In this document: positions 1 to 32,000 of the stretch, one piece after another
Layout of the letters: every line of letters begins with the position of its first letter
How positions within the stretch are numbered: position 1 is the stretch's first letter
NCBI GenBank assembly: GCA_016699935.1
Contig: CP064992.1
Span: forward strand, 240,001 to 272,000
Direction of reading: 5' to 3'
Length of the DNA stretch: 32,000 nucleotides
Source of the DNA: Candidatus Saccharimonadota bacterium
GTDB taxonomy: Bacteria > Patescibacteriota > Saccharimonadia > Saccharimonadales > UBA4665
Position numbers and translations under genes: made by a program
The notes under the pieces: model-generated
The model's input: the letters and a program-made list of their open reading frames with translations, nothing else
What the model was told of the DNA's origin: nothing
The model's database searches: none

Positions 1-1313
1 TCTTTGCAATCGCCTTTGCAATCTCGACAGCTTTTGCTATCACTTGGTAACGGGAACTGGCGAGAAAGGCGATAACTTCATCGTGTATAGCAGCAAGCTT
101 TTTCTCGTCTTCACGAGCGTCGATGGCTTGTTTCATCCACTCGGCTATTTTCACCATATCTTTTCCTTCAGACCACGAGTGGTGATAGCAGGCGTGCTGA
201 GTCGGATGCCACTCGGACGGAACGGTGGCAACGTATCATTGGGTACTGAATTTTTATTCAGGTTCAGACCAACTTTGTCGAGCGCTTTTCGGCAACGCCA
301 CCGTCTATGCCGAAGCTCTGGTTGACATCAGCCAATATAAGGTGATTGCTCGTGCCGCCAGCTACCAATATAAAGCCGCGTTTTTTTAGTTCTTCGGCCA
401 GTACGGACGCATTCTTCACGACTTGCTTGGCGTATGTTTTGAATTCCGGGCGAAGTGCCTCGCCAAAAGCGACAGCCTTGGCGGCAATCGTGTGCATGTG
501 TGGCCCACCCTGGGTGCCAGGGAAAATGGCTCGGTCGATAAGTGTCGGGATGTTCTGAATGGTTTTCTCTGGCGCCTTGAGAGGTGTCGAAACCGTGCCC
601 TTGCTGAGGATCAAGCCACCGCGCGGACCGCGCAATGTTTTGTGCGTGGTGGTCGTAATGACATGAAAGCCGTAGTCAAATGGGTTTTTGGCCTCACCTG
701 CCACGATTAGCCCAGCGATGTGCGCCATATCTGCCATTAGTAGGCAATCTGGACCAACTTCTTTTGCGATGGCGGCAAATTTGGCATAATCCAGCTCGCG
801 TGGATAAGCGCTGAAGCCAGCCAGAATAATTTTTGGCTTGTGTTTGAGGGCTAAGGCGCGTAGCTCTTCGTAATCTATTTCACCAGTAGTAATGTCTTTC
901 ACTTTGTAGCCGACAAAGTTGTAGATGTGGGCCGAGCGCGTCATCGGGTTGCCGTGACTAAGGTGTCCGCCGTGGCCAAGATCCATCCCAAGCACGGTGT
1001 CGCCAGGCTCAAGCCACGCGTAGTAGACAGCTTCGTTTGCAGGGACACCAGAGTGGGGCTGGACATTGGCATGGTCGGCTTTGAACAATTTTTTAGCGCG
1101 GTCAATGGCGAGCTGTTCTAGCGGGTCGGTGAAGTCTTGGCCGCCATAGTAGCGCTTGCCCGGGTAGCCTTCGCTGTATTTATTTGTAAAAATACTCCCA
1201 TTGGCTTCTAGCACGTCAGCAGAAACATAGTTTTCACTGGGGATGAGTTCCAGCCCTTCGTGCTCACGCTTATCTTCGGAGGCAATTAGATCAGCTACTT
1301 GTGTATCTACCAT
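1..1313 (-). CDS. glyA: serine hydroxymethyltransferase. The intact ORF is 264..1313; the C-terminal ~90 codons continue in other frames toward the window start, and the 3' end is unresolved
   Basis: The 349-aa ORF is canonical SHMT ([24 protein letters not shown]-lysine region). Minus-strand sequence of 1..263 still encodes the conserved C-terminus ([26 protein letters not shown]..) but in two other frames. The switches coincide with T4 runs at 286-289 and 161-164, each apparently one base short. Confidence 0.9.
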
Positions 1314-1491
1314 GGGGTCTCTCCTCGTTTAGTCGTTATCTTATAGTGTACGCTAGGATACCTAGTGCGGGATATAGTAATTTTGTCTGCAGGCCGTCAA
1401 TGATCAATTTACAATTCACAATTTTCAGAATAAGGGCAAGTGACAATTTTCAAACAGACTGTGACGATAGAAATTCTGAATCTTGTTTCTT

Positions 1492-1558
1492 GAAAATTTT
1501 TTGAAAATTGAAAATTGTGAATTGTGAATTGTGAATTGTGGATTGTGGATTGTGGATT
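1492..1558. repeat. 7-bp tandem array: GAAAATT x2(+1), GTGAATT x3, GTGGATT x3, in the glyA/murA divergent intergenic region
   Basis: Read directly. Eight in-phase heptads span 1503-1558, plus one unit at 1492-1498. Three inverted heptads (AATTTAC AATTCAC AATTTTC) lie at 1406-1426, and a further ACAATTTTC at about 1443-1451. Confidence 0.9.
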
Positions 1559-1568
1559 ACCTCCACCA

Positions 1569-1586
1569 TATACCATGCATGGTATA
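1569..1586. promoter_or_regulatory. 18-bp perfect palindrome TATACCATG|CATGGTATA overlapping a TATACT -10 box (1583-1588), 8 nt upstream of the HTH-murA ATG; candidate operator plus leaderless promoter
   Basis: The palindrome was verified base by base. TATACT lies 8 nt before the ATG at 1597 with no Shine-Dalgarno sequence between them. Function is inferred. Confidence 0.4.
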
Positions 1587-1596
1587 CTATACCCTT

Positions 1597-3108
1597 ATGA
1601 CTACTCAAACAAATGAACGAATCGGTGATTTTGTGGCGCGAGTGCGCCAAGAACGTGGTATGACCCAGGCAGAACTAGCCAAGCGTCTTGGTACCAGCCA
1701 ATCAGCCATTAACCGCATAGAAAAAGGTGGCCAAAACTTGAGCCTCGAGACGCTTGGTCGGCTGAGCGAGGCGCTCAATAAGCAAATAATCTCACTTGGC
1801 AGCGGCTCGGTGAATTTGCGAATCGAAGGCGGCCATGAGCTACACGGTAATATCCAGCTCAAGACAAGTAAGAATGCCGCCGTGGGGCTACTGTGTGCCG
1901 CACTGCTCAATCACGGCACGACGAAATTTTTGAATTTCCCGCGCATCGAAGAAGTATTTCGTATAATCGAGGTTCTGGAAAGCATTGGCATCCAGGCAAA
2001 ATGGACAAACGGTAACGATCTAGAGCTGCGTCGACCCACCGAGCTCAGGCTCGACAAAATGGATAAAGATGCCGCTCGCAAAACACGAACGGTCATCATG
2101 ATGATGGGTCCGCTCATGCATGAATTTTCGCAGTTCAAGATTCCCTACGCCGGTGGCTGCAAGCTGGGTGAGCGGACGGTCGAACCGCATCTGTTTGCCC
2201 TGCAAGAATTTGGCTTAGGTGTCAAAGCTACGAGCGGTCACTACCAAGTTACTGTCACACCGAGACCAGCTGGCAGATTCGCGCTCTACGAGATGGGTGA
2301 TACTGTCACCGAAAATGCTCTCATGGCTGCAGCTGGGCGCGACGAGGAAACTACCATCGAATTGCCAGCGCCAACTACATGGTTCAGGACGTGTGTTTTC
2401 CTTCGAAACTTGGTGTCCGCATCGATGGCATCGGCACCAGTACGCTGCGCGTTCACGGTGTCAAAAACATCAAAAATATCACCTATGCGCCAGCCGAAGA
2501 TCCGATTGAAGCTATGTTTTCATAGCCGCCGCCGTTACGACAAATTCTGAGATTACCATTGAACGCGCCGATAGCCTTTGTTACGCTTGAGCTACTGAAG
2601 CTCAAGAAGATGGGTCTTCGTTATGAGGTTACCAATCGTTATCCTGCCGCAAATGGCAAGACAGAGCTCGTCGACCTGCACATCTTCAAGCACAATGGTG
2701 AGCTGCACGCCCTCGTAGACAAAATCCACTCCCTTCCCTTATCCTGGCGTCAATACCGATAATCTACCGTATTTTGTCCCAATCTGCGCCGTTGTAAAGG
2801 CCGCACCCTCATCCATGACTGGATGTACGAAAACCGAGCCATCTACTATACAGAAGTAACAAAAATTGGTGCAACCGTGGGCTCGCCGACCCGCACCGCG
2901 TGTACATCACTGGACCAACCAAGTTCACTCGTGCCGATGTGTTTTGCCCCCTGCCCTTCGTCCCGCTAGCCTGCTCCTCATCGGCATGCTAGCTGCTGAC
3001 GGCGTTTCTACACTGCGCAATATCTACACCATTCAGCGTGGCTATGAAGATCTCGCTGAACGCCTCAATAGCCTGGGTGCCCACATAGAAGTATTCCACG
3101 AAATCTAA
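1597..3108 (+). pseudogene. murA: XRE-family HTH domain fused to UDP-N-acetylglucosamine 1-carboxyvinyltransferase (MurA). As sequenced it is broken by about 7 frameshifts (fragments 1597-2550, 2559-2762, 2866-3108 and short pieces)
   Basis: The N-terminus IGDFVARVRQERGMTQAELAKRLGTSQSAINRIEKG is a classic HTH_3/XRE motif. It is followed by MurA: LRIEGGHELHGNIQLKTSKNAA, and active-site Cys in PYAGGCKLGERTVEPH. The rest of MurA (ENALMAAA.., IDGIGTSTLRVHGV, YPGVNTDNLPYF, IHDWMYENR, LADPHRVYITGP, LRPASLLLIGMLAADG, RGYEDLAERLNSLGA) is readable only by switching frame near 2360, 2518, 2568, 2742, 2797, 2881 and 2949. Most switch points are at homopolymers. Confidence 0.85.
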
Positions 3109-3118
3109 GAGTTCATTC

Positions 3119-3776
3119 CTAGATTCGCTTGTGATCGACATAGCTGAAATAGAAAAGCTGCCGGAATTCACTAAGGGTGGGCCCGGTACAGGTTTGCAGC
3201 ATGAGTCGTGATGGTCCGGTGTAGTTCAGTACGCCGATGTTTGTTGGGTCAACGACTTCGTGGCTAGCAAGTTTGTATGTAAAAACAAATCCCATGTCTG
3301 TTGTAATTGTGGCCTCTGCGCTTGGTTGAATCTTCAAAAGCGGCCCAAACACCCACGAGGTGGCATGACCGTAGATGAAGGTGTTTCCTCGCGCGAATTG
3401 GCAAGTTTGATGATGTGTCAAACTGAACTTTATCATTGTGCAGTGTCCAGGTTCTAGAAACGGTATCTACGACCCGTCTACTACGGGGAGGCTTATCCTA
3501 CGCTTGGAACATCCAGTTTGATGGGGCGTCCGATAGCAAACGGAACTGGAGGAGTAACCTTCGAGTAATCCGGCAGTGCAGCCGCATACGCCGTAAACTG
3601 CTTATCATACTCACGAATTGCCAGTGGATAAAAACACCACAAAATATTGCAACCATTACAAATAGATACACAGCAGAGCGTGTAAATCGGCTGAAGCGAC
3701 GTTTTTTATACTGTGGTTGGACACGCGCCTCAGCAAATAACGGTAGCTCGACAATTTGCTTATTCTTCCGCAACAT
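3119..3776 (-). pseudogene. sortase (transpeptidase), N-terminal TM anchor; at least 3 frameshifts as sequenced
   Basis: TM segment AVYLFVMVAIFCGVF; His motif GNTFIYGHA; catalytic TLxTC-type motif LMLQTCTGP in ORF 3119..3436. The middle part (IREYDKQFTAYAAALPDYSKVTPPVPFAIGRPIKLDVPSVG, then VVDTVSRTWTLHNDKVQF) is in other frames. The ATG at 3776 is preceded by TATAAT (3783-3788). Confidence 0.7.
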
Positions 3777-4029
3777 GTACGTATTATAGCACATTTATAA
3801 TATTTGTCACAATTATTATATTAGCACTCATCCAAACAACAAAAATTTGTCGCTTAGATTATACCCAAGATTATTTAAAAAGTTGATAGTATTTCGTATC
3901 CGAAAACTTGAGACTTTTCCGGCTACGTAACCGCACAAGGTGGCATAACGACTGATCGTTTTGGTTTTGTCATCCCATCTGGGTAAAAACTGGCTTTTAT
4001 TCAAAAATAGAGCAGCGTCATTAAACTAG

Positions 4030-4187
4030 CCTGAGTTCGACATAATCTCTCGACCTCAGCAGTGGAGGGCTTTGCCCTCCCACTTTTGGCTGGAGTAAAT
4101 CCAGCCAAAAAGTTCCCCAACCCTAAAGCGCTGCTCTCGCATCGCTGCTGACGGAGTAGAGCCTTGCATGCTTAGGTCGAATTGAGG
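4030..4187. ncRNA. candidate structured RNA of unknown family in a 400-bp ORF-free gap
   Basis: Outer helix CCTGAGTTCGAC (4030-4041) / GTCGAATTGAGG (4176-4187). Two strong internal hairpins: GTGGAGGGC-TTT-GCCCTCCCAC (4062-4083) and TTTTGGCTGGA-GTAAA-TCCAGCCAAAA (4084-4110). No family recognised by eye; the strand is undetermined. Confidence 0.2.
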
Positions 4188-4200
4188 TTAAACTAGTAGA

Positions 4201-4709
4201 CTACTTGCCTATTGTCGAACGATATATTTTGTAAGCGTTGATGAAACCTTTAGTAAATTTATCAGGTTCTGCTGCCATCATTGTTATTAACTGACCCGGC
4301 GATAACCATTTTCCACCAGCAACTTCACCCTGGTCTAACGTTAAGGTTTGATCCGACACAGCGGTGTATAAAGTATTGAATCTTTTCATTATGCTGCCCT
4401 CGTATTCAAAATCGCTATAGTATCGTGTAACTTCATGCAGCTTAATGTTTTTGATACCGATCTCTTCGTATAATTCTCGCTTAGCTGCAGTAATATAGTC
4501 CTCGTCCTCGTCTACATGTCCCCCGGCAGATTGATCCCATAGTCCAGGATGGCTGACGTTTAGAGCGCGTTTTGTATAAATATTTGCCCTTTGGAATTAA
4601 ACAGCACTATTCGAACAATTCTAACAATTTGACCCTGACTTACTGCGTCTTGACGATCCATTGCACCAATGACATTGTCGTTCTTGTCTACAATTGCAAC
4701 TTTTGTCAT
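4201..4709 (-). CDS. Nudix hydrolase (one apparent frameshift)
   Basis: Nudix box GGHVDEDEDYITAAKRELYEEIGI. The N-terminal part MTKVAIVDKNDNVIGAMDRQDAV..IFIQ joins the 3' ORF (4201..4389) only after a frame change at the T4 run 4570-4573. Confidence 0.8.
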
Positions 4710-4742
4710 TTGATAACCCTGGCTTCAATTTGGTCTAAAGTT

Positions 4743-4818
4743 TGGTGCGGGTGCGGAGAGTCGAACTCCGATTTTTTGTTTGGAAAACAAAGATAATAAG
4801 CCGTTATACGACACCCGC
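4743..4818 (-). tRNA. tRNA-Gly (anticodon UCC), CCA encoded
   Basis: Manual cloverleaf: acceptor GCGGGTG/CACCCGC, anticodon stem TTTGT/ACAAA with loop TT-TCC-AA, T-arm GGAGTTCGACTCTCC, discriminator A plus CCA. Confidence 0.9.
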
Positions 4819-4825
4819 GTATACT

Positions 4826-5488
4826 CTAGATGTTAAGTATAGCAGATACCCAACCCTTTAATCTACGGTAGAGACGCACACCTTTAGCTGTATCGCCTTC
4901 GCTTCTGACCGAGATACGTACAGTGCCATACGGTAATTTGCCGTTGTGTGAAATTGCTTTGCCAATTCTTCTATCTACCTGCGTTTTACCACATCGCAGA
5001 TTGGGAATGCCAATAATATTACGCCAATATTTCAGACATACTTCTTCGTCTGTTTCTGGATAGATATGCAGTGTCATGAAGATGTTTTCGTCTCGTAACC
5101 CACAGATCTCTTTTAGCCATCCTACCCACAGTCTCACAACATCTGGATCTGAGTTGGCAAGTCGTATTTGTTCTATCGTCTTTGATCCCTCACCAATCCA
5201 TAAACCGATACCGACCATCCACAAATCTCTCCTACTAATGTCGCCTACTTCATCTTTTCCTAGCTGTAATAGCTCTGCAATTTCGCATATTCTTTCATCC
5301 CGCTTTCTTATACCATATGCGTATCGTCCAGATTGAATTCTGTGCAATGCTTCAGCGTTTGGCGTGTACGGTCTTTCGCGAAACCAGCCGCTTAGCGTTG
5401 CCATAGGTACACCTAATTGGTTGTGGATCATACGGTATGAATAACCGCTGTCCCGAAGTTTTGTGGCAGCAATTCGATTTATATTCAC
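4826..5488 (-). CDS. HTH domain plus LAGLIDADG-like homing-endonuclease-like protein (hypothetical)
   Basis: N-terminal resolvase-type HTH (LRDSGYSYRMIHNQLGVPMATLSGWF). The motif LWMVGIGLWIGEGSK resembles the LAGLIDADG dodecapeptide. GTG start at 5488. The assignment rests on motif resemblance only. Confidence 0.5.
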   Translation of the reverse strand: MNINRIAATKLRDSGYSYRMIHNQLGVPMATLSGWFRERPYTPNAEALHRIQSGRYAYGIRKRDERICEIAELLQLGKDEVGDISRRDLWMVGIGLWIGEGSKTIEQIRLANSDPDVVRLWVGWLKEICGLRDENIFMTLHIYPETDEEVCLKYWRNIIGIPNLRCGKTQVDRRIGKAISHNGKLPYGTVRISVRSEGDTAKGVRLYRRLKGWVSAILNI

Positions 5489-5553
5489 TATGTAAGTCTA
5501 GCAATACATGTATATACGTTCAATATACTTTGCTATTATCAGACAGGTGCCGT

Positions 5554-5618
5554 GCCCTGGTAGCTCAGTTGGACAACCTTGAGCGAATTATAAACGCAGA
5601 CGCTGCTCTATCTAACTG
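5554..5618 (+). repeat. tRNA-Arg-derived fragments: a direct copy of positions 1-20 (5554-5573) and an inverted copy of the D-loop/D-stem region (5603-5618)
   Basis: GCCCTGGTAGCTCAGTTGGA matches tRNA 5669-5688 with 1 mismatch, and the GGTGC flank is also shared. CTGCTCTATCTAACTG is the reverse complement of CAGTTAGATAGAGCAG, compared with tRNA CAGCTGGATAGAGCAG. Confidence 0.7.
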
Positions 5619-5668
5619 GAACCGCAACATTTTTAATCGAATGAGTTATTATATAAACAGTGGTGCTT

Positions 5669-5745
5669 GCCCTGGTAGCTCAGCTGGATAGAGCAGAGGA
5701 CTTCTAAGCCTAAGGTCACAGGTTCGAATCCTGTCCGGGGCACCA
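5669..5745 (+). tRNA. tRNA-Arg (anticodon UCU), CCA encoded
   Basis: Acceptor GCCCTGG/CCGGGGC (one G-U), D-arm GCTC-AGCTGGATA-GAGC, anticodon loop CT-TCT-AA, T-arm ACAGG-TTCGAAT-CCTGT. The anticodon stem has only 3 clean pairs (mismatches at 27-43 and 31-39). Confidence 0.8.
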
Positions 5746-5750
5746 CGACC

Positions 5751-6650
5751 ATGATGACACTATATGACGTGCTGAAAAAGCACCAAGAAAACCCAAAAGA
5801 TAAACGTCTCTTCGGGCTTGTACTCCAGGGGGGAGGAATGCGTGCCGCATACTCAGCGGGCGCCATAGTACCATTGATTGAATACAGCTTTGCTAGTACC
5901 TTTGAGCACGTTATTGGATCAAGTGCAGGGGCGATAAACGGGGCGTACTTTCTCGGGGGTGACATTGAAACCTATCACACGTATACAGACGACTTGACCA
6001 ATAAAAACTTTGTAAATTTACTCAGACAAGATAAAAAAGTTAACATCGATTACTTGGTTGACTTGGTTCTGAAGCATAAAAGACCGGTCAATATTCCCAA
6101 TTTACTAAATTCAAGATCTCAGCTACATGTTATCCTGACTGATGCCATAACTGGAAAAAAGACAATCATCTCTGACCATCATAAATTCGCACAAATCTAC
6201 GAGGAGTTTAGAGCCACGGCAGCATTACCTATTTTTTACGACAAAAAGGTAACAGTAGAAGGTAGAGATTATATCGATGGTGGTGTTGCAGACTTGATCC
6301 CTATAGATATTGCCGTCAAGCTAGGATGTACAGATATCGTAGTAGTCATGACACAGCGTATTGAGAATTATCATTTCGACCGTAGGCACGATCGTCTGAT
6401 CAAACGAATTATCAAGCAACTAGCCCGTAAGCAACCCCAAGCTATTCAGGCTATATTACCGACCAACGAAAAACTTTTACAAGCAAATCTGCGCTTTTTG
6501 AGACGTCCCCACAGAAAAGTTCGCTTATATATATTGGAGCCAAGCAACAATTCGACCCTTGTCCAAATATACGAAACTGATAAACCAGATGTTGAGCGCC
6601 TCGCGAGGCTCGGAATCACCGACATGGATGAGTTTTACACAAGAACATAA
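5751..6650 (+). CDS. patatin-like phospholipase
   Basis: Oxyanion-hole motif LQGGGMRAAY, nucleophile elbow GSSAG, catalytic Asp in DGGVAD. Starts 6 nt after tRNA-Arg. Confidence 0.85.
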   Translation: MMTLYDVLKKHQENPKDKRLFGLVLQGGGMRAAYSAGAIVPLIEYSFASTFEHVIGSSAGAINGAYFLGGDIETYHTYTDDLTNKNFVNLLRQDKKVNIDYLVDLVLKHKRPVNIPNLLNSRSQLHVILTDAITGKKTIISDHHKFAQIYEEFRATAALPIFYDKKVTVEGRDYIDGGVADLIPIDIAVKLGCTDIVVVMTQRIENYHFDRRHDRLIKRIIKQLARKQPQAIQAILPTNEKLLQANLRFLRRPHRKVRLYILEPSNNSTLVQIYETDKPDVERLARLGITDMDEFYTRT

Positions 6651-6682
6651 CTGAGCGCTGAACAATACTTGGATAATCCCGG

Positions 6683-7624
6683 GTGAAAGTGTACGCTTAT
6701 ACCATGCCATCCCAGATGAAAAAGCGAAATTTCTTTGAACGCAGACTTGACCAGTTTGACCGATTCCAACAGCACCATCACAAGGTCGGATTTCCGTTTG
6801 CTGTTGCAAAAAAATACAGCGATGACGATGCTGGCTACCAGGCGGCACTTATCGCCTATTACGGGTTCGTTTCACTTTTTCCACTTCTCATCGCGGCAAC
6901 GGTCACGCTGCAAATACTTGCACAGGATAAGCCGGAACTACAAGAGAAATTCCTGAGTGGTGTTACGAGCTACTTTCCTGCCCTCGGAGATAGCTTGGCC
7001 GCAAGCATCAATACGCCAAGCAAAACGGGTCTCGCACTGCTTCTAAGCCTGCTTGTCACCTTCTACGGCGCACGTGGCGTCGCCCACGCCGTTCAGCACG
7101 TACTAAACCATGTTTGGGCCGTACCTCGAATACGTCGCGCTGGGTTCCCCAAATCTACTATCAAAAGTTTCGGCATCATTTTTTACGCCGGTACTGGTTT
7201 CCTTGTCGCCGCTTCATTGACTGGTTACGCAGCGGCGACAAGTCACGCATTGCTACTGAGGCTACTGCTCGGGACACTTGGGTTCATCGCTCTCTTTGCC
7301 GTTTTTTGGGGAGTATTTACATTTGGCTCATCGGCTCGAAAACGGCCAATCGCCAATGTGCCGGGTGCACTCGTTGCAGCTATCGGCTTTTTGGTTCTGC
7401 AAACCATAGGTGGATATCTTGTAGCTCATTTCCTCCGTACCCAAACCGGGCTCAACGCTCAGTTTGCGGTGATCTTAGCCATATTGTTCTGGCTATACCT
7501 GCAGGCACAAGTATTCCTATACGCTGTAGGAATTAACACCGTACGGCACTATCGTCTCTGGCCACGAAGCATCACACCTGTACCCCCAAATGTGGCCGAT
7601 ATAAAGCATACAAACTGTATATGA
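6683..7624 (+). CDS. YihY/BrkB-family integral membrane protein
   Basis: Family signature AGYQAALIAYYGFVSLFPLLI followed by multiple TM segments. The true start may be an internal ATG (about 6704 or 6713). Confidence 0.75.
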   Translation: MKVYAYTMPSQMKKRNFFERRLDQFDRFQQHHHKVGFPFAVAKKYSDDDAGYQAALIAYYGFVSLFPLLIAATVTLQILAQDKPELQEKFLSGVTSYFPALGDSLAASINTPSKTGLALLLSLLVTFYGARGVAHAVQHVLNHVWAVPRIRRAGFPKSTIKSFGIIFYAGTGFLVAASLTGYAAATSHALLLRLLLGTLGFIALFAVFWGVFTFGSSARKRPIANVPGALVAAIGFLVLQTIGGYLVAHFLRTQTGLNAQFAVILAILFWLYLQAQVFLYAVGINTVRHYRLWPRSITPVPPNVADIKHTNCI

Positions 7625-8163
7625 GGCGTGAAACTTTTACGCGCTGACTAGACCAAACGTAATTGCTGCATTTTCGATTTACAAAAGCCGTTCAAGTTAC
7701 TATCATAATGGTAATGCATAGAAAGTTCTGTTGGTTTGCTCATCGCTGCCTCACTGATTATTAGCGCCTCTTTTATATAACTATAATGCCAAAGTAGCCC
7801 GACCAACGAAGAGGCCGCCTTGAAACAACCCCGAGGTTTCCAGGCAAAATCTGACTGCGCAAAAACTCCAACAACAGCAGTACATATAGCAACAAATACG
7901 AAATTTGACTTCCCTACGTCTTGTCTTCCCCATGGCTGGGTGAGTCAACAATAACAAAACCCCACAACAATCATTGAAATAGTCTGCCAAACCCGTTATA
8001 ATCACCTCTGTTTTCTGCTTGTTGCAGCTAACAAAACTCAATCCAAGGAGCGAAACGACTGAATGGAGTTTTGAGAGGAAACATCCGGCTGAGACTGGAG
8101 CTCGGCGAAAGAAGATTTATCTTGTTTCGGCGCAGCGAAGATCGTTGCCGTGTTGTGACGAAA

Positions 8164-8241
8164 GCCGGATGTGGCTCAGTTGGTTAGAGCGCCTGCTTGT
8201 GGCGCAGGAGGCCGTGGGTTCAAGTCCCATCATTCGCCCCA
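8164..8241 (+). tRNA. tRNA-His (anticodon GUG) with encoded G-1 and CCA
   Basis: Anticodon stem CCTGC/GCAGG, loop TT-GTG-GC; T-arm GTGGG-TTCAAGT-CCCAT; G-1 opposite C73. The 1-72 pair is C-C as sequenced. Confidence 0.85.
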
Positions 8242-8382
8242 AGTTGAAACCCTTGCGAAAACGGGGTTTTGCTTTGGTCAGAGCGGAGGCTTGAACGCCA
8301 TTGCCAGTGGCGGTGGCCGGACCCGTAGCCTGTAAGTTCAGGTCCGAATGACATGAGGAGAGCAGTCCCATCATTCGCCCCA
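8242..8382 (+). other. tRNA-His-linked module: 122-nt spacer ending in an exact 19-nt copy of the tRNA 3' end (AGTCCCATCATTCGCCCCA, 8364-8382 = 8223-8241)
   Basis: The exact repeat was verified. The spacer starts with a hairpin AAACCC..GGGTTT and contains GGACC..GGTCC and CCTG-TAAGTT-CAGG hairpins. It is followed by the long hairpin CATACAAAGGAGTCGAC..GTCGGCTCTTTGTATG (8381-8420). Confidence 0.5.
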
Positions 8383-8441
8383 TACAAAGGAGTCGACCCA
8401 TGCAGTCGGCTCTTTGTATGAATGAATATTCTTTCATATTG

Positions 8442-9069
8442 CTATGAGACGTACTGCAGCAATAACCCAATCGATACTGGCACTAAAAGATTATCAAAAC
8501 CAAGGGCGGCTATGTTTTCTAAAAATGTTGCGCCTAGTGCGCCAGCTACAACATATTGCCAATCAGCCCACATTATCCGAAAGTTGGCTGTACACCAGTA
8601 AAGCAAGTGATTACAAAAATGTCATGCTGCCTGCTAAGCTTTACTTCGGCCAAACAGGTGATATTTATTTTGTGTACCGTATCTACTGCCGACAATAGCG
8701 GCAAAACCATCGGCTAGTGCCATTTGCAATAGCAGTTGCATAATACCTTGGAAGTAGTGGTACATGTCAAAAGTCCAACACTTAGGGCAAAAATATTTCG
8801 CCGTAAGTCGGCCGCTGCACACTGCCAATGGCTCGAAACAACCCTGTCCACATAGAAATAAGACCACTGCAAAAAAGCCAAACTTATTAACCGAATTTCT
8901 GACCAGTCAAGAAAATAAGGCCAAAAGGCCACAAAGGTTCCAACTGAAACATGCACGAACTTTCGTCCAACTTCCGCCGTGTAGCCAATGTCGTCGCCAG
9001 CCCCATTCCGAAATCAATAAATGCCAAAACGACCACAACCGCCAGAAACATGTTTGTTAGATTCATCAC
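8442..9069 (-). pseudogene. CdsA/dolichol-kinase (CTP_transf_1) family integral membrane protein; at least 3 frameshifts as sequenced
   Basis: Fragments in three frames join to a typical family member: FLAVVVVLAFIDFGMG.., VHVSVGTFVAFWPYFLDW, R..IFALSVGLL, LALADGFAAIVGSRYG, KSLAGSMTF, GATFLENIAALGFDNLLVPVSIGLL. Confidence 0.5.
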
Positions 9070-9184
9070 CAGTAATTGTACGCTTGCGACTAGTAAGCAA
9101 CAAGGCTGGCGAGTAGAAAATCAAAATCGTTTCGCTGATCGGTCGAAAAAGTATATTGGTTCAGCCATGCGCTGACGGCGTCGT

Positions 9185-9781
9185 TCACCCAGCAGCTTCA
9201 GCAAAATTACGGTAGTACGCCACCGAAACTACTCTATAACGTGAGCCGTTGATTTGCTTGTAACCGTTGCGCACAAAACACCTTCGACAAGTAGGTTTGA
9301 TACGTTTCAGATATAATGTAGCCACCTTCTTTGCTGGGTAGACTTCGTTCGGCAAAATCGACAGCCATTCCACTGCCAGATATATTGTGCCACTCAGTGT
9401 TGTAACTGCTCAGTGCCGGCATTTCTTTTGTGGCTCTAGGCAGCCGACACCCGTCCGACAGAGGTTGACCAGTCTTCGCTGACCCCACAACGCTAAAGTG
9501 GGTTTGCCGAAAAGTTTATCTGCTGTCGAAAGCCTGTATCGGACGGAACAATCTTTGTATCGACAATTGTGGCAGTCCCCAGCTACTTGGGTGCAGAATC
9601 TAGCACCAAAAGTTTTTGTCTTGGAAGTCGGTTTTACCGTTTCCGCAGGAAAGCTCGCTTCAGTTTTTGACTGGGAAGATGGCTCGGTAGGTGGCACCAT
9701 TTTATCTTGCTTGGCGGTAGTTTTTACTGCTTTGTCTGGCGCATTTGCAGTCCGATTACCTAGCACAAATCCTAATATCAA
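9185..9781 (-). pseudogene. possible secreted L,D-transpeptidase (YkuD)-like protein, frameshifted; weak call
   Basis: Low-complexity Pro/Ser/Thr/Lys N-terminal region. One frame contains GQPLSDGCRLP, which resembles the YkuD SHGC[IV]R[LM] active-site motif. The pieces are spread over 3 frames. Confidence 0.3.
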
Positions 9782-9983
9782 CGCTCAGCTAGCAACTAAT
9801 ACCTATTAGTAGGTATACTAGCTTTTTGTATGAAAAGACTGTCTTTTGCTGTTTGCCTCGTCATTTTTGTGTTTCCGGATTTGATTCTTGCCTTTGCATT
9901 TACTACCTCCCGATCTATATCATAATATTACTCGCAAGACTCATGAATGCAAACAGCATTTAATTGTTTACTAGAATACCGTA

Positions 9984-10108
9984 TGGTCGGGGTGGCGGGA
10001 TTATCGTTCCGCTCTGGCGGGACTCCTCCTACAGTGCTCGCACAAACTCAAGCCAGCATGATTTTGTGCTACGCTCCTCGTCCGCGAACCAAACGCGGTT
10101 ACTGCACC
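9984..10108 (-). ncRNA. candidate structured element X1 (125 nt) ending in a tRNA-like 3' tail AATCCCGCCACCCCGACCA
   Basis: Homologous to X2 (10464-10587). Shared blocks are GGTTnGCGGACGAGnAGCG and CGAGCACyGyAGGArGGAGTCCCGCCAGAGCGGrACGmTAATCC. Also has the hairpin GTCCCGC-CAGA-GCGGAAC and a central hairpin GCACAAA..TTTGTGC. The strand is inferred from the CCA tail. Confidence 0.4.
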
Positions 10109-10123
10109 ATGTCACATACAACC

Positions 10124-10158
10124 ATATAAAATGGCCACAAAATGTGGCCATTTTATAT
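10124..10158. terminator. 16-bp perfect inverted repeat ATATAAAATGGCCACA-AAA-TGTGGCCATTTTATAT directly 3' of the tRNA-Pro(GGG)-like gene
   Basis: Verified base by base. U-rich on both sides, so it could act as a bidirectional terminator or a recombination site. Confidence 0.5.
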
Positions 10159-10160
10159 AG

Positions 10161-10230
10161 TCGAGGTAACGGATTTGAACCCACGACCTCGTCGTCCCAG
10201 ACGCGCGCTACCAAGCTGCGCTACACGGCG
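10161..10230 (-). tRNA. tRNA-Pro (GGG)-like, defective: normal from position 1 to the T-loop, with a non-complementary 3' end
   Basis: CGCCGTG-TA-GCGC-AGCTTGGTA-GCGC, then an anticodon arm CGTC-TGGGAC-GACG (6-nt loop, one T short), then GTGGG-TTCAAAT. The following CCGTTACCTCGA pairs with neither the T-stem nor the acceptor. A TATACT promoter box lies about 15 nt upstream. Confidence 0.55.
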
Positions 10231-10463
10231 TGATTAACAGGGGTAAGTATATCTAAATTGGGATGATATTGCTAGTAGACATGTGGTTCATATGAACTTG
10301 CAATGCTAAATGATACTTTAAGGAAGTCTACAATGTATTAATAACACAAAAAGGACGAAACCCTTACACCTGTAGAGTTGTGTGATTTATCGGCCAAAAA
10401 AATGATTCCCTGTTTACGTAAATCCTGAGGTTAAAGAAGCAGAGCTTGTTCTAGGCATTTATG

Positions 10464-10587
10464 TGGTCAGGGAGACAGGATTAGCGTCCCGCTCTGGCGG
10501 GACTCCTTCCTGCGGTGCTCGACAGAAAAGAACCAGCTCTTTTCTGTCTGCGCTCTCGTCCGCAACCTGCGAGCGCAAGTCCGCACC
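10464..10587 (-). ncRNA. candidate structured element X2 (124 nt) ending in AATCCTGTCTCCCTGACCA, a copy of the tRNA-Pro(UGG) 3' end
   Basis: See X1. The central hairpin GACAGAAAAGA-GCTGGT-TCTTTTCTGTC differs in sequence from X1 but keeps the pairing. The tail matches tRNA 10636-10653 except for one extra T. Confidence 0.4.
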
Positions 10588-10601
10588 ACATTCACCAACA
10601 T

Positions 10602-10632
10602 GAAAAAACCTCAACTTCACTGAGGAGTTTTC
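10602..10632 (-). terminator. intrinsic terminator after tRNA-Pro(UGG)
   Basis: On the minus strand: AAAACT-CCTCA-GTGAAGT-TGAGG-TTTTTTC. Confidence 0.6.
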
Positions 10633-10635
10633 ATA

Positions 10636-10712
10636 TGGTCGGGAGACAGGATTTGAACCTGCGACCCGGCGGTCCCAAAACCGCGTGCGCTACCGGACTG
10701 CGCCACTCCCCG
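10636..10712 (-). tRNA. tRNA-Pro (anticodon UGG), CCA encoded
   Basis: CGGGGAG-TG-GCGC-AGTCCGGTA-GCGC, T-arm GCAGG-TTCAAAT-CCTGT. As sequenced the anticodon loop is 8 nt (TTTTGGGA) and the 3' acceptor strand is 6 nt (CTCCCG). Confidence 0.85.
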
Positions 10713-10833
10713 TTACCATAGACTGATTTTACCAAATAGACCAGTACATGTACACCTTTGTTAGCCTATCAAAATATTCTACTTCTGGATGTTGTAGCAC
10801 GAAAGTCCGAATCCTGTAGGGAAGTAAAGCTGG

Positions 10834-11445
10834 CTATTTGATAGCCCTTTTCGTACCAAACCAGCGGTGGGCGAGCCAGGTTTGCAAAATAAAGCATGCC
10901 AGAGCAACGGCGCTGAGCAGCGCTAGACCTAGAATAATTAGCTGGGACTCTACTGTGTGACTACTGAAGCGGGCGGCGCAAATAATTAGCAGCGGCATGA
11001 TTGCAAAGAAAACGCTGACCCAAAACTGAACTCGTGCAGTGAGTAGCTTTCGTTTACGGGCGGGGATTTTTTCTAGCGGTTTGTGAGCGATGACAGGCAC
11101 TGTTTTTTCGGTGGCAACATGCACGACCTTGGTGGCAGCTCTGGCGGCACTAGGAATGTATTTAGCGAAGATGACATATATGACAAGCGCAACAATCCCG
11201 AGTGCCAGGACTGTAAAGATGATGGTGATAAGGAGTGACGGTTCAAATGCTGCAGCTTCAACAGGCTTCAGTTCCACGGGTTGCGGTTCAACTTCAGGGA
11301 ATATTGTCTTACCTACCTCAGACTCGAAAAACCCTGGCAAATACAACGCCAGAAGCCATAACCACTCCATAAACACCGTAAAATACCCCACCCCGCCAAG
11401 CAACCTCAAAACAAATGTTTTATATGGTTTCAACTTCTTAGCCAT
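10834..11445 (-). CDS. hypothetical membrane protein (about 4 TM)
   Basis: Intact 203-aa ORF with several hydrophobic helices. No recognisable family. Confidence 0.55.
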   Translation of the reverse strand: MAKKLKPYKTFVLRLLGGVGYFTVFMEWLWLLALYLPGFFESEVGKTIFPEVEPQPVELKPVEAAAFEPSLLITIIFTVLALGIVALVIYVIFAKYIPSAARAATKVVHVATEKTVPVIAHKPLEKIPARKRKLLTARVQFWVSVFFAIMPLLIICAARFSSHTVESQLIILGLALLSAVALACFILQTWLAHRWFGTKRAIK

Positions 11446-11481
11446 GGTTCAATCATAAACGCTTTAGCGGTCTCCCGCAAA

Positions 11482-12066
11482 TCACGTATGCGCAGCTAGT
11501 GACATCGCAAGTAAAAAGACCGCGCAAAAGATTACTTCCAACAAAAATACATAACGCTTTAGGCGTTCAAGCACTAGTACGGCCACAAAGATACATGCCG
11601 TACCGAGAAATGCCAAGAACATAGCTTCTGCCCATGTGCTAAGGTACTTTGCAGATAGCGTAATGATCACTACCTCGGCTACCATACCAACCATTGTAAA
11701 CACCGCAAATGGAGTGTGCCATTTCGTATACACAGCGTTCGCTGGCAGCCATACAAACAGAAGTTCGCTCAAGAGCATTGGGACCAATATCCAGTAAAAT
11801 GCCTCTGAAATAACCATTCGTGGAGCTGCCCAAAACCAAACAAAACTGTAGTACACAGGAGCAATCACCGTCATGGAGAGAGAAAAGATACGACTTGATT
11901 TCGGCGAAGCTGCAATAGTATGACTGATAGTTTTCAAAAACGAACCATTACTTCGGTAATGCTTCGCTAGCAGCCCTGCCAGCAGCGCAAAAAACGGCAC
12001 CAGAATAATAAGGTCAACGTACTGCCAGAATGCGATAGGGACCGACGGAATCATACTGACTGCCAC
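11482..12066 (-). CDS. hypothetical polytopic membrane protein
   Basis: Intact 194-aa ORF, about 6 hydrophobic segments. No recognisable family. Confidence 0.55.
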   Translation of the reverse strand: MAVSMIPSVPIAFWQYVDLIILVPFFALLAGLLAKHYRSNGSFLKTISHTIAASPKSSRIFSLSMTVIAPVYYSFVWFWAAPRMVISEAFYWILVPMLLSELLFVWLPANAVYTKWHTPFAVFTMVGMVAEVVIITLSAKYLSTWAEAMFLAFLGTACIFVAVLVLERLKRYVFLLEVIFCAVFLLAMSLAAHT

Positions 12067-12851
12067 GCCTCGCGGATGTGTTTGGCGGTGCGGGCGCGGC
12101 CGGTGGTTTCGTCTACGTCAACTAGGAGAGCGCAAAACTGCATGCGGCCGGTGGTTTCGAGCTGATTGCGGGTCTGGTAGCCATCGCGCCAGCGTGGGAT
12201 GATTGAGCCAAATGTCACGCCCAGCGAGGATGTCGAGTGAGCCGCACATGCCAACATCGGTTATATGTGCGGTGCCTTTCGGTAAAATTTCCGTGTCGGC
12301 TGTGGGTACATGCCAGTGATCACCTATCACGGCTGATACGCGGCCATCAAGTAGTAACCGAACACGATCTTCTCGCTGCTAAAATCTCCATGAATATTGA
12401 CAATGCTCGCAGCATACGAACCGCGCGCTACAACGGCCAAGATTTCATCGATTTTCTTGAGCGGGTTTTCGGTCTCCACATCGGCATGTTTACCCACGAT
12501 ACTGCCAAGTCATGCTCACCACCAGCACGTTCCCATTCGGTGTTTCGACCAGCTTGTAGCCAGGGCCCGGACAACTAAGCATGTTGGCTGGCCCGACAAC
12601 CGGTTCAGCGGGGTTTTCTAAAAATGAAGTTAAATCCAGATACGGTTATGGTTCCCGCCTGAAAAAGCATGTACGCCGGCACGCTGCAACCGAGCCATAT
12701 CATCCGGCGACATACCCTTCCCGTCTGTGACGTTTTCAGCCTGTGCCACAACAAAATCAATATGCTCTGCAGCAACTAAACCAGGCAGCATCTTCTCGAC
12801 CGCTTGCATACCCATTTCGGCCATTACATCACCCACATAGAGAATTTTCAT
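12051..12851 (-). pseudogene. ymdB: YmdB-family metallophosphoesterase (2',3'-cyclic-nucleotide phosphodiesterase); at least 3 frameshifts as sequenced
   Basis: MKILYVGDVMAEMG..DFVVAQAENVTDGKG..GGNH, then [22 protein letters not shown]-like, and [28 protein letters not shown] in other frames. The ATG at 12851 is preceded by GGGTATACTATAGGT. Confidence 0.8.
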
Positions 12852-12914
12852 ACCTATAGTATACCCGAACCACCAGATTAACGATTTCTTTTGCCCCCTA
12901 AAACCTACAGCTTT

Positions 12915-12950
12915 TCTACATATTTGTCCCAGCTGGGACAAATATGTAGA
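12915..12950. repeat. 36-bp perfect palindrome TCTACATATTTGTCCCAG|CTGGGACAAATATGTAGA
   Basis: Verified base by base. It lies between the stop of 13007..13546 and the ymdB promoter. Confidence 0.9.
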
Positions 12951-13006
12951 TTCGCGACGACAGCATGAAGTATAACATGCGAGTGAAAGGTTCGTTTGGC
13001 CGCTGC

Positions 13007-13546
13007 TTAGCGGGTTGTCGTACGAGGGTTTGTAGTTGTATTTGTGGTTTTGGTGTCAGCTGCGGCTGGTTTTTGCTCGGCAGCCGTGCCACTGGTGCTG
13101 ATGATAGGCGCAATGTTGATAATTTGGTTTATAGACTCGCGGTAGATAACCGCTCTTTTTGGAAATATGACCAAATAGTCACCCTTTTCGACGTTTTTGT
13201 AAAACTCAGCGTTTGCTGTTTTGAGCTTGGCAGGGTCTTCTACTCGAGCAACTGTGGGTGCTTCTTTCTCGTCGATGCGGAGGACTTTCTTTAGCTCACC
13301 CAGTACTCGTTGGGTTTCCGCACTATTTTGGGCCTTTTGCGCCTGTCCGGGATTGCTCTTCACATCTTGGTATTTTTGATAAAATACCACCGTACCGACA
13401 AACCCTAGCACGGCAAATACAGTGGCGACAAGTAAGATTGTCTTATTGGCGCGTATTTTACCGCGGATACCCTCTTGACTAGAGGTGTCGTTTACTTCAT
13501 TATTCGCTTTGCCTTTTTTGGGGGTAGGCACTACATCATCTTGCAT
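13007..13546 (-). CDS. hypothetical single-pass membrane protein with a Thr/Ala-rich C-terminal tail
   Basis: Intact 179-aa ORF with TM helix ILLVATVFAVLGFVGTVVF. A TATACT box and GAGGA Shine-Dalgarno sequence lie upstream (13547-13599). Confidence 0.55.
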   Translation of the reverse strand: MQDDVVPTPKKGKANNEVNDTSSQEGIRGKIRANKTILLVATVFAVLGFVGTVVFYQKYQDVKSNPGQAQKAQNSAETQRVLGELKKVLRIDEKEAPTVARVEDPAKLKTANAEFYKNVEKGDYLVIFPKRAVIYRESINQIINIAPIISTSGTAAEQKPAAADTKTTNTTTNPRTTTR

Positions 13547-13599
13547 GGTTCCTCACTTTTCTTATGCTTAGTAGTATAGCGTACTACTTGATAGCGAGT

Positions 13600-16500
13600 C
13601 TAGCGCGCGGTTGTAAATGTCTGCTGCGCCTTCATGTAGTCAATGTCTACTGTCCTTGCGGTTGTGCCAATAGACTTTATGAGAAGTTGACCAAAACCAA
13701 GTGCCCGCGTAGTTCCCGTTGGAATGTTCGTGTTGCGAGTGCCGACATTCGTACCATTTATGTAGTATGTCACGAGCGTACCAGCGGAATTGACCTCAAC
13801 CCGAAGTTTATACCAGGTAGCTGCTGTAACCGCAGTCGTAGTAGTGTTGAATGTTCGAGTTGAGTTATTTGATGTCATAATCTGCCAGTTTGGAGTAGCT
13901 GCTGAACCGGTCGAGACGCCGCCCTCGTCGTACACAAAGGCAGCAGCATCAACTTGGTTGGCTGCCGTTGCCGTGTCAAGTAGACCAACAACTAGCTGGT
14001 AGCGCTGGGTAGCATCTGAAAGCGTGGCAATGTTGATCGCCGTTTCATACGCCATTGAACCTCCGCCAAGTGCGATAGCACTGGTACTCGACATAAAAGC
14101 TGTTCGCCCAGTTGCTGAAGTCCTGGTTGTGCTCCTGTACAACCCCGGACGATTCGCAGCTGTTGTGGCAGTAGCGGCCGTCGACCCCGTGGAGTTTGTG
14201 GCAAACACGTCAGATCCAGTGGTCGTTTCATTACCAATCAGATCGGTAAAGAAATAGTATGCTGTCGTTGTGTCTGTTTGGCTAGCGGGAGCCGATATAC
14301 AATCTTTCCATGTGCTGGACTCGTAGCACCGGAATTTCGCAAGCGACGTGTTGTAGTAGATAGCGCCGTTGGTTGCAAGCACATTGCCTTCTGTCGTAAT
14401 GGAGTCCAGTACTAGTGCGGCACCGGTCGCAATAGCGCTACCCGTATCACCTATGTATATATTGCCAGCGTCAGACACCTCAAAAGCAATCGTACCAGCA
14501 TCCTGGATTGCAAATTTCCCAGTTGAGTTTAGGTTTATATTGAAGTTATTCGCACCTAAGCTCACAGTAGTAGCAACGTCAAGACTAAGGGTGTCGCTAA
14601 GCTCTGTGAAGTTCAGGCTGTCAGGTGAGATATCTGCTGCGGCGATAGTACCATCAGTTATTTCGCCAGTTTCTATGGTTTGCCCGAGTTTCGTAACATT
14701 TGTGCTCAGCGCAGCATCTGCCACAGAACCCGTACCACTTATGGTCAACGCACCGGCGACATTGGCGTCGGTCAGTTCCGGTGTGAAAGTCAGTGAGCTG
14801 AGGTCAAAGGTGCCACTCGTGATGGTGCCTGTATTATCCCCATCGAAAATGAAAGCTTCCACGTTGGCTTCAGTGAGGTTATTATCTGCGGCGCAAGCTA
14901 GACATCGGTCGTTTCGTTCCACTTAAGAACCTGTGTGTCGGAGCAGCCCTGCAAAGACCAACCCCTGAAGCCAATATCTCAATACCTGAACCAGATGAAG
15001 CTGTTGCAGAGAGCGCATCTGTTGCAGCAAATGTTTTTATCGCAATGTCATCGGCATTTACCGTAATGCCGTTGCCAGCACCTATGTTGAGTGTGGTGGT
15101 TCCGCCAAGAAACAGCACCACCATTGGCTAGACCGTTACCAGCCGAAATCGTGAGTCCGCTATTGGCTAGCATCGTGTTGGTTACCCCGCCAGTACCTAT
15201 GCCCAATGTAAAGGGCGAGCCGCCAGTACCTGAGCCGCTTCGTGTCAGACCACCGCTAACTGTGGCGTCGGTGACTTCATTGCCTACTATGCCATCTGCT
15301 TCACTAGTAAGATAGCCGTTGTTGTTGGCGTAGGCATCGACTTGGGCTTCGTTCAGAACCGTATCGGTGTCTACGTCAGCGGCACAAGCCCAGACAGAAC
15401 CATTCCACTTGGCTATCTGGTTTGGACTACAGCTGAGACCAGCGAGGACATCAGTGTTGTCGAGGTAGCCAGACAGGTCAACACTCCCGCCATTGACGAG
15501 ACTGAGGCTGTTCCCGGCTAGACCGAGTGTTTGGGCGTCGGTGTTGTCTAGATACGGGCTGAGGTCAACGGTGCCGGCATTGCCAGAAATACTGAGGATG
15601 TCACTGGCAACTGAGATGTTTTGGGTGTCGGTGTTGTCTAGATAGCCTGCGAGCGAGACAGAGTTGCCGTTGCTAATACTCAGGCTGTTAGCGGCCAGGT
15701 TGAGGGTTTGCTGGTCGGTATCGGTGTCGGTGTCGACGTCTGCGGCACAGGCCCAGGCAGAACCGTTCCACTTGGCTATCTGGTTTGGACTACAGCTGAG
15801 GCTGGCTAGGGTGTCTGTATCAGTATCGTCGAGGTAGGGACTAAGGTCGATGGTACTGGCATTGCCAGTGATGGATACGGTGTTACCGGTGCGAGAGATA
15901 GCTTGAGAGTCTGTATTGTCGAGCAGGCTAGATTGGTCAGCCGTGTTGCCACCGGCAATCGTAAGAATCTGAGTACCAGGTTGTAGCTGAGAGTCTGGGC
16001 ATCCGTGTTATCGAGGTAGGCGCTGAGGTCTATGGTGCCAGGATCGCCACTGATGCTGAGAATATCTGCAACGAGGCTCAGGCTCTGGATTTCGTTCGTG
16101 ATGCTACCATCGACTTCGCTGGTAAGGTAGCCATTGTTGTTGGCGTAGGCATCGACCTGGACCTCATTGAGGACTGTATCGGTGTCTACGTCAGCGGCAC
16201 AAGCCCAGGCACTGCCGTTCCACTTGGCTATCTGGTTTGGTGAGCACGACAGACCGGCGAGGCTGTCGGTATCTATGCTGGATAGGTCAATCGTGTTACC
16301 GCCAGTAATAGACGGGTTGGTGCCGACCAGGCCAAGCGTCTGGGCATCGGTATTTATGGGTGCGAGATCGATGCTGTTGCCACCAGAGATAGTGAGGGTG
16401 GTGCCGACCAGGCCGACCGTCTGGGCGTCGGTGTTGTCTAGGTAGCTGGCGAGATCGACGGTAGATGCATTACCCGTAATGCTCAGGGTATCTCCTGCTA

Positions 16501-19500
16501 ATGAGATAGCTTGGGCATCCGTGTTGTCGAGCAAGCTGCCGAGGTCAGCCGTGTTGCCGCTGAGATAGTGAGGATGTGAGTGCCACTGTTCCAGCTGAGG
16601 GTTTGGGCATCGGTGTCTGTGTCTGTATCGGTGTCTACGTCAGCGGCACAAGCCCAGGCGGAACCGTTCCACTTGGCTATCTGGTTTGGACTACAGCTGA
16701 GACCAGCGAGGACATCAGTGTTGTCGAGGTAGCCAGACAGGTCAACACTCCCGCCATTGACGAGACTGAGGCTGTTCCCGGCTAGACCGAGTGTTTGGGC
16801 GTCGGTGTTGTCTAGATACGGGCTGAGGTCAACGGTGCCGGCATTGCCAGAAATACTGAGGATGTCACTGGCAACTGAGATAGCTTGGGTGTCGGTGTTG
16901 TCTAGATAGCCTGCGAGCGAGACAGAGTTGCCGTTGCTAATACTCAGGCTGTTAGCGGCCAGGTTGAGGTTTGCTGGTCGGTATCGGTGTCGGTGTCGAC
17001 GTCTGCGGCACAGGCCCAGGCAGAACCGTTCCACTTGGCTATCTGGTTAGGACTACAGCTGAGGCTAGCAAGGGTGTCGGTGTTGTCTAGGTAGGGACTA
17101 AGGTCTACTGTGCTAGCATTGCCGGTAATAGAGACTGTGTTGCCGGTGCGGGAGATAGCTTGAGTCTGTATTGTCGAGCAGGCTAGATAGGTCAGCCGTG
17201 TTGCCTCCGGCAATGGTAAGAATCTGTGTACCTGTGTTGTAGCTGAGTGTCTGAGCGTCGGTGTTGTCTAGATAGGGAGCCAGGTTAATGGTGCCCGGGT
17301 CACCGCTAATACTCAGGACATTGGCAACGAGGCTTAGGCTCTGGATTTCGTTCGTGATGCTACCATCGACTTCGCTGGTTAGGTAGCCGTTGTTGTTGGC
17401 GTAGGCGTCAACTTGGGCTTCGTTCAGGACGGTGTCAGTATCTACATCTGCGGCACAGGCCCAGGCAGAGCCGTTCCATTTGGCTATCTGGTTGGGTGAG
17501 CAAGATAGACCAGCTAGTACGTCGGTGTTTATGGAGGCGAGGTTAACGCCAGTGCCACCAGAAATGTTTAGTGTTGTACCGGCAAGGCTTAGGTTTTGGC
17601 TGTCGGTGTTTATGGGAGCGAGGTCGATGCTATTGCCACCAGAAATGGTCAGCGTTGTACCAACAAGTCCGACTGTCTGAGCGTCGGTGTTGTCTAGGTA
17701 GCTGGCAAGATCGACAGTAGATGCATTACCCGTAATGCTCAGGGTATTGCCTGCTTTGCTTATGGCTTGGGTGTCGGTGTTGTCTAGGTAGGGACTGAGG
17801 TCTACTGTGCCGGCACTACCGGTAATGCTAATGGTGTTGCCGGTGCGAGAGATAGTCTGAGCATCAGTGTTATCTAGCAGGCTGGATAGGTCAGCGGTAT
17901 TGCCACTAGAGATGGTTAGGATACGAGTGCCACTGTTCCAGGTGAGGGTTTGTAGCTCGTTGCTGGTGCTGCCATCAACCTCACTAGTCAGGTAGCCGTT
18001 GTTACTGACCCAAGCATCGACTTGGCCTTCATTGGTTACGGTGTCGTTATCTGCAGCACAGGCCCAGGCAGAACCATTCCATTTGGCTATCTGGCTAGTA
18101 CCACAAGCCAGGTTGGCGAGGACATCGGTGTTGTCTGAGGTAAGAGCCAGGTTAACCGAACCGCCATTTACCAGAGAGAGGGTGTTGCCTCCAAGTGAAA
18201 GTGACTGGGAGTCGGTGTTGTCTAGATACGGGCTGAGGTCAACGGTGCCGGCATTGCCAGAAATACTGAGGATGTCACTGGCAACTGAGATAGCTTGGGT
18301 GTCGGTGTTGTCTAGATAGCCTGCGAGCGAGACAGAGTTGCCGTTGCTAATACTCAGGCTGTTAGCGGCCAGGTTGAGGGTTTGCTGGTCGGTATCGGTG
18401 TCGGTGTCGACGTCTGCGGCACAGGCCCAAGCAGAGCCATTCCATTTGGCTATCTGGTTAGGACTACAGCTGAGGCTAGCAAGGGTGTCGGTGTTGTCTA
18501 GGTAGGGACTAAGGTCTACTGTGCTAGCATTGCCGGTAATAGAGACTGTGTTGCCGGTGCGGGAGATAGCTTGAGAGTCTGTATTGTCGAGCAGGCTAGA
18601 TAGGTCAGCCGTGTTGCCTCCGGCAATGGTAAGAATCTGTGTACCTGTGTTGTAGCTGAGTGTCTGAGCGTCGGTGTTGTCTAGATAGGGAGCCAGGTTA
18701 ATGGTGCCCGGGTCACCGCTAATACTCAGGACATTGGCAACGAGGCTTAGGCTCTGGATTTCGTTCGTGATGCTACCATCGACTTCGCTGGTTAGGTAGC
18801 CGTTGTTGTTGGCGTAGGCGTCAACTTGGGCTTCGTTCAGGACGGTGTCAGTATCTACATCTGCGGCACAGGCCCAGGCAGAGCCGTTCCATTTGGCTAT
18901 CTGGTTGGGTGAGCAAGATAGACCAGCTAGTACGTCGGTGTTTATGGAGGCGAGGTTAACGCCAGTGCCACCAGAAATGTTTAGTGTTGTACCGGCAAGG
19001 CTTAGGTTTTGGCTGTCGGTGTTTATGGGAGCGAGGTCGATGCTATTGCCACCAGAAATGGTCAGCGTTGTACCAACAAGTCCGACTGTCTGAGCGTCGG
19101 TGTTGTCTAGGTAGCTGGCAAGATCGACAGTAGATGCATTACCCGTAATGCTCAGGGTATTGCCTGCTTTGCTTATGGCTTGGGTGTCGGTGTTGTCTAG
19201 GTAGGGACTGAGGTCTACTGTGCCGGCACTACCGGTAATGCTAATGGTGTTGCCGGTGCGAGAGATAGTCTGAGCATCAGTGTTATCTAGCAGGCTGGAT
19301 AGGTCAGCGGTATTGCCACTAGAGATGGTTAGGATACGAGTGCCACTGTTCCAGGTGAGGGTTTGTAGCTCGTTGCTGGTGCTGCCATCAACCTCACTAG
19401 TCAGGTAGCCGTTGTTACTGACCCAAGCATCGACTTGGCCTTCATTGGTTACGGTGTCGTTATCTGCAGCACAGGCCCAGGCAGAACCATTCCATTTGGC

Positions 19501-20439
19501 TATCTGGCTAGTACCACAAGCCAGGTTGGCGAGGACATCGGTGTTGTCTGGGTAAGAAGCCAGGTTAACCGAACCGCCATTTACCAGAGAGAGGGTGTTG
19601 CCTCCAAGTGAAAGTGACTGGGAGTCGGTGTTGTCTAGATAGCCCGCAAGCGAAACGGAGTTGCCGTTTAGGATTGAGAGGTTGTTGGCTGCCAAGCTGA
19701 GCGTCTGGGCATCCGTAACCGCTGCTGGCGATGCACACGCCCAAGCACTACCATCCCACTGAGCAACCTGGCCAACCGTACAGCTTAAACTGGCTAGCAC
19801 ATCTGTGTTTATGGAAGCAAGATTGATAGTATTGCCACCACTCAATGAGAGGCTTGTCCCCGCGAGACCAAGCGTTTGATTGTCTGTATTGATAGGCGCA
19901 AGGTCTATACTGTTGCCACCAGCGATCGTCAGGATTGTTCCGGCCAAACCGACAGTTTGGGCGTCGGTGTTGTCCAGATAGCTACTAAGATCGACTGTCT
20001 GGGCAACGCCCGACAGTGCCAGTTTATTGCCCGTTTTTGAAAGCACCTGAGGATCCGACACTGCCGTAGTTAAGCTACCCAAGGTAACACTATTGCCGTT
20101 TGAAATACTGAGTACGCGCGTTTGCTCGTCCCATGACAGCACTTGACTGTTAGTTCCGCCCCCTGAAGCCTGAAGGTACGACCCCAGTTCGCCGTTTGCC
20201 TGAAGTTGTTCGAGGCCCATTTTGAGCTCAGCCGCTTGCTGCAATTTCTGTTGGGCAGTGATCTTTGAGTTCGCATTGCCAAGCCCACGCAAGTTTGATA
20301 TCGGATTACCAAACCGAGGATAAAACGTAAAAAGAATTAAAAAAACAATTACGGCCGTCGGTACCATGCGACTAAAGACGTATCGCCAGCGAAGCGTCTC
20401 ATTTTGCTGGTTTTTTGCTTGCGCTGAATCTGTTATCAT
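13600..20439 (-). CDS. giant repetitive surface protein (about 2280 aa if the frames are joined): N-terminal TM anchor, DNTD-type short repeats, at least 12 Cys-pair modules, C-terminal LamG/ConA-like domain. The largest intact ORFs are 17113..20439 and 13600..14922; about 7 frameshifts lie between 14900 and 17200
   Basis: N-terminal TM VPTAVIVFLILFTF. The unit GNT(L)SI(T)G(N)AS(T)VDL(S/A)xYLDNTD(A/T/S)Q recurs dozens of times. The module L(A)xLSC(S)PNQIAKWNGSAWACAADVDTD recurs at least 12 times. The C-terminus WYKLRVEVNSAGTLVTYYINGTNVG is typical of concanavalin/LamG jelly-rolls. ORFs 16944..17213, 16498..17034, 15806..16534, 14882..15124 and unlisted pieces carry the same repeats in shifted frames. 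Confidence 0.75.
16801..19640. repeat. two near-identical tandem copies of a ~1413-bp (471-codon) unit inside the giant gene; more diverged copies extend down to about 15300
   Basis: Identical 82-aa antisense ORFs at 17432..17680 and 18845..19093 (offset 1413). A line-by-line comparison shows identity, apart from a 2-nt (about 17165) and a 1-nt (about 16975) deletion in the lower copy. 15521-15640 matches 16775-16894 at an offset of about 1254. Confidence 0.9.
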
Positions 20440-20576
20440 GTCGGTTTTTTAGCTTATGGGTATGTGTTTACTAAGTGCTGTAAAAAATTATACGCTTATG
20501 GCTATTTTTTGCAACTTAATAACAGGGGTCTATCGTAGTAGTTTTTACTTCATAATATTGTCGACATCGGCATGAG

Positions 20577-21325
20577 TTACGCAGAATTTTTTATGAATGC
20601 AATTTCTATGGAAATTTTCATAGATGCATTGGGCTGCAATTGCGTTGCCAGATTATCCGTGAGGTACCCGCTCTCAGTTGGTTCGACACATAAAAAGTCT
20701 GCTGGAGATTCGCTCCATATAGCAAAGAGTGGTAATCCTTCCCCCGAAATTGTCCATGTTCCCTGAGACGTTTTGAGAATTGCCGTAGATCCGACGCTGT
20801 CAATTTTCTGCGTCGCCAGAAGCCCTTCGGTGGTAAAACTATAACTCCGTCCGTCAATAGTTACCTCTGCCTGCTCCGCAGACGCATCTGCGAGTACCGG
20901 AAAGTATGGGTGAAAGGCAGGGTTTACGGCAAATGGTTCGATGCCGATATTTCGGATGGTTAGCGTTTCACAGAGACCGCTTTCGAGCAGCTCTAGGTCA
21001 AGCTCCATTCCGCAGCCAGCGTACACTGGCGGCAGACTTTCCACCTGGGACGACGGATTATCCAGAGATAGCTTCACCTGGGATTCTTTTTGCTCCTCTA
21101 CCACCCACGTGCAGTTTCGGGCAAACCCGTGCTGGTTCAACCCTACTGTTTCACCCGGCCCGAAGATAGGCGCACAAACTGGTATGCCACCGCGGTTTTT
21201 ACCACTAGGCATATTCCGCCGTGCAAAAAGCTCCGTCCCGTCGGCCGCCGTCCACGACTCCACAAACGCCCCCTCTCGGGGTTAATCGTAGCTTTTGTGC
21301 CAGATTTATGGATTAACTCAAGCAT
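20577..21325 (-). CDS. aldose 1-epimerase / hexose-6-phosphate mutarotase family protein (one apparent frameshift)
   Basis: GGIPVCAPIFGP..LNQHGFARNCTW is the YeaD-type signature. The N-terminus MLELIHKSGTKATINPERG is in another frame, with the switch at the C5 run 21269-21273. Confidence 0.7.
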
Positions 21326-21344
21326 CAGACCTTATTTTTAGTAA

Positions 21345-22857
21345 CTACTTGGCGAATTCGATGGCGCGGGTTTCACGTATGACGTTGACTTTGATGGTAC
21401 CTGGGTAGTTCATGCTGCTTTCGATCTTGGTCGCGATGTCTCGAGCCAAGCGTATGGCACTAAGGTCATCAATCTGCTGTGGCCGCACAAAAACTCGGAC
21501 TTCACGGCCAGCGCTGATGGCATAGGACTTTTCGATACCTGGGAAACCATTGGCAATGTTTTCCAGCTCTTTCATGCGCTCACCGAAGTTTTCGGCTGAA
21601 ATGTTTCGCGCACCAGGTCGAGCTGCCGATATCGCATCGCATACACGGACAATTAGTGCTTCGACGCTTGTGGCCTCTACATCATCATGATGTTGTTCGG
21701 CTGCCAATGCAACTTCTTCTGGCGCACCGTATTTTCGCAGCATTTCACCTGATATGTGGTGGTGTTTGCCTTCTATTTTGTGTGTCAGTGCCTTGCCCAT
21801 GTCGTGCATAAGCGTGGCGTATTTGGTTACTTGTACGTTGGCTCCCAACTCTTCAGCCAGCATACCGGCCATGTGAGCCATTTCGGTGCTATGTTTGAGA
21901 ACGTTTTGGCCATAACTGGTTCGGAAACGCAACTCACCGAGTAGGTGCAGCAGTTCTTTTGGTATGCCGAGCACTCCAACCTCACGGGCGGCATCTTCAC
22001 CAGCCCGAACAACGTCTTTTTCGACATTTTTCTGAGCTTTTTCGACAACTTCTTCTATACGACCTGGGTGAACACGACCGTCTTTTAGTAGTAGTTCGAG
22101 TGCCTGGCGAGCCACTTCGCGGCGGACAGGGTCAAAACAGCTTAGGACTATGTAGCCAGGTGTATCATCAACCATTATGTCGACACCAGTAGCTCGCTGT
22201 AGCGCCTGGATATTACGACCTTCTTTGCCGATAATTCGACCCTTCATTTCCTCGTCTTCCAGCTTGACGCTGGTGAGAGTTCGCTCGGCGGTAACTTCGC
22301 TACTCATGCGCTCCATAGCTGTCACGATCAGTACACCCGCTTGGTCTTCGGCAGTTTCTTTGGCTTCGTTTTGCATCTTGGCGATCAGACCTGTTAGATC
22401 ATTTTTGATATCGCGCTCGGTCATTTGCATCAGCTTTTCGGCAGCATCGGCCTTGCTGAGCTTGGCAATTTTCTCTAGTTTTTCTTGTTGTTTGACGCGA
22501 ATATCACGTATTTCGTTTTTCAGCGCTTCAACTTCATCCTCGCCAGCACGTAGTTTTTCACTTCGTTTATCGAGCTCGTCGAGCTTTTTGTCGAGCGTGG
22601 TTTCGCGCTGAACGAGACGGTTTTCAAGATCTTTGAGCTCGTTACGACGTGTCTGTTCCTCTTTACGTGCCTCATCAGCCACCTTACGAGCCTCTTCACG
22701 GGCTTCATCGACTAGTTTATCGGCTTCTTTTTTGGCCTTAGCAAGTTCTTTGTTTGCTTTATCATCAGCTTCGGCTGACTTTTTTGCTTAGGTATGTACT
22801 GCCACCATAGCCAAGGCCAAGCCCTGCTACCGCGAGCAATATGGTAATTGGTTCCAT
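21345..22857 (-). CDS. rny: ribonuclease Y (one apparent frameshift near the N-terminus)
   Basis: KH domain GKEGRNIQALQRATGVDIMVDD; HD domain HSTEMAHMAGMLAEELG..LMHDMGKA. The N-terminal TM MEPITILLAVAGLGLGYGG starts at 22857 and joins the main ORF (21345..22682) after a shift at the T6 run 22780-22785. Confidence 0.9.
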
Positions 22858-22994
22858 GCTCTTCCCTTTCGTTCAGCTGAGTTCACTGGCAACGTTCGCT
22901 ATCACTTCTCTAGTTGCACGCCTGAACCCACCAGATTTCGTATAAAATTGACAAATGTTGGCTTCCTCGAAAACTCCTAGAATGCCTATCATAA

Positions 22995-23024
22995 ATAATA
23001 CGCCGTTTTGTTACCCAACGTCAA
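22995..23024 (-). promoter_or_regulatory. candidate sigma70-type promoter for rny (TTGACG - 18 nt - TATTAT) with a ~130-nt leader
   Basis: Hexamers read on the minus strand at 23019-23024 and 22995-23000. An AAAGGGAAG Shine-Dalgarno sequence lies before the ATG. Not validated. Confidence 0.35.
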
Positions 23025-24016
23025 TTATTGCAAGACTGCGTAGACAATTAGGCGCTGTTTGAGCGAGAACGTCCCGGAACTTGGCTACCCGCGCACGTGA
23101 TGAGCGTTAGCCCAGGCTTCGCTGTATCGGTGGAAACAAGCAAACGCGTCATGTCCACCTTATCCTTGTCGACGACCTGGACGTCGGCTACCTTGTATGT
23201 AAATACTTGTCCGTCGCCACGCTTAACCGATACATCGTCGCCAGCCACTAGCTTTGTTAGGTCATGGAAGATGCCCTGTGTCGCACCGATGCCCGAGTGC
23301 CCGTCTATGAGCATGGCTCCATTTTCTCCCGGCCGTGATGAGGCATTGTACCAGCCAGCATCGTAAATCCCGTACGGTGCTTGCAGCTCATTTTTCCGAT
23401 CAACCCCATGGATAGCACCCGGGCATGAACTTTCAGCTTTGGTATGTCTATGTAGCGCGGATTGACTGGCGACACAGCGTAACTTCGAACTGCCGCAGTC
23501 GATGGCTTTTCGGTCGATGGCGGAACTGTTTCATCAGTAGTGCCGGTTGTGTCGCCTTTAACTTGTGCGTGTTTCTGAAGCGTTTCAACCTGCACTGCTA
23601 CCTGTTTATTCACGTAAAGTCCACCTAGCCCAACGTACAAGCCCAGGCCAAATACCACAACTGCTGCCGCATACATGAATGTCTGTTTACGGAACAGCAC
23701 TTTTAGTTTTTCTTCGCCGTTTGGTTTTGGTGGATTTTGCCACACTGACATCTTGACGAGGCTGAATGGTTGCAGCGCTCTGAGCACTGTGTGGTCTCAT
23801 ATGCTTTGGCTTGACGTCCATATACTGACGGCTTACAAGTTTTTTACCAGTGTTTTGAAAAGAAATCTTTGGGTGCGACGGTTGTCTTCGGACTGCCGCA
23901 ATATCTTGGATGGTCCGCGTTTGCACCGGTCGTGGCACATAGGCAACACTACGGCGCTTATACCGTAGTGTTCCTGTGAAAACCTGATTGTCGAGCGTCA
24001 AACGCGCTTGCGACAT
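23025..24016 (-). pseudogene. sortase with a long N-terminal region and TM anchor; at least 3 frameshifts as sequenced
   Basis: TM FMYAAAVVVFGLGLYVGLGGL; IDIPKLKVHARV; His motif AMLIDGHSG; Cys motif LTLITCAG. The typical C-terminal RLIVYAVLQ is reached only after another shift (stop at 23025). It lies directly downstream of the putative substrate gene 24038..25648. Confidence 0.7.
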
Positions 24017-24037
24017 TGTATCTTCCTTTTTCGCTGT

Positions 24038-25648
24038 TTATTTACGTCGTCGAGCGTGTGCACGTGCAGGCGCAGGGCGAGTCTTGCGAGCCACACCTAT
24101 CAGTAGGAGTGCTGCCCCAGCAGTAACGACGAGAGTCAATACTGGATTGACACTAATGAGGGCAAAGCCCGTGTCTGGGGCTGTTGGCTGGTTCTGGACA
24201 GTTAGGGTCACGTCGTTTCCAGTACCGCCAACGTAGCTGATCTTAAACACCACACCATTTTGTGTAAATGTCGCACCTTCCGGAAGATCCTTAAACGTTC
24301 CTTGGATTGCTTGAGTACCAGCAACGTCGATGATAGTGAATACCTGTCCCTGCTTTGGCGTATAACCATTGTAGCGAGAAGTCGCCAGTGCTGCGTTTGC
24401 CCCGATAATAGTCGTTGGCGTTGTAGAAGTTGTGTTTGTTACCTTCAGCTGGTCATAACCAGTACAGGCATCAGTCCCGCCTAGCTCAAACTGATAAGTT
24501 CCGCTCAATGACATCGTATCTGAAGCTATGCATCCTGGACTATTGCCAGGAGCTACAGATGCACCCTCATTGATAAAGAGATTGAATATTTTTACACCAG
24601 TACCCTTCAATATCCCCCCAGCATATACGTTTATGCCTGAACGCTCACACCCATCATGAACAATGTATGTCTCATTTTGAGCGACATACACAAATTCCAA
24701 GGTATTTTTATCTGAACACTCGGTGGTCTTAACGGGCTGTACCACTGCCGTTCCGCCCACATTGAGCGTTCCTGAGCTCTCTGCAGTTTTAGTCAACTTT
24801 CCGCCTGTGACCGTCCCAGTCACATTCAAGGTAACTCCGTCTCCGACTCCTACGGCTGTATCGCCCGCCAATGTTATAGGATTACTCTGCGTATAGGTTA
24901 TAGGCTGGGTTGACAAACAGCTCATTCCCTGCCATTGTGTGCAATACGCCTCAAAGTCAATTCTTGAAGCAGTTGTGACGAGTTGTATTGGGAACGGTAG
25001 GGTCTTTGATGACATAGACACTGACGGGTAGTAGCGCACTATCATATCGTCACCAATCTTCAGGGCACCAATATTAGAAGTTTCGTCCATATATGTAACA
25101 CTTGGATTCAATAGATCATTGTCTTCTAAGGTCAGTGTTCCATCAATGTTATATTTTGTGTTTACCATGCCTTTGATTGTTACTGAGCCAGTGCTGGTAA
25201 TCGAGCCTTGAGTAAGACCGCCTTCTATCGAACCGGTTGCAACGTTAATGCCCAACTCCCCATTCGAACCCCTTGTTACATCTATAATCGCACCATCAGC
25301 CATTTTCAAGGTGCTAATCTGTATCCCGTAAACGTTGTTAGTGGTGATTGTACCCTTTGTCGTTTGAACTCCACCCAAGGCAACCGTCAAATCATTAATA
25401 ATTTCAGTTGCTGCAACATCTGGGAAAACGTCACTATTAAATGAAACTATATCGCCAGCCAGAGGCGCAGCACCACCACAGCCTGACCAGTTGGCTACGG
25501 TGCTAAATTTGTTGTCTGCGCCGCTGCCGGTCCAAGTACAGGTTTGGACGGCGGCATGGGCGATGCCCGTGAAGCCCATGGTTAGTAGCGTTGATAGCGA
25601 TAATACCGCTACGCTGGTGCCAGATACTACACGTCTGAGTAAATGCAT
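24038..25648 (-). CDS. secreted beta-strand-repeat surface protein with a C-terminal sortase-type sorting signal (APDTG + TM + basic tail)
   Basis: Signal peptide ..LLTMGFTGIAHA. The opening CTWTGSGADNKFSTVANWSG..PLAGDIVSF is like autotransporter-associated beta-strand repeat proteins, and FKISYVGGTGNDVTLTV fits the same type. The C-terminus is QPTAPDTG-FALISVNPVLTLVVTAGAALLLIGVA-RKTRPAPARAHARRRK. Confidence 0.7.
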   Translation of the reverse strand: MHLLRRVVSGTSVAVLSLSTLLTMGFTGIAHAAVQTCTWTGSGADNKFSTVANWSGCGGAAPLAGDIVSFNSDVFPDVAATEIINDLTVALGGVQTTKGTITTNNVYGIQISTLKMADGAIIDVTRGSNGELGINVATGSIEGGLTQGSITSTGSVTIKGMVNTKYNIDGTLTLEDNDLLNPSVTYMDETSNIGALKIGDDMIVRYYPSVSMSSKTLPFPIQLVTTASRIDFEAYCTQWQGMSCLSTQPITYTQSNPITLAGDTAVGVGDGVTLNVTGTVTGGKLTKTAESSGTLNVGGTAVVQPVKTTECSDKNTLEFVYVAQNETYIVHDGCERSGINVYAGGILKGTGVKIFNLFINEGASVAPGNSPGCIASDTMSLSGTYQFELGGTDACTGYDQLKVTNTTSTTPTTIIGANAALATSRYNGYTPKQGQVFTIIDVAGTQAIQGTFKDLPEGATFTQNGVVFKISYVGGTGNDVTLTVQNQPTAPDTGFALISVNPVLTLVVTAGAALLLIGVARKTRPAPARAHARRRK

Positions 25649-25760
25649 TTGTTTTGTATTCCTTGTTTTTATGTTTTATTAGCTGAATATAACTATAAGC
25701 TTTTTAGTCTTACAATCAACAACTTAATATAATCTCTGTGGATAACTTTCTGGTTTTTGC

Positions 25761-26153
25761 CTACTTTTTGGGCGGTGTTATGTGTACTTCAGCACCGTAA
25801 AAAGGCAGCGCTAATGTGTCATTTTCACCGCGGATGAGCCTGGCTACCCCTGTTTCTATCCACCTGGGATTTTGCGTGGCAACAATTGGTACCGATAGCC
25901 CTTGTGCCAAAGCATTGGATACGGTCAGGCCAATCCGAAGTCCCGTGAAACTGCCTGGCCCTTGAAAAACGACAAGCCCTGTTATGTCGTGCCAGTCTTT
26001 TGCTTGGCTATCAAGTAGTTGTTTGATTTTGAGGTGTATTGTTTCGGCTAGCTGGCGGTGGGCTGTCCATTTTTCGTATACTAGTTGTTTATCATCGTCA
26101 TATAAACCTACTTCGGCTTCGGGGTTATCGGTGCGCAAAGTTAGGATTATCAT
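25761..26153 (-). CDS. tsaB: tRNA t6A biosynthesis protein TsaB (short, N-terminal-domain-only form, 130 aa)
   Basis: VVFQGPGSFTGLRIGLTVSNALAQGLSVPIV is the YeaZ/TsaB core. Overlaps tsaE by 4 nt. Confidence 0.7.
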   Translation of the reverse strand: MIILTLRTDNPEAEVGLYDDDKQLVYEKWTAHRQLAETIHLKIKQLLDSQAKDWHDITGLVVFQGPGSFTGLRIGLTVSNALAQGLSVPIVATQNPRWIETGVARLIRGENDTLALPFYGAEVHITPPKK

Positions 26154-26629
26154 GTGTTAATATCCTCAAATAAATATGCTTGTTCGGAGTTATAGCTGCA
26201 AAAAAATTCCCGTGATTCATCGCCTATTTGATCGATGCGTATGGTTACCCGATTTTGCGGCAAAACCTCCTGAACAATTTCACCCCACTCAACCAGCACG
26301 ACAAAGTGTGGGTCACCAAGGTATTCGCGTAATTCTTCGGCCACAACACCAGCTTCAGCGAGACGATAAAAGTCGAAGTGGATGATGGTAAATTGCGGTG
26401 TTTTATATTCGCGACTAATGCTAAACGTTGGGCTGGCCACTCTATCTGTGCTACCGGCGCCCCGTGCTAGACCACGCACTAACGTCGTCTTGCCACCGCC
26501 CAAGTCGCTCACAAGCTCAATCACCTCACCGCCTTTCAGCCGCGCGCCTGTAGCTTCACCGAACGCCTCAGTGTCGACGGAGCTTGTGGAATGCATTTGC
26601 CAGGTCTTTTCGGTAGACATATGCTCCAT
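26150..26629 (-). CDS. tsaE: tRNA t6A biosynthesis ATPase TsaE
   Basis: Walker A LVSDLGGGKTTLVRGL, SPTFSISREY, HFDFYRL. The start could be an internal ATG (26620 or 26596). Confidence 0.85.
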   Translation of the reverse strand: MEHMSTEKTWQMHSTSSVDTEAFGEATGARLKGGEVIELVSDLGGGKTTLVRGLARGAGSTDRVASPTFSISREYKTPQFTIIHFDFYRLAEAGVVAEELREYLGDPHFVVLVEWGEIVQEVLPQNRVTIRIDQIGDESREFFCSYNSEQAYLFEDINT

Positions 26630-27959
26630 ATCCTACCGCGCAAGCTGCCACCAGGGCAAGCACACCAGGGTGTATGGCTGTCGGTTTCGGCAAGGCGCTA
26701 ACTTGCTTGGCTGGCGTAGCCGCCGTATCTTTTGCGTTTTGCGTGGTGGTTTTCGTCGTTTTCTTAGCACTCGTCGAAGCAGACTTAACCTTGGCGGCAG
26801 TTTTTGCTGTCACGACTTTTTTTATGGCTGTCGCCGGAAGGGTAATGGGTTGGGCGATGATATTGGTAGCGGCCTCCGTTGGCTTTGTGGTCCAGTACCA
26901 CGTACCATTTGCGAGCGCCCAGGCTTGGCCGTCAGGAGCTGAATCGTAGGGGTCGGACTGCGCCACAACCGTACCAGTACCATCGAGAAGAGTAGCTTGT
27001 CCGCTCGTATTGCTTAAGCTCAAGCTCGTTTGACTCGTGTAAAATGCCCGAAAGCTTTTGGGGGCAATGCTCAGGCCAGATGGAAATATATATGAATGCT
27101 TGGTAGCCAGCCCCGTCTGGAGCGTAAAACCAGAGAGATAAAACGGTGCGTCGTTTGCGTTCTACAGCTCAATATATTCGTCCGTGCCGTCCGTGCCAGT
27201 ACCTGCCGGATTCGGCAGCATCTCGGTTATAAGTGGGGGCGCTAAACCGGCGTTATCACCTGGGATGGCTGTATTATCAGGGGTGGCTTCAACTTCATTT
27301 ATGTTTTCAATGATTGCCGGCGGCTCTATAGCCGTCTGTACCCATTCGACAGTTTCACTTTGTGTACCGCTCGTGAGGGGCGCGAGGCTGAGCGTGCAAC
27401 CTACCAAGTTTCCAACGCGCCACGGTTTTACCATAGATGGATCGTGGTACCACACCGGGTAATTCATACCGGCGGTTTCTTTGCGCAGGTCCAGTGCTGC
27501 TGTTGTCGTCCCAGTTAATCCGGGCTTCGCCCAGTTCACACTATCGACAGTGGTGAATGTGCTCGAAAGGCCACTGCTCTGGAGCCGACGCACGACAAAG
27601 GTTCCCTTGGTATCAGCCAGTGATACAGACAGTTTTGTCACCAGTACCGCATCACACGTAGTAGCGCCGTCACTTGTCATTAAAAGGGCTTGACCAGTAG
27701 TTAGTGATCGCACTGGTAGTTGCTGCGATGGCACAATGGCGCCTGGATTTGCCGTATCGCTACCCGTGTAGCCAACCCAATATTCGCTGAGGTCAGGGAT
27801 GTCAGCCGTGGCCTGCAATACAACCAGCTCTTCTCCCGTGATTTTTATCTCGCGGATGATAAGCTGAGGCACAGCGACTGTTTCAGCTTGCACACTCAAC
27901 GGAACGAGCGTTATGAGTAATATCAGTCCCACCCTGAGGAATATTCTCAGGTATTTCAT
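26568..27959 (-). CDS. lamin-tail-domain (LTD) protein with signal peptide and C-terminal TM anchor, interrupted by one in-frame TAG (27162-27164)
   Basis: Signal peptide LILLITLVPLSVQA. The LTD signature LPNPAGTGTDGTDEYIEL-[TAG]-NANDAPFYLSGFTLQ shows that ORFs 27162..27959 and 26568..27023 are in the same frame (138 nt apart). C-terminal TM VLALVAACAVGYGAYVY. Confidence 0.7.
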
Positions 27960-28244
27960 AATTAGTTCCCAGTCTATGCCTCTCTAAAACCTATTGCAAG
28001 CACAGGCACAATAAAAATGTTTCTTTTTACAACGCCAACTCGGCATTGTTTATTTACATGCACATAAAATGCACGTACGTGCACGTTTTTTACGTTTTGT
28101 AGTGCTATGCGAACGTGGACTGTTCTGGTTGAGATGCGGGCACCATACCTATGACATACAAACAACTGACAAATGAGGTGTGGGGTTTTCTGTAATATGG
28201 GATCCTGCGCCTTCCTTTGTTGCAAACTGGTCTATACTATACAT

Positions 28245-28758
28245 ATGCTAAAACTCAGTGACAGTTTGATTGGGCGTCCGGTGATGAGTCTTCGTACTGG
28301 ACAACAAGCGGCCACGACGACTTCAGCGATAATTAACCCGAACAATCTCAAGATAGAAGGTTTTTACTGCGCCGATAAATTTAGCCGGAAAGAGCTTGTG
28401 CTCCTGTACCAAGACATCCGTGATGTTATCCCGCAAGGTCTAGTGGTGAACGACCACGACGTACTCGCAGATCCTGACGAACTTGTCCGGCTAAAGGAAG
28501 TTATGAGCATACGGTTTGAGCTCATCGGCAAGCAGGTTGCGACGCTCAGCAAGCAACGCCTCGAAAAGTGTCTGACTTCTCTGTAGAAGTAGAAACTATG
28601 TATGTACAGAAACTGTATGCCTCACGGGGATATTGAAGGGCCTTACGAAGGGTAATCTGGTGATAGATCGATCGCAAATAAATGAAATCACCGACAAAAA
28701 TATCATAGTCAACGACCCCCTAGACGCCGCCACTGTCCCCGCCGGCGCCGCCGCTTAA
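28245..28758 (+). pseudogene. PRC-barrel-like two-repeat protein; 2 frameshifts as sequenced
   Basis: LIGRPVMSLRTGQQAATTTSAIINPNNLKIEGFY and LIGKQVATLSKQRLGKVSDFSVEVETMYVQKLY resemble PRC-barrel repeats. The tail ..LKGLTKGNLVIDRSQINEITDKNIIVNDP is in a third frame. TATACT lies 6 nt before the ATG. Confidence 0.45.
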
Positions 28759-28783
28759 GCCTACAAATCGTGTACAATACAAT

Positions 28784-29467
28784 ATGAAATATTATGGAGG
28801 ATCTATGAACAAGCAAAAAGGCTCCGTTCAAAGTTTTATTATTTTGATTCTTGCAGTACTTCTAGTTGTAGCGATAGGTTTTATAGTGCTCAAACAAAAT
28901 AATACTAAGGACAATAAAACTAGTAGCCCTGAGCTGACGAAAACAGAACAAACCAGTACAACCGAAAAATCGGAAATTGATAAAGATGCTGTTAAATTTC
29001 AAGGCAGGCGAACATCGTCGAGCAATGGTGCATTTAGTGTAGTTATACCTAATGGGTGGAAAATCATTAATGATACTGCATACGACCTACTCTCAAGTGG
29101 TCCGAATGTTAGTAATATGTCCTATAATTCAGAAAAAGAACCAATTATCATTAACGACAATGTAGGTGGATGGGATGGGTACTCTGAGTATTTTTACATA
29201 CAAAAATCTAAATCTACAATTTCACCATCAGGAGAGTCCACAAAGTTCATTCTAAATAATGGCCAAAGTGGCAGTAAATATACCAGCAAAACGTTAAAAG
29301 GTACAAATAGCGAGGCATATGGCATGCTTACCGATAATTATTACGTGTATTCATATGTTTTTGAGAAAGCAAATACTCAGTATTTAGCTGCATTTGCCAT
29401 AATGGAGTCAACTACAATTGACCGCTCTCTGATTGACGAAGTTGTTAAAACACTTGAAATTCTGTAG
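28784..29467 (+). CDS. hypothetical membrane-anchored protein, visibly AT-richer than its neighbours
   Basis: Intact 227-aa ORF with TM FIILILAVLLVVAIGFIVL and Asn/Ser/Lys/Thr-rich composition. The likely start is MNKQKG at 28805. Confidence 0.6.
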   Translation: MKYYGGSMNKQKGSVQSFIILILAVLLVVAIGFIVLKQNNTKDNKTSSPELTKTEQTSTTEKSEIDKDAVKFQGRRTSSSNGAFSVVIPNGWKIINDTAYDLLSSGPNVSNMSYNSEKEPIIINDNVGGWDGYSEYFYIQKSKSTISPSGESTKFILNNGQSGSKYTSKTLKGTNSEAYGMLTDNYYVYSYVFEKANTQYLAAFAIMESTTIDRSLIDEVVKTLEIL

Positions 29468-29470
29468 TTT

Positions 29471-30067
29471 TTATTCGCCAATGACTGCTTTGATGTCGTC
29501 GTAGTTGAAACCTTGGCGGGCGAGGTACATCATGAGTTTTTGGTCATCTTGGTAGCGACTGATCTTGCGCTTTTTCTCGACCAGCTCACGTAGTAGCTGA
29601 CGCTCGTCTGTTTCATCCTCCTCAAGTATGTGCTGGATAATGTCACTACTCACTTTCTTTTGGCGCAGTTCCAGCCGCAACTTTTTGGTACTGGTCGCTT
29701 TTAGCCGACGTCGATTCTCAACCCACCGCTGGGCAAACTCAGCGTCATCTACAAAATTTAGCCTGCGAAGTTTTTCCAGAATCTGTTCAGCTAGCTCGGG
29801 AGCATATTGTTTGCGGCGGAAATAATCATGCAGCTCGCCCTCGCTTCGCATGCGCCTAGCCACGTACGCCAACGCTAAGTTGTACGCCTTGTCCTCCCGG
29901 GATAGCCTTTTGTACTCCGTAACCTCCACCTGGGATAGTTCCTGCCCAGGTACGAGCCGTGCATCCAGCAGCGCTTCTGCACTCAAACTAAACGCGTACT
30001 GACCATCTACAAAGATGCTATATCTTCCCTCACGTTTCACCTGCGTTTTTATGGCCGTAATGTTCAT
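29471..30067 (-). CDS. recX: recombination regulator RecX
   Basis: Three-helix repeat pattern typical of RecX (AYNLALAYVARRMRSEGELHDYFRRK.., FVDDAEFAQRWVENR). In an operon with recA. Confidence 0.85.
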   Translation of the reverse strand: MNITAIKTQVKREGRYSIFVDGQYAFSLSAEALLDARLVPGQELSQVEVTEYKRLSREDKAYNLALAYVARRMRSEGELHDYFRRKQYAPELAEQILEKLRRLNFVDDAEFAQRWVENRRRLKATSTKKLRLELRQKKVSSDIIQHILEEDETDERQLLRELVEKKRKISRYQDDQKLMMYLARQGFNYDDIKAVIGE

Positions 30068-30666
30068 TTTAATCGACCAAGCATCCTTGCAAGGATTGGA
30101 AAACTGGCGTATTTCTTACTTTTTTCGAGGTTGAAGTGTCCTTGGCCGGGGATGATGGTAAGGTCGGCATCTAGCTGACGAGTGATGTATTCGGCCTGTT
30201 TAAACGGCACATAGGGGTCATCGTCTGAGTGCAATATGATGATCTGGTTTTCGACGTTCGCCTTTATCTTTCGCCAGTCAAACGGTACATCAAATAGCCG
30301 GGCGTTTGCTTCCCATTCGGTGGCGACACTTTCACCGCATTCGTTTGTGAAAACTGATACGCAGACGACTGTTTTTAACTTGGTTTGATTTGTTTGGGCG
30401 ATCAGCAGCGCCAGATCTGCACCCGACGAATGGCCAATAACTATCATGTCTTCATCGAGTACGAACGGTGCGTTCTGTTGCACAAAAGCCAGCCATTCAC
30501 GCAGACTCGGCTGTTCGGCATGAGGTAACTGTGGCAGCCAGACATCATAGCCTTTGGCTTTTAGTTGAGCCTCCAGCCACCGGAACCAATTCCCTTCCGG
30601 CGACCCTTCTGACCCATGCAAAATGACTGCTCTTTTTATGCCTTTTCTCATGCGTCCTTTAACCAA
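30064..30666 (-). CDS. alpha/beta serine hydrolase (YdeN/RBBP9-like)
   Basis: ILHGSEGSPEGNWFRWL, nucleophile elbow GHSSGA, HSDDDPYVP, and a catalytic His in GQGHF. Confidence 0.75.
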   Translation of the reverse strand: MVKGRMRKGIKRAVILHGSEGSPEGNWFRWLEAQLKAKGYDVWLPQLPHAEQPSLREWLAFVQQNAPFVLDEDMIVIGHSSGADLALLIAQTNQTKLKTVVCVSVFTNECGESVATEWEANARLFDVPFDWRKIKANVENQIIILHSDDDPYVPFKQAEYITRQLDADLTIIPGQGHFNLEKSKKYASFPILARMLGRLK

Positions 30667-31193
30667 GTTAAGTCGAGTTCTACGACAGTGGCATTACCGT
30701 GATTCGGCATATCATAAAACCATTTAGGATCCTTGCCAATTCTTAGGCAGTCAATCAATCTTGATACCCCTCCATGGGCAACAATCACCACCGTGCCCGA
30801 ATCCTCCCAAGCACTATACAGAGCTGATTTTACTCTTTTCGCGAATTCAGCTGGCTTTTCAGCGCCGGGGAAGCTTACAATTTTTTCGGCTGTCATACCT
30901 TCGAGTGACTGCCCTTGACCCACTCCTAATTCATACTCTTTTAGCCGCGGATCTAGCTCTATTCTCTGTACGTCATAGCCAATTTCAGCGGCAATTATCT
31001 GGGCAGTTTCGAGAGCTCGACTCAGCGGAGAAGTTATGATTTTATTGATTGAATTATTCTTCAGCGCTCGACCAGCCTGTCTGGCTTGCTGCCTTCCGAG
31101 ATCAGTTAGGTTGCTATCGTTAGAGCCACCAGCCAATATTCCAGCTAGGTTTGCTTGGCTTTGACCATGTCGAATATAAAGCACTCGACCCAT
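30648..31193 (-). CDS. histidine phosphatase (phosphoglycerate-mutase-like) family protein
   Basis: RHG motif in VLYIRHGQSQAN; SPLSRALETA; a second catalytic His in VIVAHGG. Confidence 0.8.
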   Translation of the reverse strand: MGRVLYIRHGQSQANLAGILAGGSNDSNLTDLGRQQARQAGRALKNNSINKIITSPLSRALETAQIIAAEIGYDVQRIELDPRLKEYELGVGQGQSLEGMTAEKIVSFPGAEKPAEFAKRVKSALYSAWEDSGTVVIVAHGGVSRLIDCLRIGKDPKWFYDMPNHGNATVVELDLTWLKDA

Positions 31194-31197
31194 CTAT

Positions 31198-32000
31198 CTA
31201 TTCCTTTGTGGCGGCTTCGCGGACCTTGGCGGCTATTTCAGATTGGACTTTGGGGTTTTCTTGCAGATATGTCTTGGCAGCTTCACGTCCTTGGCCTATT
31301 TTCTCGCCGTTATAGGCAAACCAGGCACCAGCTTTTCGACAATGTTTTGCGTGACGGCTAGGTCAAGTATGTCGCCGGCAACCGAAATGCCTTGGTTATA
31401 CATTATGTCAAACTCGGCTTCGCGGAAGGGCGGGGCAATCTTGTTTTGACCACTTTCACCCGAGCGCGATTGCCTATAACTGCATCACCAGCTTTGATTT
31501 GCGAAATACGGCGTATATCCATCCTGACACTTGCGTAGAATTTAAGCGCGTTTCCACCGGTGGTAGTTTCTGGGTTACCAAACATAACACCAATCTTCAT
31601 GCGAATCTGGTTGATGAAAATGACGGTAGTTTTACTACGGCTTATAACCCCAGTTAGTTTACGCAAAGCCTGGCTCATGAGACGCGCTTGTAGTCCCATA
31701 TGGCTATCGCCCATGTCACCTTCTATCTCTGCACGGGGTACGAGTGCTGCAACAGAGTCAACAACGATAAGGTCGACGGCATTGGAGCGAACCAGCGTTT
31801 CGGTAATTTCAAGTGCTTGTTCCCCGTTATCTGGCTGACTGAGCAGCAAATTCTCAATATCCACACCAATGCGTTTGGCATATGAAGGGTCAAGTGCGTG
31901 TTCTGCGTCTATGAAAGCCGCTGTGCCACCGCGCTTTTGCACTTCGGCTATGGCGTGAAGAGTGAGCGTGGTTTTACCACTCGATTCCGGACCGTAAATC
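31198..32000 (-). CDS. recA: recombinase RecA; the N-terminus lies beyond the window edge; 2 apparent frameshifts in the C-terminal part
   Basis: Walker [10 protein letters not shown] at the window edge; [10 protein letters not shown]; [20 protein letters not shown]; [30 protein letters not shown]. The C-terminal [45 protein letters not shown] is readable after shifts at T4 runs 31444-31447 and 31333-31336. Confidence 0.9.

Follow-up and report, generated by a model that had tools for sequence, protein, structure and literature searches.

tRNA genes are classic landing sites of mobile DNA, and integration into one is classically recognised by a tRNA 3' segment present as a direct repeat. All occupants of tRNA genes known to us are kilobase-sized and bear an integrase. 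Integrative elements of this kind, together with CIMEs and satellite or mini islands, resemble the modules described here in that a direct repeat from T-loop to CCA brackets foreign DNA and leaves the gene intact. Tandem accretion and patchy occupancy are further likenesses, and here the 3' end of a tRNA-Pro(CGG) gene has apparently been replaced. However, the present modules measure 85-190 nt rather than kilobases, and no integrase was found nearby. They carry an additional, antisense copy of the tRNA end and exist in mirror versions at 5' ends, and one core family serves at least six tRNA species with arms matched to each locus. At several loci the repeat spans the terminator, and is homology-length rather than att-core-length.

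Two other groups of DNA elements are comparable. Integron attC sites and the CTX-phi attP(+) hairpin used by XerCD share with the modules an imperfect inverted repeat whose halves lie 60-110 nt apart, a bulged stem with a variable or branched top, conservation of structure over sequence and a conserved extrahelical base. The stem-base consensus of attC, RYYYAAC (R'') and GTTRRRY (R'), is missing here, however: the base is UGG.../...CCA and GAAC lies at the inner, top end. IntI, a cassette array and a dif-like site are also missing, and the folded DNA form is putative in our case. MITE and REP/BIME elements are alike in their small non-coding size, inverted-repeat ends, structured interior, division into several families and intergenic position near terminators. 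In contrast to MITEs, the inverted-repeat ends here copy the local tRNA (His, Leu, Lys, Ser or Gln) instead of being element-specific, the usual target-site duplication of 2-10 bp is not seen, and family A, defined below, occurs at most once per locus in the sequence read, which comprised 32 kb of the source genome and +/-10 kb in relatives.

Among RNAs, the tRNA-like domain of tmRNA, YrlA, mascRNA and RNase P hairpins of the 4.5S-precursor type share with most copies a helix whose 3' strand is that of the acceptor/T-stem with NCCA, and the element, too, lies beside a tRNA gene on the same strand. It differs in lacking a T-loop/D-loop mimic, in a CCA that is often paired, in matching nothing in Rfam and in the terminator that separates it from the tRNA. 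Quasi-palindrome template switching also produces an inverted copy of a flank right after a hairpin, with arms that change in concert, but it is a mutational process and not an entity, and it leaves conserved, shared cores unexplained. A full-text literature search returned no description of such tRNA-end elements.

Anatomy of the element downstream of tRNA-His

The stretch of DNA analysed here (the window, 32,000 nt) comes from a genome of the Saccharibacteria, tiny symbiotic bacteria, and was compared with related loci and contigs, which carry labels such as L001, L003 and L128. The original prediction was that the end of tRNA-His recurs exactly beyond a 122-nt spacer, that the spacer opens with a terminator-like hairpin and that a further hairpin follows the repeat. 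All of this is borne out (Table 1). The 19-mer AGTCCCATCATTCGCCCCA, which forms the final 19 nt of the tRNA, has two exact occurrences in the window, 122 nt apart, where 0.01 matches are expected by chance, and no third copy at up to three mismatches. The tRNA itself has G-1 at 8164; its position 1 is C in the window and G in relatives.

Table 1. Features of the tRNA-His locus, in window coordinates
Feature	Position	Strand	Basis
Promoter-like site TTGAAA-17-TATAAT, inside motif TATAATCACCTCTGTTTTCTGC	7974-8002	+	11/12 consensus positions matched
Conserved structured leader ahead of tRNA-His (context, outside the element)	8003-8164	+	RNAalifold consensus
tRNA-His (GTG), CCA encoded	8165-8241	+	ARAGORN; Rfam tRNA model, 61.5 bits; comparison with relatives
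19-mer copy 1, T-loop position 58 through CCA	8223-8241	+	Exact sequence match
Terminator-like hairpin 1, AAACCC..GGGGTTTT and T-run	8247-8275	+	Stem 8251-8266
5' arm, degenerate reverse complement of the tRNA 3' end, with terminal family-invariant GAAC	8276-8296	+	Alignment A1
Hairpin A, GCCATTGCC-AGT-GGCGGTGGC, 9-bp stem with two G-U pairs and invariant GCC-AGU-GGC top	8297-8317	+	Alignment/covariation
Invariant CCGGACCC motif (part of the search pattern, its invariance being partly by construction)	8317-8324	+	Alignment A1
Helix CGGA/TCCG around short hairpin CCTG-TAAGTT-CAGG	8318-8346	+	Folding and comparison
Linker	8347-8363	+	Minimum-free-energy fold
3' arm, second exact copy of the 19-mer	8364-8382	+	19/19 match
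Hairpin 2, in terminator-like position, with weak T tail on the + strand	8383-8417	+	14 bp, -16.3 kcal/mol, z = -4.8

Past the tRNA terminator lies a non-coding element of ~107 nt (about 110; 8276-8382). It is a copy, eroded to some extent, of a conserved family of non-coding elements of ~85-145 nt, and the second 19-mer forms its 3' arm. The His spacer thus belongs to such a family rather than being anonymous sequence. In the family the order is tRNA, terminator, 5' arm, GAAC, hairpin A, CCGGACCC, one to three variable hairpins, 3' arm and, often, a second terminator. The element lies on the tRNA strand, immediately past the tRNA terminator, and is closed by a hairpin stem. Its 5' arm is an imperfect antisense copy of tRNA positions ~53-76, and its 3' arm a sense copy of positions ~56-76, CCA included. 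Family A, as captured by our model R1, comprises a 5' arm ending in GAAC, the 9-bp GCC-AGU-GGC hairpin, CCGGACCC and a 3' arm that copies the tRNA from T-loop to CCA, all just past a tRNA terminator; every one of these features is present in 8276-8382. The model scores the window copy, one of its training sequences, at 76 bits, and found independent members at 106 bits (L128) and 102 bits (L134/L135).

The 5' arm is predicted to have two pairing options, as it can pair either with the T-loop of its own tRNA across the terminator or with the 3' arm; 8218-8296 folds as a single long hairpin (z = -2.2). In the window this arm is eroded. Of the helix of at least 12 bp with a 3' NCCA that would be expected of an RNase P hairpin substrate, most copies have the 3' strand with its CCA, but the CCA is often paired with UGG. 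The hairpin at 8318-8346 is a shortened version of the GAAGCCYGRAAGTTGCC...GGCAAGTT hairpin of L001, L003, L004, L028, L068 and L128, and CGAATGA (8345-8351) is complementary to TCATTCG of the 3' arm, with which it forms an alternative local helix in the minimum-free-energy fold. Taken alone, the window copy folds marginally better than shuffled sequence (z = -1.85).

Hairpin A is paired in 100% of the copies compared (n = 14), has four covarying positions (GC/CG, AU/UA) and contains U-G as its only non-Watson-Crick pairs; its covariation score is 0.375, whereas shuffles give 0.17 and slid partners no more than 0.14. Two versions of its stem cut across host clades and tRNA types, as is expected of a recombining population. 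The outer closing stem has changed on both strands in L001, L003 and L128 (GGTGAGG with CCTCAC or CTTCAC), and the 5' arms of the Leu and Lys copies have a conserved bulged C. The sense strand folds more stably in 10 of 13 copies (mean difference 2.5 kcal/mol), and there are 20 G-U pairs versus 13 A-C pairs. This strand asymmetry, in pair counts and in folding energies alike, is too weak to separate RNA from DNA.

Upstream of the tRNA, the motif TATAATCACCTCTGTTTTCTGC is common to tRNA promoters of relatives (L003-L006, L074, L075, L128, L129 and L132). The leader that follows it has 45 consensus pairs, 21 of them with compensatory changes (RNAalifold, six orthologues), and no match in Rfam.

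Distribution of the core and searches for known relatives

The original prediction called for a comparison of occupied and empty tRNA-His sites. Of 14 related lineages, five have the core after tRNA-His (the window, L001, L003, L004 and L128) and the other nine lack it, a patchy occupancy that cuts across the phylogeny of the neighbouring gene for a BrkB/YihY-family membrane protein. That neighbouring protein is only ~60% identical between some of the core-carrying lineages. The same core also follows tRNA-Leu(TAA), Lys(CTT), Ser(GGA), Ser(CGA) and Gln(CTG) in other Saccharimonadales-like contigs, one of which is assigned to the Saccharimonadales by its protein relatives. At the Leu, Lys, Ser and Gln copies the arms match the local tRNA, and in 11 copies other than that of the window the 3' arm matches its own neighbouring tRNA over 16-21 nt. 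L039 (Lys) and L055 (Gln) have near-identical cores and different arms, and arms follow changes in the tRNA, as in L062 (CTTG/CAAG) and L134 (CTCG/CGAG). Family A copies number at most one per 20-30 kb locus, so that multi-copy spread within one genome would be hypothetical.

The layout was also said to match that of two tRNA-Pro loci and to affect three of the five tRNA loci in the window. At the Pro loci the likeness holds for the layout, but one of the two supposed tRNAs is a pseudogene, the copies of the tRNA end are imperfect and the spacers belong to a core family distinct from that of the His spacer. Only the gene at 10637-10712 (minus strand) passes as a tRNA-Pro, while 10161-10230 is a broken tRNA-Pro(CGG) (25 bits, under the Rfam threshold) that bears a foreign 3' end and has the canonical 3' end 170 nt downstream. 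The recurrence stands as well, at four loci rather than three of the five once tRNA-Arg is added, which has a mirror-image module in that a copy of its first 21 nt lies 115 nt upstream, at 5553-5573. Such 5' forms also occur in L006 (two copies), L007, L008 and L075. Other core families share the layout at the Pro loci of the window and in L006, L007, L068-Arg and L074-Arg, and tandem copies occur in L006 and L041. In L008 the native conserved leader is still joined to a displaced 5' fragment, and in L001, L007, L041, L074 and L128 the repeated unit is the tRNA end with its terminator.

In 13 syntenic Saccharibacteria loci, 11 of 49 tRNA genes are accompanied, within two mismatches over 16 nt, by a second copy of their 3' end on the downstream side or of their 5' end on the upstream side, and reversed control probes gave zero matches. 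The expectation that the layout recurs at tRNA genes beyond chance is thus upheld, with non-coding modules of 85-190 nt flanking about a fifth of the genes examined.

Searches for a described counterpart were negative. ARAGORN calls no tRNA in 8242-8420, nor does the Rfam tRNA model even at E < 10. Rfam 15, at the gathering threshold and additionally at E < 10 for the window and E < 1 for the metagenome contigs, returned tRNAs only and left the element unmatched in the window and the related loci (L002-L008 and nine metagenome contigs). SRP RNA, tmRNA, 5S rRNA, the sarcin-ricin loop, retron ncRNA, TnpB/IscB omega RNAs, IS110 bridge RNA, group II intron domain V and attC were dismissed by eye, with the defining motif or partner gene missing in each case. 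A tRNA on the opposite strand was rejected because the antisense strand has neither a T-stem nor a plausible anticodon loop.

Phage or plasmid carriage was similarly set aside: pattern scans of IMG/VR for three core families hit coding DNA only, at the level of chance, and blastn against phage and plasmid collections gave zero core matches. We found no autonomous full-length relative, the cores being missing from IMG/VR viral contigs and from phage and plasmid records. Searches of window ORFs near the site against Pfam and PHROGs, which took in the small ones at 8444-9781, found no recombinase domain, and no integrase, transposase or other recombinase was found beside any related copy. A larger autonomous relative at the tRNA-His site is likewise missing, as the His 3' end does not recur at a distance within +/-10 kb in any of ~14 lineages. 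A full-length version at tRNA-Leu was considered and discarded: in the lineage of P0132, a protein related to the L062 MFS transporter, tRNA-Leu is followed by an unrelated ORF of 321 aa and the tRNA end is not repeated. The variable ORF at 4826-5488 of the window is unmatched in Pfam and PDB. Its putative LAGLIDADG-like motif is an impression only.

Origin of the element

We infer, tentatively, that the element is a small non-autonomous recombining cassette living at tRNA gene ends, a reading that we prefer but hold at somewhat less than even confidence. Hypothetically, the unit would consist of tRNA 3' end, terminator, antisense arm and core, and would recombine between loci, leaving the tRNA gene intact and a second copy of its end at the far side. 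Spread and homogenisation would use the tRNA end as portable homology or as a target. Candidate enzymes are RecA-type recombination after DNA uptake or a recombinase acting in the T-loop, and selection may preserve a single-stranded folded form in which the arms are paired and hairpin A is formed.

Several observations argue for such a cassette. The core is conserved after tRNA-His in five lineages, patchily with respect to the neighbour-gene phylogeny, and the same core occurs at other tRNAs with matched arms, as the near-identical cores and differing arms of L039 and L055 illustrate. The tracking of tRNA changes by the arms of L062 and L134, the covariation of hairpin A and the closing-stem changes point the same way, as do the other core families, the 5' mirror forms, the tandem copies, the displaced leader of L008, the broken tRNA-Pro(CGG), the units of tRNA end plus terminator and the absence of a match to an Rfam family. 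Against it count the lack of a recombinase beside the copies and of an autonomous relative, the low copy number per locus, the weak strand asymmetry and the marginal fold of the window copy. The tRNA-proximal terminator, of a type also found after tRNA-His in L003 and L128, looks ancestral because it is present at the unoccupied L002 and L008 sites, and insertion downstream of the gene would therefore fit better than insertion in the T-loop. Finally, a functional RNA would show strong conservation of the core, compensatory changes and U-G pairs just as well.

As the main rival reading, that functional RNA could be a processed trailer of ~107 nt with a tRNA-like end, arising from tRNA-His read-through or from an unrecognised promoter, which we consider possible but unlikely. 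The 3' strand of the closing helix copies the T-stem/acceptor strand of the tRNA with its CCA, so that RNase P, 3' exonucleases and the CCA-adding enzyme could conceivably treat and stabilise the RNA as a tRNA; hairpin A and CCGGACCC could, with no greater likelihood, bind a protein or RNA, while gene conversion kept the arms identical to the tRNA. The element is always on the tRNA strand, directly downstream and often with its own terminator, its core is invariant, its stems carry compensatory changes with U-G as the only non-Watson-Crick pairs of hairpin A, and the closing stem covaries even where it lacks tRNA identity (L001, L003, L128). The slightly better folding of the sense strand agrees with a trailer RNA, and the tRNA-His operon already has another conserved structured RNA in its leader. 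However, every copy is separated from its tRNA by a strong terminator hairpin, with too little space left for a promoter, and the element is present in just 5 of 14 tRNA-His lineages. In many copies the CCA is paired to UGG of the 5' arm, which leaves no free acceptor end. The layout is shared by unrelated cores and by mirror 5' versions, which suggests a mechanism of formation or propagation rather than a single RNA function.

An improbable alternative is that the elements are a functionless by-product of local mutation at tRNA genes, their copies kept alike by short-tract gene conversion. Two routes, both improbable in the same degree, would be quasi-palindrome template switching at the terminator hairpin, which copies the tRNA end backwards and then forwards, and repair of cuts made by free-standing homing-endonuclease-like genes between tRNA genes. 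The tRNA end, terminator and 5' arm do form one long imperfect palindrome, the duplicated unit at several loci is tRNA end plus terminator, and template switching can change both arms in concert without selection. An HNH_3-like ORF between tRNA-Cys and tRNA-Leu (L136/L137), an ORF at the same position in L062 and a variable ORF between tRNA-Gly and tRNA-Arg in the window suit the second route. Yet homologous cores with invariant motifs at six tRNA species, in lineages whose neighbouring protein is just ~60% identical, and the conserved bulged C of the Leu and Lys 5' arms are left unexplained. Quite unlikely, too, is a deletion remnant of an integrase-borne island or prophage in tRNA-His, with the 19-mers as attL and attR, even though the repeat has the classic integration signature and the foreign proximal and canonical distal ends of the broken tRNA-Pro(CGG) fit 3'-end replacement. 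Relatives have neither a large element at the site nor a distant His 3' end within +/-10 kb, which speaks against a large island that left a remnant and agrees with the original view that the module is too short for a conventional island. An integrase is absent nearby, phage, plasmid and viral collections are unmatched, and the spacer, unlike a random deletion scar, is conserved and covaries in deep lineages and beside other tRNAs. The last alternative, that the assembly is at fault or that a tandem duplicate of tRNA-His has decayed here, is barely conceivable. The window does show signs of indel errors (truncation of the genes for serine hydroxymethyltransferase, the HTH-EPSP synthase fusion and RNase Y, and, in tRNA-Pro, TTTT where TTT is expected and CCC where CCCC is expected), but the arrangement recurs in independent assemblies (L003, L004, L128 and others), both Illumina and long-read and from different studies, and is therefore not an assembly duplication. 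As for a pseudogene, the tRNA model finds nothing in the element even at E < 10, and the core is shared with elements beside other tRNA species, making an origin from tRNA-His alone impossible. Artefact and pseudogene are effectively refuted, and on the cassette reading the element is neither a deletion remnant of a large island nor a tRNA duplicate.

A broader form of the cassette reading, which we regard as doubtful, is that these modules constitute a previously undescribed class of tRNA-end-templated hairpin elements, in which a few structured cores move among Saccharibacteria tRNA genes and gain sense and antisense copies of the adjacent 3' or 5' end. Their targeting and propagation would then rely on nucleic-acid complementarity to the tRNA gene, with no element-encoded enzyme, and a small single-stranded, self-complementary molecule of ~140-190 nt, either a circle or a hairpin, could serve as the intermediate. 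An alternative of equal novelty would be a family of RNAs that mimic tRNA ends and have a dedicated role in minimal-genome organisms.

Implications for Saccharibacteria

[quoted passage not shown] If the modules are mobile, they would represent a minimal way to colonise essential genes harmlessly, and would be a source of the inversions and rearrangements seen near these clusters of tRNA genes. As RNAs, they would form a new class of structured RNA. Under either reading, the modules would account for the 'partial tRNA' debris of Candidate Phyla Radiation genomes, and a covariance model is now available with which to annotate it.

The tRNA-His repeat and its element family

The repeat downstream of tRNA-His is a real feature that is not due to chance. 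As the original prediction had stated, the last 19 nt of the gene (AGTCCCATCATTCGCCCCA) recur exactly at 8364-8382, and no further copy with up to 3 mismatches was found besides the two (chance expectation 0.01 matches). The 122-nt spacer does open with a terminator-like hairpin, and the hairpin expected after the second copy is likewise present. Of the five tRNA loci that had been counted, Gly, Arg, His and one Pro pass tRNA models; the fifth is a degenerate Pro-like sequence (10161-10230) that scores 25 bits, under the threshold of the Rfam tRNA model. His and Pro loci do carry modules, but that list was incomplete, as tRNA-Arg has one too, in mirror image. At 8164-8171 the window tRNA-His reads G(-1)-CCGGATG, against G(-1)-GCGGATG in all relatives, which leaves the acceptor stem topped by a C1-C72 mismatch.

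The window element (8276-8382) belongs to a conserved family of structured, tRNA-flanking elements in Saccharibacteria, here called family A. The family is outside the Rfam catalogue searched (window and relatives, gathering and permissive thresholds), and no description of such an element was found in the literature searched. A tRNA or tRNA pseudogene is excluded by tRNA models. Independent assemblies carry the element, and it is therefore neither an assembly artefact nor the assembly duplication that had been raised as an objection.

Family A has a common anatomy, conservation with covariation, and arms that match their own locus. In each copy the terminator hairpin of the tRNA is followed, in this order, by a 5' arm, hairpin A (9-bp stem closing an AGU triloop), CCGGACCC, one, two or three variable hairpins, (A/G)AGG, and a 3' arm in which the tRNA next to it is repeated from about position 56 up to CCA. 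The 5' arm is an imperfect reverse complement of tRNA positions ~76 to 53, which often starts with TGG and always ends in GAAC. The arms pair according to the T-loop that they copy, TTCAAGT giving GGGACUUG with CAAGUCCC and TTCGAAT giving GGAUUCG with CGAAUCC. After tRNA-His in the related loci L003 and L004, the post-terminator sequence matches the window (...CTTGAAC-hairpin(GCCAGTGCC AGT GGCACTGGC)-CGGACCC-GAAGCCTG...), and the lower stem of the hairpin differs between copies in a compensatory manner.

A metagenome scan with TGCCAGTGGCNNNNNCCGGACCC returned 10 true matches and about 50 chance matches in GC-rich coding DNA. The true matches place the core 35-45 nt 3' of tRNAs other than His, namely Leu(TAA) three times, Lys(CTT), Ser(GGA), Ser(CGA) and Gln(CTG), and a further three are cut at the contig end; the relatives of its MFS transporter place one Leu-associated contig in Saccharimonadales. 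A covariance model trained on 12 copies found members outside its training set after tRNA-His in the complete genome CP064993.1 (locus L128, 106 bits) and at loci L134/L135 (102 bits).

Over 14 copies, every cell of hairpin A is paired (100%), with four positions changed on both sides and U-G as the only non-Watson-Crick pair. Pairing in the proximal closing stem reaches 79%, and six positions there covary. The structure as a whole has a covariation score of 0.375, whereas shuffles give 0.17 +/- 0.02 and slid partners no more than 0.14. The covariation of hairpin A is not a retrieval artefact, because its 5' half was absent from the search pattern. At 76 bits the window copy is the second-weakest member (only L062, at a Leu locus, is lower, with 74 bits), its variable hairpin being truncated and its 5' arm shortened. 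Taken alone, it folds only marginally better than shuffles (z = -1.85), and its 5' arm has an alternative partner in the tRNA's own T-loop across the terminator, forming a single long hairpin (8218-8296, z = -2.2).

Occupancy, other cores and mirror modules

The distribution of family A is patchy and phylogenetically incongruent. Comparison of orthologous tRNA-His loci for occupied and empty sites, as had been proposed, finds the element in the window, L001, L003, L004 and L128, five of about 14 lineages. In the phylogeny of the neighbouring BrkB protein, L001 is grouped with the window and L004 with L003. By the stem type of hairpin A, L003 and L128 go with the window, and L004 goes with L001. 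A nested 3'-arm insert of ~80 nt and an inverted locus orientation unite L001, L003 and L128. In these last three the outer closing stem is altered on both strands (GGUGAGG with CCUCAC or CUUCAC), and its pairing persists where tRNA identity is lost. In L001 and L128 the nested insert (~80-95 nt) interrupts the 3' arm between CCCAT and ATCATTCGCCCCA and starts with a short terminator-like hairpin; the remaining His 3' end and a copy of the native terminator sit past it. A tRNA 3' end together with its terminator is the repeated unit in L128, L001, L041 and the Arg loci L074 and L007. The Lys and Gln copies (L039, L055) have almost identical cores, with compensatory changes in one internal helix, and different arms. 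At a single Leu locus represented by L062 and L134 (neighbouring protein 80% identical), the arms follow the tRNA and show a matched change, CTTG/CAAG in L062 against CTCG/CGAG in L134.

The same layout is found with multiple core families and in mirror form. The 13 syntenic loci contain 49 tRNA genes, of which 11 are accompanied by a copy of their own end (at most 2 mismatches in 16 nt), either the 3' end downstream within 400 nt or the 5' end upstream, and reversed control probes matched nowhere; the predicted non-chance recurrence at several tRNA loci therefore holds. The core of the window Pro modules differs from that of family A. It also follows tRNA-Pro(CGG) in L006, and more distant versions follow tRNA-Arg(GCG) in L068 and tRNA-Arg in L074. 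The body of the second window Pro gene is identical to tRNA-Pro(CGG) of L003, with a foreign 3' end beyond AAATCC and the canonical end (AATCCCGCCACCCCGACCA) 170 nt downstream, now at 9984-10002.

Upstream of tRNA-Arg, the first 21 nt of the gene are repeated in sense 115 nt away (5553-5573), followed by a short core (CAACCTTGAGCG...) and an antisense D-arm fragment (5603-5618). This short core, GCCYTGAGCGC..., builds 5' mirror modules at Arg (window, L006) and His (L008, L075, L007). In L006 the Arg modules form a tandem of two identical 105-nt units, and in L008 a conserved native leader is still joined to the displaced 5' fragment. A longer element of ~170-265 nt shares the top of its GCCRGUGGC hairpin with family A. 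It is present at Pro in L003 and L004, and in L062. In L004 it takes the form of a 3' module of Pro-TGG; in L003 and L062 it is a 5' module that comes after incomplete tRNA 5' fragments.

Surroundings of the tRNA genes

The BrkB/YihY-family membrane protein gene lies directly upstream of the tRNA-His operon, and its relatives (57-78% identity) are confined to Saccharibacteria (TM7, Patescibacteria) assemblies. The order Gly-Arg-BrkB-His-...-Pro-Pro is kept among orthologous loci. The tRNA-His-to-Pro interval is 1.7 kb in the window (8241-10233) against 4-9 kb in L003-L006, relative to which the window Pro genes are inverted, and tRNA-His orientation towards BrkB flips among lineages (L001, L003, L075, L128, L129, L132). 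These tRNA clusters are rearrangement hot spots.

Both Pro genes belong to a ~480-nt tandem duplication of tRNA-Pro plus a ~140-nt module (9984-10233 and 10464-10712, minus strand), in which the 3' part of the module is 86% identical and the tRNA bodies 72%. The second of these genes, a broken tRNA-Pro(CGG), has a changed 5' acceptor strand and a 2-nt deletion in the anticodon loop. Compared with its relatives, tRNA-Pro(TGG) (10637-10712) has TTTT for TTT in an 8-nt anticodon loop, to which ARAGORN gives no anticodon name, and CCC for CCCC in the acceptor strand, reflecting either homopolymer sequencing error or decay. The truncations of the SHMT, HTH-EPSP synthase fusion and RNase Y genes suggest assembly frameshift errors or pseudogenisation; together with the tRNA-Pro homopolymer differences, they call for caution with single-base details of the window.

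Between a strong promoter (7974-8002) and tRNA-His lies a conserved, highly structured leader of ~160 nt (8003-8164), with 45 consensus pairs, 21 of them showing compensatory changes (RNAalifold, 6 orthologues), and without a counterpart in Rfam. This leader may represent an RNA not described before that is transcribed together with tRNA-His. Some relatives have a second conserved leader type (GGGAAAAGAGCAGCCCGAGCGGAAACC...GATGAGAAAAACTGAAGGTTTGTCTCAT), either in place of the first or ahead of it, and in L132 it stands upstream of a tRNA-His in opposite orientation, with the same promoter motif ahead. That nearly invariant promoter/start motif, TATAATCACCTCTGTTTTCTGC, precedes many tRNA transcription units in these Saccharibacteria.

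In L003, L004 and the window the Gly-Arg gap spans ~840 nt, against just 7-270 nt in L005-L008, so the 220-aa ORF within it is a variable insert. It has no Pfam, PHROGs or PDB match; a GIGLWIGEGSK motif, seen by eye only, raises the possibility of a homing-endonuclease-like gene. In L136/L137 (2159-2680) a weakly HNH_3-matching ORF between tRNA-Cys and tRNA-Leu(TAA) would be a second free-standing endonuclease-like gene within a tRNA cluster; L062 has a 152-aa ORF in the same position (1975-2433).

Coordinates of features in the window and in related loci
Feature	Locus	Position	Strand	Details
SHMT (serine hydroxymethyltransferase) gene, shortened	window	264-1313		349 vs about 428 aa in orthologues
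HTH-EPSP synthase fusion gene, shortened	window	1531-2550		339 vs 507 aa in orthologues
220-aa ORF	window	4826-5488	minus	between tRNA-Gly and tRNA-Arg
Mirror module	window	5553-5668		upstream of tRNA-Arg
BrkB/YihY-family gene	window	6683-7624		
TATAATCACCTCTGTTTTCTGC motif	window	7985-8010		also tRNA promoters in L003-L006, L074, L075, L128, L129, L132
tRNA-His(GTG)	window	8165-8241	plus	ARAGORN and Rfam
Terminator-like hairpin	window	8251-8266 (stem)		plus T-run
Hairpin 3' of second 19-nt copy	window	8383-8417		14 bp, z = -4.8
Pro modules	window	10464-10603; 9984-10127		common core GCGGACGAG.GCG.AG ... CGAGCAC.G.AGG
RNase Y gene, shortened	window	21345-22682		445 vs 504 aa in orthologues
Nested insert	L001	about 3000-3110	minus	
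Nested insert	L128	10960-11075	minus	
Longer GCCRGUGGC element	L004	18571-18835		TGAGA-[GCCRGTGGC hairpin]-TCGCAAGGGAATC... (also L003 and L062)
Longer GCCRGUGGC element	L003	about 15680-15980	minus	
Longer GCCRGUGGC element	L062	1-300	minus	
Second leader type	L005/L120	about 11000-11138		
Second leader type	L007	about 7040-7170		
Second leader type	L002	about 11020-11110		

Origin of the elements

We propose, as the most likely reading, that the elements are small non-autonomous cassettes able to maintain themselves and spread at the ends of tRNA genes. The tRNA end would serve them as target or homology, and a folded single-stranded form would be what selection acts on. A functional, dedicated trailer RNA is a serious rival, to which we give a tentative place: a functional RNA would be expected to show precisely this invariance of the core, these compensatory changes and these U-G pairs, the proximal terminator looks ancestral and is common to unoccupied sites, and no mobility enzyme was found. 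No recombinase adjoins the element at the window site or at the related copies examined, nor was the element found in IMG/VR, GenBank phages or PLSDB plasmids. We nevertheless prefer a cassette to a trailer RNA because the layout is common to unrelated cores and to 5' mirror forms, because a strong terminator always stands between tRNA and element, and because occupancy is patchy and reticulate.

The arms may also have arisen by mutation, through template switching at the terminator palindrome or repair of homing-endonuclease cuts, a purely mutational origin that leaves the shared cores unexplained. The original prediction had set against itself the possibility of a large-island remnant; the element is unlikely to be the deletion scar of a classical island, as the His 3' end does not recur within +/-10 kb in any relative and there is thus no large island at the site. 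We think it fairly unlikely that these elements are something categorically new, and place them within a known kind, that of elements associated with tRNA genes.

Follow-up and report, generated by a model that had tools for sequence, protein, structure and literature searches.

Two small structured modules, each lying behind a proline tRNA gene and each consisting of a conserved core set between two pieces of a tRNA, occur in the window (the whole 32,000-nt stretch of Saccharibacteria DNA analyzed here), and the family to which they belong exists outside it. The observation itself is confirmed. The most probable reading is a small selfish element directed at tRNA T-loops; a small RNA with a CCA tail is less likely. 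Read on the minus strand, both loci run from a proline tRNA through a terminator-like hairpin and a module of ~130 nt to a 19-nt copy of a tRNA 3' end. The upstream tRNA is tRNA-Pro(UGG) in the case of module X2 and a dead tRNA-Pro(CGG) in the case of X1. This two-locus layout, with its coordinates, had been noted in a preliminary description of the DNA and is borne out: a covariance model with six family members as input matches X2 at 10464-10594(-) with 116 bits and X1 at 9984-10115(-) with 112 bits, and finds no third match across the window. The features are as follows.

10636-10712, minus strand: tRNA-Pro(UGG), aberrant in this assembly (ARAGORN 'tRNA-???'; Rfam tRNA, 39 bits)
10595-10638, minus strand: hairpin 1a, terminator-like, beginning at the tRNA CCA (terminator scan: stem 10625-10609, then a T-run)
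10581-10594, minus strand: X2 5' leader TGAATGTGGTGCGG, similar to tRNA positions about 2-15 (local alignment to its own tRNA)
10564-10580, minus strand: X2 helix P2 (compensatory changes across the module family)
10564-10572, minus strand: 3' strand of P2, TCGCAGGTT, an exact 9-mer of the cognate T-stem 5' strand plus TT; the P2 5' strand is its complement
10483-10563, minus strand: X2 conserved core (covariance model, 116 bits; fold z-score -4.4), in the order GCGGACGAG, helix P3a, P3, block CGAGCACCGCAGGAAGGAG, P4, GCT
10521-10548, minus strand: X2 variable hairpin P3
10503-10521, minus strand: X2 block CGAGCACCGCAGGAAGGAG
10486-10503, minus strand: X2 hairpin P4
10464-10482, minus strand: X2 tail AATCCTGTCTCCCTGACCA, positions 58-76 of tRNA-Pro(UGG) with one C>T change
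10158-10230, minus strand: tRNA-Pro(CGG) pseudogene (Rfam 25.1 bits, below the gathering score of 29; no ARAGORN call)
10122-10160, minus strand: hairpin 1b, with 19-nt arms that are 95% complementary (inverted repeat I1)
10086-10116, minus strand: X1 5' leader and P2 region, with a degenerate T-stem 5' copy, TTTGGTTC
10003-10085, minus strand: X1 conserved core (covariance model, 112 bits), with P3 at 10040-10069 and P4 at 10007-10022
9984-10002, minus strand: X1 tail AATCCCGCCACCCCGACCA, an exact match to positions 58-76 of the intact L030 tRNA-Pro(CGG)

Both conserved blocks that had been reported as common to X1 and X2 are present. The 22-mer GGAGTCCCGCCAGAGCGGRACG has two exact occurrences in the window, with 0 expected by chance, and the consensus of the 19-nt tail matches only at 10464-10482 and 9984-10002 (0.01 expected). 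A mechanical repeat search recovers the direct and inverted repeats and the two strong hairpins. Hairpin 1a has the same design as the native tRNA terminators of relatives. The left flank of X2 resembles its own tRNA in local alignment (z=3.0, p=0.004), and the covariance model also aligns the X2 5' leader with the tRNA 5' end.

The tRNA-Pro(UGG) of the window, previously described as intact, has an anticodon loop of 8 nt, a C27-C43 mismatch and one missing C in the acceptor 3' strand; the description of the X2 tail as a copy of its 3' end does hold, apart from the C>T change. In the relative L114 (93% amino-acid identity), the tRNA-Pro(UGG) sequence is normal. The second tRNA had been called GGG-like. 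It is in fact tRNA-Pro(CGG) in a dead form: it is orthologous to the L030 gene, with 84% identity to it, and has lost 3 nt from the anticodon loop, and the X1 tail, which had been assigned to a GGG-like tRNA, is the 3' end of the intact CGG gene of L030. The locus has the same gene neighbors as in relatives, a mixture of housekeeping and unknown genes. One of these protein genes differs in the window from every deposited copy, and the window assembly contains many frameshifts.

The anatomy of the modules is that of a split T-arm. In every copy, a core of 81-95 nt lies between two pieces of the neighboring tRNA: on the left the T-stem 5' strand plus TTC, and on the right the sequence from AATCC through the 3' end (16-19 nt). 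The left piece, which the preliminary description missed, sits just 5' of GYGGACGAGG. Both flanks track the neighboring tRNA in three T-arm classes, the left flanks being TCGCAGGTT or CGCAGGTTC for UGG, GTGGGTTC for CGG and ACCGGTTC for Cys; the T-loop GGTTCAAATCC is common to all host tRNAs. Because the core is flanked by two tRNA pieces, the tail is one half of a split T-arm and not a feature specific to an RNA. Further tRNA resemblance is found to the left. The left flank of L037 still matches tRNA-Cys at 6/7 positions of the acceptor 5' strand and over 9 nt of the anticodon loop, and homology past the T-stem is significant for X2 and L037 only. The covariance model aligns end to end with tRNA-Pro genes, weakly (11.8 bits). 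The modules themselves are not called as tRNA genes by ARAGORN or Rfam: they have no anticodon arm, nothing that would serve as a complementary acceptor 5' strand, and a T-arm interrupted by 81-95 nt.

The right flank forms a direct repeat of 16-21 nt with the upstream tRNA, from AATCC (CAAATCC in L031) to CCA, and at seven loci only 170-260 nt of non-coding DNA lie between the repeats. The CCA tail is degenerate or lost in L030a, L030b and L037, and CCA is lost in three of eight copies. The tails decay as though neutral, with identities of 12/19, 16/19 and 16/19. In L038, L040 and L031, a strong hairpin (-22 to -31 kcal/mol) that resembles a native tRNA terminator starts at the CCA after the tail.

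The fold of the module is supported. Across the family, 88.4% of cells in the predicted fold pair, compared to 75.8% in shuffles and 34-46% in slid controls, and 15 pairs show double (compensatory) changes. The central hairpin pairs in both X1 and X2 with different stem sequences, as had been reported. Covariation had also been claimed for the closing helix TGCRG/CYGYA, which instead has an A-C mismatch in two of six family members; the compensatory change is carried by the helix GG.GC/GC.CC. The single-sequence fold of X1 is no better than shuffles (z=+0.24). G-U pairs (19 cells) exceed A-C pairs (5 cells), which favors the tRNA-sense strand as the structured strand. Unpaired motifs GGACGAGG, CGAGYACCGCAGGRAG and CGATAATCC are conserved. 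Both tRNA-derived flanks have pairing partners within the module: the P2 5' strand, which lies upstream of the core and outside it, pairs with the 5' flank and varies with tRNA class, and the constant GCAGGA pairs with the 3' flank. In addition, the T-stem halves around the core can pair (83% of cells), followed by a short closing helix (94%).

Homologous cores scoring 91-132 bits were located in other Saccharibacteria contigs beside tRNA-Pro(UGG) (L030), tRNA-Pro(CGG) (L038), tRNA-Pro(GGG) (L040) and tRNA-Cys(GCA) (L037). Six good copies are known. The L030b module is decayed overall (16 bits), and L031 carries a variant of 240 nt with the same layout and a P3-like loop, which at 12.8 bits counts as undetected by the model. 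One metagenome scan gave five real matches, all miniature. The presence of the module varies among relatives: it is absent from the orthologous tRNAs of other relatives, and L045-L047, relatives of the L040 locus, have the tRNA-Pro(GGG) and no module. X2 and L030a occupy orthologous-looking loci and are 68% identical, with flanks at 31-47% and a neighboring spacer that does not align. The P4 hairpins of X1 and X2 have 13/18 positions in common, versus at most 8/18 with cores elsewhere, although the tRNAs of X1 and X2 differ. Fragments derived from tRNA-Pro are found at this locus in L030, L031, L034 and L036.

We tentatively favor a small non-autonomous element that inserted into the T-loop of a redundant, decaying tRNA copy; of the three ideas in the preliminary description, T-loop insertion fits best, given that the core splits the cognate T-arm in three classes. 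Each module would be a degenerate second copy of the neighboring tRNA gene, its T-loop divided between about nt 56/57 and 58 by the structured core. The core itself may be a selfish insertion element specific for the T-loop sequence GGTTCAAATCC, and insertions would persist only in a redundant copy that lies behind a functional gene and its terminator. Target DNA, rather than any RNA product, would account for both the T-stem 5' strand plus TTC on the left and the tail (positions 58-76) on the right, and the left part of the disrupted copy would decay. The anatomy, the family, the cognate flanks, the covariation and the variable presence are established here, whereas we infer mobility, this target rule and the kind of intermediate; the covarying hairpins and conserved linkers would serve the element in its own propagation, with the tRNA-sense strand in single-stranded form, as RNA or as DNA. 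Such an insertion is consistent with the occurrence of the family beyond the window, the cognate flanks, the T-loop common to all hosts, the supported fold with its G-U excess, the frequency of spare tRNA debris at the locus, the tRNA-like left flanks of L037 and X2, the similarity in P4 of X1 and X2, the neutral-looking tails and the absence of the module at orthologous tRNAs.

Several observations fit it less well. A tRNA and terminator directly precede the module each time (intact ones, except for the dead tRNA at X1), so insertion requires that four kinds of tRNA already had a tandem copy, or that some mechanism makes such copies. The class-dependent P2 5' strand lies outside the core and is unexplained by plain insertion, and tRNA homology of the left flank extends beyond the T-stem significantly in only two copies. 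By inspection the core has neither terminal inverted repeats nor a target duplication. No transposase, integrase, nuclease or recombinase gene was identified among the window ORFs tested with Pfam or beside any copy, and an empty site, in which that spare copy would have its T-loop whole, was not found. The good copies number only six, and the conservation of X2 and L030a above their flanks suggests maintenance in place rather than recent movement.

Maintenance in place would be expected of a host-functional non-coding RNA, which we consider possible but doubtful. Such an RNA would derive from a tandem tRNA duplication and be made by read-through of the terminator, and its specificity would lie in three segments: the T-stem 5' copy, the antisense strand that pairs with it, and the 19 nt at the 3' end. 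Mimicry of the neighboring tRNA or its precursor, or pairing with either, would keep these segments matched to that tRNA. The conserved unpaired motifs, the strong covariation and the G-U excess for the tRNA-sense strand are consistent with this, as are the identity of X2 and L030a at orthologous loci while the adjacent spacer cannot be aligned, and a complement of the T-stem 5' copy that covaries with tRNA class as a selected helix would. On the other hand, no promoter-like site was found between terminator and module, so that a promoter of its own was rejected, and the module directly follows a strong terminator. Three copies show decay of the tail and CCA, the L030b module is down to 16 bits, and most relatives lack the module; X1 lies beside a dead tRNA, and its fold does not rise above shuffles. 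Of the small RNA with a CCA tail that was first proposed, the RNA-like fold, covariation and novelty are supported and the CCA tail is not.

A miniature att-flanked integrative element, or a uniform remnant of one, is rather unlikely. A tyrosine integrase would have crossed over in the T-loop, the element supplying a replacement tRNA 3' end and terminator (attL) and displacing the native 3' end and terminator to the far side (attR, the tail), with the module as an attP arm at the crossover. A T-loop crossover with a duplicated tRNA 3' end is reportedly the classic integrase pattern. The direct repeats from T-loop through CCA and the terminator-like hairpin after the tail of L038, L040 and L031 agree with this part of the earlier proposal, as does the variable presence of the module, and transposase genes and an inverted tRNA-Pro pair in relatives mark a recombination hot spot. 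However, the split T-arm is left unexplained, since attR should be contiguous and the T-stem 5' copy is 81-95 nt away from the rest of the T-arm. The integrase-bearing islands predicted between the same repeats in relatives were not found (0/7 loci have an integrase there), nor was a larger relative in viral contigs or in one metagenome scan. Both repeats are cognate at tRNA-Cys and at tRNA-Pro; after a jump from one to the other, one of the tRNAs would be chimeric. Hairpin 1 goes with the orthology of the tRNA (by eye, the X2 and L030a hairpins both have CCTCAG), and hairpins 1a and 1b of the window cannot be aligned with each other though the cores can.

It is unlikely, though conceivable, that the module is a programmable RNA specific for its cognate tRNA, in which a constant scaffold carries exchangeable segments that read both T-arm strands. 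These would be antisense to nt 49-56 and 60-65 and masked by the sense copies. Such an RNA would work either by guiding to T-loops a nuclease or recombinase whose gene lies elsewhere, or on its own tRNA or pre-tRNA directly. The narrower proposal of a guide for an RNA-guided recombinase or nuclease, in the style of bridge RNA, seekRNA, omega-RNA or CAST homing crRNA, is quite improbable. There the core would be the scaffold, and segments matching the tRNA would steer a protein encoded elsewhere to the T-arm. The segments do vary with the target tRNA around a constant scaffold, and antisense is found on both sides of position 57 (P2 5' strand against nt 49-56, GCAGGA against nt 60-65). The 3' position and 16-19-nt length of the tail are also like those of TnpB/Cas12 guides. 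Yet nuclease, recombinase and transposition genes are not near any locus, and no Rfam release 15 model matches, whether at the gathering threshold or at E<=5-10. Several copies have a decaying tail, the putative guides are paired inside the module, and identity to the intact neighboring tRNA would direct cleavage of an essential gene. Least probable is an intervening sequence spliced from the T-loop of a working tRNA gene: the T-stem halves and closing helix around the core could pair, but neither an anticodon arm nor a complementary acceptor 5' strand is present in the interrupted copy, the tRNA upstream is intact, and the core is far below group I intron size, with no intron or ribozyme match in Rfam.

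Wider searches returned no known counterpart. The Rfam scan that had been proposed (Rfam 15) gave only tRNA matches in the window and none to the modules at the gathering threshold or E<=10, and none at E<=5 on L038, L040 and L041. An 18-mer of the conserved hairpin has 24 exact matches in GTDB species genomes, all of them coincidental and within the coding DNA of bacteria with high GC content. No real match came from four pattern scans of viral contigs; the 66 matches there to TTCGYGGACGAGGRRCG proved, on inspection by eye and with the model, to be chance matches in coding sequence. When the locus was compared to phage records by BLAST, only tRNA-Pro genes were returned, and no description of such a module was found in the literature. 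A coding reading was rejected because the ORFs that cross the two modules agree neither in frame nor in where they stop. Ribozyme, SRP RNA, RNase P RNA and integron attC were dropped for lack of their defining features, a retroviral-type primer-binding site on the opposite strand because the G-U bias points the other way, and a casposon because there are no terminal inverted repeats.

If the module is a mobile T-loop insert, it would be a new kind of very small element living on tRNA copies in Candidate Phyla Radiation bacteria, and would help to account for the tRNA-gene debris and rearrangements at these loci. If it is instead an RNA under maintenance, a tRNA duplicate would, as rarely happens, have been remade into a structured RNA while still matching its parent, and this would point to a tRNA-directed function; a programmable RNA would add a new class of guides or regulators derived from tRNA in episymbionts with reduced genomes. 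On either reading, a conserved, covarying structure is absent from Rfam. There is also a caution for annotation, in that a tRNA 3' end with CCA behind a tRNA is not necessarily a prophage boundary or the end of a small RNA.

Compared to known systems, the modules share with tmRNA (including the permuted two-piece form) and YrlA a tRNA origin, a T-arm and acceptor 3' strand ending in ACCA, and large added domains. They differ in that the tRNA-like domain has no acceptor 5' strand, CCA is not conserved, and the insertion is in the T-loop and does not replace the anticodon arm; no match above noise was found on the modules to tmRNA (ARAGORN, Rfam) or YrlA. A group I intron, which in tRNA genes usually interrupts the anticodon loop of a complete tRNA, was rejected in view of the T-loop site, the 81-95-nt core, the incomplete host copy and the lack of an Rfam match. 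For CAST homing crRNA, Pfam scans of the window ORFs identified no tnsB, tnsC, tniQ or cas genes.

The modules resemble tRNA-targeting integrative elements, including CIMEs without an integrase, in having a direct repeat that begins in mid T-loop and ends with CCA, a proximal repeat at a tRNA that looks functional and has a terminator, a distal repeat at a displaced 3' end that has another terminator, and carriage that varies among relatives. Unlike those elements, the unit is about 170-190 bp with no gene and no autonomous partner found, the distal T-arm is split by a core with RNA-type covariation, and one core occurs at four tRNA species with both repeats cognate. Of the attributes of an att site, the direct repeat of the tRNA 3' part from the T-loop is present; an integrase or cargo between the repeats, or a related autonomous element, is not found (7 loci; exact-pattern searches), and attR has no contiguous T-arm-like core.

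The palindrome-associated elements of IS200/IS605 (PATEs) and omega-RNA ends are similar in length (about 80-130 nt), in having several hairpins with strand-specific structure, in lacking terminal inverted repeats and target duplication, in inserting beside a short specific sequence, and in that the DNA flanking the 3' end of the element matches what a guide would be. The core has hairpins near both ends, no inverted-repeat termini and, by inspection, no flanking duplication, features that are not specific to IS200/IS605. The modules differ in that no TnpA or TnpB gene is seen (none in Pfam scans of the window ORFs tested) and no Rfam model matches, IS605-orfB and omega-RNA included; one T-loop nucleotide is unaccounted for at the junction, and the complement of the 5' flank lies outside the core. 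The bridge RNA and seekRNA of IS110/IS1111 would differ from the modules in that no DEDD recombinase gene is seen nearby, the matching segments are paired with sense copies rather than placed in internal loops, and one of them lies outside the inserted core. The likeness would be that of a constant scaffold with segments that match both sides of the insertion point.

Read on the minus strand, the locus consists of two units, each a tRNA-Pro gene followed by a hairpin and a module (a left flank, a conserved core and a tail that copies a tRNA 3' end, positions 58-76, AATCC through ACCA):

10636-10712, minus: tRNA-Pro(UGG)
10595-10638, minus: terminator-like hairpin, starting at the CCA of tRNA-Pro(UGG)
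10464-10594, minus: module X2
between X2 and the dead tRNA-Pro: spacer of ~230 nt
10158-10230, minus: dead tRNA-Pro
10122-10160, minus: hairpin with a 19-bp stem
9984-10116, minus: module X1

The two units can be aligned along their full length. A conserved 22-mer occurs exactly twice in the window, as do the tails (~0 expected by chance in each case), bearing out the two-unit layout of the preliminary description. The single-sequence fold of X2 is far better than its shuffles (z=-4.4); that of X1 is no better (z=+0.24).

Neighbouring proteins assign the window to Candidatus Saccharibacteria, and its remaining genes are ordinary chromosomal ones (SHMT, RNase Y, RecX, TsaB/E and RecA, among others). 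Many protein genes are broken or shorter than in relatives, at:

264-1313, 1531-2550, 21345-22682 and 31403-31942
8445-9029, 9093-9871 and 12051-12860, minus

SHMT, a MurA-like gene, RNase Y and RecA are truncated, the YmdB homologue contains several frame changes, and the window homologues of two conserved neighbours (207 and 276 aa) have no long ORF. This reflects either an error-prone assembly or a decaying genome. In tRNA-Pro(UGG) the anticodon loop is 8 nt long (TTTTGGGA), C27-C43 is mismatched and the acceptor lacks one base, whereas a relative at 93% amino-acid identity (L114) has a normal tRNA-Pro(UGG), anticodon arm included, over the stretch covered by its contig, which stops before the acceptor 3' strand. 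Given the broken genes and this aberrant tRNA, single-base details of the window are unreliable. The second tRNA, with an anticodon loop short by 3 nt and an altered acceptor, is the orthologue of the relatives' tRNA-Pro(CGG), not the GGG isoacceptor first proposed. Also present at 13600-20439 (minus), a region of strong positive GC skew, is a series of large Thr/Ala/Asn-rich ORFs of repetitive sequence, including one of 440 aa (SO2946-like C-terminal domain) and one of 1108 aa, with piecewise homology to a 937-aa protein in relatives.

The window layout recurs in a relative, L030 (CP065016), where tRNA-Pro(UGG) and a hairpin precede a module with a decayed tail (L030a, 115 bits), and tRNA-Pro(CGG) and a hairpin precede a heavily decayed one (L030b, 16 bits); scores refer to a covariance model built from six family members. 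A single scan of metagenome contigs with a gapped pattern gave three chance matches in coding DNA and five real members:

L038: adjoins tRNA-Pro(CGG)
L039 and L040: adjoin tRNA-Pro(GGG)
L037 and L041: adjoin tRNA-Cys(GCA)

A distinct module of ~240 nt follows tRNA-Pro(UGG) in another relative, L031 (5720-6011, minus). Its interior holds scrambled tRNA-Pro fragments, direct and inverted, its hairpin loop AAACTTGTTT matches the helix P3 loops of L040 and L037, and its last 21 nt copy the tRNA 3' part perfectly, with a second terminator beyond them. The tRNA-Cys module of L037 is directly followed (9712-10249) by an incomplete tRNA-Leu-like 5' fragment and a 176-aa ORF encoding an HNH_3 endonuclease domain, then an intact tRNA-Leu(UAA); this region looks like a homing-endonuclease insertion with a partly duplicated tRNA target.

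The orthologous locus is module-less in six loci from four distinct relatives (L025-L028, with one common protein, L029 and L036), where tRNA-Pro(CGG) and tRNA-Pro(UGG) are spaced 24-69 nt and followed by a single terminator. L034, with the order UGG then CGG, also has no module, and tRNA-Pro(GGG) stands without one in three relatives of the L040 locus. No module copy was found in the viral contigs and phage records searched. The tRNA-Pro pair occurs either as CGG then UGG, close together on the strand opposite a 203-aa gene (L025-L029, L031, L036), or as UGG then CGG on the same strand as that gene (window, L030, L034), which points to inversion and reordering. The locus is an insertion hot spot. 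An rve-type transposase adjoins the pair in L029 (7199-8170); L030 (6680-8150) has, directly upstream of tRNA-Pro(UGG), a transposase of the ISAzo13 family together with a pseudo-tRNA-Pro fragment made up of a D-arm and an anticodon arm whose loop is enlarged. Upstream of tRNA-Pro(CGG) in the module-less L034 (~5880-5915) and L036 (~4170-4205, minus) is a conserved element, CGTGAC(C/T)G..GAGGTCAACTTCAGC, that appears to derive from the anticodon stem and variable region of tRNA-Pro. A relative at 78% amino-acid identity (L115) encodes, between a conserved 199-aa gene and tRNA-Pro, a 160-aa ORF (829-1311) with no Pfam match, missing from the same position in other relatives.

Each good copy has, directly 5' of a conserved G(C/U)GGACGAGG, a stretch of 8-9 nt equal to the neighbouring tRNA's T-stem 5' strand with TT(C) added:

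UGG genes (two): TCGCAGGTT and CGCAGGTTC
CGG gene: GTGGGTTC; the GGG gene has this with one mismatch
Cys gene: ACCGGTTC

On the other side, 16-19 nt following a conserved CGMUA reproduce that tRNA from AATCC through the 3' strands of its T-stem and acceptor to ACCA. With both flanks cognate, the module thus holds both halves of the neighbouring T-arm, separated by an 81-95-nt core in the place of T-loop nucleotide 57. The left flank of L037 also matches the tRNA acceptor 5' strand (6/7) and 9 nt of the anticodon loop, and that of X2 aligns with its own tRNA at z=3.0; the other left flanks show no significant tRNA similarity beyond the T-stem. tRNA-Pro genes can be aligned to the covariance model over its full extent, albeit weakly (11.8 bits). 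The module is most simply described as a degenerate second tRNA copy with an interrupted T-loop.

Tails are perfect or one off in X1, X2, L038, L040 and L031. Identity falls to 16/19 in L037 and L030b and 12/19 in L030a, all of which have lost the CCA, so the CCA tail of the suggested sRNA is not supported. The pattern looks like neutral decay of duplicated tRNA DNA rather than a conserved RNA 3' end. ORFs across the modules are not conserved, and a coding reading was rejected.

Five helices emerge when six sequences are analysed with RNAalifold and explicit pair counting:

P2: T-stem 5' copy with its complement upstream
P3a: GG.GC with GC.CC; G:C to A:U double change in L030a and L038
P3: variable AU-rich hairpin
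P4: variable GC-rich hairpin
P5: constant GCAGGA with UCCNGY in the tail

Across these sequences 88.4% of cells pair, versus 75.8% in column shuffles (0/500 reach the observed value), and both sides change in 15 of 32 pairs; with partner columns slid, pairing falls to 34-46%. The excess of G-U over A-C cells (19 versus 5) places the structure on the tRNA-sense strand, as RNA or single-stranded DNA. In an alternative, compatible fold the T-stem halves pair together (83%), with the core closed by a 3-bp helix (94%). The closing helix proposed previously contains an A-C mismatch in both L038 and L040.

Three readings had been offered: a CCA-tailed sRNA, an att remnant and a T-loop insertion. We tentatively place the last first and rank the others below it. 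A spare tRNA copy would have received the core in its T-loop, which accounts, without extra assumptions, for flanks that are cognate at four tRNA species, the common T-loop GGTTCAAATCC, the patchy distribution and the greater likeness of the two window cores (P4 13/18). Fragments of tRNA-Pro elsewhere in these loci indicate that spare copies do arise. Insertion leaves two things unexplained: the constant presence of an intact tRNA and terminator directly upstream, and the complement of the 5' flank, which sits outside the core and varies with tRNA class. A maintained ncRNA, rather unlikely, is suggested by conserved unpaired motifs and by 68% identity between X2 and L030a where the flanking spacer is not alignable; the terminator upstream of the module, the lack of a sigma-70-like promoter between the two in the window, L030, L038 and L040, the decay of some copies and their sporadic presence argue against it. 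Less probable again is a miniature integrase/att element: it accounts for the direct repeat and for the second terminator starting at the tail CCA in L038, L040 and L031, but leaves unexplained the split T-arm and the cognate repeats at Pro and Cys alike, and the integrase-bearing islands looked for in relatives are entirely missing among the loci and contigs searched. Antisense segments on both sides of position 57 would suit a guide RNA, which we regard as improbable, as no partner gene was seen. A spliced intron is very improbable.

The modules had no Rfam family match at the gathering threshold or at E<=10, in the comparison proposed by the preliminary description, and no description of such a module was found in the literature searched. 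The nearest known kinds are integrative elements that target tRNAs and small non-autonomous insertion elements rich in hairpins. From both, the module differs by its split cognate T-arm and its RNA-type covariation.

Follow-up and report, generated by a model that had tools for sequence, protein, structure and literature searches.

The DNA analysed in this study (a stretch of 32,000 nucleotides, referred to below as the window) bears on its minus strand, between positions 13600 and 20439, a long repetitive locus. Translated with table 11, it falls into several open reading frames: an ORF of 1108 aa (17113-20439), fragments in other frames, and an ORF of 440 aa (13600-14922), separated by at least seven small indels. 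The earlier note had read these approximately 6.8 kb as one gene, which is not correct as written; the gene caller of the source genome reported proteins of 1108 and 420 aa as separate entries. Changes of frame were placed near positions 17163 (a 2-bp deletion, CTCT to CT), 16968 (CCC to CC), 16560, 15979, 15108, 14954 (TTTT to TTT, as deduced from the codons expected) and 14900, and the annotated 1108-aa ORF continues out of frame past 17164, to 17113. Correction of the frame gives a single protein of about 2,280 aa, and no stop codon occurs in the corrected frames across approximately 1,190 corrected codons. The single-gene reading relies on the collinearity of these frames, to the last residue, with three relatives (P0004, P0006 and L004; 68-83% identity over the last ~530 aa), and on the intact syntenic orthologues described below. 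In its deposited form, the sequence does not encode the full-length protein. Features of the locus are collected in Table 1; the number of promoter-like sites found in the region does not exceed the shuffled expectation.

Table 1. Positions of features of the fibre locus within the window
Feature	Position	Strand	Remarks
First 1092 codons of the gene, in frame	17164..20439	-	Ends at the first frameshift; start agrees with orthologues (MQTDTEPY...LRWRYVFTRMVPTAVIVFF)
Frame-broken portion of the repeat stalk	14899..17163	-	Corrected frames free of stop codons
Promoter-like site, TTGCAA-16-TATAAT	20487..20514	-	10/12, ~48 nt 5' of the start codon; consensus match only
N-terminal hydrophobic segment, residues ~19-45, RYVFSRMVPTAVIVFLILFTFYPRF	20305..20385	-	Kyte-Doolittle; strongly conserved in orthologues
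Span with 12 Cys-pair modules, xTDxLAxLxC-x4-Q(I/V)AKWNGSAWxCAxDxDT	14901..19803	-	DNTD/INTD repeats and NE modules interspersed
First-Cys codons of the 12 modules (approximate)	19782, 19518, 18915, 18468, 18105, 17502, 17057, 16695, 16246, 15794, 15431, 14945	-	
Perfect tandem duplication of 1067 bp, copy A	18575..19641	-	Period 1413 bp = 471 aa
Perfect duplication of 1067 bp, copy B	17162..18228	-	Ends at the first frameshift
Conserved junction motif FRCYESSTWKDC, 13th Cys pair (C-x8-C)	14299..14334	-	Homology to orthologues with other tips stops here
C-terminal tip, ConA-like beta-sandwich	13603..14262	-	Pfam match, AF2, Foldseek

About 1,700 aa of the corrected protein form a stalk of putative beta-hairpin repeats, the end of each unit being marked by an acidic DNTD motif. 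The repeat unit is 27-30 aa long (81-90 nt), and not 22-24 aa as previously proposed. About 40 DNTD/INTD repeats are present; counting of motifs gave 28 strict (Y/L/F/M/P)(L/P/M/S)D(N/D)TD occurrences and seven INTD variants, in agreement with the dozens of such units described before. The Cys-pair modules, putative hairpins of disulfide type, can be aligned with the DNTD repeat in register and represent its variants with two cysteines bracketing the hairpin. Their number, given earlier as at least 12, was indeed found to be 12 (11 intact and one, at ~14900-14960, split by frameshifts). The stalk also contains six short helical NE...NNGYLTSEVDGS modules (NE...NNGYLTSE), said to follow the Cys module as a rule; this is true for only 6 of the 12 Cys modules. 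The super-repeat of 471 aa (1413 bp) is real, as 1067 bp are identical between two copies, and further copies are 81-98% identical.

Neither the DNTD repeat nor the Cys module matched any entry of Pfam, NCBIfam or PDB, and sequence searches of PDB with the ORFs, a profile of a repeat segment (A4) and a profile of the Cys module (A5) gave no match. The AF2 monomer of a 218-aa repeat segment, predicted from a 17-row alignment, was of low confidence (pLDDT 60, pTM 0.23), and Foldseek returned only noise for it (E>3). Matches of the 1108-aa ORF to DUF6087, HisKA_2, PilN and phrog_27442 (Pfam, NCBIfam, PHROGs) were rejected as sub-threshold, repeat-driven noise with no individually significant stretch; the faint matches of CBM_5_12 and Galaxin_repeat to arrays of the Cys module likewise lacked an individually significant stretch and were given no weight. 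The modules are unnamed, as the earlier note had stated, but they are not rare: the Cys module matches about 6,400 protein clusters, and its genome matches come from many phyla, including Patescibacteria, Myxococcota and Bdellovibrionota. DNTD and NNGYLT modules recur commonly in proteins that are named as Bacteroidota or bear T9SS sorting domains. The precomputed annotation of many relatives lists PF26696, which is not listed for the close orthologues (P0002-P0008). Judging from three relatives (P0235, P0219 and P0226), this family appears to correspond to a 'TTxQRxAI..P..G..VYNT....W' motif and not to the DNTD repeat. Literature searches on PF26696 and on SO2946, a relative of the tip domain described below, returned nothing useful.

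The N-terminal transmembrane helix noted previously was recovered as one hydrophobic segment, with a 19-residue Kyte-Doolittle maximum of 2.1, the only peak above 1.6 in the whole protein. We read it as a signal anchor or, alternatively, a signal peptide that is not cleaved. The corrected protein is very acidic (D+E 226 vs K+R 53) and rich in Thr, Ser and Asn, and all of its 26 Cys residues fall in 13 local pairs. It is the single N-terminal hydrophobic peak, the local pairing of cysteines and the excess of acidic residues that led us to regard the protein as a surface fibre. The C-terminus (...TVDIDYMKAQQTFTTAR) lacks an LPXTG-like motif followed by a hydrophobic stretch and a basic tail. The vicinity of the gene is as reported earlier: sortases are encoded at 3119-3436 and 23028-24019, an LTD protein at 26571-28025, and a secreted protein bearing a sorting signal at 24038-25648. 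The neighbouring 536-aa protein ends in APDTG, a hydrophobic stretch and RKTRP. Since the fibre protein has no C-terminal signal of the LPXTG type, it is unlikely to be a substrate of these sortases.

The stalk is followed by a non-repetitive neck of about 350 aa and then by the tip, which is a beta-sandwich according to a Pfam match, an AF2 model and Foldseek, in accordance with the jelly-roll, lectin-like C-terminus suggested before. This domain had been left unassigned; it belongs to a named family, SO2946-like_C (PF22237), for which a solved structure, 2A5Z, is available. The match (95.8 bits against a gathering score of 27, E 3.6e-27) covers positions 13639-14154 and aligns residues 257-428 of the 440-aa ORF with the complete model (positions 1-163 of 163). 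In the AF2 model, pLDDT is above 90 for most of residues 221-440, and its best Foldseek match in PDB is 2a5z_C (E 1.6e-10, probability 1.00, TM on target 0.66). The L-lectin module of SraP, which ranks third (E 5e-8, ~12% identity), legume lectins, the Emp47p CRD and the CBM2 of phage J-1 Dit were also matched (probability 1.00, TM on target 0.42-0.61). Ligand-bound relatives, at 10-16% identity, are too distant for binding-site residues to be transferred from them. The description of the tip as LamG-like therefore stands at the level of fold, as indicated by Foldseek, but not of family, as none of the LamG/Laminin_G models of Pfam (PF00054, PF02210, PF13385) matched the fibre protein at E<=1. 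The tip also matches phage SO2946-like proteins (E 8.8e-23), and the domain is common in proteins of uncultured tailed phages; many such proteins were matched, some of them described as 'Major tropism determinant' or 'Phage tail repeat' proteins. Elsewhere, it has been found in short secreted proteins and in fusions with SGNH esterases. We know of no ligand identified for any SO2946-like_C domain.

In four other assemblies, three of them labelled Saccharibacteria or Saccharimonadales, the same neighbourhood of genes contains intact, single-ORF orthologues of ~1,690-2,310 aa. Upstream, the conserved synteny comprises RNase Y and an aldose epimerase; downstream are a 177-aa gene, YmdB and a 202-aa gene. 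Some orthologues replace the SO2946-like_C tip by two other heads, and the exchange occurs exactly after the FRC...W..C motif; three types of tip were seen among eight sequences. Collagen triple-helix repeats, Peptidase_S74, C1q, phage Collar or YadA head domains are found in relatives that share these modules (for example collagen in P0004, and Peptidase_S74 in P0010 and P0094).

What caused the breaks of the frame has to be considered with regard to the whole window, in which recA, ymdB, glyA, a sortase gene, a MurA-like gene and that for RNase Y are also broken, and one tRNA has an anticodon of 2 nt. Because the same kind of break runs across recA, ymdB, glyA, the sortase gene and the tRNA, the most likely origin of the interruptions of the fibre gene is consensus indel error in a long-read assembly, and not biology. 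RecA and RNase Y retain 92-95% amino-acid identity within each frame segment, and those indels of the fibre gene that could be placed are contractions of short homopolymers or dinucleotides by 1-2 bp. A genuine pseudogene or truncation, in which the cell would produce only the 1108-aa anchor with a partial stalk and no tip, or nothing functional, while the downstream 3.5 kb decay, seems quite unlikely to us. It would be in line with the splitting of the locus by the gene caller, and with the distribution of frameshifts: none lies in the first 3.3 kb of the gene and seven lie in the next 2.3 kb, within the repeat region (Poisson ~0.02, assuming a uniform rate within the gene). However, the density of breaks in recA, RNase Y, ymdB, glyA and the tRNA is similar (roughly 0.8 per kb against 1.1 per kb), the corrected frames are devoid of stop codons, the tip keeps 68-83% identity with intact orthologues along its whole length, and indels in short homopolymers are typical of consensus error. 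An alternative genetic code, suggested by in-frame stops in the ymdB alignment, was rejected, as these stops fall in out-of-frame stretches between paired indels. Phase variation by simple-sequence repeats was likewise dismissed; the indel sites are runs of 2-4 bases, with no long tracts. A separate problem is whether the 1.4-kb units were miscounted or misordered during assembly (collapsed, expanded or joined into a chimera), in which case neither the length of ~2,280 aa nor the number of 12 Cys modules would be real. The complete identity of the two 1067-bp copies, the 81-98% identity of further ones and the visibly poor consensus quality throughout the window would agree with such an artefact, but we regard it as unlikely. 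Orthologues from independent assemblies show the same size range and module counts (L005, of about 2,310 aa, contains 12 Cys modules along with 27 DNTD motifs) and also contain internal DNA repeats, and the order of units is collinear with P0002. Moreover, the contig of 1.23 Mb, which spans the 1067-bp perfect repeat, implies reads long enough to cover 1.4 kb. On balance, we rather favour the interpretation that the locus, once corrected, specifies one cell-surface fibre of ~2,280 aa of a tiny, parasitic member of Saccharimonadales (Saccharibacteria/TM7, Patescibacteria), and that its breaks are consensus errors.

As to its function, the protein is probably a fibrous adhesin. The architecture of a fibrillar adhesin, with a repeat stalk, a putative binding domain and an anchor in one polypeptide, is present in the frame-corrected protein only. 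The earlier proposal of an adhesin composed of anchor, stalk and terminal lectin is sustained by the corrected protein, the intact orthologues, the confident tip model with its lectin and adhesin matches, and the swapping of tips, though not as one gene in the form given. On our reading, the protein would be translocated by Sec and remain fixed in the membrane through its N-terminus, and the stalk would project the tip away from the cell. Local disulfides would be formed by the cysteine pairs, and Ca2+ bound to the acidic DNTD motifs may stiffen the stalk. The fibre is possibly homotrimeric, which is hinted at by the collagen, Peptidase_S74, C1q, Collar or YadA heads of relatives with the same modules; a Pfam scan found no collagen, collar or Peptidase_S74 elements in the fibre protein. 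The tip would bind a glycan on the surface of a host bacterium, or another substrate, and the adhesin would change its specificity through tip exchange. Literature searches on adhesins of Saccharibacteria and Patescibacteria found no experimental attachment data for this family.

One might argue instead that the protein forms part of the envelope or matrix (an S-layer-like coat, a spacer or biofilm matrix) and that its tip binds the cell's own wall polysaccharide. Its acidic composition, rich in Thr, Ser and Asn, resembles that of many envelope proteins, and the presence of SO2946-like_C on SGNH esterases and short secreted proteins implies that the domain need not recognize a host. We find this improbable: with the anchor at the N-terminus, the lectin tip lies at the far end from the cell, and exchange of tips at a fixed junction among close orthologues is the pattern of receptor-binding proteins and not that of structural proteins which bind the cell itself. 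The abundance of the tip domain in uncultured tailed phages, the tail-fibre domains of relatives (such as Peptidase_S74 and Collar) and the weak PHROG matches, could be taken to indicate a tail fibre of prophage or phage origin. Such an origin is very hard to reconcile with the position of the gene among housekeeping genes (RNase Y, aldose epimerase, YmdB) in a synteny kept in at least four other assemblies, the conserved N-terminal membrane anchor, the absence of phage genes nearby, and the lack of any tblastn match of the repeat segment in 50,697 phage genomes. More speculative than the adhesin itself, and put forward here only tentatively, is the idea of a syntenic family of tail-fibre-like fibres in Saccharimonadales whose exchangeable C-terminal heads set the host bacterium, as a cellular analogue of phage receptor-binding proteins, with the disulfide-clamped Cys hairpin as a new stalk module.

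Among known systems, the fibre protein resembles in its architecture fibrillar adhesins in general, which likewise combine an anchor and a stalk of repeats with a binding domain at the end. Their stalks, however, consist of Ig-like or other domains of ~100 aa, whereas here putative hairpins of 27-30 aa without a Pfam or PDB counterpart are combined with an N-terminal hydrophobic anchor. SraP of Staphylococcus aureus (4M00/4M01) is a surface adhesin of a monoderm that likewise presents a ConA-like lectin module on a repetitive stalk of great length, but it has a C-terminal LPXTG/sortase anchor and a lectin near the N-terminus, the reverse of the polarity found here, and its glycosylated Ser-rich repeat is unrelated to our stalk modules. 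SO2946 of Shewanella oneidensis (2A5Z) shares the domain and fold of the last ~220 aa of the fibre protein; it is a stand-alone protein of ~240 aa, deposited with function unknown, whereas here the domain tips an anchored repeat protein of ~2,280 aa. Bacteroidota-named or T9SS proteins annotated as 'beta strand repeat-containing' or 'tail fiber domain-containing' (for example P0041 from Tenacibaculum and P0094 from Saprospira) have in common with it the DNTD repeat as well as the (L/N)xE(A)xVDxYxxNNGYLTSEVDGS module, with 30-45% identity over hundreds of residues. Unlike in the fibre protein, their signal peptides are cleavable and their C-termini are of the T9SS sorting or Peptidase_S74 type; under the regular expression used, they lack the Cys-pair module and the N-terminal anchor. 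Tail fibres and receptor-binding proteins of phages are also long fibres of short beta repeats in which the distal domain is swapped at a conserved junction; the fibre gene differs in being chromosomal, with housekeeping synteny, a membrane-anchored product, no virion genes nearby and no intramolecular chaperone domain.

The assembly carries about one indel per kb in this window, and inference at the level of genes therefore needs frame correction. A definition of the DNTD repeat and the Cys hairpin would improve the annotation of thousands of giant proteins now called 'hypothetical'. To our knowledge, all cultivated Saccharibacteria live attached to host bacteria. So far, type IV pili and a small number of adhesins have been linked to attachment (PMC12206443, PMC10633639). 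A surface fibre that is conserved and very long, and whose lectin-fold tip is exchanged among close relatives, constitutes a concrete and testable candidate for host recognition.

As deposited, the fibre gene (13600-20439, minus strand), which the earlier note had read as one gene, spreads over several reading frames under translation table 11: between two large ORFs lie several smaller fragments read in different frames. Gene calling in the source genome produced two separate proteins here, of 1108 aa and 420 aa, on a 1,226,308-bp contig. At least seven frame changes emerged when the repeat copies were compared among themselves and against intact relatives; once the frames are stitched together, a protein of ~2,280 aa results, free of internal stops. 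Intact orthologues were found as well. The related protein P0002 is a single ORF of 1692 aa, 71% identical, on a contig of 36 kb that shares its downstream genes with the window, and three MAGs labelled Saccharibacteria or Saccharimonadales have open frames of ~1,850, 1,760 and 2,310 codons behind the same upstream genes. Another intact relative, P0004 (1708 aa), carries the same tip as the window protein in a different neighbourhood. The earlier finding holds in outline, although it made the gene out to be more intact, and its tip more obscure, than they are.

Coordinates of features in the window
Feature	Position	Strand	Observation
Fibre ORF, 1108 aa	17113-20439	-	table 11 translation
Fibre ORF, 440 aa	13600-14922	-	table 11 translation
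2-bp deletion, fibre gene	near 17163	-	CTCT to CT; repeat copies and relatives compared
1-bp deletion, fibre gene	near 16968	-	CCC to CC; same comparison
1-bp deletions, fibre gene	near 16560 and 15979	-	same comparison
Further frame shifts, fibre gene	near 15108, 14954 and 14900	-	same comparison
Sortase gene	23028-24019	-	four segments; orthologue intact
Secreted protein, 536 aa	24038-25648	-	ends in APDTG, hydrophobic stretch, basic tail
Secreted Lamin Tail Domain protein	26571-28025	-	window copy is two ORFs
recA	31201-31999		spread across three frames; amino-acid identity still 92-95%
tRNA	10637-10712	-	two-base 'anticodon', identity undetermined (ARAGORN)
220-aa ORF	4826-5488	-	between tRNA-Gly and tRNA-Arg
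XRE-type HTH fusion	1531-2550	+	HTH_3, E 2.5e-16
Split-gene segments, housekeeping included	31201-31999, 28206-28725, 23028-24019, 12060-12866, 264-1313, 1531-3108, 21345-22712, 4213-4700		

The frame breaks are probably indel errors in the consensus of a long-read assembly, because the same defect runs through nearly the whole window, its density is similar inside and outside the fibre gene, and the placeable indels lie in short homopolymers or dinucleotide runs. When neighbouring genes of the orthologue loci were compared with their window counterparts, nearly all the latter proved broken like the fibre gene; besides recA and the sortase gene, ymdB shows paired frame shifts, glyA and a MurA-like gene have lost their C-terminal parts, and RNase Y lacks its first 60-70 residues while retaining 92-95% amino-acid identity. 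Our count gives ~0.8 breaks per kb outside the fibre gene and ~1.1 inside, and small indels seem to occur across the assembly at about one per kb. One tRNA (Rfam 39 bits, below the other three) probably has a 1-nt deletion in its anticodon loop, consistent with such errors. We infer the long-read origin from the very long contig, which spans a 1067-bp perfect repeat. What fits the error reading less neatly is the distribution within the fibre gene, where the first 3.3 kb have no break and the next 2.3 kb have seven.

The corrected protein agrees with the N-terminal transmembrane helix proposed previously: one hydrophobic segment (residues ~19-45), preceded by basic residues and highly conserved in orthologues, leads via a short stretch predicted to be helical into the stalk. 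Here 28 strict (Y/L)(L/P)DNTD motifs and 7 INTD variants occur at a spacing of 81-90 nt, so that the dozens of DNTD repeats described before are indeed present, and their unit measures 27-30 aa instead of 22-24 aa. Twelve Cys-pair modules (at least 12 had been claimed) and six NE(A/G)QVDA(Y/W)..NNGYLTSE modules complete it. When segments of eight proteins are aligned, the Cys module falls in register with the DNTD repeat and, judged from sequence, looks like a derived DNTD unit, two cysteines 15 residues apart bracketing a hairpin. All 26 cysteines of the corrected protein fall into 13 local pairs, and the protein is very acidic (D+E 226 vs K+R 53). A higher-order unit of 1413 bp (471 aa) is identical over 1067 bp between two copies. 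The AF2 model of the stalk monomer shows hairpins and short helices at a pLDDT of only 60.

The DNTD repeat, the Cys module and the NE module all lack an entry in Pfam (2025 copy), NCBIfam and PDB, in agreement with the earlier failure to assign the first two; the modules are abundant, however, and not unique to this protein. The 1108-aa ORF gave 993 significant matches among the candidates scored. Common carriers of DNTD and NNGYLT modules are proteins source-named Bacteroidota or bearing T9SS sorting, Peptidase_S74, Collar, C1q or YadA-head domains. Within the best 120 of these matches, the Cys module is confined to proteins with an N-terminal anchor, several of them named Saccharibacteria or Patescibacteria, and to a further protein that has 24 copies in tandem. 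Searching with a profile built from 74 Cys modules yielded 6,402 cluster representatives (50% identity), 1,614 of them at E<=1e-10, and a single protein holds as many as ~35 copies; where these matches carry a name it is 'hypothetical protein' throughout, and their sources are Myxococcales and Saccharibacteria. Genome matches include Elusimicrobia, Peribacteria, Gracilibacteria, Bdellovibrionota, Anaerolineae and Myxococcota. PF26696, annotated in many relatives, seems from its occurrence in short proteins to correspond to another motif, at the N-terminus. Some proteins (P0050, P0241-P0245) are made up almost wholly of 29-aa Cys modules in tandem, with 24-32 copies and lengths of up to 4,676 aa; DUF7151 stands at the N-terminus of several, and the named ones are from Myxococcales.

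The tip belongs to a named family. The C-terminal ~220 residues match Pfam SO2946-like_C (PF22237) with 95.8 bits against a cut-off of 27, which makes the protein a PF22237 member by its tip, of the ConA-like fold class. Its AF2 model (102-row alignment) is a beta-sandwich with pLDDT mostly >90, and Foldseek ranked SO2946 itself (2A5Z) first, E 1.6e-10, followed by the staphylococcal SraP L-lectin module, phage J-1 Dit CBM2 and many legume lectins. The former description, jelly-roll lectin-like, is therefore correct at the fold level; LamG membership by sequence was rejected, since no LamG model matches the tip. In a viral library the best tip matches were proteins of uncultured tailed phages, among them some whose descriptions read tropism determinant or tail repeat.

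When the last 560 residues of the corrected protein were aligned to orthologues, the locus L004 of another assembly, P0004 and P0006 matched to the C-terminus with 68-83% identity, and in L003, L005, L006 and P0007 the alignment ended at query residues 328-331, the end of a conserved motif G.(I/M)YYN...FRC....W..C. Past this junction the latter four have unrelated heads of 130-170 aa; P0002 has another head after the same motif, with a low-identity (39%) alignment continuing for ~100 residues. These five sequences have two alternative tips, with endings ...RNAYIQVR, and ...VVEAGN or ...EAIGP, and their C-terminal 130-170 aa matched nothing in Pfam at E<=0.1. At least three tip types among eight sequences, mostly from one syntenic locus, joined at a fixed junction, form the pattern of receptor-binding proteins, as read from these alignments. 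A prophage gene was rejected on account of the housekeeping synteny, the absence of phage neighbours and the lack of any phage-genome match for a repeat segment of the stalk.

Two sortases and an LTD protein lie nearby, as noted earlier; the L004 orthologue of the latter matches Pfam LTD (E 6e-13). The sortases probably serve the adjacent 536-aa protein and are unlikely to serve the fibre, which has no APDTG-type signal; for want of a C-terminal sorting signal, the fibre was also rejected as an LPXTG protein. The APDTG tail forms a sorting signal of the sortase type whose motif is non-canonical, on a protein without a Pfam match whose gene directly adjoins the frameshifted sortase gene, a pair conserved in L004 and L005. 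Elsewhere in the window, the 220-aa ORF is, by eye, a candidate homing endonuclease of the LAGLIDADG type (motif GLWIGEGSK), and a single ORF fuses the XRE-type HTH with the N-terminal half of an EPSP-synthase/MurA-type domain; the enzyme's remaining part runs out of frame to ~3108.

Epibiotic growth of Saccharibacteria is reported to require type IV pili and several adhesins, lectin-like proteins among them, and we found no description of the fibre family in this literature (PMC12206443, PMC10633639, PMC11880426). With architecture, tip fold, locus conservation and tip exchange established, the protein would be exported by Sec and then kept in the membrane by its N-terminal segment, with an elongated stalk in which cysteine pairs would form extracellular disulfides and the DNTD and DxDTD motifs may bind Ca2+. 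By analogy the fibre may be trimeric, because relatives combine the same modules with trimer-forming domains: collagen repeats directly follow the anchor in P0004, P0008, P0012 and P0028, and Peptidase_S74, C1q and Collar occur with these modules in others, all four being known from structural work to form trimers. The protein would work like fibrillar adhesins, its likeness to a phage tail fibre lying in its modularity, and the tip would bind a glycan on the host cell.
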